Shown: positions 1 to 33,115 of the stretch, one piece after another
Position numbering within the stretch: position 1 is the first letter of the stretch
Layout of the letters: the number at the start of each line of letters is the position of its first letter
NCBI RefSeq assembly: GCF_003334385.1
Contig: NZ_QOWN01000049.1
Direction: 5' to 3' (one strand)
Length of the DNA stretch: 33,115 nucleotides
Origin: Escherichia coli
GTDB lineage: Bacteria > Pseudomonadota > Gammaproteobacteria > Enterobacterales > Enterobacteriaceae
Notes under the pieces: model-generated
Database searches by the model: none
Told to the model about the DNA's origin: nothing
What the model saw: the letters and a program-made list of their open reading frames with translations, nothing else
Position numbers and translations under genes: made by a program

Positions 1-8496: not shown

Positions 8497-9077
8497 TGAA
8501 CCATCTCATGATTGACACCGAAACACTGGGTAACGGACCGGACGCAGCCATATTCGCGATTGGGGCGGTGTTTTTCGACCCGTTCACCGGAAAGCTGGGC
8601 AAGCAGTTTGAGAAATTCATCGACCCGGTGGATTCAGAACGCAACGGCGGAACCGTCAATGCAGCCACCGCTGTATGGTGGGCCGGACAATCCGTGGAGG
8701 CCAGATCCTGCCTGCGCAACGCAGATGGAACAGAGCTGGCAGCAGTGACCGAATTTCTGGCGTTCATTTCACGCAATATGCATGACGAAAGCCCGGGCAA
8801 TTCACTGAACATATGGTGTAAGGGCGCATCCTTCGATTTCCCGATCCTGAAATCCGCCATAACACGCACAGCCGGAGAAAAAAGCATCCCCTGGTGCTAC
8901 TGGAACGAGCGCTGTATGCGCCCGCTTATCGCCATGGCTGAATCAACTGGATGGAAAATGCCAGGCAGATCAGGAAAAGAGGCCATTGCTCACACCGCGC
9001 TGGGCGACGCCATTTACCAGGCAAAGGTCGTGTCAGAAATCTGGCAGCGCTTCACAACACCATTCCTGAACATATGA
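8496..9077 (+). CDS. DEDDh-type 3'-5' exonuclease (DnaQ-like fold)
   Basis: Motifs MIDTETLG (Exo I), internal acidic residues and HTALGDA (Exo III with His) in a 193-aa protein; coupled to the upstream gene. Confidence 0.8.
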   Translation: MNHLMIDTETLGNGPDAAIFAIGAVFFDPFTGKLGKQFEKFIDPVDSERNGGTVNAATAVWWAGQSVEARSCLRNADGTELAAVTEFLAFISRNMHDESPGNSLNIWCKGASFDFPILKSAITRTAGEKSIPWCYWNERCMRPLIAMAESTGWKMPGRSGKEAIAHTALGDAIYQAKVVSEIWQRFTTPFLNI

Positions 9078-9086
9078 GGTGAAGCC

Positions 9087-9314
9087 ATGGTCGCCATCCT
9101 GAATGTGTGTTGCTGCCCCCCCCTGAACGTGGAAAGAAAAGCCCGCGCATCGCTGCGTTTATTCCGCGACGGCGTGCGGAATTTTTCACGCATAAAACCC
9201 CACGACTACCTGGTAATAAGAATCGGTTTCCGCTGGCGATTACTGAGCAAAAACAACGGGGCGTCATGGGATTTATTAACGCACGAAACCTATAACAAAG
9301 AGGCCGCGTTATGA
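9087..9314 (+). CDS. Hypothetical protein (75 aa, Cys-rich N-terminus)
   Basis: ATG 9087 after gaggtga; stop overlaps the dam start (ATGA), consistent with coupling; no domain recognised. Confidence 0.4.
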   Translation: MVAILNVCCCPPLNVERKARASLRLFRDGVRNFSRIKPHDYLVIRIGFRWRLLSKNNGASWDLLTHETYNKEAAL

Positions 9315-10291
9315 GCAAAGAACTGTTATCCGGTACGCCACTGAAATGGGTGGGCGGAAAAAGCCGCATCATGAACACACTGAAGGCGCACCTGCCAGAA
9401 GCCGACTGTCTGGTTGAGCCGTTCGTGGGCGGCGCATCGGTATTCATGAACACCAGTTACAAGCGTTACATCCTGGGTGATTCCAATGGTGCGCTGATTA
9501 ATTTCTACCGGCAAGCTAGGGACAACACCGACAGCCTGATCGACGAGGCGAAAACCCTGTTCCTGAACCACAACAACAGGGGTGACTATCTCATCATTCG
9601 CGAAACCTTTAACGCAGAGAATCATGCCTTCCTGAACAGCAGAACGGGAATAAGCGACCGCCGTGAACTGCGACTGGCCGCCATGTTTTTGTACCTGAAC
9701 CGACACAGCTTTAACGGTTTGTTCCGCGTGAACGGAAAAGGCGATTTTAACGTGCCTTTCGGCTGCTACCGCAAGCCCTACTTCCCTGAGCGTGAAATCC
9801 GCGCATTTGCAGACAAGGCAAACAGCACCCGAACGCTGCTTATCCACGCAGATTTTAAGGATACGCTGAACTCTGCCAGTCACCTGTTCGGCATGGGCAA
9901 CACGCTTTGCGTGTACTGCGATCCCCCTTACCTGCAATTCAGTGGCCGGGACAATTTTACCGCCTACGGAAAACCATTCGATGAAGACGAGCACGTTCGT
10001 CTGAGGGCAGCGCTTGACCGCCTTTCACAGGAAACGGGCGGCATGACCAGCATCACCATCTCCAATTCCGACACACCGGAAACCAGACGCATTTATCAGG
10101 GTTACCGGATGAACACCATCCTGGCACCACGAAGCGTTGGCGCAAGAACCCGGGAATCAGCACCGGAGGTTATCGCCACCCTGAGACAGTGCGACGCCTG
10201 CGGTCGCCATGGCGGTGGCTACTGCCCGGACTGCGGACCTGTAACGGAAGATGCAACTTACAGCGCGATGTTAATCACCGCCAGTACGTAA
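9311..10291 (+). CDS. dam: DNA adenine (N6) methyltransferase, Dam family, with C-terminal Cys4 extension
   Basis: N-terminal PLKWVGGK, FVGGASVF and catalytic DPPY motif typical of Dam-family MTases; C-terminal CDACGRHGGGYCPDCGP is zinc-ribbon-like. Confidence 0.88.
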   Translation: MSKELLSGTPLKWVGGKSRIMNTLKAHLPEADCLVEPFVGGASVFMNTSYKRYILGDSNGALINFYRQARDNTDSLIDEAKTLFLNHNNRGDYLIIRETFNAENHAFLNSRTGISDRRELRLAAMFLYLNRHSFNGLFRVNGKGDFNVPFGCYRKPYFPEREIRAFADKANSTRTLLIHADFKDTLNSASHLFGMGNTLCVYCDPPYLQFSGRDNFTAYGKPFDEDEHVRLRAALDRLSQETGGMTSITISNSDTPETRRIYQGYRMNTILAPRSVGARTRESAPEVIATLRQCDACGRHGGGYCPDCGPVTEDATYSAMLITAST

Positions 10292-10325
10292 ACAACCAGT
10301 AAATCAGTAACACCGGAGTCAGGAA

Positions 10326-10562
10326 ATGAATAGCGAAAACAACAAAGAGCTTTTGCGGGAATTGCGTCTCATCGCCCGTGCACACGAGGAAGCAGCAAAA
10401 GTTATCGCTGCTGCTGGAAGACCAGAGCTCGTTATCGCTTCAGCAATCTCACTGAGGATCACCATGGAAGCAATCCGGGTGATTCAGGATCAGGAAAGTG
10501 AAATCGCCACCCTTAAAAAGCAGCTCAACGAGAAATCTGCCGGGCAAAGGAGTCAGCAATGA
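10326..10562 (+). CDS. Hypothetical protein (78 aa)
   Basis: ATG 10326 with ggag RBS; coupled to the next ORF (ATGA). Confidence 0.55.
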   Translation: MNSENNKELLRELRLIARAHEEAAKVIAAAGRPELVIASAISLRITMEAIRVIQDQESEIATLKKQLNEKSAGQRSQQ

Positions 10563-10777
10563 TCCAGGAATCAACCGTTATCCGGTTCACAGCCAACGGC
10601 CGTCAGTACGAGGTAGACGAAGCCCTGATTGATTACAGCATGACCCGCCAGAGCTCACGCTTTCAGGACATGTACCACATCCGGCTAATCAACGGTTCGT
10701 CTTTCAACGCCACAAACGTGGAAGAAGTACGCGTGCTGACAGCAACACGCAACACGGGAGGTAAAGCATGGCAGTGA
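10559..10777 (+). CDS. Hypothetical protein (72 aa)
   Basis: ATGA overlap with the upstream gene; overlaps the downstream start. Confidence 0.55.
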   Translation: MIQESTVIRFTANGRQYEVDEALIDYSMTRQSSRFQDMYHIRLINGSSFNATNVEEVRVLTATRNTGGKAWQ

Positions 10778-11118
10778 TTTATATCGCCGGCCCCATGACC
10801 GGATACGAAGACTGCAATAGAACGGCGTTTTGCCTGGAGGATCTGAAGCTTCGGTGCGCCGGAAACATCGTTCTTAATCCTGCCGTACTGCCTGACGGAT
10901 TAAGCCAGCAGCAGTACATGAGTATTTGTATTCCGATGCTCATGTGTGCCGATGCCATTTACTTACTGGATGGATGGGAAGAATCCGCTGGCGCACGGGC
11001 TGAGTACGCAATGGCGCTCAAACTGAACATGCCAGTGTCATTCCCGGAAAACCGGGCAGCCGTCGAAACCGTCGCGCAGCTGCTTCACAAATCAAAAGCC
11101 ACACAGGCGACTGAGTAA
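10768..11118 (+). CDS. DUF4406-like protein (nucleoside 2-deoxyribosyltransferase-like fold)
   Basis: N-terminal MAVIYIAGPMTG motif typical of DUF4406 phage proteins as recalled; gggagg RBS. Confidence 0.6.
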   Translation: MAVIYIAGPMTGYEDCNRTAFCLEDLKLRCAGNIVLNPAVLPDGLSQQQYMSICIPMLMCADAIYLLDGWEESAGARAEYAMALKLNMPVSFPENRAAVETVAQLLHKSKATQATE

Positions 11119-11616
11119 CCGACCGGAGATCGAAACATGATTGCGCGAAGAGCTGCCAACCGCCTCACAGGCTTTATTCCAGGCAAGGTTGATCATGCAC
11201 TCCATCACGGCGCTGTCACTTTCCTCAACAAAGGAGAGGCGCGCAATCATGCATTCTGGGGTGAGCACGTGGCGCTGGCTAATCAGTCTTTGATAGCTAA
11301 GCGCCTGCCATTCAGCCTTTTCAGCTCTGATAGAAAGAGAGGCAGCCATGACCTGCCACACCAGAAAGAGCACCACACTGGCGAAAACAAACGTTGCGCT
11401 GTCGCAAAAAATGAATGCGGCAACAATCGCAAGGAAAGCGCTAATCCTCAGAACCAAGGAAGCGCGACGGTGGAGAAGGCTTGTCATGTGTTCAAGCCAG
11501 TAGCTGTACCACAGGTCAAAAAGAATTTCGTAATCAGAAGGGAGCTTATCACTCATCAGAAACACCCCGCGTATGCAGACAATCACCAGTTGCCAGGTGA
11601 TATTAATTCGCAACAT
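11092..11616 (-). CDS. Hypothetical membrane protein (2-3 predicted TM helices), antisense to early operon
   Basis: Hydrophobic stretches ITWQLVIVCIRGVFL, LVLRISAFLAIVAAFIFC and FVFASVVLFLVWQVMAA followed by a ~70-aa soluble tail; convergent with and overlapping the 3' end of the DUF4406 gene; start uncertain (ATG 11616 or 11556; track starts at GTG 11739). Confidence 0.45.
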   Translation of the reverse strand: MLRINITWQLVIVCIRGVFLMSDKLPSDYEILFDLWYSYWLEHMTSLLHRRASLVLRISAFLAIVAAFIFCDSATFVFASVVLFLVWQVMAASLSIRAEKAEWQALSYQRLISQRHVLTPECMIARLSFVEESDSAVMECMINLAWNKACEAVGSSSRNHVSISGRLLSRLCGF

Positions 11617-11939
11617 TCTAACCACATCAGCACGCAACACAAAAACCGCTTGCCAGCGCTCGTCGTGTCGGGTTACATTTCCGCTGCACCTCATAAAACG
11701 GGTGCCGGGATTTCCACCCCGCTGACAAACGAAGCGCACAGCCGCGCCAGCGGTTTTTTTGTGCGTACTGTATCGCCACGTCTTTTTCGCGTCAGAATTA
11801 TGGCGGGGCGTACAGGGCCGACTTCGGTCGGGCCGGTTTCTTCGTTTGCCGGTTGTGGAAACCCTGTACGTCTCGCCACCCTGAGTTTTCCACCTCTGGT
11901 TGGTGAGTTTTCAAAATTCACAAACGAAGAGGCCACACC

Positions 11940-12161
11940 ATGGCAAACCGCAAGCAACAGCGCGCCCGCGCTGAGCGTCTTCACATCCGCAGCGAAATCA
12001 ACCGCAGACTTTTCCGCGCAACACGCGTCGCGCAAATCATGCATATCAACATGCTGCATGAGCGCACGCACGCACTATCAAACCGTTACTGCGCTGCCGT
12101 CTTCAGCTATCTGGCCGAAGACCTGGCAGAACTGCAAAGCCTCATCAACCAGCACCGATAA
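11940..12161 (+). CDS. Hypothetical small basic protein (73 aa)
   Basis: ATG 11940 with gaagagg RBS; arginine-rich; no domain recognised. Confidence 0.4.
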   Translation: MANRKQQRARAERLHIRSEINRRLFRATRVAQIMHINMLHERTHALSNRYCAAVFSYLAEDLAELQSLINQHR

Positions 12162-12229
12162 ACCACATCCGGAAGCTATCCCACACCTGCACGCGGGAGG
12201 CTTCCGCACATCTGTTACCGGAGGTTCTC

Positions 12230-12646
12230 ATGAAGAGCGTTAAGGGACTTTCAGATATTCAGGACTTCTTTAACTGGATGTGGGCGGTGGATCCCCTGCT
12301 GGCTTCCCGCCTGAACAACTGGCACGACTACTACCGCCGCGCCTGTAAACAGGCCGCCCGCAGCATCACCACATACGGGGATTTCTCCTTCACCGTTGAC
12401 GGTCGTTACCGCGTGGACGTGAAAGGTGACGGTGATGGCTTTGGTTTATTTCACATCAACGGCACCGACAGTACCGCCATCAGCTGGTCATCGTCAGAGA
12501 TGGCACTGGTTCTGGAAATGACAACCCACAGCGTGGCCGTGAAAGGCATATACACCGCAGAAGACTTTATCGGTGAATACCAGCGCCTTCTCGTGCTGTA
12601 CCGCGCGGCGTTTCAGGAGGTCACTGGCGGGGAGTACGACGCATGA
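12230..12646 (+). CDS. Hypothetical protein (138 aa) preceding replication gene A
   Basis: ATG 12230 with ggagg RBS; stop overlaps the A start (ATGA). Confidence 0.6.
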   Translation: MKSVKGLSDIQDFFNWMWAVDPLLASRLNNWHDYYRRACKQAARSITTYGDFSFTVDGRYRVDVKGDGDGFGLFHINGTDSTAISWSSSEMALVLEMTTHSVAVKGIYTAEDFIGEYQRLLVLYRAAFQEVTGGEYDA

Positions 12647-15156
12647 GTGACCGCAATGCACAGCTGGCGTACCCGTGGAACGCACCGCTACCGGTTATCG
12701 ATCCTGAAACGTTCGGCAGAGCACAACCAACCGCATTACGCCAGGCCATTCAGAGCTACATCAACGAGGACATTCGCATTGATGCCAGACTGGATGAAGA
12801 AACCGTCTCCTTCCTGACAAACACAGACGAAGGCAAGCGAATTAATTCGCATCTTCACCACGACGAAGAGCGTCGGGTCAGACTGGAAAAACTGGCGAAG
12901 CACAAACGCGAGAATCCGCCCACGGTGGTATCGGAAGCCATGGCAGAACTTCGCGCCCTGCCCTCGTTTCTTGCCAGTCCGCTCATCCGGGACCTGGCTC
13001 GCCTGAGCCGCAAACAGGAGAGCGCACGCCGGGAAGGGCTTAAGAATAACAGCGCATATGCGGCGGATAACTTCGTTCGTCATGGGCTGCGTGCCCGCCT
13101 GAAACGTATCGCCCGTGTGAATGAACGCTTTGCCACCCCGGCCTTTAAGGCCACCGCCGCCCGCGAACGGCTGGATGAACTGCTTATACTGCCGCAGCTG
13201 AGCCGTGACGAAATCCAGCACCTTGCCACCCTGACCGCCACCGCGTTTTCCGCCGCACTGGAGCGCGCATGTGATGAGATCATCGAAAAGACCGGCAGGG
13301 GTGACGATGACCTGTTCACCTGGTTACTGACCTACCAGTCACTGGCACACATGGCGTTAAAACTGGGTATCACGCCACCCTGCTGGCCGTCGCTGGAAAT
13401 CAGGCCAGACCGCCGCACCGCCCCCAACCCGGAACGGGTGCCGGGTGCGGTCATGCGCCTTTCCTGTGCGACATGGTGGAACAGTCAGTTAAGACACCTC
13501 CGGGACATCTGGCGTGAAGAGCTGTTACGCGCCGCAGGTCTGGTGTCACGTAAGACATCGGTATATATCAGCCATGAAGCGTTACTGGACTGGCGCGAAA
13601 AACGCCAGCGCACCCGCGATTTTCTGAAGGCCTGGGACATCGAGAACGAAGAGGGAGAACGGTTCAGCCTTGAGGATATCTACTGGGCAGGTCTCTCTAA
13701 TCCGCGTAACCGCCGTAACGAGATGATGACCTGCGCCCGGGGAATGGAGCAGGTCGCCGAAGCACGCGGCGACGTGGCGTTTTTCGTCACCGTCACAGCC
13801 CCTTCCCGTTTTCACAGCGTGAACGATGACGGCAGTCTGAACCCGAAATACTGCGGGGCAACGGTACGCGATGCCAGTGATTATCTGGTTTACCGCTTTT
13901 TCGCCGCCGTCCGCAGGGCCATCGACAAGGCCGGGCTGGGCTGGTACGGCGTGCGCACAGTGGAGCCCCACCACGACGGTACACCGCACTGGCACATGCT
14001 GGTATTCACCAGCCAGGAAAACGAAGCCCGTATCACTGAAATCATGCGCAACGCCGCCATCAGGGAGGACCGCGCAGAGCTGGGTGATGATATCTCCCCG
14101 CGTTTTAAATGCGAAAAAATCGACCCGGCAAAAGGCACACCGACAAGCTATATCGCGACCTATATCGGTAAGAACCTGGACGCCAGCGCCTTCATGGGAA
14201 ATGACCCGAAAACCGGCAAACCTTACATCGATAAGGAATCAGGCAAAACCATGGCCGAAACCGTGGAGAACGCCATCGGCTGGGCAGGCCTTCACCGCAT
14301 CCACCAGTTCCAGTTCTTCGGTATCCCGCCCCGCCAGGTATGGCGCGAACTCCGCCGCCTTGCCGGGCAGATGGCCCGTAACCCGACTGCCCCACAGCGT
14401 CTGGACCATGACGACATTGACGCCATACTGGCCGCCGCCGACGTGGGATGTTTTGCCACCTATATCACCCGCCAGGGTGGTGTGCTCATTCCCCGCAACA
14501 CGTACCTGGTCCGCACCGCATACGAAACTGCCGAAGAGGCCAACGACTACGGCGAATTCCCGCAACGCATTTACGGCGTCCGCGCCCCGTTACTCGGGGA
14601 GCGCTACACCATATGCACCCACCCGGACACCTGGAAACTGGTCAGACGTAAGCCGGAAAACGAAGACCGCACGGACGAGGGTTTTGACGTTGAGTGCGGC
14701 TTTGCCGCACCTTGGACTCGTGGCAATAACTGTCCCCATGATGAAAAAACAGACACCGGAGAGGGTAAAACCCCACCACCGGAAACCAGGAAAGAACAAA
14801 AACTGGTCGTCCCGGGAGGTGATTTGGGTGAGTGGTTAAGGTCACTGACCCCCACAGAGCGAAAACAACTCACCAGGCAGCTGAAAGATGCGCCATCTGA
14901 CACAAAAACCGTGAAAACCGGCGGCCCCACCACGCCCGATGACGTCATACATGTGCGTACAGCATTGCCGCTGACTGACGTCACCACCACCGTAATCAAG
15001 TCGGCACTGAGCGCGACGGGCGAGGAGCTACACAGTGGCGCAGCACTTTCCGTACACAGAGGTGCACGCGTTCGCCTGCCTGACGGGCGGATTGTGCACT
15101 GGGATGAGAAATCACGAAGCCTGGTGGCAGCAGATCAACCGGAGGTGAACCCATGA
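12643..15156 (+). CDS. A: Rolling-circle replication initiation endonuclease, P2 gpA family
   Basis: 837 aa with HUH motif (TPHWHMLVF) and paired active-site tyrosines (YIATYIGK) characteristic of P2 A / phiX174 gpA-type nickases. Confidence 0.9.
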   Translation: MSDRNAQLAYPWNAPLPVIDPETFGRAQPTALRQAIQSYINEDIRIDARLDEETVSFLTNTDEGKRINSHLHHDEERRVRLEKLAKHKRENPPTVVSEAMAELRALPSFLASPLIRDLARLSRKQESARREGLKNNSAYAADNFVRHGLRARLKRIARVNERFATPAFKATAARERLDELLILPQLSRDEIQHLATLTATAFSAALERACDEIIEKTGRGDDDLFTWLLTYQSLAHMALKLGITPPCWPSLEIRPDRRTAPNPERVPGAVMRLSCATWWNSQLRHLRDIWREELLRAAGLVSRKTSVYISHEALLDWREKRQRTRDFLKAWDIENEEGERFSLEDIYWAGLSNPRNRRNEMMTCARGMEQVAEARGDVAFFVTVTAPSRFHSVNDDGSLNPKYCGATVRDASDYLVYRFFAAVRRAIDKAGLGWYGVRTVEPHHDGTPHWHMLVFTSQENEARITEIMRNAAIREDRAELGDDISPRFKCEKIDPAKGTPTSYIATYIGKNLDASAFMGNDPKTGKPYIDKESGKTMAETVENAIGWAGLHRIHQFQFFGIPPRQVWRELRRLAGQMARNPTAPQRLDHDDIDAILAAADVGCFATYITRQGGVLIPRNTYLVRTAYETAEEANDYGEFPQRIYGVRAPLLGERYTICTHPDTWKLVRRKPENEDRTDEGFDVECGFAAPWTRGNNCPHDEKTDTGEGKTPPPETRKEQKLVVPGGDLGEWLRSLTPTERKQLTRQLKDAPSDTKTVKTGGPTTPDDVIHVRTALPLTDVTTTVIKSALSATGEELHSGAALSVHRGARVRLPDGRIVHWDEKSRSLVAADQPEVNP

Positions 15157-15557
15157 CACGATTCCATTGTGTACTCCAGCGCCATGATTTCAGCGCCATC
15201 ATGAGTGGACGCATTCCCGCACTGACGCTGAGCGGCGTCAGTGTTCGACCACAGCCAGGCGACGAACTGGAGATCACGATCGCAAACCCCGATCGCAGCA
15301 CAGATACCGTCATGACCGACATCCTGACTGCAAGAATCAACACCGACAGAAGCGCATTCATCGTTGCCGTGCGCCCTCGTCGCGCCATATCAGAGCCTGA
15401 ACCACTGACTCCCGTAGGAAAAATCATGCAGGCATACCACGAAAAACAGACCAGAAAACTCAACGAAGAACTGGCAAGAACGCTGGCCGTCGTTAACCGA
15501 AAAGCGGCAATTGTCCGCTATGTGCATTCGGCCGCCAGCAGGCAATCACGCAGGTAA
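15153..15557 (+). CDS. Hypothetical protein (134 aa), coupled to A
   Basis: ATGA overlap with the A stop; no domain recognised. Confidence 0.6.
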   Translation: MTRFHCVLQRHDFSAIMSGRIPALTLSGVSVRPQPGDELEITIANPDRSTDTVMTDILTARINTDRSAFIVAVRPRRAISEPEPLTPVGKIMQAYHEKQTRKLNEELARTLAVVNRKAAIVRYVHSAASRQSRR

Positions 15558-15605
15558 CAAAAGACCATGAACATGACCAGAAACAGCAAACCGAAGGAGC
15601 ACACC

Positions 15606-15776
15606 ATGAACGACATCAGGAGGATCAGCGACAAAGAGCTTACGAAAATGATTGAGTCGGCGCAGCAGCTGCTTTCACGACGAAATCCGGTTGTGGAAGA
15701 AACATGGTGGGAAAATTTACTGACAGCACTGACCGAACTCCGCGAACGCCGGAACAACGAAGGAGCCGCCAAATGA
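15606..15776 (+). CDS. Hypothetical small protein (56 aa)
   Basis: ATG 15606 (MNDIRRIS...) with aaggag RBS 7 nt upstream; the track ORF starts at 15567; stop overlaps the next start. Confidence 0.5.
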   Translation: MNDIRRISDKELTKMIESAQQLLSRRNPVVEETWWENLLTALTELRERRNNEGAAK

Positions 15777-16111
15777 AGACACCCAGAATGACCGGAAAGG
15801 TAATCATTTTACGCTACCTGGAAACGCACGCACGCTTCAGCGCACCAGAGCTGGTTGAAAAACTGGGCGTGAAAAGGACCATCATTAATCAGGCCGCCGG
15901 AAAGATGGTACGCGAAGGGCTGCTGGTTGTGGACGGGTACACGGACAAGATAACGCATTACCGGAAGCCAACGGAAAAGGAACGACTGGAGCTGGCGCAA
16001 CGGGCAGAATGGCAACAAGAGCCGTCCGTAATTGAAGCCTGCAAGCGCAGCGAAATCATGAAGAGAATTCTGTTTATCTACGGCGCTGGCGAAGAGCTGC
16101 CAGTCATCTAA
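15773..16111 (+). CDS. Winged-helix DNA-binding protein (MarR/PadR-like), hypothetical
   Basis: ATG 15773 with aggag RBS; segment FSAPELVEKLGVKRTIINQAAGKMVREGLLVV has a wHTH pattern. Confidence 0.5.
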   Translation: MKTPRMTGKVIILRYLETHARFSAPELVEKLGVKRTIINQAAGKMVREGLLVVDGYTDKITHYRKPTEKERLELAQRAEWQQEPSVIEACKRSEIMKRILFIYGAGEELPVI

Positions 16112-16143
16112 CCCCAACAATAAAACCAACACGGGAGACAAAT

Positions 16144-16461
16144 ATGCCAACACAGGTTGCAACAGAGGGACGACTGGCAGCAGACCCGAACACAAGGAGA
16201 ACAACCAAAGGAACCAACGTCACAACGGCACAACTGGCGGTATCACTACCCTGCCATGGCGCAGAACAGCCAACCACAATGTGGCTTTACCTTATTTCAT
16301 TCGGGAAGCAGCACGAAGAACTGGCAAAACACAGAAAAGGCGATCTGATTCTGGTGCACGGAAACTTGCAGGTAAACAGGTATCAGGACAAGTACGGGCA
16401 ACAGAAAGAGAGCTGGCAGTTGCTGGCGCAAAGCATTATCAGCTCAAGAACCGGGCGATGA
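16144..16461 (+). CDS. SSB-like OB-fold protein (105 aa, lacks C-terminal acidic tail)
   Basis: Aligns in pattern to the N-terminal OB fold of bacterial SSB (G-L..DP..R....G..V....LAVS...W....FGK..E.....KG....V.G.L....Y.D..GQ); gggaga RBS; followed by an intrinsic terminator. Confidence 0.6.
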   Translation: MPTQVATEGRLAADPNTRRTTKGTNVTTAQLAVSLPCHGAEQPTTMWLYLISFGKQHEELAKHRKGDLILVHGNLQVNRYQDKYGQQKESWQLLAQSIISSRTGR

Positions 16462-16471
16462 CTTCACGCAT

Positions 16472-16511
16472 GTTACCCTCAGCAGCGAGGGTAACACAGG
16501 ATTTCTTTTTT
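16472..16511 (+). terminator. Rho-independent terminator ending the early/replication operon
   Basis: Perfect 9-bp stem gttaccctc / gagggtaac with a 6-nt loop, followed a few nt downstream by a T-tract (tttcttttttt). Confidence 0.6.
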
Positions 16512-17047
16512 CAGTCAAACCGAAATCGGCCGCTTGTCGCGTATGCATAGGTGACCACCGCACCCAGCGCATTCACACGCTTCTTCACATAAATCACATT
16601 ACCATCCTGATAGTCACCGTATGGGTAGCAAATAAATATTGTTTTTTGCAAATCAGGATCATCAACAAATGCCCCTGAACAACTTTTTGAGCTACCGCGA
16701 CTGTACTCATAGGGAGCGGAATAGAATGAATCTTCACCCGGAAGAAAATATATCAGCGTAACCAGGAGGGTAAACAGAATCATCCAGGTAAGAAGGCACA
16801 TACCCGAAAAAAACTTAAGATACGATGTAACCCCGGTAAATTTAGACCGATCAACCAGGTTCTTTTTCAACAGGCACAGTGAGGCAAAAACCGAAAGCAC
16901 CACAGACACTGAAACAAGGCAGTTTGTCGTGAACGAATAAAGGTAGGTAATTCTGTAAACATCGTTTCGCCACCAAATAAAAAGAAAAATCCCCCCCAAA
17001 ACAGAAAGCGTGACAAAAGTTAAATAAGGATATGAGTAATTTTTCAC
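16511..17047 (-). CDS. Hypothetical multi-pass membrane protein (AT-rich cargo gene at the tin/old position)
   Basis: Low-GC ORF with three hydrophobic helices (YLTFVTLSVLGGIFLFIWW, CLVSVSVVLSVFASLCLL, MCLLTWMILFTLLVTLIYFL) and a ~75-aa C-terminal soluble region; start uncertain (GTG 17047 after ggtgag, or ATG 16801). Confidence 0.4.
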   Translation of the reverse strand: MKNYSYPYLTFVTLSVLGGIFLFIWWRNDVYRITYLYSFTTNCLVSVSVVLSVFASLCLLKKNLVDRSKFTGVTSYLKFFSGMCLLTWMILFTLLVTLIYFLPGEDSFYSAPYEYSRGSSKSCSGAFVDDPDLQKTIFICYPYGDYQDGNVIYVKKRVNALGAVVTYAYATSGRFRFD

Positions 17048-17601
17048 AGTTCTCACCCGGCAATACACCACTGATTCAGACAGATGATTATCATCACCAC
17101 CCACCCCCAAAAATCGCAAGATAAAAAATGCACAAAAGCGCACGAAATTGCACAATTTTTCTTATGTGTTTCATCCCCATTCAGCCCAGTAACGGCGCTG
17201 GCTGAGGCCGGTTTGCACGGTGCACGAAAAACGAGGCAATTGCAGTGCGCAGGCGACGAGGGAAGGGCGCCCGAATTGAGGGGTGGAAGGCAGGTTGCTT
17301 TATTTGGGGTCGTATTGCGCGTGATACGCACGCAGTGAAGCCGGTTCTGAAAAAACCACACCGAAACAGAGTCAGAAAAACAGGCCGCCAGAATGCGTCT
17401 GGTTGAGTTTTACGGGGTCGGGATTAAATGCGGAAACATCACACCGCAGGCATGACGCGAAAAAGAGAAAAACCACAGCAAAACATAATGTTAAATGTTA
17501 TTGATGAGTTGAGAAGCGAAAGGTGTATTGCGTTGACAGAGCTGGAGAGTCGGGGCATAAATTTTTTATGCCCCGGCGAAGCAGCCGACAAGCGAAGCGC
17601 G

Positions 17602-18645
17602 TCAGCTGGCGCCATCCTGAAGCAGCGAATAGGGATTAAAGCGCATCACTTCAACCCCAAGCCATTCATTGACATGCTTCATCGCTTCCATGACCGGTTG
17701 CAACTCGTTGATGAAAAATACCCTCGCCGCCTTCTCAACGTCACCGAACGCCGCGTTCCCGTCAGGCATTGCCCCCATCAGCTGAGGCGGTACACGGTGA
17801 GCCGCAAGGATATCGTCGCGGGCACTCCCCTTGATGTTAAGGAATTCGTCCTTCGCGGTGATTTGCTGGAACGGCAGTATTTGCACACCATCCTTGCCGC
17901 CACCTGGCGCGTGCAGAAGGATATTGCGGAACGCCCCCTTGCCACGGGATTCCGTGAGTGTTTTCTTGATGGCTTCCACGCTTTCAGCGTTTGCCTGGGC
18001 GGCACCAACATAGACAATGCACCCGGCATGTGAACCGTTGTCATAGTAGAGCTTGCGGAACGTATCCGCTGAGTTCGACAGACTCACCGACAGCAACCCA
18101 CCGATATACTCCGGCATCCCGTAGATTTCCTGGTTGATATCGGGGTTCAGAACGTGGCACACAGCCCCCTTACGGAAAGCAAATTCAGAACCATCATCAT
18201 TGAGGTACCAGTACGTATCGAGATCACTGCCCCGCCGCGTGTATTTCGCCAGCGCAGGACGAAGCGCAATGGGTTCACCGAACTTGTTGCGGCGGACTTC
18301 AAGATAGGCATTACCGAACACGAACCAGTCCAGCGCAAACGCGGAAAACGCCTGGCGGGACAGTAGCGGATGAGGAACAAAGCAGCCGTTCAGGGCATTA
18401 CGCTTAAAATACAGGGCCGACTGGTGCCATGATGCACAACGCGAGGCGCGAGCAATGGCATTCCAGTCCATGGGGGTGTCATAGTAGCGGCCATTATCGG
18501 CGCACGACATGTTATCAAGCAGATCAAGACGGCTTGCTTCATAAGGACCGTCAAACGTGAAAGCACTGAGTGACGGCGCTGATTTCAGTGCATCAGCCAG
18601 TGAGCCCGTGCCGCGCTTTCCGGTGTATTTTTTACGTTTACTCAT
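17602..18645 (-). CDS. Q: Portal protein, P2 gpQ family
   Basis: 347 aa, size and position matching P2 Q; immediately followed on the same strand by the large terminase. Confidence 0.88.
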   Translation of the reverse strand: MSKRKKYTGKRGTGSLADALKSAPSLSAFTFDGPYEASRLDLLDNMSCADNGRYYDTPMDWNAIARASRCASWHQSALYFKRNALNGCFVPHPLLSRQAFSAFALDWFVFGNAYLEVRRNKFGEPIALRPALAKYTRRGSDLDTYWYLNDDGSEFAFRKGAVCHVLNPDINQEIYGMPEYIGGLLSVSLSNSADTFRKLYYDNGSHAGCIVYVGAAQANAESVEAIKKTLTESRGKGAFRNILLHAPGGGKDGVQILPFQQITAKDEFLNIKGSARDDILAAHRVPPQLMGAMPDGNAAFGDVEKAARVFFINELQPVMEAMKHVNEWLGVEVMRFNPYSLLQDGAS

Positions 18646-18650
18646 TGTGT

Positions 18651-20384
18651 TCAGAACTCCATTGCAAAGCCACGATTATCCTCACGCTCTGCGCCGATTG
18701 GCTCATTGATAACAGCAAGCATGGTTGCCCAGGCGAGATCACCATGACTGACACCGCGTGAGCGGTCAGTGTCATAGGTGATATAGCCGCCGGGCGTCTG
18801 TATTTTTCGCACCGATGCAAAGGCCTGTACCAGGTCGCGCTCGCTGCGGTCATACTCCCAGCGTCCGGCACGGACCACCTGAAGCATCTTCATGACCAGC
18901 GCCCGCTTTGAAGCGATATTAAAGTTATACGGAACAGCCAGGGGGAAGAATTTTTTCACTATCTGATAAACCCCTTCCCCGTTCCCGCCGGTGACATCAA
19001 TCCCGATATGCTTCACATTGTATTTTTGGGTGTACTCCTCAATCAGGGCGGCCTGCTGTTCAAACTCCATGCCCTGAACCCTGACGGTTTCCACCGTACG
19101 AAAACGCCCACCGGCAACAAGGGGTGGCACGCACACCGACAGCGCCCCGCAGTCCCCCTTCCCGCTGCTGCCGTTGGCGTCATACCCGAGCCAGACTTCC
19201 CTCACCCCCATAGGGCGGACAGCAAAAGGCTTCCAGTCCGGCCATTCGTCATAGCCATCAACACCGCACCCGACGAGCGTATTCAGACTGAAGGCTGCCT
19301 CACCATCACGGACAAATTCGCACATGTACAGATTGCGAAATTCACTTTCTGTATTTTCGCCGCGAATATCATCAATACTGGTGAACTGCCATCCGTTAGC
19401 GACAGCATCCTCAATGGTGACAATCTGCCGCCACGTTTTGTCGGGAAAGAGCACGCCCCTCTTCAGGTGAGCATGTGAAACATCAAACTCACTGCGTTTT
19501 GAGCGTGGCTGTTCGCTGTTCCAGCGGTCCCCCGTCCAGAACTGATACGCCTCATGCATTTCCCCCGACGGCGTCGAGAAGTAAGTGCGCGTAAGCCCTT
19601 CCAGGGTCGCCATTGCCCCGGCAACCTTCCTGAGGTTCACAAAGTTACTGACCCAGAAAAATTCGTCGAATTTAAGATGACCGGTATAGGACTGCGCGGT
19701 GGCAGCTGACGTACCGAGGAAGTGCAGCTCCGCGCCGTTGGACAGCACGATCTTGTCGCCCCCTTTCAGCTCAACATCCACTTCCAGCGCCGCCTGCTGA
19801 ATAAAATGCTTGAACTGATACGCCTGACGACGGGAGGCGGACAAAAATATCTGGTTGCGCTGATACCCGGCGGAGACGTCATCACGCAGTGCATCAAGGA
19901 GCGCCTCGCGCGCAAAATACCAGGTCGCACCAATCTGACGCGACTTCAGGATCATACGGTTGCGGTGGTGACGGTTTTCGTACCATTCACGTTGATGCCA
20001 CGCCAGCGTCGGGAGGATTTTTTCACGAAGCGCGACAATCTGTTCTTCGGTGAAGTGATTTTTCAGTCTGCGTTTACGGGGCTTTTTACCGGAAACGGCC
20101 TGTTCTCCCTGACCGTCATTCAGTTTTTTCAGCTGGCGCGTGAGAAGGTCAATTTCCTTAAAATCGCTGCCGCTTTTCTCTGTTTTTGTGGTGAGCTGGA
20201 TCAGGCGCGCATCAATGGACTGGGTGACCCGCTGGATCGGAGGTGTGGCATCCCACTCATCGCGTTTTTTCCATGAGTAAATCGTGTTCTGGCTGATCCC
20301 CATCAGTTGCGAGATTTCCGCAGGTGTGTACCCTTGCCAGTAAAGTTGTCTTGCCCTTATGCGGACAAATGCATCCTGAATCAT
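18651..20384 (-). CDS. P: Terminase large (ATPase) subunit, P2 gpP family
   Basis: N-terminal HTH-like segment (YTPAEISQLMGISQNTIYSWKKRDEWD) and size matching P2 P; ATG 20384 has an aggggg RBS; the in-frame ATG at 20429 (592 aa) is the alternative. Confidence 0.88.
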   Translation of the reverse strand: MIQDAFVRIRARQLYWQGYTPAEISQLMGISQNTIYSWKKRDEWDATPPIQRVTQSIDARLIQLTTKTEKSGSDFKEIDLLTRQLKKLNDGQGEQAVSGKKPRKRRLKNHFTEEQIVALREKILPTLAWHQREWYENRHHRNRMILKSRQIGATWYFAREALLDALRDDVSAGYQRNQIFLSASRRQAYQFKHFIQQAALEVDVELKGGDKIVLSNGAELHFLGTSAATAQSYTGHLKFDEFFWVSNFVNLRKVAGAMATLEGLTRTYFSTPSGEMHEAYQFWTGDRWNSEQPRSKRSEFDVSHAHLKRGVLFPDKTWRQIVTIEDAVANGWQFTSIDDIRGENTESEFRNLYMCEFVRDGEAAFSLNTLVGCGVDGYDEWPDWKPFAVRPMGVREVWLGYDANGSSGKGDCGALSVCVPPLVAGGRFRTVETVRVQGMEFEQQAALIEEYTQKYNVKHIGIDVTGGNGEGVYQIVKKFFPLAVPYNFNIASKRALVMKMLQVVRAGRWEYDRSERDLVQAFASVRKIQTPGGYITYDTDRSRGVSHGDLAWATMLAVINEPIGAEREDNRGFAMEF

Positions 20385-20451
20385 TGACGCCCCCTTGCTG
20401 TTTGATCTCAAGAGTAAACGCCCGCGCATTCATCCAGGTATCCGGTGCCAT

Positions 20452-20469
20452 TGTCGCCACGCTCTTACA
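20452..20469. promoter_or_regulatory. Late-promoter activator site (TGT-N12-ACA dyad) in the divergent P/O region
   Basis: tgtcgccacgctcttaca in the 112-157 bp P-O intergenic region; P2 late promoters carry a TGT-N12-ACA element near -55 recognised by Ogr/Delta-type activators (established knowledge); spacing fits a start site ~27 nt before O. Confidence 0.5.
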
Positions 20470-20541
20470 ACATCGCCGCCTTGAGGCGCAGCCATCCCCT
20501 TATCATCATGAAGAAAAGCAACCCACAGAAAGGGGATTTAC

Positions 20542-21378
20542 ATGGCAAGTAAAAACGCGCCAGTACGGAAAAAATTCCGCGTCGCCGTCTCGGGCACCAC
20601 CATCGACGGGCGTGAGATTTCGGGGCTGATGTTGCGTCAGGCCGCTGAGAATTACGACCCGGAAGTGTGGGGGTCACGGGTGAACGTGGAGCACATGCTT
20701 TCACGTATGCCATCCAGTGAATTCAGTGCCGTGGGCGATGTGATTTCACTGTCCACCGAAGAAATCACGGAAGGCAAGCTGGCCGGTCGCACCGCACTGT
20801 ATGCCGAAATAGAGCCAACCCACCGTATGACGGAGATGTTGCGAGACGGCAAGAAAATCTACTCAAGCATTGAGCTTGAACCCAACATTGATGCCGTTGG
20901 CGGCCCTTACGTAATTGGCCTGGCAATGACCGATACCCCGGCAAGTCTCGGCACTGAACGACTGAAGTTTGCCGCCCAGCAGCGCGCCAGCATCATGCAG
21001 TTCAACAGCCGCAGCGGTGAGCCAGTCATGTTCACCGAATGTATGGAAGCGGAACTCGCGGCCTCCGTACAGGACAGCACCGAAGAAAGCCAGAAATGGT
21101 TTTCGCGCGTCATGGCGCTCATCAGTAAAACCCGTGACACGGACAGCGAGCAGTTCGCTCACGTGCGCGAAGCCGTCGAGAGCATTGCCACGGAACAGGC
21201 CGGCCTTCTGGATCGCTTCCATGCGATGGAAGAGCAACAGCGCAGTGATAAGGCATCACTGGAAACCCTGACCCGCGAACTGACTGAACTGAAGGCGCAG
21301 CTGAAAACCGAAGATGCAGACAAGGAACAGCGCTTTGCTTCAACCGGTGGCAACAGCCACGCCCTGGCTGATTTTTAA
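20542..21378 (+). CDS. O: Capsid scaffolding protein, P2 gpO family
   Basis: 278 aa; position between terminase and major capsid; acidic coiled-coil-like C-terminus; ggggattt RBS. Confidence 0.88.
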   Translation: MASKNAPVRKKFRVAVSGTTIDGREISGLMLRQAAENYDPEVWGSRVNVEHMLSRMPSSEFSAVGDVISLSTEEITEGKLAGRTALYAEIEPTHRMTEMLRDGKKIYSSIELEPNIDAVGGPYVIGLAMTDTPASLGTERLKFAAQQRASIMQFNSRSGEPVMFTECMEAELAASVQDSTEESQKWFSRVMALISKTRDTDSEQFAHVREAVESIATEQAGLLDRFHAMEEQQRSDKASLETLTRELTELKAQLKTEDADKEQRFASTGGNSHALADF

Positions 21379-21393
21379 CAGAGGAACAAAATC

Positions 21394-22488
21394 ATGGGAA
21401 ACCGCTTAACGCTTTCTCGCGAAGGCCGCAGCAATCTTGAGGCCTATCTTGCACGCCAGGCTGAACTGGCCGAAACCACCGTAGAACGACTGGGGAAAAC
21501 CTTCAGCGTTGATCCGGCTGTTCATCAGAAGATGGAAAACGCCATCAAAGAGAGCGACGAGCTGCTGAAAAGAATCAACAGCATCGGCGTTGACGATCAG
21601 GAGGGTGAAAAAGTCCTGGTGAATACCAGCGGCCCCATCGCCAGCACCAACTCAACCAGTGACGGCGTGAAGCGACGCAATCCCGCTGACGTCTCTGATC
21701 TGGCATCACGTCGTTATCGCTGCGAACAGGTGAACTACGACACCTTCATCAGCTACGCACAGATTGACGCGTGGAGCAGCCAGAAAAACTTCCAGCAACT
21801 GCTGAGTGCACAAATCACCCGACAGATTGCACTGGACCGTATCATGATTGGCTTTAACGGTGAGTCGCACGCCATCATCTCCGATCGTTCTGCCAACCCG
21901 AAACTTCAGGACGTTAACACCGGGTGGCTGAAACACATCCGTGAACACGCCACGACGCGTGTCGTGAAGGCAATGACGCTGACCCGTCGCGATCATGAAA
22001 ACAAACTGGTTGCAAAAGGCGACTACGGCAACGCTGACGCGATGGTTAACGACATTCGCTCTTCCATACTGGATGAGTGGCACAAGGACGCCCCGGATCT
22101 GGTTGTTGTCATGGGCCGCAACCTGTTCAACACGCTGCGTCTGCCTATGATTAACGCCATCAGCACCACCAACCCGAACACGGAGCTGGTCGCCGGACAG
22201 CTGATTACAGCCTCCCGCACCATTGGCGCGCTGCCAACCTTCTTTGCGCCGTACTTCCCGGACGATGCCATGCTGATCACGTCGTTCAGCAACCTTTCGG
22301 TCTACTTCCAGAAAGGGTCACTGCGTCGCTTCATCCGTGAAGAGCCGGAGTACAACCGTATCGCCACCTACCAGTCCATGAACGACTGCTACGTGGTGGA
22401 AGACTACGGCAAGTGCGCACTGATTGAGGGCATTTCTTTCGCCGGTGAAGATCCGGAAGACAAGAAAGAGGCAGAAGCACAGGCGTAA
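21394..22488 (+). CDS. N: Major capsid protein, P2 gpN family
   Basis: 364 aa; blocks such as DPDLVVVMGRNLF, PYFPDDAMLITSFSNLSVY and YVVEDYGKCALIEGI parallel P2 N as recalled; aggaac RBS. Confidence 0.9.
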   Translation: MGNRLTLSREGRSNLEAYLARQAELAETTVERLGKTFSVDPAVHQKMENAIKESDELLKRINSIGVDDQEGEKVLVNTSGPIASTNSTSDGVKRRNPADVSDLASRRYRCEQVNYDTFISYAQIDAWSSQKNFQQLLSAQITRQIALDRIMIGFNGESHAIISDRSANPKLQDVNTGWLKHIREHATTRVVKAMTLTRRDHENKLVAKGDYGNADAMVNDIRSSILDEWHKDAPDLVVVMGRNLFNTLRLPMINAISTTNPNTELVAGQLITASRTIGALPTFFAPYFPDDAMLITSFSNLSVYFQKGSLRRFIREEPEYNRIATYQSMNDCYVVEDYGKCALIEGISFAGEDPEDKKEAEAQA

Positions 22489-22496
22489 CGCATTAT

Positions 22497-22516
22497 GGCG
22501 GGCACATGTGCCCGCC
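22497..22516 (+). terminator. Perfect 20-bp GC-rich palindrome downstream of the capsid gene (hairpin / attenuator candidate)
   Basis: ggcgggcacatgtgcccgcc is its own reverse complement, 9 nt after the N stop; no strong T-tract follows, so it may be a partial terminator or processing element. Confidence 0.35.
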
Positions 22517-22537
22517 GGTTAATCAGGAGTCGAATAC

Positions 22538-23347
22538 ATGCTGACACCGGCACAACGATACCTTCAGCGCGTGATGGCGCATCATCGGGCTGATCCATTC
22601 AGTCGCGAAGAGCAGCGAACACGAACGGCACATGAACAGGTTCTTCACCAGTTACGCCTCGCCCAGTTGCAGCTGAAGGGCGTGCAGTCGAACATCGCGA
22701 AAGCGGAGCTGAAGAAGCACCTGATACCGAATTTTGAAGGCTGGATAGACGGCACGCTGGCAGGCGACAGCGGACGCCAGGACGAAGTCATTACCACCAT
22801 GATGGTGTGGGCAATTGACTGCCGGGATTATCCGCTGGCACTGCGTATCGGTGAGTACGTCATTCGTCACCGGCTGGCACTGCCGGACAACTTCGGGCGC
22901 GATTCGGCGACCGTGCTCACCGAAGAAATTGCCGAAGTTGTGCTGACAGAAGCCGCCACCAACAGCGAAACCGACTTATCCGGCTATATCCGTATGCTGG
23001 ACGAGCTGGATGCACTGGTTCACGACCAGGACATGCCGGATCAGGTTCGTGCAAAACTACATAAGGCGCGGGCATTTTCACGGCGCGCATCAGGCAGTAC
23101 GGAAGACATGACTGTGTCACTTGGTCTGCTGCGTGAAGCTATGCGCATCAATCCGGCAGCAGGCGTGAAGCGTGAAATCGCCACGCTGGCCAGAAAGGTA
23201 TCAAAGGTTCAGCCGGAACCGGAAAAACCGGCAGAAGAGAAAAGTAAATCGAAAGCAACATCAGGGCGCAAAAAGCCGACTACAAAAGCGACGGCCAGAA
23301 AAGCCACGAAAAAAACCGCCGCAAAACCGTCGCGCAAGGCGACCTGA
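22538..23347 (+). CDS. M: Terminase small (endonuclease) subunit, P2 gpM family, with Lys/Ala/Thr-rich C-terminal tail
   Basis: Position and ~245-aa core consistent with P2 M; caggag RBS; C-terminal ~50 aa are low-complexity basic (KSKSKATSGRKKPTTKATARKATKKTAAKPSRKAT). Confidence 0.8.
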   Translation: MLTPAQRYLQRVMAHHRADPFSREEQRTRTAHEQVLHQLRLAQLQLKGVQSNIAKAELKKHLIPNFEGWIDGTLAGDSGRQDEVITTMMVWAIDCRDYPLALRIGEYVIRHRLALPDNFGRDSATVLTEEIAEVVLTEAATNSETDLSGYIRMLDELDALVHDQDMPDQVRAKLHKARAFSRRASGSTEDMTVSLGLLREAMRINPAAGVKREIATLARKVSKVQPEPEKPAEEKSKSKATSGRKKPTTKATARKATKKTAAKPSRKAT

Positions 23348-23455
23348 TAACACCGGACCCGACCTCGTCGGCAGGCGGCGCGACCGGTGATCTGATCGCT
23401 GACTCCCGGTCATTTTCACCGGTCGCCCACCGCCTGATCTACAGGAGAAGACATC

Positions 23456-23950
23456 ATGAGCATGGTAGCCAGACCCCGTGTGAACGACGCCACGGATGAC
23501 ACGACAGACACCGACGACGGAGAAGCGCGCATCAGTACAGACGCGTTCTGGCCGGATATCGTGCTGAAAGAGCTGCGCCTTGCCATGCGCATTCCCGGGC
23601 GCACCACCACGTCACGTCTGCTGCATTCGGCCACCGAAGCTGTGGCACACGTAACGGCAGAGCTTGACACCTGGAAACAGAAACAGGAGGCGGCGGGACG
23701 GTCGACACTGGCGGACGTTCCGGCAGCACACATCAACGGTGAGAGCGTGAACGTGCACCGGTATCGACGCGCGGTGTATGCACTGACCCGCGCGGGCGTT
23801 CTTGAGCGTTCGCGGGATGTGGACACCACCGACAAAGGTGATCGCCGGGCCGATGCGCTGGACATGCAGATTGAAGATATGTGGCGCGATGCACGCTGGG
23901 CAATATCCGATATTCGCGGCGTCAGACGGATTTATGCGGAGCTGATTTAA
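23456..23950 (+). CDS. L: Head completion/stabilisation protein, P2 gpL family
   Basis: 164 aa at the gpL position; ggaga RBS; stop overlaps the X start. Confidence 0.8.
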   Translation: MSMVARPRVNDATDDTTDTDDGEARISTDAFWPDIVLKELRLAMRIPGRTTTSRLLHSATEAVAHVTAELDTWKQKQEAAGRSTLADVPAAHINGESVNVHRYRRAVYALTRAGVLERSRDVDTTDKGDRRADALDMQIEDMWRDARWAISDIRGVRRIYAELI

Positions 23951-24150
23951 TGAAGGTAACCGCGCATGACGGCGACACCGTTGACTTACTCTGCCAGCGT
24001 CATTACGGCATGACAAAGGGCGTGACAGAGCGCGTTCTGGCTGCCAATCCGGGGCTGAGTAACACGGTATTCCTCACTGCCGGGCAGGAAGTTGAATTAC
24101 CGGAAATCACACAGGAAAAACAGCGCGAAACCGTTCAGTTGTGGGATTGA
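23950..24150 (+). CDS. X: Tail protein X (LysM-like), P2 gpX family
   Basis: 66 aa (MKVTAHDGDTVDLLCQRHYG...) at the gpX position between L and the holin. Confidence 0.78.
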   Translation: MKVTAHDGDTVDLLCQRHYGMTKGVTERVLAANPGLSNTVFLTAGQEVELPEITQEKQRETVQLWD

Positions 24151-24152
24151 TT

Positions 24153-24443
24153 ATGTTTCAGAGAATTTACGACCACATTACGTTTTTCACATCCGTCATG
24201 GTCACCGGTATAGGGGTTATGACGCTGAGCGAGAAGATGGCGCTGGCAGGACTGATTCTGGGGGCGCTTTCACTGCTGCGCGGATGGATGCACAGAACAC
24301 GTATGGAGCAGGCACAGGAGCGGCGCAATGAGCTTATTGCACGCATTGCCGACCAGATGCAGCACCGACCACTAAAAGGCAGCGAGAAGCGCGCTCTGGA
24401 AGCCCTGAATGCAGACGGGGAATCACATGCCAGGACAGATTAA
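24153..24443 (+). CDS. Y: Holin (two predicted TM helices)
   Basis: 96 aa with hydrophobic segments ITFFTSVMVTGIGVMTL and MALAGLILGALSLL and a charged C-terminus; immediately upstream of the endolysin. Confidence 0.65.
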   Translation: MFQRIYDHITFFTSVMVTGIGVMTLSEKMALAGLILGALSLLRGWMHRTRMEQAQERRNELIARIADQMQHRPLKGSEKRALEALNADGESHARTD

Positions 24444-24966
24444 ACGCTATGCCGTTGCCGCCATCGTGGCGCTGGGTTTTTCGCTGGCCCCCGGGGAGCT
24501 GAGAACCTCACAGGAGGCACAGGAAAAAATTGCCACCTGGGAAGAGTGTCGGGCATTCCCGTACAGGGATATCGCTGGCGTGAAAACAGTGGGTTGTGGC
24601 TCAACGGGAAACGTCCCCGACCGCCACCATACCAAACAGGAAGTTGCCGGTCGATGGGTGAACGATTTACGACGGGCGGAGAACTGCATCAATCAGAATT
24701 TCAATGGCCGCGACATGCCACAGCGCCACTTTGAGGCAATGACGGATGCTGCCTTTAATCTGGGGTGCAAAGGCCTGATGTGGTTTAAGGGGCGTGACGG
24801 GAGGATGCACAGAACAACCATCTGGAAGTTCGCTCAGGGAAAGAACTGGAGCGCAATGTGCGGCAGGCTGACGGATTTTGTGAACAGCGGCGGACGCTAT
24901 TCACAGGGGCTGTTTAACCGGCGCAATGACTTCAGGAACTGGTGTATGAACGGAGTGAAGCAATGA
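24409..24966 (+). CDS. K: SAR endolysin (GH24 T4-type lysozyme domain with N-terminal signal-anchor-release segment)
   Basis: N-terminal weakly hydrophobic YAVAAIVALGFSLA followed by a catalytic E-x8-D-x5-T pattern (EECRAFPYRDIAGVKT); the alternative start ATG 24427 has the better RBS. Confidence 0.82.
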   Translation: MQTGNHMPGQIKRYAVAAIVALGFSLAPGELRTSQEAQEKIATWEECRAFPYRDIAGVKTVGCGSTGNVPDRHHTKQEVAGRWVNDLRRAENCINQNFNGRDMPQRHFEAMTDAAFNLGCKGLMWFKGRDGRMHRTTIWKFAQGKNWSAMCGRLTDFVNSGGRYSQGLFNRRNDFRNWCMNGVKQ

Positions 24967-25397
24967 AAACACCTGCCGTGTTGCTCTGGTTTCTTGCCAC
25001 CCTGTTGCTTTGTGGCCTGACAGGCTGGGAAGCATACCGCAAAGGGAAGGAAAGTCTCGGACGGGAACAGATGATGGACATCATAGAGGACAACCGCGCC
25101 GCCATGCAGGAAGTTCGCCATGCATACACAGACTTTTCCAGGGTGATAAACGTGATCCGCATTCTGGACCAGCAACGGATCACAGAAGGAGAGCAACGAC
25201 GTGAAGAAATGCAAAAAGCCGTGCAGGGCGACACGTGTGCCAGCGCTTATCCTCCCGCTGCTGTTACTGAGCGGTTGCAGCAACACGCCGCACACGTTGA
25301 AAACCAGACTCGTTTACGAGCCGGTGCCGACAGTTCTGACAAGGCAGACCCCGGTTCCGGCACTGGAAATACCCGTGACATGGTACAGGGTGACTGA
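24963..25397 (+). CDS. i-spanin (Rz/LysB-like inner-membrane spanin)
   Basis: N-terminal TM (AVLLWFLATLLLCGL) then charged coiled-coil-like region; ATGA overlap with the endolysin stop; embedded o-spanin ORF in another frame. Confidence 0.7.
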   Translation: MKTPAVLLWFLATLLLCGLTGWEAYRKGKESLGREQMMDIIEDNRAAMQEVRHAYTDFSRVINVIRILDQQRITEGEQRREEMQKAVQGDTCASAYPPAAVTERLQQHAAHVENQTRLRAGADSSDKADPGSGTGNTRDMVQGD

Positions 25398-25512
25398 ATG
25401 GAGCGATCGGCTACTGGAAGCACTCGACACATGCAACGCAGACAAGGCTGCGATCGCCTGGCTGGATAAACAAAGAGCAGAACGGGCGCAAGATGCGCCC
25501 CATCAGGAGTAA
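25201..25512 (+). CDS. o-spanin (Rz1/LysC-like outer-membrane lipoprotein)
   Basis: GTG start after ggagag RBS; lipoprotein signal with lipobox LLLLSGC; overlaps the 3' end of the i-spanin gene out of frame. Confidence 0.6.
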   Translation: MKKCKKPCRATRVPALILPLLLLSGCSNTPHTLKTRLVYEPVPTVLTRQTPVPALEIPVTWYRVTEWSDRLLEALDTCNADKAAIAWLDKQRAERAQDAPHQE

Positions 25513-25515
25513 ACG

Positions 25516-33115: not shown

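Follow-up and report, generated by a model that had tools for sequence, protein, structure and literature searches.

The window analysed here, 33,115 nucleotides of Escherichia coli DNA (assembly GCF_003334385.1, contig NZ_QOWN01000049.1), carries in a prophage a gene for a DNA adenine methyltransferase of the Dam family whose C-terminus is extended by a short segment with four cysteines. The locus raises the question of what this segment is and what it does for the enzyme, and in particular whether it changes the DNA sequence that the methylase reads.

The methylase and its prophage

The features on which the analysis rests are the following.

964..4036, minus strand: host genes dmsA and dmsB
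4336..5343, minus strand: integrase
8487..9077, plus strand: DnaQ/Rv2179c-like 3'-5' exonuclease (matches to phrog_255, phrog_20376 and phrog_2082)
9087..9314, plus strand: 75-aa gene, 'ParE family toxin-like' in RefSeq (phrog_1525, function unassigned)
9311..10291, plus strand: Dam-family orphan DNA adenine methyltransferase gene with C-terminal Cys4 module (ORF, 326 aa)
9341..10180, plus strand: methyltransferase core, aa 11–290, equivalent to E. coli Dam 8–267 (phmmer against PDB 2g1p; Pfam PF02086)
9920..9931, plus strand: catalytic motif IV DPPY, aa 204–207 (sequence; 45 homologues)
10184..10270, plus strand: portable Cys4 knuckle module, aa 292–320, RQCDACGRHGGGYCPDCGPVTEDATYSAM (RecE models NF007259 and phrog_20376; alignments)
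10190..10234, plus strand: four cysteines, C294, C297, C305 and C308 (CxxCG ... CPxCG knuckles), presumed metal-binding (invariant columns; shuffle test)
10768..11118, plus strand: DUF4406 protein resembling nucleoside 2-deoxyribosyltransferases (phrog_355)
11092..11739, minus strand: ORF of unassigned function inside the early operon (phrog_6315)
12643..15156: replication endonuclease gene
16144..16461, plus strand: SSB-like 105-aa protein (phrog_44)

A P2-like prophage is inserted beside dmsABC, and the methylase gene belongs to its rightward early operon. The integrase is followed by a repressor-like HTH protein and a Cox-like regulator, and downstream of the methylase come small unknowns, the DUF4406 protein and the replication endonuclease gene. 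No restriction endonuclease gene adjoins the methylase, its neighbours being the DnaQ-like exonuclease, uncharacterised proteins of 72–78 aa and the DUF4406 protein; the enzyme is therefore an orphan, in agreement with the original prediction of an orphan methylase in a prophage early operon. The stop codon of the upstream 75-aa gene overlaps the methylase start (ATGA), which suggests translational coupling of the two. The order of exonuclease, small gene and Dam recurs in Klebsiella phage ST16-OXA48phi5.4, Salmonella SW3/SI7 and Enterobacter phiT5282H (Peduoviridae), whose Dams also end in a C-terminal Cys4 module.

Several minor features of the prophage may be recorded here. From position 7370 onward, and only there, it is 96–97% identical to prophages at the chpSB/ppa locus of other E. 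coli; within window 1..7370 the integrase/immunity region and the insertion site beside dmsA differ from those prophages, as does a stretch of ~580 bp (11046–11624) within the minus-strand ORF 11092..11739. The DUF4406 gene, three genes downstream of the methylase, is another nucleotide- or DNA-related function of the early cassette. The window contains no tRNA gene. An antisense ORF (9326..9994, minus strand) had no family match and was treated as a shadow ORF.

Phage Dams are well known, and the methylase gene itself is ordinary and already annotated in RefSeq: a 99.9% identical gene is annotated as 'DNA adenine methylase' (WP_016232593.1) in E. coli chromosomes, and copies at 80% DNA identity or above are found in 29 of 5,426 complete E. 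coli genomes. In profile searches the protein scores 224.3 bits against TIGR00571, above the cutoff of 114.85, and Pfam PF02086 (D12 class N6-adenine methyltransferase) covers aa 13–266 with E = 9.2e-52. The phrog_56 family ('DNA methyltransferase') spans aa 9–321, and phmmer aligns residues 11–290 to E. coli Dam (PDB 2g1p, 278 aa) with E = 5e-52. The core includes motif I (EPFVGGASVF, aa 36–45) and the DNA-reading loop (aa 130–153), and both DPPY and motif I (FxGxG-type) are invariant in an alignment of 45 homologues. The predicted Dam-family N6-adenine methyltransferase with a DPPY motif was thus confirmed by TIGR00571, by PF02086 and by the DPPY at aa 204–207. Against the equivalog model of host Dam, NF008152, the protein reaches 217.1 bits where the cutoff is 441, and it is therefore a phage paralogue within a separate phage subfamily, not the housekeeping Dam.

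In E. coli Dam the first base pair of the site is recognised by K9 and Y138, and the guanine of the fourth is contacted by R124; Y119 intercalates, N120 hydrogen-bonds to bases, and L122 and P134 also contact bases (PMC4417163). In the 2g1p alignment K9, Y119, N120, L122, R124, P134 and Y138 correspond to K12, F134, N135, L137, R139, P149 and Y153 of the window Dam; the sole change among these GATC-reading residues is a conservative Tyr to Phe at the intercalating position (Y119 to F134), and the positions are mostly invariant within the subfamily (45 homologues). Because the residues with which E. coli Dam reads GATC are conserved, the window Dam is expected to be GATC-specific. The two enzymes thus share family, motif I, motif IV DPPY and six GATC-contact residues, whereas the window Dam has an insertion of ~13 residues at aa 104–120 relative to E. 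coli Dam, and Phe and Cys in place of Y119 and R137. As a separate observation, GATC is rarer than expected in the prophage (window 4300..33115), with 81 sites observed against ~129 expected from trinucleotide counts, and is near expectation in the host dms flank (27 versus 30).

The Cys4 tail across Dam relatives

Since the alignment to 2g1p stops at residue 290, residues 291–326 are a 36-aa, Cys4-bearing C-terminal extension that E. coli Dam lacks. Together with the end of the Pfam D12 domain at residue 266, this bears out the claim that the tail is absent from canonical Dam. The motif CDACGRHGGGYCPDCGP is located at aa 294–310 (nt 10190–10240). It contains the four cysteines that had been described, but with a spacing of C-x2-C-x7-C-x2-C and not C-x2-C-x8-C-x2-C, the earlier reading being off by one. 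With the E-value limit raised to 10, Pfam still has no match on the tail. When the window Dam was shuffled, any CxxC-x5-12-CxxC arrangement appeared in 71 of 200,000 shuffles; this rarity, the invariance of the cysteines and the better conservation of the module than of the methylase domain argue that the motif is beyond chance.

The four cysteines are invariant in the 45 homologues, with catalytic domains ~50% identical. The survey was extended to the 120 closest database clusters, which come from Escherichia, Klebsiella, Enterobacter, Citrobacter, Raoultella and Salmonella and are likewise ~50% identical in the catalytic domain; here the four cysteines and the GPVMG..TY..M stretch are kept in all but 2 of 113 full-length proteins, the exceptions P0032 and P0069 being short of one Cys each. 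Within this Dam clade there is little or no variation in the four cysteines, the P-D of CPDC, the glycines and the Tyr. The module is 68% identical to distant homologues, the catalytic domain 48%.

In a survey of 83 related loci (80 from viral contigs and 3 fetched earlier) a canonical module was found in 27, other cysteine-rich tails in 7 and none in 49, the last being mainly more distant Dams of 271–293 aa and 40–46% identity. One clade of P2-like prophage Dams has the Cys4 tail as a regular feature, and the more distant P2-like Dams are without it. This also bears on whether the tail is a normal part of a known methyltransferase subfamily, as the original prediction had allowed: it is regular in a large clade, but no description of it was found and the clade is annotated only as 'DNA adenine methylase'. 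Presence of the module can differ between close relatives, as in Klebsiella phage 3LV2017, whose Dam is without it, and ST16-OXA48phi5.4, whose Dam has it. An apparent co-occurrence with the small phrog_1525 gene upstream was dropped, as the association tracks phylogeny and is not strict (in the 83 loci: both 23, module only 11, small gene only 7, neither 42).

Variant Dam tails were seen at L035, L038 and L044 (Salmonella SEN4/5 type) and at L030, L054 and L050. Some P2-like Dams keep the first knuckle and replace the remainder by a longer tail with 9–10 cysteines, for example VCDGCGRYEGGHCAKCCPGIAACEEGWSFDCRGNCDICEPSDNPETW, and further ones bear different Cys-containing tails. The C-terminus of the Dam clade is a hot spot of module swapping. 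Because whole sub-lineages have other tails in place of the module, it must be dispensable for methylation as such.

The window copy departs from its relatives in two respects. It reads VTED where the consensus is VMGD, a difference at two well-conserved positions. The P2-like phage Dams (Peduoviridae), which are ~46–50% identical to it in the catalytic domain, mostly add an acidic tip ending in Phe (...AEGF, ...QEPF), whereas this acidic-aromatic tip is missing from the window Dam, which ends ...LITAST. Given the absent tip beside the VTED departure, the window copy may be a weakened version of the module.

The module in RecE and other phage proteins

Residues 292–318 of the window Dam match positions 526–552 of the RecE model NF007259 and the exonuclease family phrog_20376. 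The match to NF007259 comprises only 27 residues and 18.1 bits against a cutoff of 1269, so that a module is common to the two proteins and the window Dam is not a member of the RecE family; outside the ~30 aa the window Dam and Rac RecE (exonuclease VIII) have no similarity. The consensus of the module, over ~30 aa, is C-x2-C-G-x2-GGG-x-CPDCG-x-VMGDATY. In E. coli K-12 RecE its cysteines are C517, C520, C528 and C531. RecE has its nuclease domain at the C-terminus, behind a long N-terminal region, and its module is internal, on the N-terminal side of the nuclease domain, whereas that of the window Dam is C-terminal. The RecE module, in which segments start VC(A/T), has an acidic linker rich in Q, E and P to itself, the setting one would expect for a unit that folds independently.

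When phage genomes were searched by tblastn with the tail alone, the module turned up in the Dam genes of P2-like phages and, in Rac-like and Stx-converting lambdoid phages, in genes named 'exodeoxyribonuclease VIII'; this search undercounts module-bearing Dams (ST16-OXA48phi5.4 was missed), probably owing to the low-complexity filter. Only 13 short fragments came out of a word-indexed database search with the module profile, too little to be informative. An exhaustive search with that profile over 1.84 billion representatives revealed further carriers: fusions of the RecE N-terminal region, the module and a DnaQ/Rv2179c-like exonuclease; nuclease-less RecE-like proteins; and several proteins of 79–335 aa without assigned function, one of them from an Aeromonas phage. 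The fusion type is represented by the protein of L003, with the module at aa 551 and PF16473 at aa 642–813, and P0158 has the same architecture. Two of the small module proteins are encoded in lambdoid early-left regions beside the genes for RecT, RdgC, Kil and Gam. The exonuclease domain fused directly downstream of the module in lambdoid 'ExoVIII' is, in P2-like phages, a separate gene two positions upstream of Dam, an arrangement that hints at a possible functional connection with the Dam module.

Across 26 representatives drawn from different proteins the four cysteines, the P-D of CPDC, the following Gly and the Tyr are invariant, and the glycines, V, G and T are nearly so. Neither Pfam nor NCBIfam holds a separate model of the module, the NCBIfam match being to the RecE model only, and no paper describing it was found in the literature searched for a Cys4 module in RecE and P2-like Dams. 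The Cys4 module is thus a small, conserved, portable and undescribed domain, of modest but real novelty.

Could the tail be a non-functional remnant of past recombination with a RecE-type gene? Phage genomes are mosaic, and in one RecE variant (P0212, 756 aa) a deletion has fused the GGGN inside the module to another GGGN upstream, with loss of the first knuckle. However, the cysteines are invariant across lineages that are only 50% identical, and the third codon positions have diverged with the protein sequence kept: Dam and RecE module DNA is 69% identical overall and 50% (13 of 26) at third codon positions. Such divergence under a conserved protein sequence points to an old homology, probably kept by purifying selection, and not to recent transfer, and we consider a remnant highly improbable.

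Two further observations concern the carriers. Truncated RecE constructs of the kind used in recombineering would be without the Cys4 module, as it lies N-terminal to the nuclease domain in K-12 RecE. At L007, a lambdoid early region, the gene just downstream of the small module protein P0177 (6537..7541) has a weak DnaJ CXXCXGXG match and may encode another cysteine-knuckle protein in that operon.

Metal, charge and the role of the module

With two CxxC knuckles (CxxCG and CPxCG) of invariant cysteines, the module has the hallmark of zinc ribbons and rubredoxin-like sites, and the two knuckles most likely hold one zinc ion. Structure predictions were of low confidence: the tail has pLDDT < 50 in an AlphaFold2 model of the full protein with 45 homologues, and the module alone, modelled with 26 sequences, has a mean pLDDT of 55. 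The nearest solved sequences are archaeal Nop10, eIF2-gamma zinc ribbons and a 68-aa protein in 9qtr (E = 0.02 to 1.4, weak), the best match in the PDB being 9qtr chain i (E = 0.02). The Nop10 and eIF2-gamma ribbons resemble the module in having two CxxCG/CPxCG knuckles 7–8 residues apart; the similarity is non-significant (E = 1 or above), and the trailing VMGDATY is specific to the phage module. In Pfam, PDB sequences and NCBIfam, neither a described zinc-ribbon family nor a solved structure matched significantly.

CxxCG and CPxCG are also short motifs of rubredoxins, and the four cysteines might accordingly sense iron or redox conditions and so turn the attached enzymes on or off as the state of the cell changes. 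The knuckle motifs are identical to those of rubredoxins, and a miniaturised rubredoxin gave a weak, non-significant match (E = 5.7). Similarity to rubredoxins is nevertheless not significant, the 7-residue spacer is far below that of natural rubredoxins, and no redox genes are nearby. A sensing role is, in our estimate, quite unlikely.

Some proteins bind nucleic acid through small zinc ribbons, and the original prediction had proposed that the added domain could alter target recognition or regulation. As an extra DNA-binding element, attached right behind the last strand of the methylase fold, the tail could change target sequence, flank preference or processivity, and the carriers of the module all act on DNA or sit among DNA-transaction genes. 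The charge of the module argues against DNA binding, however: every representative is acidic, with a net charge of 0 to -4 in 26 of 26. The window Dam keeps the residues with which E. coli Dam reads GATC, and the module occurs also in exonucleases that lack sequence specificity and in small proteins that are not methylases; in RecE a flexible acidic linker holds it well away from the nuclease domain. Acidity and the conserved GATC-reading residues together make a tail-driven change of sequence specificity unlikely, and the proposal of altered recognition was not upheld.

The module might instead be a structural cap, a metal-stapled end piece that stabilises the protein and has neither partner nor separate function. 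In favour of this are the very small size of the module, its exchange for short or other Cys-rich tails in some lineages that kept the methylase, and a GDATY stretch like a generic beta-hairpin. The last point arose from the exhaustive search, in which large surface proteins with 'VTGDATYTAxF' repeats were dominant; they have no cysteines and were rejected as members. Their likeness suggests that the GDATY stretch is hairpin-like, and since VMGDATY resembles the beta-hairpin motif of these unrelated repeats, conservation of the module could be purely structural. Against this, the same non-Cys residues (P-D, VMG, D-A-T-Y) recur in unrelated protein contexts, the conservation of the module exceeds that of the attached enzyme, and midway in the disordered RecE linker there is nothing to cap. 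We therefore regard a mere cap as unlikely.

The explanation that we favour, and hold to be moderately probable, is that the window encodes an active, GATC-specific orphan early Dam with a portable zinc-knuckle tail that serves protein docking or recruitment. The methylase would be expressed from the early operon of the P2-like prophage and, by analogy with other phage Dams, would keep phage DNA fully methylated under rapid replication. Its last ~36 residues would form a separate mini-domain of ~30 aa, made of the CxxCG and CPDCG knuckles and a short conserved VMGDATYxxM. Temperate enterobacterial phages appear to attach this module to unrelated early proteins, namely Dam, RecE, a DnaQ-like exonuclease and small proteins. 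There it would most likely act as a handle for protein-protein contacts, bringing the enzymes to a partner or site that they share, and not as a reader of DNA sequence. We infer such a role because the module is acidic, is attached to unrelated chemistries and stands alone in the disordered RecE linker. A more specific version, in which the CPDCG knuckle is a shared address tag to one common host or phage target such as the replisome, SSB-coated DNA or a defence/repair hub, is offered tentatively, as a lesser possibility.

The module links P2-like Dams with RecE, a protein in wide recombineering use, and lies (C517–C531) within the N-terminal two thirds of RecE, to which no function is assigned. 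If the address tag is real, it would account for part of the unexplained contribution of the RecE N-terminus, which is missing from truncated RecE. If the module is a docking handle, its partner would reveal how several phage early DNA enzymes are targeted, and this could matter for RecET-based cloning, for phage anti-restriction and for the triggering of defence. Both Dam and RecE have been reported as triggers of retron-Sen2, in a study in which no module-bearing Dam was tested (bioRxiv 10.1101/2020.06.22.160242).

A last set of observations concerns the acidic tips. The SSB-like protein of the prophage ends ...SIISSRTGR, an OB-fold without an acidic C-terminal tail. Host SSB recruits its partners via an acidic C-terminal tail. 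An acidic tip with a terminal aromatic residue is present in 84 of 113 full-length Dam homologues (...FDGAEGF, ...ETQEPF, ...FDDLEAF, ...FDNGEPF), as seen in related proteins P0023–P0120 and loci L014–L051. A second motif, [WF]xGFDxAxG, recurs even in Dam tails that have no Cys4 module and is missing from the window protein. The Dam tips look like the C-terminal tip of E. coli SSB, ...DFDDDIPF, and, judged from this resemblance of sequence, could be a mimicry of the SSB tail.

Follow-up and report, generated by a model that had tools for sequence, protein, structure and literature searches.

The window analysed here, a stretch of 33,115 nucleotides from Escherichia coli, contains a P2-like prophage of the apl/cII/A type, and raises the question of whether an open reading frame (ORF) upstream of the replication gene A, on the strand opposite to the early genes, is a gene at all, where it begins, and what its product might do for the prophage. 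An earlier note on this locus had placed a membrane protein gene at 11092-11760 on the minus strand. The features at issue are the following:

10768-11118, plus strand: DUF4406 (nucleoside 2-deoxyribosyltransferase-like) gene, with which the early block upstream ends
11092-11556, minus strand, stop codon included: gene for a SLATT-like protein with two transmembrane (TM) segments, ATG start, 154 aa (based on the ORF, phrog_6315, dN/dS, PGAP, alignment, the AF2 model, and fold matches)
11563-11568, minus strand: Shine-Dalgarno-like GGGGTG, 6 nt upstream of the ATG, read from the sequence

The minus-strand ORF as given in the ORF list spans 11092-11739 and would yield 215 aa from a GTG start. 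The match to phrog_6315 (E 1e-64) spans residues 67-215 of this ORF, the equivalent Met is the start of all homologues in the family alignment, and PGAP annotates the gene with 154 aa in an E. coli genome of 98% identity (L001); all three agree that the true gene is, judged by sequence comparison, the one at 11092-11556 with 154 aa, and not 11092-11760. The family consists of proteins of around 155 aa. The additional 5' part of the 215-aa ORF overlaps the gene of an isrK-like sRNA on the opposite strand, and the stretch 11557-11760 is non-coding, comprising the 5' leader of the gene, two promoter-like sites arranged back to back, and the isrK-like sRNA (11686-11760, plus strand). Homologues exhibit clearer Shine-Dalgarno-like sites (GGAG or GAGG) at an equal distance from the start.

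Concerning the reality of the gene, comparison with alleles of around 80% identity yields a dN/dS of 0.19-0.20 in the frame of the minus-strand gene, of 1.2 in the frame of a 368-aa plus-strand ORF, and of 0.4-2.0 in the remaining four frames, each of which contains several stop codons. By this measure the 154-aa gene is under purifying selection and is more than a chance ORF; the possibility raised in the earlier note, that synonymous sites might be constrained in the plus-strand frame, fails, since the constrained frame is that of the minus strand. That the minus-strand ORF is no gene, being either a shadow of the 368-aa ORF or non-coding sequence, might be supposed from the reference annotations of Fels-2 and of the Yersinia phage vB_YenM_42.18, which give a gene on the early-operon strand over the homologous stretch, and from matches of the 368-aa ORF to PHROG 'transcriptional regulator' families. 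These matches, however, comprise residues 162-287 (nt 11620-11997), i.e., they lie outside the span of the minus-strand gene, in the conserved isrK/C4 region with its promoter and in the first part of the derepression gene. As distant homologues of the minus-strand protein (down to 24% identity) also keep its length, topology, and motifs, and dN/dS refutes a shadow, this explanation is extremely unlikely.

The 154-aa form exhibits in its hydropathy profile two hydrophobic segments (around residues 32-51 and 54-76) with a turn of 3 residues between them, and Arg/Lys on both cytoplasmic flanks of the transmembrane hairpin. The AF2 model (pLDDT 89, pTM 0.80), with helices at residues 8-50, 54-93, 100-111, 119-133, and 143-151, shows a predicted inner-membrane protein that begins with a cytoplasmic helix at the N-terminus, continues with a tight two-TM hairpin, and ends in a small C-terminal domain of helices. 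Of the two to three TM segments envisaged previously, two are thus found, whereas a third is unsupported; the soluble C-terminal part is present after the two adjacent hydrophobic segments.

A two-TM hairpin with N- and C-terminal cytoplasmic helices in around 130-170 residues is the architecture of SLATT proteins, and the predicted structures of the 154-aa protein and of recognised SLATT/DUF4231 proteins are similar as well: Foldseek on AFDB50 gave 66 matches at E <= 1e-3, the closest folds being annotated SLATT/DUF4231 proteins with TM-scores of 0.7-0.85, obtained among predicted structures of a simple helical fold. A search of PDB structures was uninformative for the protein, and the viral structures of BFVD gave weak, low-TM matches only, mostly to giant-virus proteins annotated as SLATT.

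At the level of profiles, SLATT_4 produced sub-threshold, co-linear matches in five of ten family members, and the family consensus matched both SLATT_4 and SLATT_1 below threshold; among members and consensus, scores amounted to 12-21 bits for SLATT_4 (curated cut-off 55) and to 13-16 bits for SLATT_1 (cut-off 41). With the SLATT profiles searched (Pfam SLATT_1 to SLATT_6/DUF4231; NCBIfam NF033632, NF033634, and others) the curated threshold was never reached, and Pfam returned no SLATT match. The CBASS '2TM Effector' models of PADLOC matched the consensus and two members weakly (E 1e-4 to 3e-2, some of them at 1e-3 to 1e-4). The window protein itself matched neither these models nor any SLATT profile, and PADLOC, NCBIfam, and Pfam gave nothing usable for it; its sole match in these three libraries was a weak one to DUF6239 (E 1.6e-3 to 4.5e-3). 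No CD-NTase is present, and none of the known defence or exclusion families was matched above threshold. Because the sub-threshold matches are recurrent and co-linear, remote SLATT homology is plausible on the profile evidence, whereas formal SLATT membership fails.

Conserved residues are found on the cytoplasmic face (F13, Y19, E22, R31, A81, Q84, Y88, L91, D114, S115, and A125), and the transmembrane hairpin is the least conserved region in the protein family. Positive selection on the hairpin was considered and ruled out, with a dN/dS of around 0.2 there and a pattern of mosaic recombination.

On the other side of the gene, the following plus-strand features are situated:

11650-11679, plus strand: sigma-70-like promoter of the isrK-like sRNA (TTGCCA, 18 nt, TACATT), fitting the isrK 5' end at 11686
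11686-11760, plus strand: isrK-like sRNA, equivalent of P4 seqA (Rfam RF01394, 64.1 bits, E 1e-11)
11740-11760, plus strand: intrinsic terminator of isrK (terminator scan)
11796-11883, plus strand: C4-type antisense RNA, equivalent of the P4 CI RNA (Rfam RF01695, 82.1 bits, E 7e-15)
11940-12161, plus strand: gene for a 73-aa 'derepression protein' (PF25738 Derepression, weak match), the first coding gene of the isrK-C4 unit
12230-12646, plus strand: orf138, 3' of the derepression gene
12643-15156, plus strand: replication gene A, after orf138

The isrK-like sRNA, for which the equivalence to P4 seqA has been described (PMC3632133), and the C4-type RNA head what is, from these matches, a P4-type RNA-immunity module consisting of isrK, C4, the derepression gene, and A. 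The C4 loop (11839-11848) is complementary to 11726-11734 within isrK and to 11921-11930 just before the start of the next gene; its target CAAACGAAG occurs exactly only in isrK and the derepression leader on the plus strand, and is absent from the minus-strand mRNA. The T-tract structure that the earlier note had pointed out at about 11745-11770 is the isrK sRNA terminator and belongs to the P4-type immunity module, which the note had not recognised. The SLATT-like gene lies antisense among early genes, as had been stated, yet it is not simply embedded in one early operon: it is located where the early genes upstream meet another unit of the same orientation, which begins at the isrK promoter. 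Control of the SLATT-like gene by C4/isrK was ruled out, given that its mRNA holds no exact target and that the family occurs without these RNAs; Fels-2, the Yersinia phage, and the contigs of Mu-like and lambda-like type carry their homologues with no isrK/C4 nearby.

For transcription of the gene itself, two signals come into consideration:

11615-11642, minus strand: candidate promoter of the SLATT-like gene (TTGTGT at 11642-11637, spacer of 16 nt, TAGAAT at 11620-11615)
11097-11112, minus strand: weak terminator-like hairpin with a T-rich tail over the stop codon (consensus scan; doubtful)

The candidate promoter, from which a transcript start near 11608 would be expected, and the isrK promoter are arranged back to back, with their -35 elements 7 bp apart. 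Its -35 element matches the consensus at three of six positions, and a stricter consensus scan missed the site. In a cassette with a 38-39%-identical homologue, the -10 element is TATAAT at the identical position, after which the sequences diverge completely; P88, which does not carry the SLATT-like gene, has no good -10 element at the equivalent site. Promoter scoring upstream of the homologues in other phages revealed no shared convincing sigma-70 site. The 3' region folds no better than shuffled sequences (z = -1.1), such that no significant minus-strand terminator was found. On the plus strand, the scan gave no terminator between the DUF4406 gene and the isrK terminator, and early transcripts should for this reason cross the SLATT-like gene.

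With its candidate promoter back to back with the immunity RNAs and its end convergent with, and overlapping, the upstream gene, the locus could be read as a maintenance or induction-control element, i.e., as a membrane toxin checked by antisense RNA of the early operon or by the isrK/C4 RNAs. Such an element would penalise loss or deregulation of the prophage, and SLATT effectors are toxic when deregulated. However, the C4 loop target is missing from the minus-strand mRNA, there is no isrK/C4 near the family members of Fels-2, the Yersinia phage, or the Mu-like and lambda-like contexts, and the early operon is repressed in the lysogen, so its RNA could not be the antitoxin; we regard this reading as very unlikely.

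The antisense position extends well beyond the window. All 33 related IMG/VR loci that bear marker genes have the homologue antisense to the early operon, i.e., running against GpA, Dam, Exo, DUF4406, Derep, orf138, and GpB, and in 20 of 20 IMG/VR loci it is co-oriented with the integrase (Int); orientation was called by tblastn with marker genes, and viral contigs were scanned with a 7-sequence subset of the 17-sequence alignment. A lone antisense homologue is also present in Fels-2, in the Yersinia P2-like phage, in a P88-like and an Erwinia P2-like prophage, in two Mu-like prophages, and in a Pseudomonas lambdoid prophage. In a lambda-like phage, the homologue is on the same strand as the terminase gene. 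The antisense placement reported earlier thus holds and is, as far as these loci indicate, a family-wide property and no local accident. Antisense position is a recognised mark of prophage accessory loci transcribed in lysogens. A search of the literature on the Fels-2 homologue STM2734 returned nothing, and the text on the transcriptome of BTP5 (P2-like) does not mention such a gene. At the homologous stretch, the gene annotated in the reference records of Fels-2 and of a Yersinia phage is on the wrong strand.

Concerning possible partners, no SMODS/CD-NTase, SLOG, TIR, or reverse-transcriptase gene adjoins the SLATT-like gene in the window or its counterparts in the homologous loci inspected, PADLOC detected no system component on the prophage except an orphan methylase, and no conserved partner gene is situated beside the homologues. 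One neighbour to consider is DUF4406, of which the window's allele group adjoins a family member in every inspected E. coli complete-genome locus, in most of them with a 27-nt overlap. The window has this overlap as well, in agreement with the convergent, overlapping arrangement described before. Rossmann-like domains that process nucleotides are the typical companions of SLATT proteins, and a nucleoside-derived signal, made or destroyed by DUF4406, might gate the SLATT-like protein as in SLOG/TIR-SLATT pairs. The two genes are convergent, though, and are not co-transcribed, DUF4406 is absent beside the homologues in the P88-like, Fels-2, Yersinia, Erwinia, Mu-like, Pseudomonas, and lambda-like contexts, and the co-occurrence in E. 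coli is explained by a single prophage lineage, which makes a two-gene system highly unlikely.

The gene might instead serve the phage's own lytic cycle, either timing lysis in the manner of a holin/antiholin-like regulator or acting in host takeover, with expression after induction from an unrecognised promoter; a small two-TM protein resembles class II holins, and the homologue of the lambda-like phage shares the strand of the terminase. Yet a complete lysis cassette (holin, endolysin, spanin) is located elsewhere, at 24141-25397, and the SLATT-like gene lies in the early region, head-on to early transcription. Neither a holin family match in PHROG nor a location in the lysis cassette was found, and the closest folds are SLATT proteins, not holins, so that we consider a lytic function unlikely. 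The same degree of doubt attaches to an anti-defence decoy that co-assembles with host SLATT effectors (CBASS, DRT, TIR), or competes for their activating signal, and thereby blocks suicide of the host. The resemblance in fold to such effectors, the missing partner gene, the conservation of the cytoplasmic face as the expected docking site of a ligand or partner, and the low conservation of the transmembrane hairpin, the would-be killing part, fit a decoy; however, counter-defence genes are normally expressed early and in sense during lytic growth, whereas the SLATT-like gene is antisense in every locus examined, and because of this position early transcription should oppose it.

The gene and its immediate surroundings are, moreover, variable between close relatives. 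The exchanged segment is:

11047-11623, no strand assigned: exchangeable cassette of around 0.58 kb, comprising the -10 element, the leader, the gene, and the overlapped DUF4406 3' end

One related locus (L033) is 96.0% identical to the window over 7501-11046 and 97.6% identical over 11624-15200, with a 38%-identical homologue in between; another (L020) carries a 35%-identical homologue between the window-equivalent positions 11089 and 11637; and P88 possesses a different gene (SPFH, on the sense strand) where P88-like prophages carry the homologue. The cassette is thus swapped as one piece among prophages that otherwise hardly differ. Alleles closer to that of the window exist as well: the gene is 99.1% identical in E. 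coli NCTC9112 and 98.5% identical in S19-651, where identity over the surrounding 2 kb amounts to 98.2%, and one locus (L004) carries an allele of the 80% type. As in morons, the gene interrupts a conserved gene order and varies between close relatives (L033, L020, P88); of the transcription signals of its own that a moron has, the -10 element is kept at the cassette edge (TAGAAT/TATAAT) with a weak -35 element, and the terminator is weak and non-significant. The divergence among alleles looks like mosaic recombination under purifying selection, with no sign of positive selection.

The reading that we tentatively prefer, and hold to be a real possibility, is that of a moron complete in itself, whose product would be a SLATT-like effector of exclusion or abortive infection that acts alone, is produced by the lysogen, and is silenced through early transcription from the opposite direction. 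The predicted SLATT fold lends the guess of abortive infection or exclusion some independent support, since two-TM SLATT effectors act in abortive-infection-type systems. Transcription would start at the weak promoter that the gene itself carries. The isrK/C4 immunity promoter, with which this one stands back to back, should be active in lysogens, and the protein would accordingly be produced at the lysogen stage, under repression of the early operon. The conserved cytoplasmic face would sense a cue given by a superinfecting phage; the effector would then form oligomers that make the inner membrane permeable or depolarise it, with abortive infection or exclusion as the outcome. Upon induction of the prophage, strong early transcription would run head-on through the gene up to the isrK terminator and shut it off, such that the phage would spare its own lytic cycle. 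Against this lysogen-expressed effector stand the weak consensus match of the promoter and the lack of a significant terminator, SLATT profile scores far below the cut-offs (at best 19-21 bits versus 55 for SLATT_4), the need of characterised SLATT effectors for a signal-making partner, none of which is present here, and the missing sign of positive selection. The broader proposal that phrog_6315 and its relatives constitute a widespread single-gene system of temperate phages against other phages or for exclusion is rather doubtful. In it, infection would be sensed directly by the conserved cytoplasmic face, with no partner to supply a second messenger or cDNA; specificity would be altered through swaps of allelic cassettes at one fixed antisense slot of the early operon, and convergent early transcription would be the off-switch by which the phage spares its own lytic cycle.

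If a partner-free, SLATT-like protein of 154 residues does work, no simpler system would be available for the study of SLATT activation and pore formation. Antisense placement and cassette replacement suggest that P2-like phages have a variable slot not described before, upstream of A and distinct from the known gpA-gpQ hotspot. As reference annotations choose the wrong strand, the SLATT-like family is hidden from view and largely invisible in phage protein sets, and the viral structure library likewise holds weak matches only.

Among known systems, the P4/P1-type RNA immunity modules (seqA/isrK, CI/C4, seqB, then a derepression or antirepressor gene) have a clear member in the neighbouring module, where isrK and C4 score above the Rfam thresholds and the C4 loop pairs with isrK and with the ribosome-binding region of the downstream gene; the SLATT-like membrane gene, in contrast, is not a known component of such modules. 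Morons and membrane proteins of exclusion or abortive infection include SieA and SieB of P22, Imm of T4, gp15 of HK97, and RexB of lambda; old, tin, and fun of P2 are lysogenic conversion genes of the P2 type. With these the present gene shares that it encodes a small membrane protein of a temperate phage, in an apparent transcription unit of its own that runs against the lytic genes, and that it varies between otherwise similar phages, whereas no similarity in sequence or profile to the named proteins was found. The variable hotspot of P2 is situated between gpA and gpQ; the SLATT-like gene is instead located upstream of A.

The closest likeness is to SLATT proteins, which have around 150-170 aa and share the N-terminal helix, the tight two-TM hairpin, the cytoplasmic helices, and the predicted fold (TM-score 0.7-0.85), occur on mobile elements in phage conflicts, and are weakly and co-linearly matched through SLATT_4, SLATT_1, and the CBASS 2TM models. 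They are required membrane effectors of defence systems, e.g., of DRT10, and predicted pore formers, and even where they are required the mechanism of their activation is an open question (DRT10 preprint). TIR-SLATT pairs are present in phages, too, and limitation of superinfection has been proposed for them. The differences are that no SLATT profile is matched above its curated threshold, and that, compared with the SLATT proteins of CBASS 2TM, DRT10/UG17, some DRT3 loci, and phage TIR-SLATT pairs, the prophage gene is solitary and lies antisense within the lytic operons of temperate phages instead of in a defence operon.

The minus-strand gene at 11092-11556 is under constraint, encodes a SLATT-like protein of 154 aa with two transmembrane (TM) segments, is solitary, lies antisense to the early operon and is exchanged as a cassette. 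The window is a P2-like E. coli prophage adjoining dmsABC, organized as follows:

99-4036: dmsC/B/A (host genes)
4127-4261, plus: STnc130 (Enterobacterial sRNA, 125 bits)
4336-5343, minus: integrase
5398-5880, minus: repressor
10768-11118, plus: DUF4406 gene, end of the upstream early genes
12643-15156, plus: replication gene A, last gene of the rightward early operon
17602-20429: portal and terminase
24141-25397: holin, endolysin, spanin

STnc130 is situated between dmsA and the integrase gene, i.e., at the prophage-host junction. The 2-kb stretch around the SLATT-like gene shares 98.2% identity with E. coli S19-651; among 5,426 complete E. coli genomes, only 25 match it over 80% or more of its length. 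The otherwise 98%-identical S19-651 prophage lacks two small early ORFs of the window (10326-10562 and 10559-10777) and has a methylase gene immediately 5' of DUF4406; the early region is mosaic at a fine scale. Just 5' of the Dam methylase gene, a 75-aa ORF (9087-9314, plus) corresponds to the PGAP 'ParE family toxin-like protein' of related prophages; next to it, no obvious antitoxin gene is seen.

Concerning the limits of the gene, the earlier note had assigned a membrane-protein ORF to 11092-11760; the ORF is real, its limits have to be revised. The minus-strand ORF at 11092-11739 (215 aa, GTG start) converges with and, as had been proposed, overlaps the 3' end of its plus-strand neighbour, the DUF4406 gene, by 27 nt. 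Because the phrog_6315 match (PHROG, E 1e-64) begins at residue 67 of this ORF, all homologues (150-161 aa) start at the equivalent methionine in the family alignment, and the PGAP annotation of S19-651 has the 154-aa form, the gene is placed at 11092-11556. In a Nei-Gojobori comparison with four alleles of about 80% DNA identity, the minus frame has a dN/dS of 0.19-0.20 and the plus-strand frame of the 368-aa ORF (11137-12243) one of 1.18-1.26; the earlier note had described this ORF as low-quality and antisense-like in composition. Synonymous constraint on the plus frame had been named as evidence that would speak against the gene; by dN/dS the check favours the minus strand as coding, and the view that the gene is a shadow ORF is effectively refuted. 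The 368-aa ORF matches PHROG 'transcriptional regulator' families (E 1e-16) at residues 162-287 only, i.e., nt 11620-11997, where the conserved isrK/C4 region lies together with its promoter and the beginning of the derepression gene. In our reading, these matches reflect phage records in which ORFs were wrongly called across conserved RNA genes; the PHROG families may be contaminated in this way. A 62-aa minus-strand 'hypothetical protein' (11691-11879), annotated across C4 by PGAP and several phage records, likewise looks, as does the 368-aa ORF, like a protein annotation over conserved RNA genes.

The protein had been expected to possess two to three TM segments and a soluble C-terminal tail; two are found, the third is not. 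Hydropathy reveals adjacent hydrophobic segments (32-51 and 54-76) separated by a 3-residue turn and flanked by Arg30/Arg31 and Arg77/Lys80, which indicates an N-in/C-in hairpin. AlphaFold2 with the family alignment yields a confident model (pLDDT 89, pTM 0.80) of long antiparallel helices (8-50 and 54-93) followed by three short C-terminal helices. The conserved residues (F13, Y19, E22, R31, A81, Q84, Y88, L91, D114, S115 and A125) all lie outside the membrane, and the hairpin itself is variable within the family. By sequence, the protein is not a formal SLATT member: SLATT_4 is matched weakly by 5 of 10 family members (E 2e-4 to 0.1), SLATT_4 and SLATT_1 weakly by the family consensus, and the PADLOC CBASS '2TM Effector' models at E 1e-3 to 1e-4, all far below cut-offs, while Pfam gave no match. 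PDB searches were also uninformative. The modelled protein is therefore termed SLATT-like on the grounds of fold and architecture. An anti-defence decoy and a maintenance toxin are rival readings of such a protein.

Among 1.8 billion proteins, this small family has 19 representatives at 50% identity. Homologues run antisense to the lytic genes around them in Fels-2 (between a fil-like gene and STM2733), in Yersinia phage vB_YenM_42.18 (5' of gpB), in P88-like prophages (again directly 5' of isrK-C4), in an Erwinia P2-like prophage, in two Mu-like prophages and in a Pseudomonas lambdoid prophage, within its early region; one lambda-like phage has the homologue in a small island located between the terminase and portal genes. 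Wherever the flanks could be read, the homologue stands alone, with no conserved neighbour, a finding to be set beside the rival view that DUF4406 and the SLATT-like gene form a pair. In an IMG/VR scan (34 loci, marker genes placed by tblastn), the homologue is opposite in strand to every early-operon marker (33/33 loci) and co-oriented with the integrase (20/20), which bears out the antisense orientation previously claimed; a membrane function in the lytic cycle is a further rival reading. Both the Fels-2 and the Yersinia phage reference annotations lay a gene across the homologue on the opposite strand: STM2733.1 (3390-3794 of the Fels-2 locus) and gene 008 (3309-3974 of the vB_YenM_42.18 locus), early-operon-strand ORFs exactly over homologues of 152 and 156 aa, respectively, are probably wrong-strand annotations.

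A related locus (L033) is identical to the window to 96.0% over 7501-11046 and to 97.6% over 11624-15200, and between the equivalents of 11046 and 11624 encodes a homologue with a protein identity of only 38%; in E. coli 2013C-3033, a homologue of 35% identity occupies this slot. In the allele with about 80% DNA identity, codons 22-105 are near-saturated at synonymous sites (pS 0.66-0.82) and both ends show hardly any difference. This allele, with dN/dS at about 0.2 all along, is therefore a mosaic from recombination, positive selection being ruled out by the same values. The slot is distinct from the previously described P2 gpA-gpQ hotspot. The A-to-portal region of the window is a known P2 variable hotspot; it contains an ORF matching the PHROG 'Ren-like exclusion protein' (15704-16111, plus, E 1e-28) and, 3' of it, an SSB-like ORF (16144-16461), and PADLOC detected no system in this region.

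Directly 5' of gene A lies a complete P4/P1-type RNA immunity module (11650-12161, plus), which ends with the gene for a 73-aa 'derepression protein' and otherwise comprises:

11650-11679, plus: sigma-70-like promoter, position fitting the isrK 5' end
11686-11760, plus: isrK-like sRNA (Rfam, 64 bits)
11740-11760, plus: isrK terminator
11796-11883, plus: C4 antisense RNA (Rfam, 82 bits)

The T-tract that had been suggested as an operon boundary is a real terminator, that of isrK. The module is common (phage P88 and relatives, 84-87% identity), and some part of the 2-kb query is matched in 1,220 E. coli genomes. The antisense position 'inside the early operon' thus holds in orientation and is refined to the point where two co-oriented units meet, the upstream early genes with DUF4406 as the last of them and the isrK-C4-derepression-A unit. 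In the second prophage of E. coli STEC2018-607 (L021, 3882-4932), two annotated 73-aa derepression-type genes about 830 bp apart suggest a tandem duplication of the module downstream of the SLATT-like gene.

On its right, the cassette ends just outside a -10 element, which reads TAGAAT (11620-11615) in the window and TATAAT in the other cassette; 3' of it, the sequences of the two cassettes bear no relation to each other. P88, which is without the gene, has no good -10 at the equivalent site. Together with a weak -35 (TTGTGT, 11642-11637), the element in the window forms a candidate minus-strand promoter of the SLATT-like gene, back to back with that of isrK. A strict promoter scan did not pick it up, and promoter-like sites 5' of homologues in other phages are unconvincing. 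No significant terminator was found 3' of the gene. Nor was a plus-strand terminator found between DUF4406 and the isrK terminator, so that early transcripts should cross the gene head-on.

We propose that the gene would be expressed in the lysogen from its own predicted promoter, that its product would act as a solitary SLATT-type membrane effector aborting or excluding superinfecting phages, and that convergent early transcription would silence it on induction. Coliphage 186 (pR/pL) is a well-known case of interference between convergent promoters. Transcription in lysogens is typical of antisense accessory loci, and a role in limiting superinfection has been proposed for phage TIR-SLATT pairs. 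DRT10 requires SLATT proteins as effectors; these are predicted pore formers, and their activation is an acknowledged open question in the DRT10 work.

As in P4 (and P1), the isrK-C4-derepression module follows the seqA / CI RNA / seqB logic (PMC3632133): the C4 loop (11839-11848) is the exact complement of 11726-11734 within isrK and is also complementary to 11921-11930, just 5' of the derepression protein ATG. In the window, this module is placed 5' of orf138 and gene A, which suggests that A expression is gated by RNA-mediated termination or translation block besides the protein repressor. Against the lysogen-effector reading stand the below-threshold sequence homology to SLATT, the simplicity of the fold and the absence of a partner such as known SLATT effectors require. 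Going by the model, the SLATT-like gene encodes a new, solitary form of a known effector fold that is carried by phages; its antisense placement is unusually consistent, and it varies in the manner of a cassette.

Follow-up and report, generated by a model that had tools for sequence, protein, structure and literature searches.

The 33,115-nucleotide stretch of DNA analysed here (the window) is a segment of an Escherichia coli chromosome that has dmsA at its left end and carries a P2-like prophage. The prophage genes in the window encode the replication endonuclease gpA, a portal protein, the large terminase, a capsid scaffold protein and a P2-family major capsid protein. The gpA gene (12643..15156, + strand, 837 amino acids; identified by tblastn and by its PGAP name) heads a run of co-directional genes. 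Its closest match in the P2 family is P88/Xuanwuvirus (52% identity by tblastn), and P88 is also among the closest matches in GenBank phage records (52-53%). Following gpA on the same strand are orf134 (15153..15557, phrog_14984), which is conserved together with gpA in this lineage, orf69 (15567..15776, phrog_14672), a Ren-like gene for a MarR-type winged-helix protein (15773..16111) and a gene encoding a protein of 105 amino acids (16144..16461, stop codon included). [quoted passage not shown] On the 5′ side of gene A, a prophage of this type (L001, 1647-3442) carries further accessory genes for DNA metabolism, annotated by PGAP as a 3′-5′ exonuclease, a ParE-family toxin-like protein and a Dam-type DNA adenine methylase; P2 itself is without them.

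The SSB-like gene begins with ATG, and a Shine-Dalgarno-like GGGAG (16133..16137, + strand) can be read 6 nt upstream of this codon. Its product is matched by the Pfam SSB family PF00436 (i-E=1.6e-14), with residues 4-98 covering model positions 3-101 of 104, and by PHROG 44, annotated as single strand DNA binding protein (E=4.7e-24). Sixteen NCBIfam SSB models match as well. The best of these is TIGR00621, at 50.1 bits, which is just below its curated cut-off of 53.95 bits. By sequence, 26 solved SSB chains are matched (best E=4.4e-10). The homology of the 105 amino acid product to SSBs is far beyond chance, and PGAP/RefSeq already names it a single-stranded DNA-binding protein.

A first-pass annotation of this DNA had proposed an SSB-type OB fold and named structure prediction as the way to check it. 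The AlphaFold2 model, built from an alignment of 89 sequences, confirms the fold with high confidence (pLDDT 94.3, pTM 0.83) and shows the strand and helix order of an OB fold. The top Foldseek matches are exclusively N-terminal domains of bacterial SSBs (TM 0.74-0.82), among them that of E. coli (1eyg), and one of the best is Staphylococcus aureus SsbB (TM 0.81-0.82).

The protein resembles the canonical bacterial SSB (PF00436, E. coli SSB type) in its OB fold, in the order of its secondary structure elements and in several DNA contact residues, and the two are clearly homologous at 27-29% identity. In the alignment with E. coli SSB, W47, F53 and Y80 correspond to W54, F60 and W88, so that three of the four stacking aromatics are retained. 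The equivalent of W40 is missing, loop L23 is four residues shorter, and the position of H55, which is critical for tetramer formation in E. coli, is occupied by leucine. W47 and F53 are conserved in at least 90% of the 89 relatives, and all three aromatics are invariant in the eight sequences of the immediate clade. A linker-fused two-copy construct, used as a proxy for self-association, was modelled with its two OB domains confidently packed (pTM 0.78). In the PDB it comes closest to the two-OB SSB chains of Thermus and Deinococcus, at TM scores of only 0.46-0.58 and rmsd of 6.2-9.7 Å, and it hints weakly at an SSB-like self-association.

The most obvious difference from canonical SSBs is at the C-terminus. 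The protein has neither the disordered linker nor the acidic D-D-D-I/L-P-F tip of the SSB family. It ends in ...SIISSRTGR, exactly where the Pro/Gly linker of its relatives begins; past ...SARTVRPGG, the nearest of these continue with a Pro/Gly-rich linker of 25-60 amino acids and an FDDxxPF tip. There is no acidic residue among the last 15, in agreement with the earlier description of the protein as lacking an acidic tail, and the predicted pI is 9.73, compared with 5.45 for full-length E. coli SSB. A search for a remnant of the acidic tip downstream of the gene, in any frame and allowing for frameshifts, found none. Every intact allele of the clade, down to 74% identity, has the same end point.

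We compared the eight clade alleles, which come from E. coli genomes, IMG/VR contigs and Logan assemblies. Their protein sequences diverge by as much as 26%, but the length is 105 amino acids throughout, and the substitutions are concentrated in residues 2-32. Allele pairs with dS of 0.33-0.85 have dN/dS values of 0.17-0.35; the 105 amino acid form is under purifying selection. With the invariant DNA contact aromatics, these ratios make it unlikely that the gene is a fresh pseudogene. Judged by the constant length and the dN/dS values, the tail-less form is maintained and not freshly broken.

The wider family was collected by an exhaustive HMMER search, which returned 2,775 relatives at E ≤ 1e-3; below 1e-30 it recovered members of the gene's own cluster only. 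A word-indexed protein search gave just nine close relatives, and the tailed relatives were reached by the exhaustive search. The next-best relatives are 43-48% identical and 127-172 amino acids long; these short SSBs are encoded by integrative elements and prophages. Among the tailed relatives that come nearest, the SSB gene usually lies directly after the replication initiator, behind Toprim primase/helicase genes. Most likely, the SSB-like gene of the window derives from such a mobile-element SSB by loss of the disordered linker and the acidic C-terminal tip.

At 47% identity, the closest relative with a tail is P0010 (locus L007, 1033-6221). It is encoded after a Zn-ribbon/Toprim/DUF927 primase gene, with PerC and SocA_Panacea genes behind it, and this locus looks like a replication module of a satellite or integrative element rather than a P2-like phage.

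Forms that consist of the OB domain only are found elsewhere in the family. Among the 150 best matches, 18 of the 114 cluster representatives with a full OB domain are of this kind, most of them with tailed nearest neighbours; several of the metagenomic ones may be assembly truncations, and three were checked and are internal to their contigs. One metagenomic mobile element (L010) encodes a tailed SSB of 172 amino acids ending in ...NDDLPF (4628-5146) and, 1.7 kb downstream of it, an OB-only SSB-like ORF of 107 amino acids (6810-7133; HMM E=3.4e-11, no Pfam match on record). Both genes adjoin a Toprim/AAA_25 primase-helicase gene.

OB-only paralogs are also known from cellular genomes. Bacillus subtilis SsbB, a competence protein of 113 amino acids that still binds ssDNA, has no partner-docking tail (PMC3384303), and the Anabaena proteins Alr0088 and Alr7579 contain the OB domain only and bind ssDNA (PMC3976300). 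Like these, the window protein is an SSB-derived, OB-only protein of about 105-115 amino acids without a docking tail, and it fits the definition of a tail-less, SsbB-type SSB paralog in that the OB domain is the whole protein and is kept by selection. Unlike SsbB and the Anabaena paralogs, which are chromosomal and have cellular roles such as the protection of incoming DNA, it is phage-borne and lies in a rolling-circle replication operon. It arose separately from them, out of the SSB lineage of proteobacterial mobile elements.

PriB of the beta- and gamma-proteobacteria (104 amino acids) is similar in size, in its single OB domain, in the lack of a tail and in its origin from SSB. We rejected an identity with PriB: there was no BLASTP match to E. 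coli PriB at E ≤ 10, the alignment identity is 18%, and no NCBIfam PriB model matched. The window protein groups with SSBs and not with PriB.

The layout of the region places the SSB-like gene in the early operon. It is separated from the stop codon of the Ren-like gene by 32 bp, and a consensus scan of the + strand found no promoter-like site between 15000 and 17700 and no terminator-like site between 15000 and the gene. A putative intrinsic terminator of the operon follows it (16471..16511, + strand), with a G+C-rich 10-bp stem (16471-16480 / 16487-16496), a 5-nt spacer and the T-tract TTTCTTTTTT (16502-16511). The predicted folding energy is -19.9 kcal/mol (z=-3.4), and one of 200 shuffled sequences folded equally well. 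The first-pass annotation had called this terminator strong, which the hairpin, T-tract and folding energy make plausible; it escaped the simple consensus terminator scan, as the T-run begins more than 2 nt past the stem. An Rfam search of 15000-17800 returned nothing. Given the short gap, the lack of a promoter-like site of its own and the hairpin with its T-tract, the co-directional SSB-like gene is by layout the last of the early, gpA-headed operon, as had been suggested.

The gene directly upstream, found next to the SSB-like gene in every one of the 27 E. coli genomes with the latter, encodes a protein assigned to phrog_142, Ren-like exclusion protein (E=1.3e-28), and named MarR family by PGAP. 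This product shares 39-40% identity with the Ren proteins of phage 21, H-19B and Stx phages, lambdoid phages in which ren comes after the replication genes O and P. Ren is annotated as an anti-exclusion protein. We did not expect a Ren homolog at the close of a P2-type replication operon.

Beyond the hairpin, a gene of the opposite strand (16511..17218, - strand) converges on the operon. It lies outside the SSB unit and encodes a hydrophobic protein of 214-235 amino acids, of which the C-terminal 90 amino acids alone match phrog_1416, a PHROG of unknown function. It gave no Pfam or PADLOC match, it is A+T-rich, with a G+C content of 0.423 (the SSB-like gene has 0.516 and the prophage mean is 0.53), and it is by position a candidate exclusion gene. 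The corresponding slot between the SSB-like and portal genes is filled in sister prophages by unrelated genes, either DUF4760 or a TumE + HVO_A0114 pair, and by tin and old in P2, where both lie on the minus strand. The SSB-like gene is constant across these three unrelated cargo sets. In DNA alignments, homology between prophage versions gives out within the final one to three codons of this gene or directly past the hairpin. The statement that the gene sits directly beside cargo in the tin/old position is therefore borne out by the unrelated genes of the sister prophages, by the homology break at the end of the gene and by the place of tin and old in P2.

Tin and Old of P2 are prophage-expressed exclusion proteins in a convergent variable slot, and in the window the slot of this kind begins at the stop codon of the SSB-like gene. 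The P2 genes are on the opposite strand and have their own mapped transcript start, whereas the SSB-like gene runs with the early operon. With P2 Orf91, whose gene closes the early operon behind A in that phage, the likeness is in position only; no similarity of the SSB-like protein to Orf91 or to Tin was found.

The first-pass annotation had left undecided whether the gene is backbone or cargo, and had suggested asking whether an equivalent ORF after A is conserved in P2 and 186. It is not conserved: gene A is followed by Orf91 and then the convergent tin and old in P2, by tum / orf97 in 186, and by ParM-type genes in P88, and none of the three has an SSB gene there. The block of orf134, orf69 and Ren-like genes was found in 33 of 5,426 complete RefSeq E. 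coli genomes, and 27 of these 33 also have the SSB-like gene, which are all the genomes of the set in which it occurs. In IMG/VR, surveyed by a gpA-based locus scan and an HMM scan of 101 loci, 1 of 80 gpA-bearing loci has the SSB-like gene, and it comes from this prophage's own close lineage. There is no close DNA or protein match (E ≤ 1e-5) in 50,697 GenBank phage records, so the clade of the SSB-like gene is not represented among isolated phages. At E ≤ 1 these records yield matches of about 30-34% identity only, to unrelated phage SSBs.

Several natural variants lack the gene or carry a damaged copy. The prophage of strain JNEC-KY176 is syntenic with that of LZSFT34 in the A operon, the TumE/HVO_A0114 cargo and the portal gene, but the SSB-like gene is cleanly absent; the two form a near-isogenic pair that differs by the gene and about 170 bp (L103, 4460-4575, JNEC-KY176, versus L104, 4460-5056, LZSFT34). 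In the 2013C-3033 prophage type, the MarR-like gene is directly followed by ogr and portal, without the SSB-like gene. In a sister prophage from IMG/VR with an 85% identical gpA (L023), one ORF (9483-9821, + strand) stands in place of both the SSB-like gene and the cargo; it encodes 112 amino acids with two CxxC motifs and resembles a ClpX-type zinc ribbon. A small gene with a similar annotation is also present in the A-portal interval of P88. Another locus (L016, 3696-5385) has the SSB-like gene split after about codon 25 by an IS3-family element of about 1.25 kb (orfA 100 amino acids, orfB 272 amino acids).

Two loci (L002, 6898-7155, strain Bongo; L017, 568-822) have an in-frame deletion of 60 bp, by which residues 13-32, part of the OB core, are lost and an 85 amino acid product is left. 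The deletion is flanked by short direct repeats, as read by eye, and a matching BLAST pattern points to a third copy of this allele in JNEC-KY174. At both loci the terminator stem is retained around a different loop, and the sequence diverges directly past the stem. PGAP still names the 85 amino acid product an SSB.

The SSB-like gene is dispensable in nature, with absent, replaced, IS-split and deleted variants all on record. It is selected when present and is not required for persistence of the prophage. We do not regard it as P2 backbone because P2, 186 and P88 carry other genes after A and a single one of the 80 gpA loci has it, nor as fast-swapping cargo because it is kept with three cargo sets, has a backbone-like G+C content and lacks a promoter-like site of its own. 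The description that fits best is that of an optional accessory gene, specific to this lineage, at the far end of the early operon. The alternative of a conserved replication accessory, raised in the first-pass annotation, is nearer the truth, although the natural null variants show that the gene is not required.

The interval between gpA and gpQ in P2-like prophages is a defence hotspot (Rousset et al. 2022, PMC9122126). The SSB-like protein of the sister prophage, WP_016232588, appears as SSB in Table S5 of that study, which gives gpA-gpQ arrangements, with no functional test there. A literature search brought up nothing specific on an SSB of a P2-like phage, and this uncharacterised table entry is the sole trace of one. 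The SSB annotation itself is known; what is new here is a tail-less SSB paralog in the setting of a P2-like prophage, where it had not been discussed before. For the parsing of the gpA-gpQ hotspot, this clarifies that not all genes of the interval are cargo, as the SSB-like gene belongs to the early operon.

We favour a reading, to which we give an even chance, in which the protein is a lytic-phase ssDNA coat that is unable to recruit host partners and is an optional helper of this lineage, not an essential replication protein. Transcribed last in the early operon, the gene would be expressed in lytic growth or upon induction and not in the lysogen. As a small basic OB-fold protein, its product would bind ssDNA and probably coat the strand that is displaced or exposed during gpA-initiated rolling-circle replication. 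Lacking a tail, it would be unable to dock tip-binding host proteins such as exonuclease I, RecQ, RecO, PriA or the chi subunit of the polymerase. The reading takes up the fold, the missing tail, the kept contact residues, the purifying selection, the operon position and the natural dispensability as they were found; we infer the timing of expression, the binding, the oligomeric state and the benefit to the phage. We also count in its favour that in the tailed relatives the SSB gene usually lies directly after the replication initiator.

Several points count against such a coat. P2-type phages replicate with the host SSB and can do without one of their own, and P2, 186 and P88 have none. The variants with an absent, replaced, split or internally deleted gene weigh in the same direction, as do the missing W40 equivalent and the leucine in place of H55. 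In cellular SSBs, the tail is needed for replication functions, so a tail-less coat could hinder replication rather than help it.

In the main rival reading, the protein would serve counter-defence or host takeover and not replication. It may compete with the host SSB on phage ssDNA, or co-assemble with it into tetramers and so lower the number of tails, acting as an antagonist of the host protein or as a stealth coat that keeps away tail-recruited nucleases and helicases, or immune systems that detect phage SSBs or the tips of SSBs. We think this rather unlikely, but several observations are consistent with it: the sole domain that has been lost is the one that recruits partners, and that state is under purifying selection; OB-only forms recur among the full-OB representatives, with the reservation already made for metagenomic truncations; and the tailed SSB with a separate OB-only paralog on the metagenomic element suggests distinct roles for the two. 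The neighbouring gene is a homolog of Ren, with its anti-exclusion annotation, and recent reports describe phage SSBs and SSB-like proteins with C-tips that activate the defence systems Retron-Eco8, DARNA and DRT10. Mixed tetramers are doubtful, however, at the low identity to E. coli SSB and with H55 replaced by leucine, and no defence or anti-defence model matches the protein. A functionless remnant, in which recombination at the hotspot boundary removed the 3′ end of an SSB gene that is now drifting to loss, would account for a truncation point that falls on the junction where the variable slot recombines, for the existence of loss, IS-disrupted and internal-deletion alleles and for a TIGR00621 score just under the cut-off. 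The low dN/dS over dS values of up to 0.85, the invariant contact aromatics and the constant length across divergent alleles are at odds with drift, as are the intact Shine-Dalgarno sequence and start codon and the confident fold prediction, and we judge a remnant improbable.

The first-pass annotation had also suggested that the protein might be a decoy or exclusion factor, which, expressed from the prophage in the manner of Tin and Old, would act on the replication of superinfecting phages. The position within the gpA-gpQ defence hotspot, where the sister protein is tabulated as SSB, and a presence/absence polymorphism like that of accessory genes could be read in this way. The gene is not arranged like tin and old, though: it is co-directional with the early operon, close behind its upstream neighbour and without a promoter-like site in the consensus scan, whereas tin and old have the opposite strand and a transcript start of their own. 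It is kept with three cargo sets, its own stop codon being the point of exchange; its G+C content is that of the backbone and not that of the cargo, and it has no match among the PADLOC defence models and no similarity to Tin. The suggestion gained no positive support from these comparisons, the layout predicts lytic expression, and we consider it very improbable.

In a broader version of the stealth-coat reading, loss of the tail would be an adaptive and recurrent strategy of temperate phages and mobile elements, and the OB-only coat and the Ren homolog would together make up a module for counter-defence that borders on the P2 defence hotspot. This extension is a long shot. If it is true, the coat would cover the ssDNA of the element, deny access to tail-dependent host nucleases and helicases, and escape or blunt immunity triggered by phage SSBs or their C-tips. 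It is becoming apparent that defence systems are commonly triggered by SSBs, and the gene would gain in importance if tail-less phage SSBs have a dedicated role in shielding ssDNA from tail-recruited enzymes or from SSB-sensing immunity. Natural near-isogenic material is at hand in LZSFT34 (gene present) and JNEC-KY176 (gene absent), along with the IS-split and internally deleted alleles.

Follow-up and report, generated by a model that had tools for sequence, protein, structure and literature searches.

A conserved and mobile single-gene membrane-protein cassette in the gpA–gpQ hotspot of a P88-like Escherichia coli prophage, with a possible role in superinfection exclusion

What does a single AT-rich gene for a membrane protein do between the replication operon and the portal gene of a P2-like prophage? 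In phage P2, the lysogen expresses old and tin, which are transcribed in the direction opposite to that of the early operon. The gpA–gpQ interval in which they lie is a published hotspot, which Rousset et al. (2022) analysed in all E. coli genomes, and it houses several validated defence systems as well as non-defence cargo, including partition systems and cytolethal distending toxin (PMC9122126). An earlier note on the DNA considered here (the window, i.e. the whole 33,115-nt stretch that was analysed) placed a minus-strand gene for a protein with three transmembrane (TM) helices at this position and read it as candidate exclusion or defence cargo. It is referred to below as the 3-TM gene.

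The host element is a P88-like, P2-family E. coli prophage; among sequenced phages, its nearest relatives are P88-like and belong to the P2 family. From PHROG and RefSeq, the early operon runs in the order gpA, two small hypothetical genes, a MarR/Ren-like gene and SSB. The 3-TM gene is convergent with this operon and is placed between SSB and the portal gene; the large terminase gene lies beside the portal gene, both on the minus strand, to the right of the 3-TM gene (Table 1). From these flanking genes and the P88-like relatives, it follows that the 3-TM gene occupies the gpA–gpQ interval, where the earlier note had located it. Megablast finds bases 17536–17606 conserved across more than 1000 E. 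coli genomes. A search of the window for cos, using a P2 cohesive-end sequence, gave no match.

Table 1. Features of the gpA–gpQ interval and its flanks, in window coordinates.
Feature	Coordinates	Strand	Basis and remarks
gpA, 837-aa replication endonuclease	12643-15156		ORF list, RefSeq
SSB gene, left flank of the hotspot, at the end of the early/replication operon	16144-16461	+	PHROG 44 and PHROG 142 matches (operon genes); RefSeq annotation of the locus
Hairpin between the convergent SSB and 3-TM genes, perfect 10-bp stem	16471..16496	.	Inverted-repeat search
3-TM gene CDS, 178 aa	16511..17047	-	GTG start, stop codon 16511-16513; ORF list, RefSeq WP_000801013.1
G7 homopolymer, codons 17-19 (TTG GGG GGG)	16991..16997	-	Alignment
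SD-like GGTGAG	~17052-17058	-	Sequence
Candidate promoter -10 region (GATGATAATCAT)	17081..17100	-	TG-TAA positions invariant in five aligned upstream regions
A-tract, then three TTGTGCA-like repeats ~10 bp apart	17129..17160	-	Upstream alignment, exact matches
Hairpin after the portal gene, 11-bp stem	17551-17575	.	Inverted-repeat search
Portal gene (gpQ-like), right flank of the hotspot	17602-18645	-	RefSeq annotation

The cargo of this interval changes between close relatives. The sibling prophage JNEC-KY179, with a near-identical gpA–MarR–SSB…portal backbone, holds DUF4760 and a hypothetical gene at the site, and the sibling prophage in strain Bongo holds a TumE toxin–antitoxin pair and an HVO_A0114-family DNA-binding gene. 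A less similar relative, the prophage of strain N51, is without both SSB and the 3-TM gene, and an Ogr/Delta-like gene is all that it has there. Because sibling backbones hold different cargo, the site is a variable hotspot in this lineage, and since Rousset et al. count the 3-TM gene 470 times but the locus 18,150 times, the gene is not part of the phage backbone, the alternative against which the earlier note had asked its reading to be checked. Base composition also sets the gene apart from its surroundings: the ORF has 42.1% GC, compared with 58.7% in gpA and 53.1% across the window, and in 300-nt windows GC drops to a trough of 40–44% at the gene, against 51–62% across the replication operon (12600–16499) and 54–58% in the portal gene.

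The ORF that contains the gene spans 16511..17155 on the minus strand, antisense to the early operon as originally described. Two start codons, GTG 17047 and ATG 16801, had been left to choose between. Alignment of homologues settles this in favour of GTG 17047, which coincides exactly with the aligned ATG or GTG start codons of family members, distant ones included, and gives a product of 178 aa; a start at ATG 16801 would remove two conserved helices. At the 99.5%-identical locus of E. coli EC2, RefSeq calls the same 537-nt CDS, annotated as 'hypothetical protein' WP_000801013.1. Comparison of the gene with four homologues (51–58% identity) gave pN of 0.28–0.33 and pS of 0.74–0.82, with dN/dS of ~0.08–0.14, a range that applies only where saturation permits an estimate. 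In the helix-encoding part, pN was 0.32–0.39 and pS 0.71–0.77. The 3-TM gene is a conserved coding gene rather than a chance ORF, and the 178-aa form is taken as its real product because the homologue starts align with GTG 17047 and the helix-encoding part is constrained.

Conservation extends upstream of the coding sequence, where ~130 nt of the window can be aligned with the corresponding DNA of phage 434, the E. coli P88-like copy and a Salmonella copy. Within this block, an invariant TG-TAA (17093–17088 in the window), ~45 nt before the start codon, resembles an extended −10 element. Further upstream, an A-tract and TTGTGCA-like repeats at 17155–17149, 17146–17139 and 17135–17129 are kept in both P2-like and lambdoid copies and could represent an operator, an UP element or a promoter element; across the window, TTGTGCA motifs are no more numerous than expected by chance. 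The TG-TAA region is hypothesised to be the promoter of the 3-TM gene, a status it keeps because the case is one of conservation in register, not of enrichment, and because a consensus promoter scan upstream of the gene called no promoter. Transcription from it would be predicted to begin ~35–40 nt before GTG 17047. A Fur-box-like sequence around TGATAATCAT (~17081–17099), with a 13/19 match, was set aside as it is absent from the other alleles. Downstream, the hairpin between the convergent genes has a T-run on the plus strand and is identical, base for base, in the sibling prophages; it is likely to be a terminator.

Taken together, the ~130 nt of conserved upstream DNA and the 537-nt gene make up a self-contained accessory cassette, or putative moron. 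Its GC content differs from that of the window as given above, it is present in some relatives and absent from others, and the TG-TAA block travels with the gene and a hairpin lies downstream, although the consensus scan found no promoter. The 3-TM gene would count among the prophage hotspot morons that encode small membrane proteins. The window's allele has a further peculiarity in the G-tract near its 5′ end, which is absent from other alleles. The tract length is seven in six sequences, eight in one (L029) and nine in another (L030), and the G8 and G9 variants, from two other E. coli genomes, shift the reading frame, leading to premature stops at codons 65 and 60.

Family members are found well outside this prophage. 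Another E. coli P88-like prophage has a copy with 58% identity, flanked by the portal gene on one side and StbB/ParM/gpA on the other, and Salmonella P2-like prophages have 52%-identical copies between the portal gene and gpA, one of which adjoins a YafO toxin. In the lambdoid phages 434, 2B8 and mEp332 (52% identity over 168 aa), the gene is flanked by xis and exo and is transcribed against the leftward int–xis–exo–bet genes; ahead of lambdoid copies lies a 56-aa ORF for which the P2-like copies have no equivalent. These three phages surfaced through protein search alone; a nucleotide search of phage isolates with the 3-TM locus gave no match. A survey of IMG/VR yielded 66 loci, of which 53 are lambdoid and 11 P2-like. 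All 11 P2-like loci have the gene between portal and gpA, and in the lambdoid loci every recovered flank fits an arrangement with xis/int to one side and exo/bet to the other, the gene always being on the opposite strand.

By sensitive blastn, a family member is present in at least 498 of the 5,426 complete E. coli genomes (~9%), in every case on the chromosome, and 22 of the 498 have the window's allele. Escherichia and Salmonella copies were seen solely at prophage accessory positions, and every E. coli or Salmonella allele examined has 38–42% GC. This low GC content in every host examined, and the movement between the unrelated P2-like and lambdoid backbones, bear out the suggestion that the gene was horizontally acquired. 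The 3-TM gene is a mobile, conserved single-gene membrane-protein cassette in phage accessory positions. In O157:H7 EDL933, it is intact within a decayed lambdoid cryptic prophage adjoining ybhC, in which int is frameshifted and bet truncated. One strain holds two sibling prophages that both carry the cassette, one copy being frameshifted.

Homologues in non-phage settings are single copy and share 36–47% identity. In Pantoea, megaplasmid-borne members adjoin fetAB (three species) or an efflux operon; in Serratia, a member lies directly downstream of ptsG; on one contig, a member follows a sucrose PTS operon; and other chromosomal orphans are flanked by metabolic genes. The two copies adjoining PTS permease genes raised the idea of a PTS link, which goes no further than an idea since this neighbourhood is not shared by Pantoea and other contexts. 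One distant member lies beside giant DUF4062/STAND-TPR genes, which are typical of defence neighbourhoods. No partner gene is common to all the contexts examined, whether P2-like, lambdoid or non-phage.

Three hydrophobic segments are apparent in the hydropathy profile of the 3-TM protein (residues ~7–25, 43–61 and 82–103), and the AlphaFold model places helices at residues 5–30, 38–61 and 73–101, in agreement with the three TM helices predicted at the outset. The C-terminal ~75 aa, which had been described as having no recognisable domain, are modelled as a five-strand beta domain (residues ~103–178) and have no Pfam match. The full-length model has a mean pLDDT of 77, and a separate model of the C-domain, built from 28 sequences, one of 87; the modelled fold of the C-domain is a weakly OB-like barrel. 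A near-invariant pair, Cys123 and Cys140, lies within this domain; 28 of the 29 family members have exactly two C-domain cysteines, and the pair is presumed to form a disulfide.

Charge is unevenly distributed along the protein. Averaged across the 29 members, the 18-aa loop between TM2 and TM3 contains 4.4 Lys and Arg residues and has a net charge of +3.5, the eight N-terminal residues have a net charge of +1.5, and the 70-aa C-domain is about neutral at +0.8. By the positive-inside rule, this distribution points to an inner-membrane protein with N-in, C-out topology, in which the basic TM2–TM3 loop would be cytoplasmic and the C-domain periplasmic. The predicted topology leaves only ~8 and ~18 residues in the cytoplasm. 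It also puts on one side of the membrane the C-domain and a strand in loop 1 (residues 33–36), both of which are modelled as beta. Family alignments show that the C-domain holds most of the invariant residues and nearly all of the non-membrane mass.

Profile searches, which the earlier note had called for along with structure prediction, returned little. No Pfam domain was found in the 3-TM protein or in any of the 29 family members, NCBIfam gave no match, and PDB sequence profiles gave nothing meaningful. PADLOC-2.0 profiles had no match to the ORF at E-values up to 1, in keeping with the statement that no tin or old homologue is present at the locus. The only profile match was to PHROG 1416 (E = 1.2e-49; profile positions 1–90 of 90), a group that has no annotated function and whose profile spans just the last 90 residues of the 3-TM protein. 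PHROG 1416 and CPT_434B_36 of phage 434, a 'putative membrane protein', belong to the same family as the 3-TM protein.

As an object, the gene is not new, since it already appears in a published supplementary table. 'System #4' in Table S5B of Rousset et al. is listed with no Pfam domain, '3 TM' and 470 occurrences (PMC9122126), and corresponds to the 3-TM protein at the same gpA–gpQ locus, with one substitution (A55V) and a gene call three residues longer. The tables of that study contain MRTVKNYSYPYLTF...GRFRFD, and WP_000801013 is in its arrangement table. The entry gives no function or topology and does not note the lambdoid and non-phage distribution. The protein was apparently catalogued only, since its sequence does not appear in the table that lists the cloned and tested systems, and the systems described in the text are different ones. 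No mention of the accessions or of PHROG 1416 turned up in the literature library that was searched, and no characterisation of the 3-TM protein was found in later hotspot papers.

Among characterised proteins, the closest in general design is SieA of phage P22, a three-helix inner-membrane protein of 162–164 aa that alone blocks DNA injection (PMC10461980). Similarly to the 3-TM protein, SieA (~160 aa against 178 aa) has three predicted TM helices and is the product of one prophage gene that runs antisense to the adjoining virion genes. The sieA gene has a promoter of its own, as is hypothesised for the 3-TM gene. Homology to SieA was rejected, with an hhalign probability of 0.2% and the C-terminal FnRYPnEAnnFNK motif of SieA absent from the 3-TM family alignment. 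The conserved motif of SieA is C-terminal and predicted to be cytoplasmic, whereas the conserved C-domain of the 3-TM protein is predicted to be a periplasmic beta-barrel with a cysteine pair; SieA is furthermore restricted to P22-like prophages, where genes 16 and 9 flank it. The gpA–gpQ position of the 3-TM gene is also that of P2 Old and Tin. However, Old is a soluble ATPase–TOPRIM nuclease and Tin a soluble protein, whereas the 3-TM protein is predicted to be membrane-embedded and has neither domain. Searches with PADLOC, PHROG and hhalign against SieA found no homology to any defence or exclusion protein. Of the original reading as exclusion or defence cargo, location, orientation and composition have held up, and a defence role is plausible.

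It is tentatively proposed that the 3-TM protein blocks genome entry of superinfecting phages from the periplasmic face of the inner membrane, i.e. that it mediates superinfection exclusion. The gene would be expressed from the prophage by its own promoter, and the protein would work alone at this membrane face, interfering with the passage of the incoming genome; likely targets would be the tape-measure or ejection proteins of the incoming phage, or an inner-membrane entry factor. Action alone is suggested because no partner is conserved across contexts. Action at the envelope is favoured over cytoplasmic sensing because mass and conservation lie in the predicted periplasmic part, the cytoplasmic parts are minimal and there is no sensor partner. 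An entry block would be the simplest envelope activity for a gene of a prophage hotspot. Counted in its favour were the precedents of Old, Tin and the validated defence systems at this site, and of SieA as a lone three-helix inner-membrane protein able to stop DNA injection. The absence of a promoter call upstream in the consensus scan was counted against the entry-block reading. The strain with two cassette-bearing sibling prophages argues, weakly, that the protein has no obvious exclusion effect on its own phage type.

If phage exclusion is correct, the short list of characterised inner-membrane exclusion proteins (SieA, Imm and HK97 gp15) would gain a new single-gene entry block that is also very common. 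The cassette could then account in part for the host range of phages on clinical E. coli, Shigella and Salmonella, a matter of relevance to phage therapy, and the predicted periplasmic domain could serve as a handle for finding the targeted inner-membrane step. The 3-TM protein ranks fourth in frequency among P2-hotspot cargo, and since the gene is common and crosses phage families, it is a reasonable and cheap candidate for experiments. A bolder form of the proposal, fairly unlikely as a whole, is that the protein founds a new family of exclusion proteins that face the periplasm and are common to two unrelated temperate lineages, the P2-like and the lambdoid phages. Such a family would act on an inner-membrane entry step that many phages have in common, with a PTS-type permease and the tape-measure/ejection conduit as examples, in ~9% of complete E. 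coli genomes, the O157:H7 cryptic prophage included, and the window's allele could switch on and off via its slippery G7 tract.

The non-phage copies in Pantoea and Serratia were counted against the entry-block reading, as they fit a general envelope function equally well. A lysogenic-conversion or envelope-fitness factor unrelated to defence, with a periplasmic domain that modifies or protects an envelope process, is somewhat unlikely but is a serious alternative because family members sit stably in non-phage settings. The gene would then be carried for host benefit, with bacteriocin or colicin tolerance, metals, other envelope stress and colonisation as examples. Stable single-copy homologues by fetAB, by ptsG and as chromosomal orphans are consistent with such a role, as is the non-defence cargo of the P2 hotspot. 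Retention of the intact gene in the decayed O157:H7 EDL933 prophage was counted for the exclusion and the fitness readings alike. Against a fitness role, searches of PHROG, Pfam and NCBIfam found no homology to conversion or virulence factors, the Escherichia and Salmonella copies seen are all at prophage accessory positions, and one distant member has the DUF4062/STAND-TPR neighbours. Should the gene prove not to be a defence gene, it would be a warning that guilt by association with a hotspot misleads.

An abortive-infection membrane effector is a more improbable reading than either of these. On infection, such a protein would permeabilise or depolarise the inner membrane and kill the cell before phage release. 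TM proteins of hotspot systems are usually read as suicide effectors (PMC9122126), the hotspot is rich in abortive systems, and a frameshift-prone G7 tract with OFF variants is compatible with a costly or toxic gene. However, a conserved sensor partner is missing and the cytoplasmic portions are tiny; the highest conservation lies in the predicted periplasmic domain rather than in the helices; and the gene is stable in ~9% of complete E. coli genomes and on Pantoea replicons with no adjoining antitoxin-like gene.

A shorter functional product of 90–96 aa, started at ATG 16801 or 16783 and using its single N-terminal helix as a signal-anchor for the beta domain, is very improbable: the PHROG 1416 profile covers just residues 125–214 of the long ORF and some database entries are annotated at 90–128 aa, but homologues keep the whole 170–180 aa, including an N-terminal motif, M/V-K-(K/N)-x-S-Y-P-Y-L, and helices 1 and 2, pN in the helix-encoding part is far below pS, internal Met codons vary among homologues, and even the distant members have ATG or GTG starts that align with 17047. 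The 90-aa length of the PHROG 1416 profile reflects truncated gene calls.

Upstream of the three-helix membrane gene, a block composed of an A-tract and three TTGTGCA-like repeats spaced ~10 bp apart is kept in both the P2-like and the lambdoid copies, as seen in A5, an alignment of the regions preceding the gene. This block may be a promoter element or a binding site for some regulator. In the lambdoid phage 434, an ORF of 56 aa annotated as a 'membrane protein' overlaps the TTGTGCA-like repeats at its 3′ end; this ORF is not conserved at the protein level in the P2-like copies. A further upstream sequence, GGTGATGATAATCATCTGT, shares 13 of 19 positions with the 19-bp Fur-box consensus, the core TGATAATCAT among them. 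Because this sequence is not conserved in other alleles of the gene, its likeness to a Fur box is probably a coincidence with the −10-like element.

Features of the cassette, its relatives and the surrounding hotspot (window coordinates unless a locus is named)
Feature	Position	Strand	Setting
A-tract and TTGTGCA-like repeats	17129-17160; A5 columns 301-335		5′ of three-helix gene
GGTGATGATAATCATCTGT	about 17081-17099	-	Fur-box-like; coincides with -10-like element
G7 homopolymer	16991-16997	-	codons 17-19 of three-helix gene
70 bp with 11-bp-stem hairpin	17536-17606 (hairpin 17551-17575)		across portal stop codon
DUF4760 protein and 167-aa hypothetical WP_000017881.1	L014 (JNEC-KY179), 6210-6707 and 7428-7931		alternative hotspot cargo, sibling prophage
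TumE-family toxin-antitoxin gene and HVO_A0114-family DNA-binding gene	L015 (Bongo), 6216-6964		alternative hotspot cargo, sibling prophage
Serratia family member	L024, 5001-5510		after ptsG; non-phage
Family member	L008, 8001-8543		after scrKYABR; non-phage
434-type allele WP_000120056.1	L023 (E. coli O157:H7 EDL933), 4704-5306		ybhC site
Gene preceding SSB	15704-16111	+	
656-aa ORF	25516-27486	+	lysis/tail-side region

Within the gene, a G7 run stands out against an overall GC content of 42%. This tract is G8 in the second prophage copy of E. coli DETEC-S792 and G9 in E. coli STEC17-183; both variants are frameshifted and lack a CDS annotation, and the tract is missing from other alleles. 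Such length variation could reflect slipped-strand ON/OFF switching, or else homopolymer assembly error. DETEC-S792 (NZ_CP116067.1) carries two sibling P88-like prophages (L028 and L029), each with the cassette, one copy intact and the other frameshifted. Evidently the cassette did not keep two phages of its own type from lysogenising one strain, or else it was switched off.

Two family members found outside phages directly follow genes or operons for PTS sugar permeases, which serve as inner-membrane entry factors for the phages lambda and HK97. This adjacency may be a functional hint, or a coincidence. In O157:H7 EDL933, the 434-type allele is intact within a heavily decayed lambdoid prophage, and a match of equal extent and identity, lying under an annotated CDS, is present in every one of the numerous O157 genomes that were sampled.

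Sibling prophages carry other cargo in the same hotspot, and one such protein, WP_000017881.1, is also found in STEC17-183. A 70-bp stretch across the end of the portal gene, stop codon included, is matched at about 96% identity in >1000 E. coli genomes, far more than match the flanking genes. A search of the window with the P2 cohesive-end sequence found no match and so did not place the cos site of this type of phage. Elsewhere in the window, the 656-aa ORF aligns over its full length with PHROG 143, a family of unknown function (E = 3e-297); it is a large conserved phage protein without an annotated function. For the gene preceding SSB, matches include PHROG 142, 'Ren-like exclusion protein' (E = 1e-28), and also MarR-type regulators; it is named a MarR family regulator in RefSeq, and it belongs to the backbone in sibling prophages.

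Follow-up and report, generated by a model that had tools for sequence, protein, structure and literature searches.

The cohesive-end (cos) sites of phages P2 and 186 and of the satellite P4 are the described systems to which the locus analysed here can be compared most directly. In these systems, cos is flanked on one side by the cargo hotspot with which the early region ends and on the other by the portal gene, and cognate P2-family terminase genes are nearby. Passages of PMC3931495, PMC2231350 and PMC9122126 attribute to Ziermann and Calendar 1990 a conserved 55-bp region and 19-nt 5' cohesive ends. In the case of P4, a passage of PMC9122126 describes packaging by the P2 terminase, with only the core cos signal common to P2.

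The intact cos junctions of P2, 186 and P4 were rebuilt from the ends of their sequence records, and box offsets were counted from the first base of the cohesive end, which is annotated in P2 and 186 and is the record start in P4. Counted in this way, TGCAT boxes lie at -123, -111 and -101 in P2 and at -124, -111 and -101 in both 186 and P4, and a proximal TGCATTAAAA lies at -29 in each of the three. The common architecture thus consists of a phased triplet of TGCAY boxes (about -123 to -101), one TGCAY-AAAA box near -30, and a core that is GC-rich and begins GG.GA.G.GGG. These phased boxes are a feature derived here from P2, 186 and P4, and no description of them was found in the available passages of the literature on P2-type cos. 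Contiguous identity between P2 and P4 extends from -29 to +26, i.e. 55 bp with the proximal box as its left edge, which agrees with the 55-bp cos region given in passages of PMC3931495 and PMC2231350. The sequence between the distal boxes is unrelated in P2 and P4.

The window, i.e. the whole 33,115-nt stretch of Escherichia coli DNA that was analysed (contig NZ_QOWN01000049.1), shows a candidate site in the same place, with the same architecture, the same beginning of the core and likewise P2-family terminase genes nearby. The ends are annotated in P2 and 186, whereas those in the window are predicted from sequence.

Genes around the gap

The window starts with host genes, homologues of dmsC, dmsB and dmsA (99-4036), which are followed by a prophage. 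About 300 bp separate its integrase gene (4336-5343, - strand) from the start of the dmsA homologue (1592-4036, - strand), so that the attachment site should be in 4037-4335; no tRNA genes were found anywhere in the window. A repressor-like gene and then a methyltransferase gene stand between the integrase and a P2 A-type replication endonuclease (12643-15156), after which small genes, including a MarR-like regulator and an SSB, lead to a cargo ORF (16511-17155 as the longest ORF, - strand). On the other side of a non-coding gap, the packaging genes encode the portal protein (Q, 17602-18645, - strand, stop codon 17602-17604), the large terminase subunit (P, 18651-20429, - strand), the scaffold (O, 20542-21378, + strand), the capsid protein (N, 21394-22488, + strand), the small terminase subunit (M, 22538-23347, + strand) and the head completion protein (L, 23456-23950, + strand). 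The order of replication endonuclease, cargo, gap, portal, large terminase, scaffold, capsid and small terminase is the P2 layout, which is described in the same form in a passage of PMC9122126.

The portal protein, both terminase subunits, the scaffold, the capsid and the head completion protein all gave full-length PHROG matches, thus the packaging genes are intact, and the RefSeq gene annotation of sister prophages agrees with that of the window. The tail end of the prophage lies beyond the window, whose right end falls within the baseplate genes. The lineage also occurs in E. coli chromosomes, with 98% identity across the gap, and strains DETEC-S792 and SW071611 are examples of its carriers. 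The closest sequenced phage relatives are P88-like phages (Xuanwuvirus), phiT5282H (Novemvirus) and Klebsiella P2-family phages, to which the packaging-gene DNA is only about 67-69% identical.

An earlier note on this DNA had described a non-coding gap of about 440 bp beside Q that should hold cos by P2 synteny. The gap from the longest cargo ORF to the Q stop measures 446 bp and its flanking genes are those that the note had assumed; with the shorter RefSeq start of the cargo gene the gap is about 554 bp. With the right-end accessory (cargo) region on one side, the portal gene on the other and P2-family terminase genes adjoining, the gap has the location of a P2-type cos.

Three further coding features of the window can be described here. 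The cargo ORF occupies a place in the defence hotspot, which extends from the replication gene to cos, and its RefSeq version is shorter, with 178 aa. Its sole match is PHROG 1416, a family of unknown function, over the C-terminal 90 residues, and PADLOC defence and Pfam annotation gave nothing significant for it. A 656-aa protein (25516-27486, + strand), encoded between the lysis genes and the tail/baseplate genes, matches PHROG 143 (unknown function) and is annotated as DUF6645 in RefSeq sister prophages; to our knowledge, P2 has no gene at the equivalent position. Finally, an 84-aa ORF (17084-17338, + strand) spans the TGCAC boxes and the cos core. It is called as a hypothetical protein by RefSeq in some sister genomes (e.g. 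L004) and is uncalled in others (e.g. L009), it is disrupted in the chimeric prophage described below, and it had no defence-model match. We therefore rejected it as a gene and regard it as a probably spurious call.

Boxes and core of the putative cos site

The starting point for the cos reading was a 19-mer, GGCGACGAGGGAAGGGCGC at 17252-17270, which had been proposed as a weak match to the P2 cohesive end. The P2 sequence given in that proposal is indeed the annotated cosL of NC_001895, GGCGAGGCGGGGAAAGCAC, and the count was correct: 13 of the 19 positions match and six differ, the right half of the 19-mer being unrelated to that of P2. Taken alone, this match is no better than chance. Sites with at most six mismatches to the P2 end number 9 in the window, compared with 8.85 expected from first-order Markov simulations, about 15% of simulated 446-bp gaps hold at least one such site, and no site in the window has three or fewer mismatches. 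Similarity to the P2 end was therefore dropped as evidence for cos. What supports the cos reading instead is positional homology, i.e. the boxes and the junction.

Counted from 17252, the window has TGCAC at -123, CGCAC at -113 and TGCAC at -103, close to the phased positions near -124, -111 and -101 in the known sites, and a proximal TGCACGAAAA at -31. The distal boxes (17129-17160, + strand) begin at 17129, 17139 and 17149, hence 10 bp apart, and a T-run (17156-17160) comes after them. This distal block, TTGCACAATTTTT, is near-invariant among 22 diverse clade representatives, and it is kept whichever cargo gene adjoins. Further downstream lies a small GC inverted repeat (17181-17206, + strand) with the arms TCAGCC (17181-17186) and GGCTGA (17200-17205), and each relative has an equivalent short GC hairpin of differing sequence. 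This element contains the motif GGCGCTGGCTGAG (17194-17206), at -58, to which GGCGCGGTCTGAG at -56 in P4 corresponds when counted by hand, a 2-nt offset like that of the other boxes. The proximal boxes (17214-17231, + strand) comprise a TGCAC at 17214 and TGCACGAAAAA at 17221-17231, the latter at -31 from 17252, and GTGCAC(A/G)AAAA is invariant across the clade alignment.

The core region (17247-17270, + strand) consists of the left flank GCGCA (17247-17251) and the predicted 19-nt cohesive end. In the window, the equivalent of the 55-bp region of P2 and P4 would be 17221-17277. This segment shows the same architecture, and both its TGCAY-AAAA box and the GG.GA.G.GGG that forms the left half of its core are retained. 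It has neither the inter-box sequence of P2 nor the right-flank YGCGCGC, and its core is identical to that of P2 at about 13 of 19 bases. Several other differences from the known sites could be identified: the boxes read TGCAC in the window and TGCAT in P2, 186 and P4, the proximal spacing is 31 nt in the window as opposed to 29 nt in these three, the left flank is GCGCA rather than GGGCG or GGGCA, and cos is about 330 bp away from the portal stop, compared with about 165 bp in P2 and 186. To the right of the core, a G-rich box, GAGGGGTGG (17278-17286, + strand), begins 8 nt after the 19-mer. Boxes of the (A/C)(A/G)GGGGGT type occur at the same offset elsewhere in the clade, and the counterparts are GACGGTGGTG in P2 and GAGGTGGCG in 186. 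Because P4 does not have this box, its role is uncertain.

By our own rough estimate, the chance that four pentamers each fall at most 2 nt from the expected offsets is of the order of 1e-7, and common descent of the cos module is the obvious explanation. The retention of the boxes in P4, their 10-bp phasing and the analogy with cosB of phage lambda, which holds binding sites for the small terminase, suggest that the TGCAC boxes are putative terminase-binding sites.

To extend the comparison to the family level, 80 loci encoding relatives of the portal protein (mostly about 70% identical) were collected, the DNA downstream of each portal stop was extracted, and 64 distinct regions could be aligned at a common junction, GCGC(G)CA^GG-Y-GA-S-G-N-GGG (the caret separates left flank and core). 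Across these 64 unique regions the flank and the adjoining left half of the core are invariant or nearly so, and P2, 186 and the window agree with the junction at every invariant position. The pattern GCGCRGGYGASGNGGG occurs once in the window, at 17247-17262, where 0.03 occurrences would be expected. In a gapped alignment of the 22 diverse representatives together with P2, the blocks follow one another in the order triple box, variable GC hairpin, GTGCAC(A/G)AAAA, variable spacer of about 13 nt, core and G-rich box. The P88-like (Xuanwuvirus) and phiT5282H-like (Novemvirus) phages and Klebsiella P2-family prophages have the same box-hairpin-box layout with a GCGCGCA^GG junction.

Regarding the right half of the core, three types were found among the 64 unique regions. 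The P88-like core, GGTGACGGGGGAACAGCCC, is present in 37 (plus 2 single-base variants) and the Klebsiella-like core, GGCGAGGCGGGGGAGCAAG, in 19 (plus 2 GAGTAAG variants), one or the other being the core of the P88-like, phiT5282H-like and Klebsiella elements, whereas the core of the window, GGCGACGAGGGAAGGGCGC, is present in 3. The Klebsiella-type core equals that of P2 at its first 12 bases and resembles the reported SEN4/SEN5 ends, ggcgaggcgggggaacgag. From these alignments, the core of the window appears as a rare third sequence type in a clade that otherwise has a P88-like or a P2/Klebsiella-like core. It was found in 29 of 5426 complete E. coli genomes, in which the module is 88-100% conserved. 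The second copies inspected in E. coli genomes, in a search for a satellite with this cos type, proved to be further prophages of this lineage and no satellites.

Within the P88 group itself, P88_4B11 (L001, 75-100) differs from P88 (L008, 1326-1350) by a deletion of about 5 nt in the right half of the core, which reads GGTGACGGGGGGACAGGTTTCAGGGGG in the former and GGTGACGGGGGAACAGCCCGCGTTTCAGGGGG in the latter. If this deletion is real, the sequence or length of the overhang may not be fixed within the P88 group. Compared with P2, constraint may therefore be weaker on the right half of the core and perhaps also on the length of the overhang.

Altogether, the gap beside the portal gene very probably holds the cos site of a P2-family prophage, judging from its sequence features. 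The synteny argument is strengthened by the conserved box architecture and the invariant junction, and the equivalence of 17252-17270 to the cohesive end is supported, as GCGCGCA^GGYGASGNGGG falls exactly on the 19-mer. The alignment with cos regions of P2-like phages, which had been suggested as a check, thus finds in the window both the box architecture of P2, 186 and P4 and the junction.

Spacer and hairpin between the putative cos site and the portal gene

Between cos and the hairpin block lies a variable non-coding spacer (17287-17538). In two sister prophages with 92-100% identical packaging proteins (L009 and L010) about 110 bp of it are absent, and P88 is unalignable there. As P4 and P2 have nothing in common to the right of +26, the spacer is probably not part of cos. 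The additional 110 bp or so of the window (17405-17538, compared with 9230-9270 in L009) show two short motifs in common with the preceding unit, GGTTG..GGGGTCG and AAAAACCACA.C.AAACA. These two short stretches are all that units 17285-17405 and 17395-17540 have in common. The extra spacer may be an old, decayed duplication.

The conserved block after the portal stop (17539-17601, - strand) contains the palindrome CGGGGCATAAA-TTT-TTTATGCCCCG at 17551-17575. A hairpin at 17552-17574, about 30 bp from the Q stop, had already been pointed out, with no function assigned; it is real and in fact stronger, with two arms of 11 nt (17551-17561 and 17565-17575) that are 100% complementary around a 3-nt loop, 26 nt from the stop codon at 17602-17604. 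For the RNA, folding was predicted to yield -25.4 kcal/mol in portal sense (z = -2.85 against shuffled sequences) and -33 kcal/mol on the + strand (z = -4.57). An Rfam scan of 16400-17900 on either strand gave no match at E-values up to 1.

The obvious comparison is with the terminators tQ of P2 and tW of 186, which are GC-rich hairpins a few tens of nt after the portal stop on the portal-sense strand, like that of the window. In tQ and tW the hairpin is followed by a T-run (GGCGGCTTTTTT in P2, GGCGGCTTTTTC in 186), whereas the hairpin in the window has no U-tract, the tail reading ACTCTCCAG in portal sense and GCGAAGCAG on the + strand. It also differs from tQ and tW by a longer perfect palindrome, A/T-rich inner stem pairs (CATAAA/TTTATG) and the 3-nt loop. 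Thus, a GC-rich stem-loop stands directly after the last gene of the operon, as in an intrinsic terminator, and yet the U-tract is absent and a terminator scan did not pick the element up. For these two reasons we do not class it as a canonical intrinsic terminator, and it is only a positional counterpart of tQ and tW.

Hairpins at this position are common among the loci with portal relatives: of 51 unique tails, 44 carry a strong GC hairpin in the first 75 nt beyond the portal stop, and the U-tract is clear in 4 of these, weak in 2 and absent from 38. In the Klebsiella-clade loci (L069-L093), the first 40 nt after the portal stop hold a different hairpin of 11-14 bp, GGTACCGCACTGCC...GGCGGTGCGGTACC, where the U-tract is absent too. 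In our own reading, the differences between arms in this clade keep pairing through G-U on the portal-sense strand only, which suggests that this analogous hairpin is an RNA structure.

An alternative is that the palindrome acts as DNA, either as the binding site of a dimeric protein or as a linker in mosaic recombination. Its perfect symmetry and the absent U-tract would fit, as would its conservation, for the block of 63-68 nt (17539-17606) is 97% identical in the P88-like phages. Packaging-gene DNA of these phages is only about 68% identical to that of the window, the adjacent portal coding DNA is much more diverged than the block, and neighbouring coding DNA is in general only about 68-82% identical between lineages. 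Moreover, the sequence from cos to the block is highly variable, as at a mosaic joint. Covariation does not distinguish an RNA-level from a DNA-level role in this clade, since both arms are invariant. Against the alternative, post-portal hairpins recur in other clades with quite different sequences, some of them with canonical U-tracts, P2 and 186 annotate terminators after the portal gene, and the strand-specific G-U pairing in the Klebsiella clade favours RNA structure for the analogous element. As a whole, a DNA-level role is a serious but less probable alternative. Most likely, the palindrome at 17551-17575 is transcribed as a putative 3'-end hairpin of the late P-Q transcript, which it would terminate and/or stabilise by protection from 3' exonucleases.

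Predicted position of the ends and meaning of the site

The proposed course of packaging can be outlined as follows. After excision and replication, the phased TGCAC boxes of the cargo side would serve the terminase (M, 22538-23347, and P, 18651-20429) as recognition sites, and the enzyme would introduce staggered nicks at the core, GCGCA^GGCGACGAGGGAAGGGCGC. The resulting 5' cohesive ends would be GC-rich and about 19 nt long, and the virion genome would have the portal gene at its left end, as in P2 and 186. The top-strand nick is predicted between 17251 and 17252, with an uncertainty of 2 nt that comes from the proximal spacing of 31 nt compared with 29 nt in P2; the overhang of 19 nt is likewise a prediction. 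Overall, we consider it likely that a cos module of about 17129-17277 is cut at these nicks and that the hairpin forms the 3' end of the late P-Q transcript.

Sequence records were searched for natural ends at this position. Among nine IMG/VR contigs with the exact 19-mer, none ends at it, and a BLAST of the module against 50,697 phage records gave none that starts at the core. One record, that of P88_4B11, is cut inside the module. Its start lies 13 nt beyond the distal box block and about 75 nt left of the core, a position that corresponds to about 17174 in the window. This record has no terminal redundancy and no paper on it was found, nor was any literature found on cos in P88-like phages. 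We assume that its cut is arbitrary.

The P88_4B11 record could also be taken to mean that cos is in the gap but that the nicks fall elsewhere than at 17252-17270, i.e. near 17173/17174, or at the core with another overhang length. The variation of the right half of the core between types, the indel of P88_4B11 in that half and the proximal spacing of 31 instead of 29 nt could be read in the same direction. The start of that record, however, shows neither terminal redundancy nor a GC-rich sequence resembling a cohesive end and has no source paper, while GCGCGCA^GG.GA.G.GGG aligns with the nick sites of P2 and 186 both in sequence and in the offsets of four boxes, which makes displaced nicks quite improbable. 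About as improbable is a reading in which the TGCAC boxes are promoter or operator elements of the cargo or early genes and only the core matters for packaging. It is motivated by the distal TGCAT boxes of P2, which lie just upstream of the annotated old-tin transcript starts, and by the window, where the boxes lie just upstream of the cargo ORF on the - strand. Nevertheless, the boxes keep fixed offsets regardless of which gene adjoins them and how it is oriented: phiT5282H has a peptidase gene there, on the + strand and with a terminator of its own at the end, the chimeric prophage has a different cargo, and in P4 the boxes stand at the same offsets beside the psu gene. In addition, a promoter scan gave no sigma-70-like site over the boxes.

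That the 19-mer resembles a cohesive end by coincidence, in a lineage without cos packaging or in a defective prophage, would be in line with the chance-level 13/19 match and with the fact that only part of the prophage is in the window. The packaging genes are nonetheless intact P2-family genes, the cos architecture has multiple parts at the offsets of P2, 186 and P4, and the module is conserved in the 29 E. coli genomes, so that the probability left for this explanation is close to negligible. A further possibility extends the cos reading itself. Within the P88/Klebsiella-type clade, this lineage could use a third, hitherto undescribed cohesive-end specificity, with a terminase that reads TGCAC and not TGCAT, and the palindrome could be functional in its own right, as a protein-bound site or as a recombination linker that delimits the cos-cargo module. 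In this combined form we regard the idea as doubtful. Our preferred reading thus continues to be a P2-type cos with nicks at the core and a transcribed hairpin after the portal gene.

A natural chimera was observed at the predicted cos. The prophage L010 of E. coli S1-CAM-02-A (NZ_CP145707.1; 8880-9300, corresponding to about 17129-17270 of the window) encodes P and M proteins 100% identical and a Q protein 99% identical to those of the window, and its core and right flank are those of the window. To the left of a shared GCGCGCAGG, its sequence is P88-like with a different cargo block of three genes. The switch between the parents is inside GCGCGCAGG and consequently within about 9 nt of the predicted top-strand nick. 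This chimera fits the cos-adjacent hotspot of cargo exchange, for which the authors speculate in a passage of PMC9122126 that exchange is promoted by the cos ends. For this one case, homologous recombination within the short motif common to both parents would be an equally good explanation.

In conclusion, the feature is very probably a P2-type cos site with a divergent and rare core, of a kind that is already known. It is an expected feature in the expected place, and current understanding is unchanged by it. Its location fixes the physical ends of the virion genome, and in P2-like phages cos is the right boundary of the cargo (anti-phage defence) hotspot that extends from the replication gene to the portal gene. 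For P2-family prophages with diverged cores, the comparison provides a rule for finding cos: three phased TGCAY boxes about 100-125 nt upstream of GG.GA.G.GGG, together with a TGCAY-AAAA box about 30 nt upstream of it. The concerted difference between TGCAT and TGCAC suggests which bases set terminase specificity, and these bases bear on which helper phages could mobilise which satellites or cosmids.

Follow-up and report, generated by a model that had tools for sequence, protein, structure and literature searches.

A predicted single activator site shared by the divergent P and O late operons of a P2-like prophage in Escherichia coli

A single dyad shared by two divergent late promoters is an established design of the P2/186 phage family. 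The P2 record (NC_001895) holds one "activator binding site; pO, pP promoters" (3057-3087), together with annotated transcription starts at 3016 (minus strand) and 3127 (plus strand). Read from the sequence, the P2 site is TGT(3063-65)-N12-CCA(3078-80), and its center lies 55.5 bp from both mapped starts. Likewise, the record of phage 186 (NC_001317) contains one B-protein site (3798-3817) between the P and O homologues, annotated for "activation of pV and p12 promoters," and for Smp131, PP' and PO' have been listed as the same 18 bp on opposite strands (PMC3931495). The precedent for a shared site rests on these curated P2 and 186 records, PMC3931495, and PMC5694545.

Here, we analyzed a stretch of 33,115 nucleotides of E. 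coli DNA (contig NZ_QOWN01000049.1; referred to as the window), the left 4 kb of which is made up of dmsABC, with a prophage integrase next to it, at position 4336. Besides the late genes collected in Table 1, PHROG searches identified R, S, V, W, J, and I on the plus strand, as well as a P2 A-type replication gene. The tail-fiber gene H starts at 31527, carries a collagen-like Gly-X-Y run (32680-32850), and continues past the right edge of the window. The closest sequenced phages are the P88-like (Xuanwuvirus) prophages of E. coli, Klebsiella, and Enterobacter, with ~69% nucleotide identity across the region and a shared gene order. One difference from these prophages, P88 included, is found between lysC and R (window positions 25516-27715), where a DUF6645 gene (656 amino acids; PHROG 143, unknown function) and a DUF1378 gene (54 amino acids), both missing in the P88-like phages, form a segment resembling a moron that entered the late operon partway along its length. 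Between the DUF1378 gene and R, a strong hairpin (CCCTCCG-gtata-CGGAGGG; 27766-27790) was observed; its T-run is on the minus strand, yet no minus-strand gene ends there, and the plus strand contains no T-tract.

TABLE 1 Late genes and predicted regulatory elements around the P-O intergenic region (window coordinates)
Feature	Position	Strand	Basis
Portal protein (Q homologue), second gene of leftward late operon	17602..18645	-	PHROG portal protein, E = 4e-142
Terminase large subunit (P homologue)	18651..20384	-	PHROG terminase large subunit, E = 7e-146
Ribosome-binding site (RBS) AAGGGGG of P	20390-20396	-	Precedes ATG 20384
-10-like hexamer TACTCT, predicted leftward late promoter (pP equivalent)	20411..20416	-	Conserved as TAnTCT in relatives
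Extended activator dyad aTTGT-N12-ACAAc, proposed shared site for the prophage's Ogr/B-type late activator	20451..20471	.	Sequence and conservation
Weak -35-like TTGAGG, 17 bp upstream of CATCAT	20481..20486	+	TTG invariant; block score, 0.91; below sigma-70 scan threshold
-10-like hexamer CATCAT, predicted rightward late promoter (pO equivalent)	20504..20509	+	CAT-ATG invariant in alignment A2; block majority fraction, 0.97
Capsid scaffold/protease (O homologue), first gene of rightward late operon	20542..21378	+	PHROG head scaffolding protein, E = 1.4e-86
N, M, L, X, holin, endolysin, and spanins, downstream of O	21394..25512	+	PHROG matches

P most likely starts at ATG 20384 rather than at the start of the longest open reading frame (20429), since AAGGGGG precedes the former as an RBS, since PHROG matches begin at residue 15 or 16 of the longer reading frame, and since PGAP made the same choice in two sibling prophages. 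The left boundary of 20430 given in a first-pass annotation of this DNA thus corresponds to the longest open reading frame and not to the likely start of the P gene. With ATG 20384 as the start, the P-O intergenic region spans 157 bp (20385-20541), with its midpoint at 20463. A pattern search of this region returned one TGT-N12-ACA element, the 18-bp dyad TGTcgccacgctcttACA (20452-20469; surroundings, ...ccaTTGTcgccacgctcttACAAcat...), in which 12 bp separate the TGT (20452-20454) and ACA (20467-20469) half-sites, and did not return a second match at up to one mismatch. With its center at 20460.5, the dyad is offset from the midpoint by 2.5 bp and is 76.5 bp away from the ATG of P and 81.5 bp away from that of O, which bears out the earlier claims of a single clear dyad centered at about 20460 and placed symmetrically between the divergent genes.

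Judged by number alone, the motif would not stand out. The bare TGT-N12-ACA pattern occurs 8 times across the window, where shuffles give an expectation of 7.88 ± 2.76, and the extended pattern at one mismatch is found 10 times, against 14.1 expected, which is chance level; neither form is enriched window-wide. The perfect form of the extended pattern, TTGT-N12-ACAA, occurs only once in the window, and this single occurrence is the P-O dyad. Three of the perfect bare matches are found within the DNA adenine methylase gene (9558-9575, 9690-9707, and 9885-9902), and two of these, 132 bp apart, have a CCTGAACC core in common; they probably represent a coding repeat or chance. RNA folding produced no signal at the dyad region (z = 0.02), by which a hairpin was ruled out as an alternative for this region. 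With motif counts at chance level, the significance of the dyad cannot come from counting and has to be carried by its position and conservation.

To evaluate these, we retrieved 80 related loci by O-protein alignment and identified the start codons of P and O in every locus, a procedure that reproduced the annotated P2 and 186 intergenic lengths. A TGT/TcT-N12-ACA/cCA element was present in all 32 distinct related P-O intergenic regions, at 77.5 to 95.5 bp from the O start codon and, with the exception of the shorter L065 (56.5 bp), at 73.5 to 78.5 bp from that of P. In P2 and 186, the corresponding distances to P and O are 78.5 and 95.5 bp and 78.5 and 87.5 bp, respectively, so that the window's dyad differs from both by no more than 2 bp in its distance to P and by 6 to 14 bp in its distance to O. 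An alignment of 14 sequences (alignment A2) showed constraint on the half-sites (majority fractions of 0.89 and 1.00) and drift in the 12-bp spacer (0.57, against a background of ~0.55), with conserved -10-like blocks on either side of the dyad. Outside the predicted rightward -10-like hexamer, the invariant positions were T-T in the left half-site, ACAAC in the right half-site, and TTG in TTGAGG. That the dyad might be a functionless chance occurrence, a reading that could draw on the 8 matches versus 7.9 expected and on the lack of a structural signal (z = 0.02), is therefore hard to reconcile with a position kept in 32 distinct regions, with half-sites that are constrained while the spacer is free, and with the fact that, in the complete sibling prophage of E. 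coli G1/2, the only two perfect matches outside coding sequences fall in the two divergent late junctions. We consider this explanation effectively refuted by the comparative data and attach less weight to it than to either of the alternatives considered below.

By sequence and position, the window's dyad is the counterpart (orthologue) of the annotated Ogr and B activator sites of P2 and 186. As in P2, a single dyad is located between P and O, at ~55 bp from both (here, predicted) starts; in P2, the late region closes with ogr behind D, and an Ogr-like gene takes the same place in the sibling prophages described below. As in 186, one site would serve both the P and the O homologue through divergent promoters, and the 186 activator, a C4 zinc-finger protein, is likewise encoded after D. 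Several differences exist as well. The P2 P and O proteins are only ~40% identical to those of the window, and the right half-site is imperfect in P2 (TGT-N12-cCA), whereas the window's site is a perfect TTGT-N12-ACAA. Additionally, P2 has two more one-directional late promoters, pV and pF, neither of which is present in that form in the window's phage group. Phage 186 belongs to another genus (Eganvirus), has TGT-N12-cCA as its site, and carries a one-directional pJ site upstream of the tail sheath operon. The P88-like prophages share the dyad at both of their divergent late junctions but have TcT rather than TGT as the left half-site at both.

The promoters on which such a site would act are weak. 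A scan of positions 20250-20700 yielded no sigma-70 consensus promoter and no terminator, and the best core elements, TTGAGG/CATCAT (8/12 consensus) and TACTCT, represent weak core promoters lacking consensus -35 and -10 sequences; the absence of a consensus sigma-70 promoter is expected for activator-dependent promoters. The -10 assignments are thus weak hexamers picked by conservation. On the P side, the conserved block is AGAnTA, which reads TAnTCT on the minus strand (TACTCT in the window), and its P2 counterpart, TAGCCT, is found at an equal distance from the mapped P start (3016). From these elements, transcription starts are predicted (unmapped) at ~20516 on the plus strand and ~20404 on the minus strand, which would place the dyad center at about -55.5 relative to the pO equivalent and about -56.5 relative to the pP equivalent, in line with the earlier suggestion of a dyad roughly 55 bp from plausible starts on both strands.

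The two sides are not equally convincing, however: the rightward promoter has the conserved TTGAGG-17-CATCAT arrangement, while on the leftward side there is only TACTCT, without a -35-like element, and in many relatives the imperfect left half-site (TcT) makes the site itself asymmetric. One could therefore argue that the dyad serves one promoter only, or that the promoters use different determinants, with the second operon being driven independently, for example from a constitutive or otherwise regulated promoter. Set against this are the annotations of P2 and 186, in which both orthologous promoters depend on a single site, the lack of any other conserved dyad in the 157 bp, and a geometry that is symmetric to within 1 to 2 bp. 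We consider a one-sided or independent arrangement very improbable. The idea, already put forward in the first-pass annotation, that one activator site could serve both divergent operons is the reading favored by the single shared sites in the P2 and 186 records and by the location of the window's dyad at the orthologous position, conserved in 32 regions.

When P2 Ogr, 186 B, and the Ogr-like protein of the siblings (described below) were compared with the window by tblastn, no significant ogr-like coding sequence was detected, nor was a CX2C...CX4C motif found in any plausible gene of the window. With H running off the edge, the end of the late region is missing from the window but can be read, by proxy, from two complete siblings, both of which carry the gene just after D, as anticipated by the earlier proposal that an ogr-type activator gene lies beyond the right end. 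First, the dmsABC/serS locus of E. coli G1/2 (L011) is likewise occupied by a complete prophage, which is 99.3% identical to the window in its left part and 97.5% identical in its late part. In this prophage, a 100-amino-acid "ogr/Delta-like zinc finger family protein" is encoded 41 bp after D (L011:41461-41763), followed by a hok/gef toxin gene and then serS. Second, the prophage of NCTC9112 (L172) is 99.6% identical to the window in its late region and has the same D-ogr-hok end (Ogr-like gene at L172:42703-43005). Both siblings also depart from the window in their early parts. A segment of ~749 bp from the early region is tandemly duplicated in G1/2 (L011:11663-13160, corresponding to window positions 11663-12400). 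In NCTC9112, a different integrase and immunity module is found in place of window positions 4336-8000, and the prophage is integrated by yecA and a tRNA-Leu gene; this difference is a modular exchange of the early/left arm.

The sibling Ogr-like protein, WP_047645051.1, matches Pfam family PF04606 (Ogr_Delta; E = 1.6e-15) and shows 46% identity to P2 Ogr across 54 amino acids (the finger). Its cysteines, at positions 4, 7, 32, and 37, form a CX2C-X24-CX4C arrangement in a protein of 100 amino acids, whereas P2 Ogr proper has CX2C-X22-CX4C and ~72 amino acids, and its score against the NCBIfam Ogr equivalog NF007241 is 53 bits, versus a cutoff of 116. On these sequence comparisons, it is a member of the Ogr_Delta family but not an Ogr equivalog. 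Of 82 related loci, 59 have an Ogr-family gene no farther than 1.5 kb from D. The atypical nature of the local protein (100 amino acids, the wider cysteine spacing, and a score below the equivalog cutoff), together with the use of TGT-N12-ACA by unrelated regulators such as PpsR/CrtJ, might raise the question of whether the dyad is bound not by an Ogr-like activator but by some other protein, for instance a host factor or a different regulator of the phage. PpsR and CrtJ, however, are not E. coli proteins; moreover, the dyad occupies the position orthologous to that of the sites annotated for Ogr and B, an element of the same kind is present again at the other late junction, and an Ogr-family gene is linked in those 59 of 82 loci. 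We regard binding by another protein as very improbable, slightly more so than a site serving one promoter only, and retain an Ogr/B-type activator as the predicted ligand.

That other junction lies outside the window, between FI and D. Since the F operon is inverted, as in P88, FI (minus strand) and D (plus strand) are divergent, across 153 bp in the complete sibling prophages, and this is the only other divergent late junction of the complete prophage. It contains a second perfect dyad, cTGTggggatttttttACAAc (L011:40196-40213), with a GATGAT -10-like element ~55 bp to the right of the dyad center. In a 50-kb stretch of L011, 11 perfect matches were found: 8 inside annotated coding sequences, 1 outside the prophage, and the remaining 2 in the divergent late junctions. 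Among the loci retrieved with the D protein, FI was divergent from D, with a dyad at 78.5 to 88.5 bp from the FI start, in 82 of 82 cases. The left half-site is TGT in the window's lineage, while the asymmetric TcT-N12-ACA occurs at both junctions in the P88-like L020-L091 and L097-L171. The variant (TGT or TcT) agreed between the P-O and FI-D junctions in 20 of 21 contigs and in both E. coli genomes, although with few independent lineages and one exception (L018/L096), this concordance is supportive only. Among the Ogr-like proteins compared, no residue tracked cleanly with the half-site type: L102 and L103 share their N-terminal sequence but differ in their half-sites, and L096 combines a P2-like finger with TcT, so no residue is proposed as a determinant.

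Two bidirectional control regions appear to serve the late genes of the window's phage group, as opposed to the four separate promoter regions of P2. A more far-reaching version of this idea, to which we lean slightly less than to its opposite, is that the late regulon of the P88-like lineage has been condensed to two bidirectional sites driving four promoters (P-O and FI-D), without a separate pV-type promoter, and that the activator gene, 41 bp downstream of D, is part of an activator-dependent unit, creating positive feedback. Such a short distance may in any case allow co-transcription of the Ogr-like gene from the activator-dependent D promoter, with positive feedback as a possible consequence. 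R is not preceded by a dyad, and a third late promoter upstream of it was considered and rejected: the sole candidate, a TGT-N12-AAA with one mismatch, lies at 27747, at a distance of 132 bp from the start of R, and is not accompanied by a conserved -10-like element. The apparent "gap" in front of R in P88 turned out to be the lysC coding sequence, directly after which R follows.

Taken together, positions 20452-20469 are, with high probability, the site of the prophage's Ogr/B-family zinc-finger activator, the gene for which would lie after D, outside the window, and the site would be flanked by two weak sigma-70 promoters that face away from each other, with its center ~55 bp upstream of both starts. 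In the mechanism that we propose, the activator, made from the gene just after D, would bind the dyad, whereupon the leftward promoter would drive P-Q (terminase and portal) and the rightward promoter would drive O-N-M-L and onward, i.e., scaffold, capsid, small terminase, lysis, and probably tail genes. By analogy with P2 and 186, the bound, symmetric activator would recruit RNA polymerase on either side via the C-terminal domain of the alpha subunit; contact between the activator and this domain is established for P2 (rpoA109). We infer the starts from the conserved -10-like elements and, from what is known of the P2/186 family, that the activator binds the dyad, contacts the alpha subunit, and activates the two promoters jointly.

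The interpretation given in the first-pass annotation is supported by this analysis, but it restates the textbook P2/186 arrangement and is not a new idea. It does mean that the late promoters of a widespread group of P2-like prophages in E. coli, Klebsiella, and Enterobacter can be confidently annotated, with little import beyond annotation, and that the shared-site design of P2 and 186 has been retained in phages with P and O proteins only ~40% identical to theirs. The two-junction layout and its natural half-site variants might be suited to the study of bidirectional activation by a small zinc-finger activator and, if the late regulon has indeed been condensed to two sites, the TGT and TcT variants could help to dissect DNA recognition by the Ogr family.

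Follow-up and report, generated by a model that had tools for sequence, protein, structure and literature searches.

Stem-loops lying between the cistrons of a message or at its 3' end protect the upstream mRNA from 3' exonucleases, a principle that has been reviewed (PMC7509114). The REP element between malE and malF of E. coli and the hairpins of the puf operon of Rhodobacter are G+C-rich stem-loops that follow the most needed cistron without a U tract, and in these respects they match a hairpin found between the major capsid gene N and the small terminase gene M of the P2-like prophage described here. The N-M hairpin differs from REP and BIME elements in being single-copy, specific to a phage lineage and much shorter than REP/BIME arrays, and its stabilising action is one that we infer. 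A different precedent is given by phiX174, where TJ, TF and TG are terminators recognised by standard predictors that block 20–40% of transcription. In T7, the terminator hairpin T-phi follows capsid gene 10 and steps down the distal genes. Like the N-M hairpin, these elements lie after structural or capsid genes, and there they lower distal expression and set virion ratios; unlike them, the hairpin of this prophage and the 57 variants found in related phages lack a U tract. Tuerk and colleagues are said to have described, in 1988, C(UUCG)G hairpins in intercistronic regions of phage T4. These resemble the N-M hairpins of our prophage's relatives as short, extra-stable intercistronic RNA hairpins, 10 of the 57 variants carrying C(UNCG)G on a GGCGGGC stem, but the likeness is with the relatives, since the loop of the prophage itself is CAUG and not UNCG. 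Phages P2, 186 and Fels-2 share with our prophage the genes, their order and the late operon. They differ at the N-M junction, where the two genes are 3–4 nt apart, no hairpin is present and the Shine-Dalgarno sequence (SD) of M lies inside N, an arrangement of the translational-coupling type.

The window, the whole stretch of 33,115 nucleotides that was analysed, is E. coli chromosomal DNA with a P2-like (Peduoviridae) prophage, which in E. coli strain G1/2 lies between dmsA and serS. N-M copies at 99.3–99.8% identity are present in 14 complete E. coli genomes, with two more at 97.3% and 23 further genomes matching at about 78%. The 99.8%-identical E. coli copies are annotated 'phage major capsid protein, P2 family' and 'gpM: phage terminase small subunit', so the gene identities hold and the palindrome does lie between capsid and small terminase genes, as the original prediction had it. 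Abundant products of P2, the scaffold and the capsid, are encoded upstream and catalytic or low-copy products downstream, and the prophage has the same gene order. The divergent P/O late promoters have their activator-type dyad, TGT-N12-ACA, at 20452–20469, between P and O; it is the sole site of this type in the head region, with no second one near N-M. The features to which the text refers are as follows.

11686–11760 and 11796–11883: matches to the Rfam families isrK and C4 antisense RNA.
17602–18645, minus strand: portal gene.
18651–20429, minus strand: large terminase gene P.
20542–21378, plus strand: scaffold gene O.
21394–22488, plus strand: major capsid gene N (P2 family), an open reading frame of 364 aa, 40% identical to P2 gpN, with the PGAP name taken from 99.8%-identical prophages.
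22489–22537, plus strand: N-M intergenic gap of 49 nt, with a layout common to 57 distinct gaps of related phages.
22497–22516, plus strand: RNA stem-loop, from predicted fold and conservation with compensatory changes.
22525–22529, plus strand: SD of M (AGGAG), predicted to be almost fully unpaired with the hairpin formed.
22538–23347, plus strand: small terminase gene M, an open reading frame of 269 aa, named from the annotation of 99.8%-identical copies.
23359–23436, plus strand, in the M-L gap at 23348–23455: M-L element, a small hairpin (23359–23371) and a long hairpin (23372–23436), from fold and covariation.
23456–23950, plus strand: head completion gene L, followed by X and the lysis genes.

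The isrK and C4 matches (64 and 82 bits, above the gathering score) adjoin one another in the prophage early region, and an STnc130 match of 125 bits lies at 4127–4261 in host DNA beside dmsA. No Rfam family matched 22489–22537, either at gathering thresholds or at E up to 10. A 656-aa DUF6645 gene (25516–27486), a moron-like insertion relative to the P2 gene order, lies between the lysis genes and tail genes R/S. Other hairpins were also seen along the prophage. A strong 13-bp hairpin, GTCGGGGCATAAATTTTTTATGCCCCGGC (17549–17577, −20.1 kcal/mol), sits just past the 3' end of the minus-strand portal gene, close to the place that cos and the end of the P-Q operon take in P2-like phages. Within the final codons of scaffold gene O, immediately ahead of the N ribosome-binding site, CAGCCACGCCCTGGCTG at 21354–21370, with ATTTTTAACA after it, makes a hairpin that resembles a terminator. 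At 27771–27791, in the region 25516–27888 and between the DUF6645 gene and the tail genes that come next, the hairpin ACCCTCCGGTATACGGAGGGT is accompanied by a minus-strand T run and resembles a terminator that would serve the open reading frame 27565–27837 of that strand. The tail tube gene of the same prophage, beyond the window, is followed by a 51-nt gap (36221–36271 of locus record L122, minus strand) in which a weaker G+C hairpin (GGGGC..GCCCC or ACAGG..CCUGU) immediately precedes the tail assembly gene's SD; this is another hairpin 3' of an abundant structural protein gene.

The 20-mer GGCGGGCACATGTGCCCGCC at 22497–22516 is exactly self-complementary, as claimed at the outset and confirmed both by reading the sequence and by script, and it is the longest perfect palindrome of the window, the runner-up reaching 14 nt; a repeat-finding program did not report it. 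It lies in the N-M intergenic gap, which corresponds exactly to 22489–22537 between the N stop codon (TAA, 22486–22488) and the ATG of M at 22538. In order, the gap consists of an 8-nt spacer after the N stop, the hairpin, an 8-nt A/U-rich linker (GGUUAAUC), the SD AGGAG and a further 8 nt before the ATG. No U tract lies 3' of the palindrome on either strand (plus-strand tail GGTTAATC, minus-strand tail ATAATGCG); the linker GGUUAAUC has three non-contiguous U in 8, and the terminator scan made no call at the site. The absence of a following U tract had likewise been asserted beforehand and is thereby upheld for both strands. As RNA, 22497–22504 pairs with 22509–22516 to give an 8-bp stem with seven G-C pairs, of the G+C-rich kind found in intrinsic terminators although without the U run directly 3' of the stem. 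The loop is CAUG (22505–22508), and an optional ninth U·G pair may form between 22496 and 22517.

A calculation of folding energy, one of the checks proposed for the palindrome, came out both ways. The predicted hairpin is stable, at −15.7 kcal/mol alone and −17.2 kcal/mol for the whole N-M gap, and none of 150 size-matched windows from the flanking N and M coding sequence reaches the hairpin's energy. Compared with shuffled sequence, the fold of the gap nonetheless lacks significance (z = −1.44; 21 of 200 shuffles give an equally good fold), and when the whole window is dinucleotide-shuffled a perfect palindrome of at least 20 nt arises 12 times in 300 (4%). When more flanking sequence is included, the hairpin's predicted probability lies anywhere between 0.10 and 0.96, with alternative pairings competing. 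In the local fold the SD of M has a paired probability of 0.06, and with the hairpin formed it is about 94% unpaired. Chance is thus only moderately excluded from the single sequence alone, and the comparative evidence is decisive.

For this comparison, loci with relatives of N were taken from viral contigs and named phages, and gaps with an N identity of 50–100% were folded; 90 locus records yielded 57 distinct gap sequences, with locus L035 excluded from the folds for an ambiguous base. At this range of N identity the N-M gap measures 40–69 nt in all loci but one (L049, 2 nt). Every one of the 57 distinct gaps holds one G+C-rich hairpin in the same place, with a stem of 7–11 bp and a loop of 3–9 nt, starting a median of 8 nt past the N stop and ending 3–7 nt ahead of the SD of M (12 nt in a single lineage). 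At least 15 stem sequences are represented, completely unlike between lineages, among them GGCGGGC, ACGGGCGC, GCCGGGU, GGCCAGC, GCAGGCCG, GGUGCCG, GCCGGGG and GGCGGGG, and further GGCGGGCA, ACGGGCGCA, GCGGGCGC, GCAGGCCAGC, CCGGUGCCG, GCCGGGGA and GGCGGGGC. Every 5' arm is complementary to the 3' arm of the same hairpin, whereas swapped arms give 60 ± 3% pairing with a maximum of 72% (2000 shuffles). These pair statistics were computed by script on a loop-anchored alignment and are partly circular, so that weight is carried by the coding-DNA control, in which size-matched windows of flanking N and M sequence from the same locus reached the observed energy in 0 of 150 cases for 14 stem classes and in 2 of 150 for one class. 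This identifies the hairpin as a structure under selection. RNAalifold returned no structure from a MAFFT alignment of the hairpins, in which MAFFT had placed the unlike stems in different registers.

Conservation among related phages had been named as a test of the original prediction, and the answer divides: the hairpin of 7–11 bp is kept in all 57 gaps and the perfect 20-nt palindrome is not. In the nearest relatives (N identity 98–99%) the loop reads CACG, or the stem is shortened around a loop ACATGC. The conserved feature is the 8-bp G+C stem with its 4-nt loop and not the 20-nt palindrome itself, which arises in the window because the tetraloop CAUG happens to be self-complementary. Loops are diverse (34 different sequences of 3–9 nt) and the hairpins contain no bulge. 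UNCG tetraloops stabilise RNA in the sense orientation only. Ten of the 24 tetraloops are of the C(UNCG)G type (UUCG, UACG, UGCG, UCCG) with the N position alone varying, and about nine variants have internal G·U pairs that would be C·A mismatches on the opposite strand. Both features speak for the mRNA strand, and for thermodynamic stability over recognition sequence as the thing selected. The more stable hairpin is the sense one in 29 variants and the antisense one in 9, with differences of up to 10 kcal/mol (for example −13.4 against −6.2 and −15.0 against −4.5 kcal/mol). The hairpin exists and is kept by selection for sense-strand pairing in which stability is favoured and no particular sequence is; judged by its conservation, the element is functional. 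The exact 20-mer recurs in four viral contigs, all of them P2-like prophages at the same N-M junction, and in two unrelated alphaproteobacterial contigs among 100,044 representative genomes.

The hairpin has a bounded distribution within the family. Besides P2, 186 and Fels-2, it is absent from a Yersinia phage, Halomonas and Shewanella phages, Vibrio Kappa, Pseudomonas phi3, Burkholderia KS14, a Mannheimia phage and contigs with an N identity of 47% or less. In these hairpin-less members N and M are 0–18 nt apart, 2–4 nt in most, and many junctions read UAA-CC-AUG. Named phages with the hairpin are Escherichia phage 520873 (Xuanwuvirus), Salmonella phage SEN4 and Klebsiella phage ST16-OXA48phi5.4, and the spacer with hairpin and SD marks a sub-clade that includes Xuanwuvirus, Senquatrovirus SEN4, Reipivirus and the window's prophage. 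The family thus shows two designs with nothing between them, a tight junction of 0–18 nt or a spacer of 40–69 nt with a hairpin and its own SD; among the loci examined, none had a spacer of at least 40 nt without the hairpin. Because P2, 186, Fels-2 and many other members do without it, the hairpin is not essential to the biology of the family. It has a practical use for annotation, as it marks the true M start downstream of it. In the Klebsiella phage ST16-OXA48phi5.4 record (MK416015.1; 2255–2275 of locus record L110) the small-terminase CDS is deposited with its start at an ATG within the hairpin (ATGGCGGGCAGC...), and the conserved M start ATGCTGACACCGGCACAA lies 36 nt downstream of this annotated ATG, after the SD; the annotated start is probably a misannotation.

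Taken together, the strong stem, the extra-stable loops, the lack of a U tract, the position past the ribosome and the abundance of the upstream products make a barrier to 3'-to-5' exonucleases the best-supported reading. The palindrome is the DNA image of a sense-strand mRNA stem-loop, and to the reading of that stem-loop as an exonuclease barrier we assign a probability of roughly 45%. A stable sense-strand stem-loop in an untranslated gap of a polycistronic mRNA, as known stabilisers have, is what is found here. The late polycistronic mRNA that carries it begins at the O promoter and runs O-N-M-L onward. Beginning 8 nt past the N stop, the hairpin falls just outside the footprint of the terminating ribosome and could persist on translated mRNA. 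Were the message cut downstream, in the A/U-rich linker before the M ribosome-binding site or further on, PNPase and RNase II would work back from the cut in the 3'-to-5' direction until the stem stalled them. The O-N part of the message, coding for scaffold and capsid, would in that case outlast the part from M onward and accumulate above it, an outcome that would fit the need for hundreds of capsid subunits per particle and for terminase in catalytic amounts only. The barrier itself, a cut downstream of it and the N:M mRNA ratio to which they would lead are steps that we infer. Of the earlier suggestion of an RNA-stabilising stem, the RNA-level nature is supported by a structure that is kept across at least 15 stem sequences and by its sense-only G·U pairs and UNCG loops, and the effect on mRNA ratios stays a proposal. 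Several observations weigh against a stabiliser: the single-sequence fold is not significant (z = −1.44), competing pairings lower the hairpin probability to as little as 0.10 in some of the longer contexts (range 0.10–0.96), and P2, 186, Fels-2 and many others manage without the hairpin. The constant end of the hairpin 3–7 nt before the M SD would also suit a role in M translation equally well, and a similar hairpin followed by AUCAGGAG at 25484–25500 sits in a coding region, where a 3' barrier is less natural.

A role in M translation is accordingly a serious rival, if an unlikely one on our estimate. The hairpin would here act as a translational decoupler or insulator that parts the M ribosome-binding site from the heavily translated N, so that M is set independently and low relative to N; it could do so by blocking re-initiation or scanning by ribosomes that terminated on N, or by locking up G+C-rich sequence to fix the accessibility of the SD. 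The either/or architecture of the family speaks for this, with tight coupling-type junctions (e.g. UAACCAUG) set against a spacer of 40–69 nt that always comes with a hairpin and a separate SD, as do the end of the hairpin 3–7 nt before the SD in nearly all variants, the window's SD left about 94% unpaired and the second hairpin directly before the AUCAGGAG SD at 25484–25500. Tight spacing may, however, be mere genome compaction; relatives do not conserve the alternative fold in which the M start is enclosed; and no pairing of the hairpin flanks with the SD is conserved (mean spacer-SD pairing 0.35 against 0.46 with shuffled spacers; 0 of 56 at the 10% level). Rather less probable still is a leaky factor-independent terminator or pause site, in which the G+C hairpin with the weak tail GGUUAAUC would stop some RNA polymerases after N and so lower transcription ahead of M. 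A G+C-rich stem of 8–9 bp directly 3' of a highly expressed gene would suit it, some relatives have four U in the first 8 nt past the stem (e.g. GUUAUUCG), and the example of phiX174 shows that terminators blocking only 20–40% of transcription can set structural-protein ratios. A real U tract is nevertheless found in none of the 57 variants, which argues for selection on the stem itself and not for termination, and the mean of 2.1 T in the 8 nt after the stem equals the 2.2 of the antisense side. The terminator scan did not call the site, and the essential downstream genes (M, L, X, lysis) have no nearby promoter-like or TGT-N12-ACA site, that is, no Ogr-type restart. As the M-L element has U runs in many lineages, U tracts can evolve here where wanted. 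The partial terminator put forward in the original prediction is weakened by these results, and a canonical terminator was rejected for want of any scan call or U tract among the 57 gaps.

At the level of DNA, the palindrome would be a dyad site for a dimeric protein, or a cruciform or single-stranded hairpin used in replication, packaging or recombination, a reading that we regard as very improbable. The perfect 20-bp dyad of the window, the predicted DNA hairpin of −11.1 kcal/mol (z = −2.4) and the ability of defence systems such as DdmABC to sense phage palindromes as DNA are in its favour. The nearest relatives lose the perfect dyad through their CACG and ACATGC loops, though, and loops of 3–9 nt are asymmetric; pairing is conserved and half-site sequence is not, and the sense-only G·U pairs become C·A on the other strand. 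The 20-mer is also not a dispersed repeat. An 8-bp arm is very short for cruciform extrusion. Conserved half-sites with a shared dyad, as an operator would have, were not found among the relatives, and the protein-binding site once suggested for the palindrome thus goes unsupported.

A number of further candidates were tried and rejected. Masking of the SD, opened by the N-terminating ribosome, was considered because many minimum-energy folds pair the spacer with the SD, yet the comparison with shuffled spacers given above (0.35 against 0.46; 0 of 56) does not bear it out. A two-state switch, in which the 3' arm and GGU would pair with ACCGGC in M codons 3–5, failed as the complementarity is not conserved in relatives. 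Recoding by readthrough or frameshift, stimulated by a hairpin 8 nt past the stop, was dismissed: gap lengths of 40–69 nt differ by non-multiples of 3 among close relatives, the stop and last sense codons vary, and the M frame has a TAA at 22520–22522. The promoter scan found no sigma-70-like site in the N-M gap and the sole TGT-N12-ACA of the head region is that at 20452–20469, and an internal late promoter was rejected on this ground. The element is single-copy, with one copy of the palindrome in the window and none of the dispersed copies expected of REP/BIME, so a REP-like or mobile repeat was discarded. An RNase III site of the T7 R-site type would need about 20 bp of double-stranded RNA, and the stem has only 8–9 bp here and 7–11 bp in relatives. 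A translational operator of the MS2 coat-protein type was set aside for the 34 different loops, the absence of a bulge and a hairpin that excludes the SD.

The neighbouring M-L gap contains a structure much more elaborate than the N-M hairpin. In its long hairpin a 1x3 internal loop, with the C at 23379 opposite CCA at 23427–23429, separates the outer helix CAGGCGG/CCGCCUG from an inner helix of 11 bp (23380–23390 with 23416–23426), and the window copy folds at −48.6 kcal/mol (z = −4.8). The element occurs in nearly all Peduoviridae examined, P2 and 186 included, in a gap of 91–115 nt in nearly every record. Across records the outer helix GGCGG/CCGCC is conserved in sequence, the 1x3 loop is invariant and the inner helix covaries freely. 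In an alignment of 31 sequences from Escherichia, Klebsiella, Salmonella, Pseudomonas, Burkholderia, Ralstonia, Mannheimia, Halomonas and Shewanella phages, 94.9% of cells pair and 65 cells are changed on both sides; none of 500 shuffles reaches any observed measure, and covariation is 0.43 against 0.04–0.07 in slid controls. No Rfam match was found for the element. A U run follows it in many lineages, not all, and the whole-gap folding energy does not favour the sense strand, the antisense being better in 63 of 85. A GGCGG/CCGCC helix is common to the window's N-M hairpin, most relatives' hairpins and the M-L outer helix (GGCGG-C ... CCA-CCGCC). It is conceivable, if rather a long shot, that the N-M hairpin and the M-L element are two cooperating RNA signals, at which a common nuclease or RNA-binding protein, of phage or host, would cut or protect the O-N, M and L-onward segments and so give them separate lifetimes. 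Further along the window, a G+C hairpin, GGGCGCAAGATGCGCCC, lies at 25484–25500 directly before CAUCAGGAG and the DUF6645 gene, whose ATG is at 25516, in a layout like that of N-M although inside the 3' coding end of the lysB/lysC genes.

The N-M element is of an ordinary kind, an intercistronic mRNA hairpin after a capsid gene, and a specialist would find none of its implications surprising. Our searches found no literature on this hairpin and no transcript maps of hairpin-bearing P2-like phages, and it appears to be newly documented for this P2-like clade. As a compact, terminator-free stabiliser part it would be a candidate for synthetic operons. If the exonuclease-barrier role is true, this clade would set its capsid-to-terminase ratio post-transcriptionally by means of a small RNA hairpin where P2 and 186 use a tight translational junction, and the family would offer a natural example of two interchangeable solutions to one stoichiometry problem.

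What the first reader, a model, noticed from the sequence alone, without database searches (positions are those of the whole stretch)
23200..23347. Lys/Ala/Thr-rich histone-H1-like tail on the small terminase subunit
The last ~50 aa of the gpM-like protein are low-complexity and basic (KSKSKATSGRKKPTTKATARKATKKTAAKPSRKAT), which I do not recall in P2 M. Such tails bind DNA non-specifically and could alter packaging specificity.
Basis: partly seen in the sequence, partly recalled or inferred. Interest (0 to 1): 0.25.

Follow-up and report, generated by a model that had tools for sequence, protein, structure and literature searches.

The report
Basic disordered tail on P2-type small terminase
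The lysine-rich tail is real, but it is ordinary: phage P2's own small terminase subunit and all close relatives examined that have an intact C-terminus carry a similar floppy, positively charged end, which most likely helps the packaging enzyme hold DNA or its partner subunit.

Summary
ORF 22538-23347 (+) encodes a 269-aa P2 gpM-family small terminase. After its last predicted helix (residues 211-224) it ends in a low-confidence coil. That coil is an 11-aa Pro/Glu-rich spacer followed by a 34-aa K/R/T/A/S/P block with 13 K/R and no D/E.

P2 gpM itself ends ...PKAATRAPRKTRSVTPAKRGRPKKKAS, with net charge about +11. The top 120 database relatives and 71 distinct viral-contig C-termini almost all end in a basic block; the last 30 aa carry +4 to +11.

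It is not a frameshift artefact. The same 269-aa gene is annotated in independent complete E. coli genomes.

"Histone-H1-like" is a compositional resemblance only. There are no SPKK motifs, no AT-hook core, and no Pfam hit in the tail.

Across the whole family the tail is lineage-specific: basic in the window's clade and the P2 clade, and absent, neutral or acidic elsewhere.

The most likely role, by inference, is an electrostatic DNA tether and/or TerL contact, as described for the P22 TerS tail. Interest is low.

A more interesting by-product lies 12 nt downstream. It is a strongly covarying RNA structure in the M-L intergenic region, conserved across Peduoviridae and absent from Rfam.

The parts
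22538..23347 (+). gpM-family terminase small subunit gene (269 aa plus TGA stop)
   Evidence: ORF; phrog_74 E=4e-73; PF05944 on residues 36-169; RefSeq annotation of the identical gene as gpM.
22538..23209 (+). Folded all-alpha core, residues 1-224 (ten predicted helices, TPR-like)
23210..23242 (+). Short Pro/Glu-rich spacer, residues 225-235 (QPEPEKPAEEK)
   Evidence: Coil in the AF2 model. It corresponds to the variable acidic or neutral G/D/T/A spacer of 0-60 aa in relatives.
23243..23344 (+). Terminal basic block, residues 236-269 (SKSKATSGRKKPTTKATARKATKKTAAKPSRKAT; 13 K/R, 0 D/E)
   Evidence: An equivalent block closes 71 distinct viral-contig homologues, with net charge +4 to +11 in the last 30 aa, and closes P2 gpM.
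23309..23315 (+). A7 homopolymer inside the tail-coding DNA (ACG AAA AAA ACC)
   Evidence: Read directly. The tail DNA is 44% A and 4% T, so the +1 frame stays open and is also basic; the +2 frame has an early stop.
18651..20429 (-). Partner gene: gpP-type terminase large subunit, carrying its own N-terminal HTH, an ATPase and an RNaseH-like nuclease
   Evidence: PF06056 on residues 20-77 (E=7e-26), HTH_23 E=5e-7, Terminase_6N on 158-382, Terminase_6C on 414-574; phrog TerL hits.

Best explanation
The region encodes the intrinsically disordered, polycationic C-terminal extension of a P2 gpM-type small terminase subunit. This is a lineage-typical feature, not an addition peculiar to this prophage.

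Shown: the tail follows the last helix of a confidently predicted all-alpha core. It contains no hydrophobic residues. It consists of a short Pro/Glu-rich spacer plus a 34-residue K/R/T/A block. The same spacer-plus-basic-block architecture is kept across the window's clade, down to about 35-40% core identity, and in the P2 clade. Meanwhile the actual tail sequence and length turn over much faster than the core.

Inferred: the basic block acts as a flexible electrostatic arm that contacts the DNA backbone non-specifically. This would raise the affinity and dwell time of the terminase on cos-containing DNA. It may also contribute to the contact with the large subunit gpP, as reported for the C-terminal tail of P22 TerS. 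Sequence specificity for cos would come from elsewhere. Candidates are the helix-turn-helix domain at the N-terminus of the large subunit and the folded gpM core.
For: - **Family and synteny (Q, P | O, N, M, L):**
- **Disorder:** AF2 gives coil with pLDDT 61-67 after residue 224.
- **Composition statistics:**
- **P2 gpM tail:** net charge +11.
- **Close relatives:** nearly all of the 120 closest database clusters end in K/R/T/A tails.
- **Viral contigs:** 71 distinct C-termini have a mean net charge of +9.4 over the last 30 aa, range +4 to +11.
- **Faster turnover in the tail:** identity is 34-48% with indels in the tail where the core is 59-79% identical.
- **Phylogeny:** basic tails form one large clade around the query plus a separate P2 clade on a core-based NJ tree.
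- **Literature precedent:** the TerS C-terminal moiety is flexible and the most variable region. Deleting the P22 tail abolishes DNA binding and TerL association (PMC9611059; PMC7672466).
- **Partner subunit:** the large subunit here carries its own HTH. The predicted gpM core is TPR-like, with no evident HTH.
Against: - No experiment on any gpM tail was found, so the function rests wholly on inference.
- Across 50%-identity representatives the tail is often absent (median 11 aa) or acidic. Named phages such as Klebsiella 4LV2017, Burkholderia KS14 and Pseudomonas BR319a lack it, and Aeromonas LPM4 and Mannheimia PHL101 have acidic ends. It therefore cannot be required for the family's core function.
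- dN/dS in the tail is about 1 against close relatives. This rests on few sites and may be confounded by recombination.
- In PaP3 the TerS tail is acidic and dispensable for DNA binding.
Confidence: 0.5

Rival explanations
1. The tail is mainly the docking or ATPase-stimulating element for the large subunit gpP, or for the portal, rather than a DNA-binding arm. This is how the C-terminal regions of lambda gpNu1 and T4 gp16 are understood to work (my background knowledge, not checked here).
For: TerS C-terminal moieties commonly mediate TerL association, and the P22 tail deletion also abolishes TerL binding. The predicted gpM core is TPR-like, a fold typical of protein-protein scaffolds.
Against: Many family members that must still bind their gpP have no tail, or have an acidic one. 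The tail sequence is not conserved, only its charge is, which fits a polyanion such as DNA better than a specific protein interface.
Confidence: 0.25
2. The tail is a weakly constrained low-complexity extension that grows and shrinks by slippage in A-rich, T-poor DNA. It is tolerated rather than needed.
For: dN/dS is about 1 in the tail against 0.07-0.15 in the core. Indels are frequent. The tail is absent in much of the family. The tail DNA is 44% A and 4% T, so the +1 frame is open and basic. In a related lineage, +1-frame alleles with an Arg-rich tail of almost the same length exist as several protein clusters.
Against: The terminal block stays at net +4 to +11 in 71 distinct sequences and across a clade reaching about 35% core identity. 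Even the frameshifted alleles remain strongly basic, which points to selection on charge.
Confidence: 0.2
3. The tail is an artefact of a sequencing or assembly frameshift.
For: There is an A7 run in the tail DNA. Frameshifted variants do occur in a related lineage.
Against: The same frame and the same 269-aa product are found in independent complete genomes, in a 137-member cluster and in viral contig L011. The K/T/A-type tail matches that of homologues in the annotated frame.
Confidence: 0.01
4. The tail is homologous to a histone-H1 or bacterial H1-like nucleoid protein domain acquired by fusion.
For: The composition is K/A/T/P-rich.
Against: There is no Pfam hit other than PF05944, even at E<=10. 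There are no SPKK-type motifs and no AT-hook core. Tails of the same kind arise along the whole clade with free sequence turnover.
Confidence: 0.02

Closest known systems
Bacteriophage P2 gpM (terminase small subunit, NP_046761; Pfam PF05944)
   Same: Same family: 35% identity over residues 1-221 and the same N-M-L gene order. Both end in a disordered basic tail with net charge of about +11.
   Different: The P2 tail is shorter (about 29 aa against 43-45) and richer in Arg and Pro. It contains an AT-hook-like KRGRPKKK core that the window's tail lacks. On the core tree the two basic-tailed groups are separate clades.
Xuanwuvirus / P88-like Peduoviridae TerS (e.g. Citrobacter phage Shae_phiSM terS)
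   Same: The closest isolated phages: 60% aa identity for TerS and about 72% nt identity over TerL and portal. The architecture is the same, an acidic spacer followed by a basic end (...SKSKKTTRKPATRKTTATQKAKRG).
   Different: The window's spacer is much shorter and its basic block longer and denser. The tail sequences align poorly.
P22 gp3 small terminase C-terminal tail
   Same: It is a flexible C-terminal moiety. Its deletion is reported to abolish DNA binding and TerL association (PMC9611059; PMC7672466). This is the functional model adopted here.
   Different: The protein family and fold are unrelated. P22 is a pac/headful packager, whereas P2-like phages use cos. No experiment exists for gpM.
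Histone H1 C-terminal domain and bacterial H1-like polycationic tails
   Same: Similar K/A/P/T-rich, hydrophobic-free composition and presumed electrostatic DNA binding (general knowledge).
   Different: There is no SPKK motif, no homology signal, and only 34 residues.

Membership tests
P2 gpM-type terminase small subunit (PF05944 / phrog_74) | Significant match to the family profile | tested here: met
   PF05944 E=1.2e-38 over the full model 1-130; phrog_74 E=4e-73 over 1-229/232.
P2 gpM-type terminase small subunit (PF05944 / phrog_74) | P2-type head-gene synteny: portal and TerL divergent from scaffold, capsid, TerS and head-completion genes | tested here: met
   Portal 17602-18645(-), TerL 18651-20429(-), gpO 20542-21378(+), gpN 21394-22488(+), gpM 22538-23347(+), gpL 23456-23950(+).
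P2 gpM-type terminase small subunit (PF05944 / phrog_74) | Biochemical role as the DNA-recognition or regulatory subunit of the terminase | not testable with these tools
   No experimental data for this protein were available. The literature searches found no functional dissection of gpM.
Canonical TerS fold (N-terminal HTH, helical oligomerisation core, stalk, flexible C-terminal moiety; PMC9611059) | N-terminal HTH plus oligomerisation hairpin and stalk | tested here: inconclusive
   [not shown]
Canonical TerS fold (N-terminal HTH, helical oligomerisation core, stalk, flexible C-terminal moiety; PMC9611059) | Flexible, variable C-terminal moiety | tested here: met
   Coil with pLDDT 61-67 after residue 224. 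This is the most variable part of the family.
P22-type functional TerS tail (needed for DNA and TerL binding) | Deleting the tail abolishes DNA binding and TerL association | not testable with these tools
   Needs EMSA and pull-down with a construct lacking residues 225-269.
Histone H1-like C-terminal domain | S/T-P-K/R-K/R (SPKK) DNA-binding motifs | tested here: not met
   A regex scan finds none in the window's tail, and only 4 of 267 homologues have one.
Histone H1-like C-terminal domain | Lys/Ala/Pro-rich composition free of hydrophobic residues | tested here: met
   K 28%, A 19%, T 16%, P 9%, and 0 hydrophobic residues. This is a resemblance of composition only.
AT-hook | R-G-R-P core flanked by K/R | tested here: not met
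   Absent in the window (it has SGRKKP). Present in P2 gpM (KRGRPKKK) and in P0124 and P0184.

The most novel reading that the evidence does not exclude
P2-type terminases divide the labour differently from canonical terminases. The helix-turn-helix sits on the large subunit, and the 'small subunit' is a TPR-like scaffold without an HTH. In the basic-tailed lineages, the polycationic tail would then be the small subunit's only DNA-contacting element. Its lineage-specific charge (basic, acidic or absent) would tune how tightly the holoenzyme holds DNA. This could affect cos usage or exploitation by satellites such as P4.
Probability: 0.15. Interest if true: 0.4.

Novelty: new member of a known kind. 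Interest (0 to 1): 0.13.

Why it matters
It matters little on its own. The finding shows that a feature flagged as unusual is the norm for this branch of P2-like phages, P2 included. It gives a simple, testable deletion construct (residues 225-269) for asking how a P2-type terminase holds DNA, a system with no solved TerS structure and no functional dissection that I could find. The surrounding context is more useful. It suggests that the gpM family is not a canonical small terminase, because the core is TPR-like and the HTH and nuclease are on gpP. It also reveals a conserved structured RNA directly downstream of the gene.

Tried and rejected
- **NCBIfam:** no family for gpM.
- **PDB sequence search:** only spurious ribosomal-protein matches to residues 2-32.
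- **Tandem repeats in the tail DNA:** only an 11-nt unit present twice, so the tail is not a repeat array.
- **Promoter/terminator scan of 23100-23500:** nothing on the + strand, and two weak minus-strand terminator-like matches inside the tail DNA that I regard as composition artefacts.
- **Literature:** no paper on the gpM C-terminus.
- **dN/dS of tail against core:** the tail is about 1.0. It covers only about 32 synonymous sites, and dS is four-fold lower than in the core, which may reflect recombination. I use it only as a weak indication.
- **Histone-H1 or AT-hook identity:** rejected.
- **Frameshift artefact:** rejected.
- **PADLOC on three large ORFs of the window:** no hits.
- **Rfam for the M-L hairpin:** no family; the only matches are far below gathering scores.
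- **Literature search for a described M-L terminator or hairpin:** nothing found.
- **Not attempted:** covariation between tail charge and gpP features. It would need many more paired loci and would be confounded by phylogeny.

Full report
**1. The observation**

The window holds an ORF at 22538..23347 (+) of 269 aa. The protein is a P2 gpM-type small terminase: phrog_74 at E=4e-73 over the whole profile and Pfam PF05944 at E=1e-38.

It sits in the standard P2 head module:
- portal, 17602-18645 (-)
- large terminase, 18651-20429 (-)
- scaffold, 20542-21378 (+)
- major capsid, 21394-22488 (+)
- gpM, 22538-23347 (+)
- head completion gpL, 23456-23950 (+)

The left end of the window carries the host dmsA gene, so this is a prophage. 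Its nearest isolated relatives are Xuanwuvirus/P88-like Peduoviridae, with only about 72% nucleotide identity over TerL and portal and 60% amino-acid identity for TerS.

**2. Anatomy of the tail**

An AlphaFold2 model was built on a 115-sequence alignment (mean pLDDT 89.9, pTM 0.80). It predicts ten helices, the last at residues 211-224, and then coil to the end with block pLDDT 61-67.

The coil has two parts. The first is QPEPEKPAEEK (residues 225-235, 23210-23242). The second is SKSKATSGRKKPTTKATARKATKKTAAKPSRKAT (residues 236-269, 23243-23344), which has 13 K/R and no acidic residue.

Relative to the core, the last 43 residues are enriched in K+R (15/43 against 31/226, p=0.0017) and in K/R/T/A/S/P (38/43 against 89/226, p=2e-9). 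They contain no hydrophobic residue, against 70/226 in the core. The tail is not a tandem-repeat array. So the feature is real, and it looks like an intrinsically disordered polycation.

**3. It is not an artefact**

The 918 bases covering the gene and its downstream spacer occur in 16 of 5,426 complete E. coli genomes. Fourteen of these are at >=99.6% identity, and the gene is annotated there as a 269-aa gpM. The protein also belongs to a 137-member cluster at >=90% identity and recurs on viral contig L011.

The tail DNA is 44% A and 4% T, so the +1 frame is open and also basic, while the +2 frame has an early stop. In a related lineage there are clusters whose tail (…KKPIPQPHQKMPAHRRRRTKAAKVKRQRGSLQHEKPPRRRRRSAVND) matches, apart from a few substitutions, the +1 frame of the usual tail DNA. 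The window's frame, however, is the one shared with homologues.

**4. Is it unusual? No**

P2 gpM itself ends …KPKPEPQPKAATRAPRKTRSVTPAKRGRPKKKAS.

Nearly all of the 120 closest protein clusters (E. coli, Salmonella, Citrobacter, Enterobacter, Dickeya, Serratia, Yersinia, Erwinia) end in K/R/T/A-rich tails. Many are longer, with a common total length of 285 aa.

Eighty viral-contig loci gave 71 distinct C-termini. Their last 30 residues carry a mean of +9.4, range +4 to +11. The shared architecture is a variable acidic or neutral G/D/T/A spacer of 0-60 aa followed by a terminal basic block. The window has a compact version of this.

The tail evolves faster than the core. In relatives whose cores are 59-79% identical, tail identity is 34-48% with many indels. 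dN/dS against two close relatives is about 1 in the tail and 0.07-0.15 in the core. That estimate rests on few sites, and the low tail dS hints at recombination.

**5. Family-wide picture**

An exhaustive search of 50%-identity representatives found 825 relatives. Of the best 150, 132 have a complete core (that count includes the query and P2 gpM, which I added to the set). Their tail length has a median of 11 aa, a 75th percentile of 33 and a 90th percentile of 53.

By my count:
- about a dozen have long, strongly basic tails;
- about twenty have long acidic tails;
- the rest have none or short neutral ones.

Named phages show the same spread:
- Basic: P2, Citrobacter Shae_phiSM, Serratia KSP20.
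- None or short: Klebsiella 4LV2017, Burkholderia KS14, Pseudomonas BR319a, a Ralstonia phage.
- Acidic: Aeromonas LPM4, Mannheimia PHL101.

On a neighbour-joining tree of the core, basic tails form one large clade around the query that reaches relatives at about 35-40% identity. A separate small clade contains P2, whose nearest neighbours are tail-less. The tree is rough, being built from identity-based distances. The basic tail is thus a long-retained, clade-level trait. It was probably gained or lost more than once, and it is not essential to the family's core function.

**6. What it most likely does**

No experimental work on a gpM tail turned up, so the function is inferred.

The review literature describes the TerS C-terminal moiety as flexible and the most variable region. 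[quoted passage not shown] By contrast, the acidic PaP3 tail is dispensable for DNA binding (PMC9611059; PMC7672466).

Here charge is conserved without sequence conservation, hydrophobic residues are absent, and even the frameshifted alleles stay basic. All of this fits an electrostatic interaction with a polyanion, meaning DNA, better than a specific protein interface.

I therefore favour a non-specific DNA tether that increases the affinity of the terminase for its substrate, possibly doubling as part of the gpP contact (confidence about 0.5). The rivals are a TerL-docking role (0.25) and a weakly constrained, dispensable low-complexity extension (0.2).

A sequence-independent polycation would not be expected to change packaging specificity. 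The 'histone-H1-like' label is only compositional: there are no SPKK motifs, no GRP AT-hook core (which P2's tail does have), and no Pfam match in the tail.

**7. Context worth recording**

The large subunit carries the gpP-type N-terminal HTH domain (PF06056 on residues 20-77, HTH_23 E=5e-7), the ATPase and an RNaseH-like nuclease. The old label 'endonuclease subunit' for gpM, still used in several phage records, is therefore not supported by domain content.

**8. By-product: a conserved RNA structure just downstream**

The 108-nt M-L spacer folds into a GC-rich structure (MFE -48.6 kcal/mol, z=-4.3). The same architecture is present in P2, Serratia, Klebsiella, Citrobacter, Burkholderia, Pseudomonas and Aeromonas phages and in 77 of 80 viral-contig loci.

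On 42 distinct sequences, RNAalifold predicts 20 pairs, 16 of them with compensatory changes. The pair count gives 94.8% of cells paired against 35-55% when the partners are slid. The covariation score is 0.571 against at most 0.13, and 0 of 500 shuffles reach the observed values. G-U cells outnumber A-C cells 49 to 11 on the + strand, which points to a sense-strand RNA.

It has three helices:
- a small hairpin with a C-rich loop (consensus CCCCG; CCTCG in the window), 23359-23371;
- a nearly invariant GGCGG/CCGCC helix, 23373-23378 paired with 23430-23435;
- a freely covarying inner helix, 23380-23390 paired with 23416-23426.

An invariant unpaired CAC lies on the 3' side. The Shine-Dalgarno sequence of gene L lies about ten bases downstream. 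A U-run follows only in some lineages, not in this one.

No Rfam 15 family matches it, and I found no description of it. Candidate roles are a leaky terminator or attenuator, an RNA processing or stabilising element, or a control on L translation. None of these was tested.

**9. Verdict**

The tail is a normal property of this branch of gpM proteins, P2 included, so the finding is ordinary (interest 0.13; a new member of a known kind). The M-L RNA element deserves its own follow-up.

Noticed in passing
window 23359-23435 (+), in the M-L intergenic spacer 23348-23455: A conserved, strongly covarying RNA structure lies 12 nt after the gpM stop. It has a small hairpin with a C-rich loop, a nearly invariant GGCGG/CCGCC helix, a covarying 10-pair inner helix and an invariant unpaired CAC. 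It is present in P2 and in phages of Serratia, Klebsiella, Citrobacter, Burkholderia, Pseudomonas and Aeromonas, and in 77 of 80 viral contigs. 94.8% of cells are paired against 35-55% when slid, and 16 of 20 pairs show compensatory changes. G-U outnumbers A-C 49 to 11 on the + strand. It is not in Rfam 15, and no description was found.
   Followed up: yes
[not shown]
   Followed up: partly
window 18651-20429 (-), large terminase: The gpP-type large subunit carries an N-terminal HTH domain (PF06056 on residues 20-77; HTH_23 E=5e-7), an ATPase and an RNaseH-like nuclease. The nuclease and a DNA-binding motif are therefore on TerL, so the legacy label 'endonuclease subunit' for gpM looks like a misnomer.
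   Followed up: partly
locus L016 about 1630-1830, and proteins P0038, P0048, P0071, P0135: In the Xuanwuvirus-like lineage, several protein clusters (35, 34 and 4 members for P0048, P0071 and P0038) carry a tail that matches, apart from a few substitutions, the +1 frame of the usual tail DNA. It diverges right after ...ALKK and gives an Arg-rich tail of nearly the same length (268 against 266 aa). These are either real frameshift alleles or recurrent homopolymer errors. Both frames are basic.
   Followed up: partly
window 25516-27486 (+): A 656-aa ORF of unknown function lies between the lysis genes and the tail-completion genes, a position with no counterpart in P2. RefSeq calls it DUF6645, and it matches phrog_143 at E=3e-297. 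There is no PADLOC hit. A small DUF1378 gene follows it in the RefSeq annotation.
   Followed up: partly
window 11686-11883 (+) and 4127-4261 (+): Rfam matches above gathering score: isrK (11686-11760) and C4 antisense RNA (11796-11883) side by side in the early region of the prophage, suggesting a P1/P7-style antisense immunity element. There is also the host sRNA STnc130 at 4127-4261, next to dmsA.
   Followed up: no
window 10211-10282 (-) and 12283-12338 (-): There are two further exact matches to GGCGG-N30-60-CCACCGCC on the minus strand, so 3 matches in the window against 0.07 expected from shuffles. By eye they do not form the hairpin and are probably coincidental GC-rich coding sequence, but the excess is unexplained.
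   Followed up: no
proteins P0139 (292 aa) and P0036/P0041/P0044 and similar: Some database homologues have aberrant long C-termini. One reads through into gpL-like sequence (P0139), and others run into unrelated frames. These are likely frameshifted or mis-assembled genes and were left out of the tail statistics where recognised.
   Followed up: no

Follow-up and report, generated by a model that had tools for sequence, protein, structure and literature searches.

The 108-nt gap between genes M and L of a P2-type (Peduoviridae) prophage of E. coli very probably specifies a conserved RNA-level structure, which takes up about 90 nt of the late polycistronic mRNA and is formed by the sense strand. 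As far as can be read from sequence, it is well supported that this unannotated RNA element is conserved across nearly all sampled Peduoviridae. It would constitute a new family within a known kind, the cis-acting intercistronic mRNA structures, and tuning the expression of the downstream genes, rather than DNA packaging, is its most likely role. A regulatory structure between M and L had been proposed in the original prediction, and the results support this idea more strongly than it was put: the element is strand-specific, covaries, and was found in all sampled lineages except the K139-like one. Fold prediction and comparison with phage P2 and its relatives, the two checks named for it, gave a stable structure that is clearly conserved, indicating that the feature was real but undervalued.

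The stretch of DNA analysed (33,115 nt; hereafter the window) contains the gap at positions 23348-23455, where both flanking genes are on the + strand. It is the largest non-coding gap of this operon. In identical copies of the prophage present in E. coli chromosomes, the gap is flanked by genes that RefSeq labels as 'gpM: phage terminase small subunit' and as a head-completion gene. The positions of the genes (from the ORF list) and of the parts of the element (from the MFE fold and comparison to relatives) are as follows; to avoid confusion with the phages P1 and P2, the labels P1, P2 and P3 of the element are always accompanied by the word hairpin, helix or arm.

22538-23347, + strand: gene M, coding for the small subunit of terminase (269 aa) and ending in a TGA stop at 23345-23347.
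23359-23371, + strand: hairpin P1, a small 5-bp hairpin, CCGAC-CUC-GUCGG.
23372-23378, + strand: 5′ strand of the lower stem (helix P2), CAGGCGG, paired with 23430-23436 in the MFE fold.
23379, + strand: single unpaired C, the 5′ part of the internal loop, present in all 54 diverse sequences.
23380-23390, + strand: 5′ arm of helix P3, GCGACCGGUGA, the left repeat of the original prediction.
23393-23412, + strand: apical hairpin, UGAUCG, an 8-nt loop and CGGUCA, with 6 bp between 23393-23398 and 23407-23412.
23416-23426, + strand: 3′ arm of helix P3, UCACCGGUCGC, the right repeat of the original prediction.
23427-23429, + strand: unpaired CCA, the 3′ part of the internal loop.
23430-23436, + strand: 3′ strand of the lower stem (helix P2), CCGCCUG (CCGCCTG as DNA).
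23437-23455, + strand: single-stranded tail, AUCUACAGGAGAAGACAUC, unpaired in the MFE fold and containing the Shine-Dalgarno sequence of L, AGGAG, at 23443-23447.
23456-23950, + strand: gene L, head completion or head-tail adaptor protein, 164 aa, homologous to gpL of phage P2.

The position of the element within the transcription unit was delineated by searching for promoters. The only match to the Ogr/B-type activator site TGT-N12-ACA near the head genes is that of promoter P_O, located between genes P and O (20452-20469). No other such site was found from P_O to position 31463, and the M-L gap and its surroundings accordingly lack the sequence that marks a late promoter of phage P2 activated by Ogr, B or Delta. 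A promoter scan of the region 22500-24500 also gave no sigma-70-like promoter. The absence of an activator site between P_O and 31463 indicates that expression of L depends on transcripts that read through the M-L element. The essential genes L, X, R and S and the lysis genes all come after the element and have no recognisable late promoter of their own.

The original prediction was based on an exact inverted repeat, and the sequence confirms that GCGACCGGTGA (23380-23390) and TCACCGGTCGC (23416-23426) are 11-nt exact reverse complements separated by a 25-nt spacer. The repeat alone was rejected as a significant feature. Perfect 11-nt inverted repeats with a loop of 3-60 nt occurred at a mean of 0.57 per dinucleotide-shuffled window, and at least one was present in 70 of 200 shuffles (35%). 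The fold of the gap gave a different result. The RNA fold of the whole 108 nt has a predicted energy of -48.6 kcal/mol (z = -4.46), and none of 200 dinucleotide shuffles was equally stable. In this fold the 11-nt repeat forms the middle helix, P3, of a larger structure that extends from 23359 to 23436. Helices P2 and P3 together make up a G+C-rich stem of 18 bp joined across a 1 x 3 internal loop; including the apical hairpin, the main stem of the MFE fold consists of 7 + 11 + 6 bp with internal loops of 1 x 3 and 2 x 3. The arms had been thought to extend imperfectly to about 17 bp; the extension is real and amounts to 18 bp across the loop. By contrast, a nested hairpin that had been drawn inside the repeat (ccggt-cattttc-accgg) was not recovered. 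Its strands, ccggt at 23406-23410 and accgg at 23418-23422, make use of the 3′ arm of helix P3 and hence compete with the main stem, and both the MFE fold and the comparative data pair 23393-23398 with 23407-23412 instead. It is the extended stable fold, combined with covarying conservation in relatives, and not the 11-mer itself, that argues for the reality of the element.

To survey relatives, loci were gathered from IMG/VR around close relatives of gpL (80 loci) and from 16 GenBank phages across the family, and 129 loci around gpL of the phiCTX, RSA1 and Mannheimia types were added. A blastn search of 50,697 phage records, with 1 kb surrounding the site as query, retrieved distant relatives only. 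For one group of Klebsiella phages, the alignable DNA was limited to window positions 23371-23449, that is to the hairpin itself, at 81-84% identity. The conservation of the hairpin where the flanking phage DNA no longer aligns rules out chance and, to judge from these alignments, the element is better conserved than the genes flanking it. The M-L gap of phage P2 has the same architecture, a small hairpin followed by CAGGGCGG-C-ACGCCGG...CCGGCGT-CCA-CCGCCCG, and its RNA fold has a similar predicted stability (-47.6 kcal/mol, z = -4.69).

A covariance model was built from 24 enterobacterial sequences; this model mis-specifies hairpin P1. It matched the sense strand of the M-L gap of phage P2, Xuanwuvirus, Reginaelenavirus, Fels-2, Gegevirus, Cartapus, Eganvirus (BIS20 and 186), a Yersinia phage, Ralstonia phage RSA1, Burkholderia phage Mana and a Mannheimia phage, and gave weak matches to the M-L gaps of phiCTX (Pseudomonas) and Smp131 (Stenotrophomonas). 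Combined with direct inspection, it revealed the shared architecture in the M-L gap of 13 further genera. A search that did not depend on the model used only the core motif, defined as the lower stem, a C, the upper stem, (C/U)CA and then the 3′ strand of the lower stem, and recovered the core in 116 distinct sequences. The window fits this family pattern as AGGCGG C GCGACCG ... CGGTCGC CCA CCGCCT. Thirteen loci were not recovered by the motif search. About 10 of these are incomplete or have a core with a mismatch or small change, and the remaining ones have no recognisable core or a mis-set start of L. The Vibrio K139-type phage is the sole sampled lineage with a different hairpin, and it has kept the 3′ tail. 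In all relatives examined the position was the same: on the sense strand, in the gap from the stop codon of the small terminase gene to the start of the head-completion gene. The gap is mostly 96-115 nt long, and the distance from the end of the lower stem to the AUG of L is 15-24 nt. The variable parts are the apex (24-44 nt), in which the apical hairpin differs in length and sequence, and helix P3 (7-13 bp). In the curated records of phages P2 and 186 the M-L gap is unannotated, even though promoters, activator sites and an attenuator are annotated nearby. Full-text literature searches found no published description of the element, which may be mentioned in older papers or listed among the 10,006 candidate phage RNAs catalogued in 2023.

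RNAalifold analysis of the 24 enterobacterial sequences predicted 19 pairs, and compensatory changes were present at 14 of them. We also constructed a block alignment of 54 diverse sequences from which the variable apex was removed; as this alignment was anchored on the motif it leans towards structure, the anchor itself demanding only 4 + 3 pairs. All cells (100%) of the lower stem, helix P2, were paired, and four of its six pairs change on both sides. For the first seven pairs of helix P3, 97.6% of cells were paired and all seven pairs change on both sides, so that changes on both sides were observed for 11 of the 13 pairs of the two core helices together. The covariation score was 0.573, compared with 0.148 in column shuffles, and was reached in none of 500 shuffles. 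When the 3′ partner was slid by 1-3 columns as a control, pairing fell to 35-52%. In the apical helix, the two alignable pairs covary among the enterobacterial relatives.

The same alignment contains information on the strand. The core helices of the 54 sequences contain 21 G-U pairs versus one A-C. Since a G-U pair corresponds to a mismatch on the opposite strand, this excess indicates that it is the sense (mRNA) strand that folds, and the asymmetry between the strands excludes both a palindrome of duplex DNA and an antisense RNA. The higher score of the covariance model on the + strand was rejected as strand evidence because the argument is circular, the model having been built from that strand. 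A packaging-related role, which had also been suggested, is unsupported, since the evidence points to folding of the transcribed strand and not to a site in duplex DNA. The packaging site (cos) of phage P2 is located to the left of gene Q, kilobases away from the M-L gap.

Conservation of sequence, as opposed to pairing, was concentrated in and next to the internal loop. The unpaired C, the bulge bases C68 and A69 and both G-C pairs closing the lower stem are invariant (54 of 54), and the first base of the CCA bulge is C in 52 of 54 sequences and otherwise U. The pair across the loop, at the base of helix P3, varies freely (U-A 19, G-C 18, A-U 17), and is followed by a nearly constant C-G pair and then G-C. 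As read from these alignments, the predicted pairing and a few unpaired bases are under purifying selection, and the element is strand-specific and fixed in position. Apparent conservation of GATC in the upper stem, seen with a crude anchor, was dropped as it is not universal. An extension of M by readthrough or frameshifting across the gap was dismissed, since the differences in length of the variable apex are not multiples of three.

Hairpin P1 was analysed by a hairpin survey of each sequence and not through the covariance model. In the relatives it is formed by more than 20 different complementary stems (GCGU/ACGC, GCGUG/CGCGC, CUGAC/GUCAG, UCGAC/GUCGA, GCUC/GAGC and others), and its loop is C-rich, being CCC, ACCC or CCCC in most sequences when P1 is picked as the best hairpin of each sequence. 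It ends 0-5 nt before the lower stem. Counted from the first base of the M stop codon, hairpin P1 starts after 6-9 nt in most relatives, within the footprint of a ribosome terminating at this stop, and after 14 nt in the window (23345 to 23359). Its stability is indistinguishable from that of shuffles (mean z = -0.76), and only 37.6% was paired under the MAFFT column assignment of the model, which is out of register in this part. Together, we regard hairpin P1 as a probable real part of the element.

Downstream of the lower stem the family shares a tail with the consensus ACCUAUUCAG(A/G)G, of which the tail of the window is a variant. In the enterobacterial phages this tail merges into a good Shine-Dalgarno sequence (AUCUACAGGAG in the window). 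The complementarity of the L start region to 16S rRNA had a median of -6.9 kcal/mol in the enterobacterial phages, -2.1 kcal/mol in the phiCTX-like phages and +0.4 kcal/mol in the RSA1-like phages. Thus, the Shine-Dalgarno sequence of L is weak or absent in the phiCTX-like and RSA1-like phages, whereas the neighbouring genes have ordinary sites. This suggests that initiation at L is deliberately weak or dependent on its context.

We compared the element with established classes. It contains the hairpin of an intrinsic terminator, given its 18-bp G+C-rich stem and apical helix, but not the U-tract: the tail of the window (GAUCUACA) contains no more than 2 U within 8 nt, and the site drew no call from the terminator scan. 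At least 5 U in 8 nt after the stem were found in 28 of 113 unique relatives, all of them enterobacterial except L219. Judged by these features, the element is not a conserved intrinsic terminator and does not act as one in this phage. Rfam 15 gave overlapping best matches of 17-19 bits, obtained at permissive E-values, compared with gathering thresholds of 39-100, and these matches correspond to miRNA and sRNA noise; Rfam searches of six relatives gave nothing relevant, and ARAGORN found no tRNA or tmRNA. The copy number is also informative. The window contains one copy, the next-best match of the covariance model scoring 7.8 bits. Among 5,426 E. coli genomes the element is present in 35, exclusively in prophages, at one or two places each and always on the chromosome. 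The annotation places the 16 near-identical copies between gpM and a gene for head completion; diverged copies are at unannotated spots, and the three that were inspected all lie between gpM and the head-completion gene. An IMG/VR scan with a loose core pattern gave 121 matches, of which the 52 forming at least 6 bp of helix P3 are all located between M and L homologues, and 64 matches elsewhere form 0-5 bp and lie in G+C-rich coding DNA. The element is not a REP/BIME, a MITE or any other dispersed repeat. A palindrome in duplex DNA would be conserved in sequence and symmetric between strands, and the element is neither, in view of the pairs that change on both sides (11 of 13) and the excess of G-U over A-C. 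Two other classes share structural features with it: as in an RNase III site, the stem is an interrupted duplex of at least about 20 bp with an internal loop, which makes it a candidate for cleavage, and as in a single-stranded DNA priming signal, one DNA strand folds stably.

Based on the anatomy of the element alone, we tentatively favour a cis-acting role on the late mRNA, at a confidence that falls somewhat short of even, in which it would combine a barrier or processing point, an insulator and a scaffold for the start of L. According to this proposal the element would act after transcription. The very stable hairpin would form a barrier to decay, or a point of processing, between O-N-M (scaffold, capsid and small terminase) and L with the tail and lysis genes. 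As an insulator, it would uncouple ribosomes finishing M from initiation at L and prevent them from sliding into L, and as a scaffold it would keep the start region of L single-stranded, about 20 nt downstream of the base of the hairpin. The outcome would be a set ratio of expression between the head genes and the downstream genes. Several observations do not fit easily with this proposal. An element stabilising the message for the abundant capsid proteins would be expected to lie directly behind N instead of M, the constant spacing relative to the M stop and to the start of L may simply reflect compaction of the genome, and the covariation is equally compatible with a role of the same strand as single-stranded DNA. 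Moreover, a generic barrier or insulator leaves unexplained why the bases of the internal loop are invariant and the loop of hairpin P1 is C-rich from Pasteurellaceae to Burkholderiales, which points to a specific factor. A regulatory RNA that binds a factor, with the GG-C / CCA-CC loop, with or without the C-rich loop of hairpin P1, as a recognition site and with recognition rather than stability as its essence, is a possibility that we consider rather doubtful in its own right and that overlaps with the cis-acting role favoured here. Candidate factors are RNase III (for the interrupted duplex of about 24 bp), RNase P (for a minihelix of the type 'stem then CCA'), a translational repressor of L, RNA polymerase (in a put-like antiterminator) and the ribosome itself (in reinitiation or a 'shunt' that would bring it from the stop of M to a start of L with no Shine-Dalgarno sequence). 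The unpaired C, the CCA and the closing G-C pairs are invariant while neighbouring stem pairs vary freely, C-rich loops of hairpin P1 are kept over more than 20 different stems, L lacks a Shine-Dalgarno sequence in beta-proteobacterial phages, and hairpin P1 can be reached by a ribosome terminating at the M stop; all this is as expected for a bound factor. In addition, the precursors of C4 RNA of phages P1 and P7 and of CI RNA of phage P4 are RNase P substrates, and the internal-loop hairpins of T7 are RNase III sites that are cut once. However, the variable lengths of helix P3 and the apex misfit enzymes that measure helices, the extreme G+C-richness of the stems disfavours RNase III, the CCA runs directly into paired CC, unlike a free tRNA-like 3′ end, and there is no similarity to an Rfam family, tRNA or tmRNA. 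In its widest form, which is speculative to the same degree, the M-L element would represent a new family-wide class of cis-regulatory RNA, whose internal loop and P1 hairpin loop are read by a conserved cellular machine, with RNase P, RNase III, the ribosome or RNA polymerase as candidates, so that the element sets the ratio of head proteins to the proteins of head completion, tail and lysis. In lineages without a Shine-Dalgarno sequence for L, the element might pass ribosomes that reach the M stop over the hairpin and on to the start of L.

Readings in which the element acts during transcription or as DNA are less probable. It is unlikely that it functions as a leaky terminator or attenuator, either intrinsic or Rho-dependent, that lowers transcription of L and the genes downstream relative to O-N-M. 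Xuanwuvirus-type prophages do have an A and U6-8 right after the G+C-rich stem, phage P2 has U4 after the stem, the U-rich sequences (at least 5 U in 8 nt) amount to 28 of the 113 unique ones, the record of phage P2 annotates a putative attenuator in the same operon, in lysC, and the unpaired parts are C-rich, like Rho-binding sites. Against this, 75% of the unique relatives, including all phiCTX-like, RSA1-like and Mannheimia-like ones, have no U-tract, no call was made by the scan on the window, with its two U in 8 nt (AUCUACAG), and the 'U-run' represents local variation of the tail shared by the family, ACCUAUUCAGAG. Termination needs neither an invariant internal loop nor a 60-nt stem. 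The essential genes downstream (L, X, lysis, R and S) have no recognisable late promoter of their own. A terminator or attenuator is plausible where relatives are U-rich, but it is not a plausible function of the family as a whole. Still less probable, and in our view quite unlikely, is an element of single-stranded DNA, in which the strand displaced during rolling-circle replication would fold into a priming or assembly signal for the synthesis of the complementary strand, like the intergenic hairpins of phiX174 and G4. P2-type phages replicate via a rolling circle nicked by the A protein, the + strand folds stably as DNA (-27.0 kcal/mol, z = -4.56), covariation and a bias of G-T over A-C would be equally expected, and the size of the gap relative to others in the operon would be in line with such a signal. 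On the other hand, the element directly adjoins the M stop and the ribosome site of L, its distances to both are fixed, and its 3′ tail runs into the Shine-Dalgarno sequence; this fits an mRNA element better than a DNA signal, for which any location would do. Lagging-strand synthesis of phage P2, for which DnaB and DnaG are loaded by gpB, is not known to require a special signal. Finally, we give hardly any credence to a palindrome of duplex DNA (a packaging or terminase site, or an operator), a dispersed repeat or mobile element (REP- or MITE-like) or a chance repeat. The exact 11-bp inverted repeat beside a terminase gene could be taken to favour these explanations, one such repeat per window not being rare by chance. 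The tests contradict them: the arms change sequence freely while complementarity is kept, a 21:1 ratio of G-U over A-C is meaningless for a duplex, the 25-nt spacer and the asymmetric internal loop do not fit, the element is single-copy in the window and confined to prophages in E. coli, and the IMG/VR pattern matches elsewhere lack this hairpin.

In working principle, the closest known systems are the REP stabiliser hairpins between malE and malF and the RNase III sites of T7, although the element is a member of neither. Like the malE-malF REP hairpins, it is a very stable G+C-rich stem-loop in a polycistronic transcript, downstream of genes whose products are needed in higher amounts, and has no U-tract. 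REP sequences differ in that they have hundreds of dispersed copies and a consensus of their own, whereas the M-L element is single-copy, phage-specific and fixed in position, and also carries a second, small hairpin and an internal loop with invariant bases. With the RNase III sites of T7 and T3 it shares the intergenic hairpin of about two helical turns with an asymmetric internal loop in a late or early phage operon; in T7 and T3, the upstream message retains a protective hairpin at its 3′ end after RNase III cleavage. Such sites number about ten in T7 compared with one in the M-L family, the stems of which are far more G+C-rich, and there is no sequence relationship. Terminators and attenuators, such as the putative lysC attenuator of phage P2, are similar in being a G+C-rich hairpin in the O operon, followed by U5-8 in some relatives of the M-L element; the latter differs from them in its stem of about 60 nt, its conserved unpaired bases, the absence of a U-tract here and in most lineages, and the promoterless essential genes downstream. 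The put sites of HK022 and the nut/boxB sites of lambda, with rut at tR1, resemble it in architecture, with two adjacent hairpins in a nascent phage transcript, conserved unpaired bases and C-rich single-stranded segments around a hairpin. In phage P2 the late operons show Rho-dependent polarity, an argument against processive antitermination. The initiation signals of phiX174 and G4 on single-stranded DNA are likewise strand-specific stable hairpins between structural genes of a rolling-circle phage, but they act on packaged or displaced single-stranded DNA, whereas the M-L element is closely joined to a stop codon and a ribosome-binding site, with nothing to connect it to replication. The C4 precursor of phages P1 and P7, which is processed by RNase P, and the CI RNA of phage P4 are also hairpins of temperate phages in which the 3′ strand is followed by an unpaired CCA. 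These are small regulatory RNAs of immunity regions, while the CCA of the M-L element is an internal bulge that precedes a further helix in a late mRNA, and no match to C4 was found in Rfam.

Phages P2 and 186 are textbook temperate phages whose relatives are among the commonest prophages of Proteobacteria, and the sole sizeable non-coding gap of their main late operon holds an unannotated RNA structure with an invariant loop kept from Mannheimia to Burkholderia. Should processing, stability or translation be under the control of the element, this would account for the different yields from a single promoter, hundreds of capsid subunits against only about a dozen head-completion proteins in each virion; the element would then also provide a portable and compact part with which gene ratios within operons could be tuned. 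It is a likely recombination joint between the head module and the downstream modules, and in practice it offers a sharp sequence marker for P2-type head modules. It also helps to correct gene calls, as at least one RefSeq record carries a spurious ORF across the element.

A blastn comparison of the window with P88-type phages revealed similarity that starts at query position 462, corresponding to approximately window position 23361. The structured element between M and L has its 5′ edge at this point, and the alignment runs on through L. In this same comparison, in which L aligns, no alignment to P88-type phages was obtained for M. Because the P88-type similarity starts at its 5′ edge, the element lies at a mosaic joint where the head module meets the downstream modules, and it may function as a recombination linker.

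The M-L hairpin of the K139-type Vibrio phage VPUSM 8 (L097, 559-664) is long (-34.9 kcal/mol). It lacks the GG-C / CCA-CC core that forms the invariant internal loop of the element, and the family tail ACCUAUUUAGAGAG is retained ahead of the L start. This hairpin may mark the boundary of the element family. A pair of GATC (Dam) sites with a spacing of 5 nt is located at window positions 23389-23397, at the top of the 5′ arm of the central stem P3. Many of the enterobacterial and Pseudomonas-phage relatives also carry GAUC at the same P3 position, and it is absent there from the RSA1-like and Mannheimia-like relatives among the sequences compared.

Upstream of the element, M ends in a basic C-terminal tail rich in lysine, alanine and threonine (…KSKSKATSGRKKPTTKATARKATKKTAAKPSRKAT, window 23230-23344), and an 11-nt tandem repeat (AAAACCGCCGC/AAAACCGTCGC, window 23312-23333) codes for part of this tail. 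P2 gpM, in contrast, ends without a basic tail of this kind. Downstream of the element, no recognisable Shine-Dalgarno sequence precedes the head-completion gene in RSA1-like and most phiCTX-like phages (L088, RSA1; L093, Mana; L096, Smp131; L092, phiCTX; and L102-L216), while the next downstream genes of these phages do have one. For Burkholderia phage Mana (NC_055863), RefSeq gives a "hypothetical protein" (locus positions 553-1086) that begins within M and crosses the structured element. In Mana, the ORF at 665-1147, which is unannotated in that RefSeq record, is the true gpL homologue.

The following features lie elsewhere in the window.

17602-18645, minus strand, Q-like (portal) ORF
18651-20429, minus strand, P gene
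20452-20469, TGTCGCCACGCTCTTACA, TGT-N12-ACA dyad between the divergent P and O genes
20542-21378, plus strand, O gene
25516-27486, 656-aa ORF flanked by the lysis and tail-completion genes

We expect the predicted site formed by the dyad to bind a late activator of the Ogr/B type. Besides the repeat that forms P3, a scan of the window identified only one perfect inverted repeat of at least 11 nt with a short loop (CGGGGCATAAA / TTTATGCCCCG, 3-nt loop, 17551-17575). It is located just past the 3′ end of the portal ORF, and may constitute a terminator near the prophage cos end. Finally, the 656-aa ORF, a possible cargo gene, has no equivalent at the corresponding position in the P2 record; in related prophages, RefSeq describes its counterpart as a DUF6645 domain protein.

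Follow-up and report, generated by a model that had tools for sequence, protein, structure and literature searches.

Gene content of the locus

Which lysis plan is carried by this prophage of Escherichia coli, and does its endolysin begin with a signal-anchor-release (SAR) segment? The window, that is, the whole stretch of 33,115 nucleotides that was analysed, contains four co-oriented, closely spaced open reading frames on the plus strand at positions 24153-25512, downstream of tail gene X in the late operon. We read them as the late-operon lysis cassette of a P2-like prophage that is built on the HP1/P1-Lyz plan and works by a SAR endolysin mechanism, and we give this reading a probability of about 75%. 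Its direct basis is gene content, gene order, overlaps between genes, homology, a catalytic triad, a lipobox and hydropathy profiles. The locus is a complete yet ordinary lysis cassette (a holin, a putatively membrane-tethered lysozyme and two spanins) in a P2-like (Peduoviridae) E. coli prophage. The features are as follows (KD, mean Kyte-Doolittle hydropathy; TMD, transmembrane domain).

24153..24443, plus strand: class II (two-TMD) holin, 96 aa, ATG start at 24153; phrog_1350 holin, 1.7e-24
Within the holin, from hydropathy: TMD1 at about residues 9-25, loop S26-E27-K28, TMD2 at about 29-46, highly charged C-terminal tail of 50 aa
24427..24966, plus strand: GH24 (T4-lysozyme fold) muramidase of the P1 Lyz type, 179 aa, with a 17-nt overlap with the holin gene
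24427..24507, plus strand: putative SAR segment of the endolysin, residues 1-27, MPGQIKR, then YAVAAIVALGFSLA, then PGELRT
24541..24588, plus strand: catalytic triad E39-x8-D48-x5-T54 of the endolysin; E39, C41 and T54 are invariant in an alignment of 30 homologues
24963..25397, plus strand: i-spanin (Rz/LysB analogue), 144 aa, N-terminal TMD at residues 3-22 with KD 2.51; phrog_214 Rz-like, 6.8e-26
25201..25512, plus strand: o-spanin (Rz1/LysC analogue), 103-aa precursor, GTG start; phrog_456 Rz1-like, 1.8e-21

The first-pass annotation had placed a four-gene lysis cassette here. The genes are real and correctly placed, and each of them matched a lysis PHROG (phrog_1350, phrog_7, phrog_214 and phrog_456). 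None of the four proteins had an NCBIfam match above the cut-off. In a scan of positions 22400-28400, promoter and terminator sites were no more numerous than in shuffled controls, and none was interpretable within the cassette. The RefSeq annotation of the module is poor: the holin is named 'hypothetical protein' or 'phage tail protein', the i-spanin 'hypothetical protein', and the PGAP model of the o-spanin begins at TTG 25297 and lacks the lipobox.

The holin

The description of the endolysin's partner as a small two-TM holin was confirmed. The 96-aa protein has two hydrophobic segments (residues 9-25 and 29-46), a three-residue loop and a cationic C-terminal flank. An alternative start, GTG 24141, would give a protein of 100 aa, and the relatives have ATG at the same position. 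A dual start (antiholin) at GTG 24141 and ATG 24153 was considered and rejected. The four extra residues (M-G-L-I) bring no charge, unlike those of lambda S107 and S21-71, and the use of ATG at the upstream position by the relatives also opposes it; we took this as a start-site ambiguity.

The sole Pfam match of the holin was a weak one to PF16080, the HP1 holin family (i-E 0.0026, 18.2 bits, model positions 7-54 of 56), and the similarity to HP1 hol was marginal (31% identity over 64 aa). These matches suggest that the holin is weakly related to the HP1 holin family. The word-indexed homologue search gave seven close clusters and thus no deep view of the family.

The first-pass annotation also called the protein 'pinholin-like'. 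In a true pinholin of the S21 kind, TMD1 would exit the membrane, and the heptameric, nanometre-scale channels made by TMD2 would cause depolarisation only. The two TMDs joined by a very short loop, the neighbouring SAR-type endolysin and the small-xxx-small motifs in TMD2 (G33xxxG37 and S40xxxG44) agree with such a protein. However, TMD1 is ordinarily hydrophobic, with a KD of 1.79 and 41% weakly hydrophobic residues; in EssD, an S21-type pinholin, the corresponding values for TMD1 are 0.52 and 55%. The approximate dGapp values were +0.9 for TMD1 of the holin and +8.6 for that of EssD; these Hessa-scale values are additive approximations and serve for comparison only. No match to EssD was found by blastp (E<=100, word size 2) or by tblastn, and the lone Pfam match, though weak, leads to the HP1 family instead. 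The partner of P1 Lyz, LydA, is not known as a pinholin, and SAR endolysins are therefore not in every case accompanied by one. We know of no test of hole size in the HP1 holin family. Only the two-TMD count speaks for the label, which is a guess from the pairing with a SAR endolysin, and we consider a true pinholin doubtful at this locus.

The endolysin and its N-terminal segment

The endolysin matched PF00959 (3.3e-19) and phrog_7 (3.9e-47). Over 172 aa its identity to P1 Lyz is 42% (E 8e-39), and the anchor region falls within this alignment. The closest solved structure by sequence was PDB 1XJT (P1 Lyz; E 8.6e-35). The AF2 model had a pLDDT of 89.9, and its best Foldseek match was also 1XJT, the active form of P1 Lyz (TM 0.89, rmsd 1.6 A, 173 columns); this agreement is not independent, as 1XJT is probably among the training data. 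Alignment to P2 K and to the SAR endolysins of phages 21 and P1 had been proposed as a check. No similarity to P2 K was found, either by blastp or by tblastn of the window, and R21 (PDB 3HDE) was a distant match only (E 4.5e-5, TM 0.67). Position 48 of the triad is Asp in the subclade of the window endolysin and Cys in the P1-like relatives. C41 (E+2) lies inside the triad stretch, and C57 (T+3, nt 24595-24597) lies just past it. C87, C114, C145 and C173 are invariant in the homologues, which suggests that the protein may form periplasmic disulfides.

In a published description, a SAR domain has two to three basic residues and, behind them, an uncharged TMD in which weakly hydrophobic residues predominate (PMC9239132). 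The N-terminus of the endolysin fits this description. The basic residues K6 and R7 are followed by the uncharged stretch YAVAAIVALGFSLAP, in which the best 15-mer has a KD of 1.94 and 53% Gly, Ala, Ser or Thr. The hydrophobic core, Y8-A21, is 14-15 residues long (KD 1.27 over 19) and thus shorter than the SAR domains of P1 Lyz and R21/RrrD, which have about 19 residues and a KD of about 2.1. The anchor segment is conserved across 30 homologues and aligns with the SAR region of P1 Lyz. In the AF2 model, residues 10-20 form a helix (pLDDT 94) that is packed as in active P1 Lyz. The SAR reading of the endolysin, which the first-pass annotation had proposed, is well supported by sequence and modelling. 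From this we infer that the anchor is not cleaved, that it tethers the enzyme to the membrane and later releases it, and how the enzyme is activated. A lipoprotein N-terminus was rejected, as the lipobox Cys is absent.

The segment could instead be an ordinary cleavable Sec signal peptide, in which case the lysozyme would be soluble in the periplasm and restrained otherwise than by tethering. A core of 14-15 aa is a typical length for an h-region, and the layout of n-region, h-region and small-x-small site is that of a signal peptide. There is also a precedent in T4 RI, whose accepted SAR domain was later reclassified as a cleaved signal peptide (PMC8385771). However, the sole small-x-small site, S-L-A, is adjoined at +1 by P22, which is nearly invariant, and Pro at +1 is reported to block E. 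coli signal peptidase I (Barkocy-Gallagher and Bassford 1992, as cited in PMC8385771). Position 23, which would be the next -1 residue to consider, is variable across the family (G, D, E, H or A), so the family has no conserved cleavable site. Relatives at 60-65% identity have the same N-terminal segment but carry Cys8 and the catalytic Cys48, which match C13 and C51 of P1 Lyz, and the Cys in the segment is kept in 39 of 45 cluster representatives. In these Cys-type relatives the segment must stay on the mature protein, because a Cys that partners the catalytic domain would otherwise be useless. One reason to retain the segment, the anchor Cys, has been lost in the window's subclade; the segment itself is essentially the same as in the Cys-bearing relatives. 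It is modelled with high confidence as part of the fold, and an active muramidase that was freely secreted would lyse the cell without holin control. Taken together, a cleaved signal peptide is improbable.

A cytoplasmic endolysin, with the N-terminal helix as part of a soluble fold and with large holin holes for its release, would agree with the short hydrophobic stretch and with the packing of this helix onto the globular domain in the AF2 model, but it is very unlikely, since K6-R7 and the uncharged hydrophobic stretch behind them are laid out like an export signal, at least four further invariant Cys suggest periplasmic disulfides, and the homologous segment of P1 Lyz is an export and anchor signal by experiment (Xu et al. 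2004, as cited in PMC9239132).

Cysteine configuration of the endolysin

Cysteines were compared in the 45 cluster representatives that have a hydrophobic N-terminus and a Cys at E+2. Between Asp-type and Cys-type endolysins the identity is 60-65%, and three positions that co-vary (8, 48 and 57) set the two types apart. C57 was found in none of the 39 representatives with the anchor Cys. Among the six representatives without it, four mutually divergent ones, the window endolysin included, have both C57 and the catalytic Asp. The association between loss of the anchor Cys and C57 had a Fisher p of ~1e-4, a value uncorrected for phylogeny. These proteins form an endolysin subtype with Cys at T+3 in place of the SAR-domain Cys.

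One tentative explanation, which we hold to be possible but not probable, is that Cys57 took over from the anchor Cys in pairing with the conserved Cys41 near the catalytic Glu. The subtype would then have a third arrangement of cysteines, in addition to P1-type isomerisation and Lyz103-type caging: a Cys41-Cys57 bond within the catalytic domain might gate the active site or stabilise it, and activity would be controlled by membrane release alone. The Asp-type and Cys-type enzymes make a handy natural pair for studying how SAR endolysins change between disulfide-based control and control by conformation alone.

The spanins

The start of the i-spanin gene overlaps the stop of the endolysin gene (ATGA). 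The o-spanin has the lipobox L-S-G-C, with Cys26 at nt 25276 and Ser27 at +2, and this lipobox is conserved in the relatives. The protein is a lipoprotein without an inner-membrane retention signal at +2. Its NCBIfam match, to P2_Rz1, was under the cut-off. From the upstream stop as far as the lipobox Cys, the frame contains no ATG. The GTG start lies 25 codons before this Cys, is kept in two divergent relatives, and follows AAGGAG at a spacing of 9 nt.

The o-spanin gene had been described as embedded out of frame with a GTG start. The frame (+1 relative to the i-spanin gene) and the conserved GTG agree with this. The gene begins within the i-spanin gene but continues for 115 nt past the stop of that gene (25512 against 25397), and it is therefore not embedded. 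The spanin pair is a two-component system of the 'overlapped' architecture, of the P2 lysB/lysC type.

Integrity of the cassette

The cassette was 99.9-100% identical across 14 complete E. coli genomes. Neither the cassette nor the esterase module gave a megablast match among 50,697 phage records; nucleotide megablast having given none, the phage relatives of the cassette were located at the protein level. The genes could be the decaying, nonfunctional leftover of a cryptic prophage, as the prophage is present in just 16 of 5426 complete E. coli genomes and no isolated phage in the collection is near at the nucleotide level, but this is highly improbable: the four lysis frames are all uninterrupted, as are the head and tail genes that flank them, the catalytic residues and the lipobox are kept, and so are the overlaps suggesting translational coupling, as in the free phages phiT5282H and ST16-OXA48phi5.4.

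Proposed lysis mechanism

For a functional cassette with a SAR endolysin, lysis may proceed in four steps. Sec would export the GH24 lysozyme by means of its uncleaved N-terminal segment, and the enzyme would build up in an inactive form, tethered at the periplasmic face of the inner membrane. Meanwhile, the two-TMD holin would build up in the inner membrane until its triggering caused depolarisation. The weakly hydrophobic anchor would then exit the bilayer and refold onto the catalytic domain in the manner of active P1 Lyz, and murein would be degraded. Finally, the outer membrane would be disrupted by the complex of i-spanin and o-spanin. Because the triad has Asp instead of Cys and the anchor has no Cys, disulfide isomerisation of the P1 type would be impossible, and activation would have to be conformational as in R21.

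Comparison with known lysis systems

The Y-K-lysA-lysB-lysC genes of P2 occupy the same genomic position in the late operon, directly behind gpX and ahead of tail gene R, and gpX of the two phages is 51% identical. P2 also has an overlapped pair of i-spanin and o-spanin. However, Y (three TMDs), K (lambda R-like, without an N-terminal anchor) and lysA have no counterpart in the window. When P2 Y, K, lysA, lysB and lysC were searched against the whole window by tblastn, none matched at E<=0.01, and gpX alone did; blastp found no match to the P2 lysis proteins either. This agrees with two statements of the first-pass annotation, that the cassette is unlike the Y/K/lysA set and that a lysA-like gene is missing. 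The plan of the cassette is of the HP1/P1-Lyz kind and not of the P2 kind.

Among Peduoviridae the arrangement is nothing out of the ordinary: HP1, phiT5282H and ST16-OXA48phi5.4 all have it. Haemophilus phage HP1 (Peduoviridae, Hpunavirus) has a hol-lys-Rz run, in which a small two-TMD holin directly precedes a P1-Lyz-like endolysin and the spanins follow, without lysA. The N-terminus of the HP1 endolysin is hydrophobic, and the protein is 40% identical to the window endolysin. HP1 differs in that its cassette follows the tail sheath and tube genes, whereas that of the window follows gpX, and in that HP1 Lys is of the Cys type, with both the anchor Cys and the catalytic Cys.

Enterobacter phage phiT5282H (Novemvirus) and Klebsiella phage ST16-OXA48phi5.4 (Reipivirus) have the identical order L-X-holin-endolysin-i-spanin/o-spanin-R, again without lysA. 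Identities to the window proteins were 51-56% for the holin, 62-63% for the endolysin and 35-39% for the i-spanin (35% for phiT5282H Rz). Both have overlapped spanins and a GTG 25 codons before the lipobox Cys of the o-spanin, and phiT5282H has the same 17-nt overlap of holin and endolysin genes. In contrast to the window, their endolysins are of the Cys type (Cys8, Cys48 and Ile57), their holins start with ATG where the window has GTG, and they lack the insertion of an esterase and a DUF1378 gene that sits between the o-spanin gene and R in the window. P2-like E. coli prophages can thus bear a lysis module of the HP1/P1 type instead of Y-K-lysA. The cassette is a further example of an already known arrangement, and the Asp-type Cys57 endolysin subtype is a minor new point. 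Current models of phage lysis are left unchallenged by it, and its value is mainly housekeeping.

For the endolysin, P1 Lyz (PDB 1XJT active, 1XJU inactive) belongs to the same GH24 subfamily. In both proteins a weakly hydrophobic N-terminal segment comes after basic residues, and both have a Cys at E+2 and four more conserved Cys. The window endolysin differs in having Asp48 where P1 Lyz has the catalytic Cys51, in an anchor that is about five residues shorter and has no Cys (Tyr8 aligns with Cys13 of P1), and in the extra Cys57 at T+3. The S21-R21 pair of phage 21 and DLP12 is a functional analogue, with a SAR endolysin that has an E-8-D-5-T triad, no anchor Cys and conformational activation, and with a two-TMD holin. 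Its endolysin is only distantly similar, its holin is unrelated, and TMD1 of the window holin is far more hydrophobic. The spanins of phage 21 and lambda are embedded, whereas those of the window are overlapped.

Prophage setting and organization of the lysis cassette

The window is a P2-like prophage. An identical locus in E. coli is annotated in RefSeq, and there the genes for the portal, terminase, scaffold, P2-family major capsid, gpM, head-completion, and tail protein X lie upstream of the lysis cassette, and tail genes R and S and baseplate genes V, W, J, and I lie downstream. The features from gpX onward are as follows.

23950-24150, + strand, gpX, directly preceding the holin gene
24153-24443, + strand, holin, 96 aa (phrog match 1.7e-24)
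24427-24966, + strand, endolysin, 179 aa, sharing 17 nt with the holin gene (phrog match 3.9e-47)
24963-25397, + strand, i-spanin, 144 aa, start overlapping the endolysin stop as ATGA (phrog match 6.8e-26)
25201-25512, + strand, o-spanin, 103 aa, GTG start, +1 frame (phrog match 1.8e-21)
25516-27486, + strand, 656-aa esterase-type protein with DUF1737, SASA (sialate O-acetylesterase), and DUF6645 domains
27551-27715, + strand, 54-aa single-TMD DUF1378 protein (phrog_494), after the 656-aa protein gene

All four cassette genes matched lysis PHROGs. They are real genes, and the coordinates of the first-pass annotation were right. The same annotation called the spanins embedded. They belong to the overlapped class: 238 nt of the i-spanin gene precede the o-spanin start, which is in the +1 frame, and the o-spanin gene runs on for 115 nt after the i-spanin stop. 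The out-of-frame GTG start, also proposed there, was borne out by four lines of support. From the preceding stop in the o-spanin frame to the lipobox Cys there is no ATG. The GTG, exactly 25 codons before this Cys, is kept in two divergent relatives. AAGGAG lies 9 nt upstream. The predicted precursor is of lipoprotein type, with a cationic N-terminus, a lipobox L-S-G-C26 followed by Ser at +2, and a mature part rich in Pro. On these grounds, the GTG start is sound. The lysC model of RefSeq/PGAP starts at TTG 25297 (25297-25512, 71 aa; 7348-7563 in locus L001) and lacks the signal peptide and lipobox Cys26; this start is an annotation error.

In RefSeq, the i-spanin is labelled a "hypothetical protein", and the holin appears under that name or as a "phage tail protein". 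The annotation of Klebsiella phage ST16-OXA48phi5.4 has a truncated o-spanin model too (41 aa) and gives the holin as a "tail protein".

The domain layout of the 656-aa protein matches that of NanS-p. The protein shares 56% identity with proteins of Stx-converting lambdoid phages, and 347 phage records match it, mostly Stx phages. Enterobacter phage phiT5282H and ST16-OXA48phi5.4 lack the esterase and DUF1378 insertion, whereas the window has both. The esterase module, otherwise found mostly in Stx phages, is thus a moron located next to this P2-like prophage's lysis genes. A strong terminator-like hairpin (27771-27791, - strand; 8-bp stem with 6 GC pairs, then a T-run) separates the DUF1378 gene from tail gene R. 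No other candidate terminator in the 6 kb scanned looked as good, and this one may mark a border of the inserted module.

Fourteen complete E. coli genomes carried the 1.57-kb stretch from gpX to the cassette end at 99.9-100% identity, and the lysis region was found in 16 of 5426 overall. No phage record matched this stretch at the megablast level. For the whole window, none of the isolated phages in the collection was close to the prophage lineage. The nearest, Escherichia phage P88 and its relatives, showed approximately 72-74% nucleotide identity, confined to the replication, terminase, and portal genes.

Endolysin family and N-terminal segment

The endolysin, a Pfam PF00959 member with the triad E39-x8-D48-x5-T54, shares 42% identity with P1 Lyz across 172 residues (E 8e-39). 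Among solved structures compared by sequence, P1 Lyz 1XJT was by far the best match (8.6e-35), and R21 3HDE was distant (4.5e-5). The AlphaFold2 model, built from a 30-sequence alignment, had a mean pLDDT of 89.9 and a helix at residues 10-20 (pLDDT ~94). 1XJT is active P1 Lyz, released SAR (signal-anchor-release) helix included, and 1XJU is the inactive form. The top Foldseek match was 1XJT (TM 0.89, rmsd 1.6 A, 173 columns); the TM against 1XJU was 0.65. The training data probably included 1XJT, so the agreement with it is not an independent line of evidence.

The endolysin N-terminus is MPGQIKR-YAVAAIVALGFSLA-PGELRT. In the working description of the Young laboratory, a SAR domain has 2-3 basic residues followed by an uncharged, mostly weakly hydrophobic stretch (PMC9239132). 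The segment (residues 1-27) fits this description, and its best 15-mer is 53% G/A/S/T. The hydrophobic core has a length of 14-15 residues. Over a 19-residue stretch KD drops to 1.27, whereas P1 Lyz and RrrD/R21 hold ~2.1 over this length. The short core is the weak point of the SAR reading. On hydropathy alone, the segment could also be the h-region of a cleaved signal peptide, as in T4 RI, whose supposed SAR domain proved to be one (PMC8385771). We consider cleavage improbable here. The sole small-x-small site is S19-L20-A21, and the nearly invariant Pro22 sits at its +1 position, where Pro blocks E. coli signal peptidase I (PMC8385771). Position 23 varies across the family (G, D, E, H, A), so there is no conserved alternative site. 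In the T4 RI work, a +1 Pro in a fusion construct made a cleavable signal peptide look uncleaved (PMC8385771).

The cysteines of the family also speak against cleavage. Relatives at 60-65% identity, the phiT5282H and ST16-OXA48phi5.4 endolysins included, carry essentially the same segment with Cys8, paired with Cys48 at the catalytic position, exactly like C13 and C51 of P1 Lyz. According to Xu et al. (2004, 2005), the P1 anchor Cys must remain on the mature enzyme for the catalytic Cys to be freed. The comparison set was 45 cluster representatives (50% identity) that have a hydrophobic N-terminus and a Cys two residues after the catalytic Glu (E+2); 39 of them had a Cys in the N-terminal segment. 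Because of these relatives and this count, the segment is read as a retained part of the enzyme in the family. We believe, with a probability of roughly 75-80% from sequence comparison and the model, that the endolysin N-terminus is a SAR domain.

Cysteines and activation mode

Three endolysin positions co-vary.

24448-24450, + strand, Y8
24568-24570, + strand, D48
24595-24597, + strand, C57

The subclade of the window has Tyr8/Asp48/Cys57, and the Cys-type relatives, P1 Lyz among them, have Cys8/Cys48/Ile-Val-Leu57. With neither an anchor Cys nor a catalytic Cys, disulfide isomerisation of the P1 type is impossible. Control of this endolysin would presumably be conformational, like that of R21. 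Cys57 occurred in 4 of the 6 representatives without an anchor Cys versus 0 of the 39 with one (Fisher p ~1e-4, uncorrected for phylogeny). This suggests, as a hypothesis, that Cys41 is always partnered, either in the anchor or at T+3, counted from Thr54.

Holin

The holin has hydrophobic segments at ~9-25 and ~29-46, an invariant S-E-K loop between them, and a 50-residue charged tail. Two such segments, a short loop, and a charged tail make it class II-type. Its sole Pfam match was the HP1 holin family, a weak one (i-E 0.0026), and its identity to HP1 hol was 31% across 64 residues. The first-pass description "pinholin-like" did not hold up. The holin showed no similarity to EssD, which is the S21-type pinholin encoded by the DLP12 prophage, and the KD of TMD1 was 1.79 versus 0.52 in EssD. 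The holin therefore lacks a SAR-like TMD1, the sole sequence-level hallmark of S21 pinholins. Its SAR endolysin partner would allow for a pinholin (PMC9239132), but such pairing does not establish one. We rather doubt that the holin is a pinholin.

The holin start is ambiguous. The ATG of the relatives corresponds to GTG 24141 in the window, and a further ATG lies 4 codons downstream, at 24153. The GTG at the relatives' ATG position (24141-24155) comes from a synonymous Leu codon of gpX, which is TTG here and TTA in the two relatives. The product may have either 100 aa or 96 aa. An antiholin dual start was rejected, since the extra M-G-L-I adds no charge.

Proposed lysis mechanism

Transcription of the late operon would yield all four proteins, and the gene overlaps suggest translational coupling. 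Sec would export the lysozyme, which the uncleaved segment would tether to the membrane. Triggering of the holin, as expected from its family, would depolarise the membrane. The anchor would then be released and the enzyme may refold to a 1XJT-like active form, with which the model is consistent. The E-D-T residues are present, and the predicted muramidase would degrade murein. Finally, the overlapped two-component spanin, recognizable by its features, would disrupt the outer membrane.

Comparison with P2 and other phages

The cassette shares with P2 the late-operon position between X and R (gpX is 51% identical to P2 X) and the spanin architecture, as P2 lysC begins within lysB and ends past it. 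The proteins themselves differ. P2 Y, K, LysA, LysB, and LysC had no match among the four cassette proteins or in the six-frame translation of the whole window, which confirms the earlier view of a cassette distinct from Y/K/lysA and without lysA. The window holin occurred in just 16 phage records, all of the phiT5282H and ST16-OXA48phi5.4 groups, and each had a close homologue of the window endolysin beside it. phiT5282H (Novemvirus) and ST16-OXA48phi5.4 (Reipivirus) have the same L-X-holin-endolysin-i-spanin/o-spanin-R order and no lysA. In HP1, also of the Peduoviridae, a two-TMD holin is accompanied by spanins and by a P1-Lyz-like endolysin whose N-terminus is hydrophobic, and lysA is absent. 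A P1-Lyz-like SAR endolysin in a "P1/P2-like" cassette has already been described in a Klebsiella study (PMC9902359). The arrangement is thus a lysis module already known as an alternative among P2-like phages, and this locus adds a new member.
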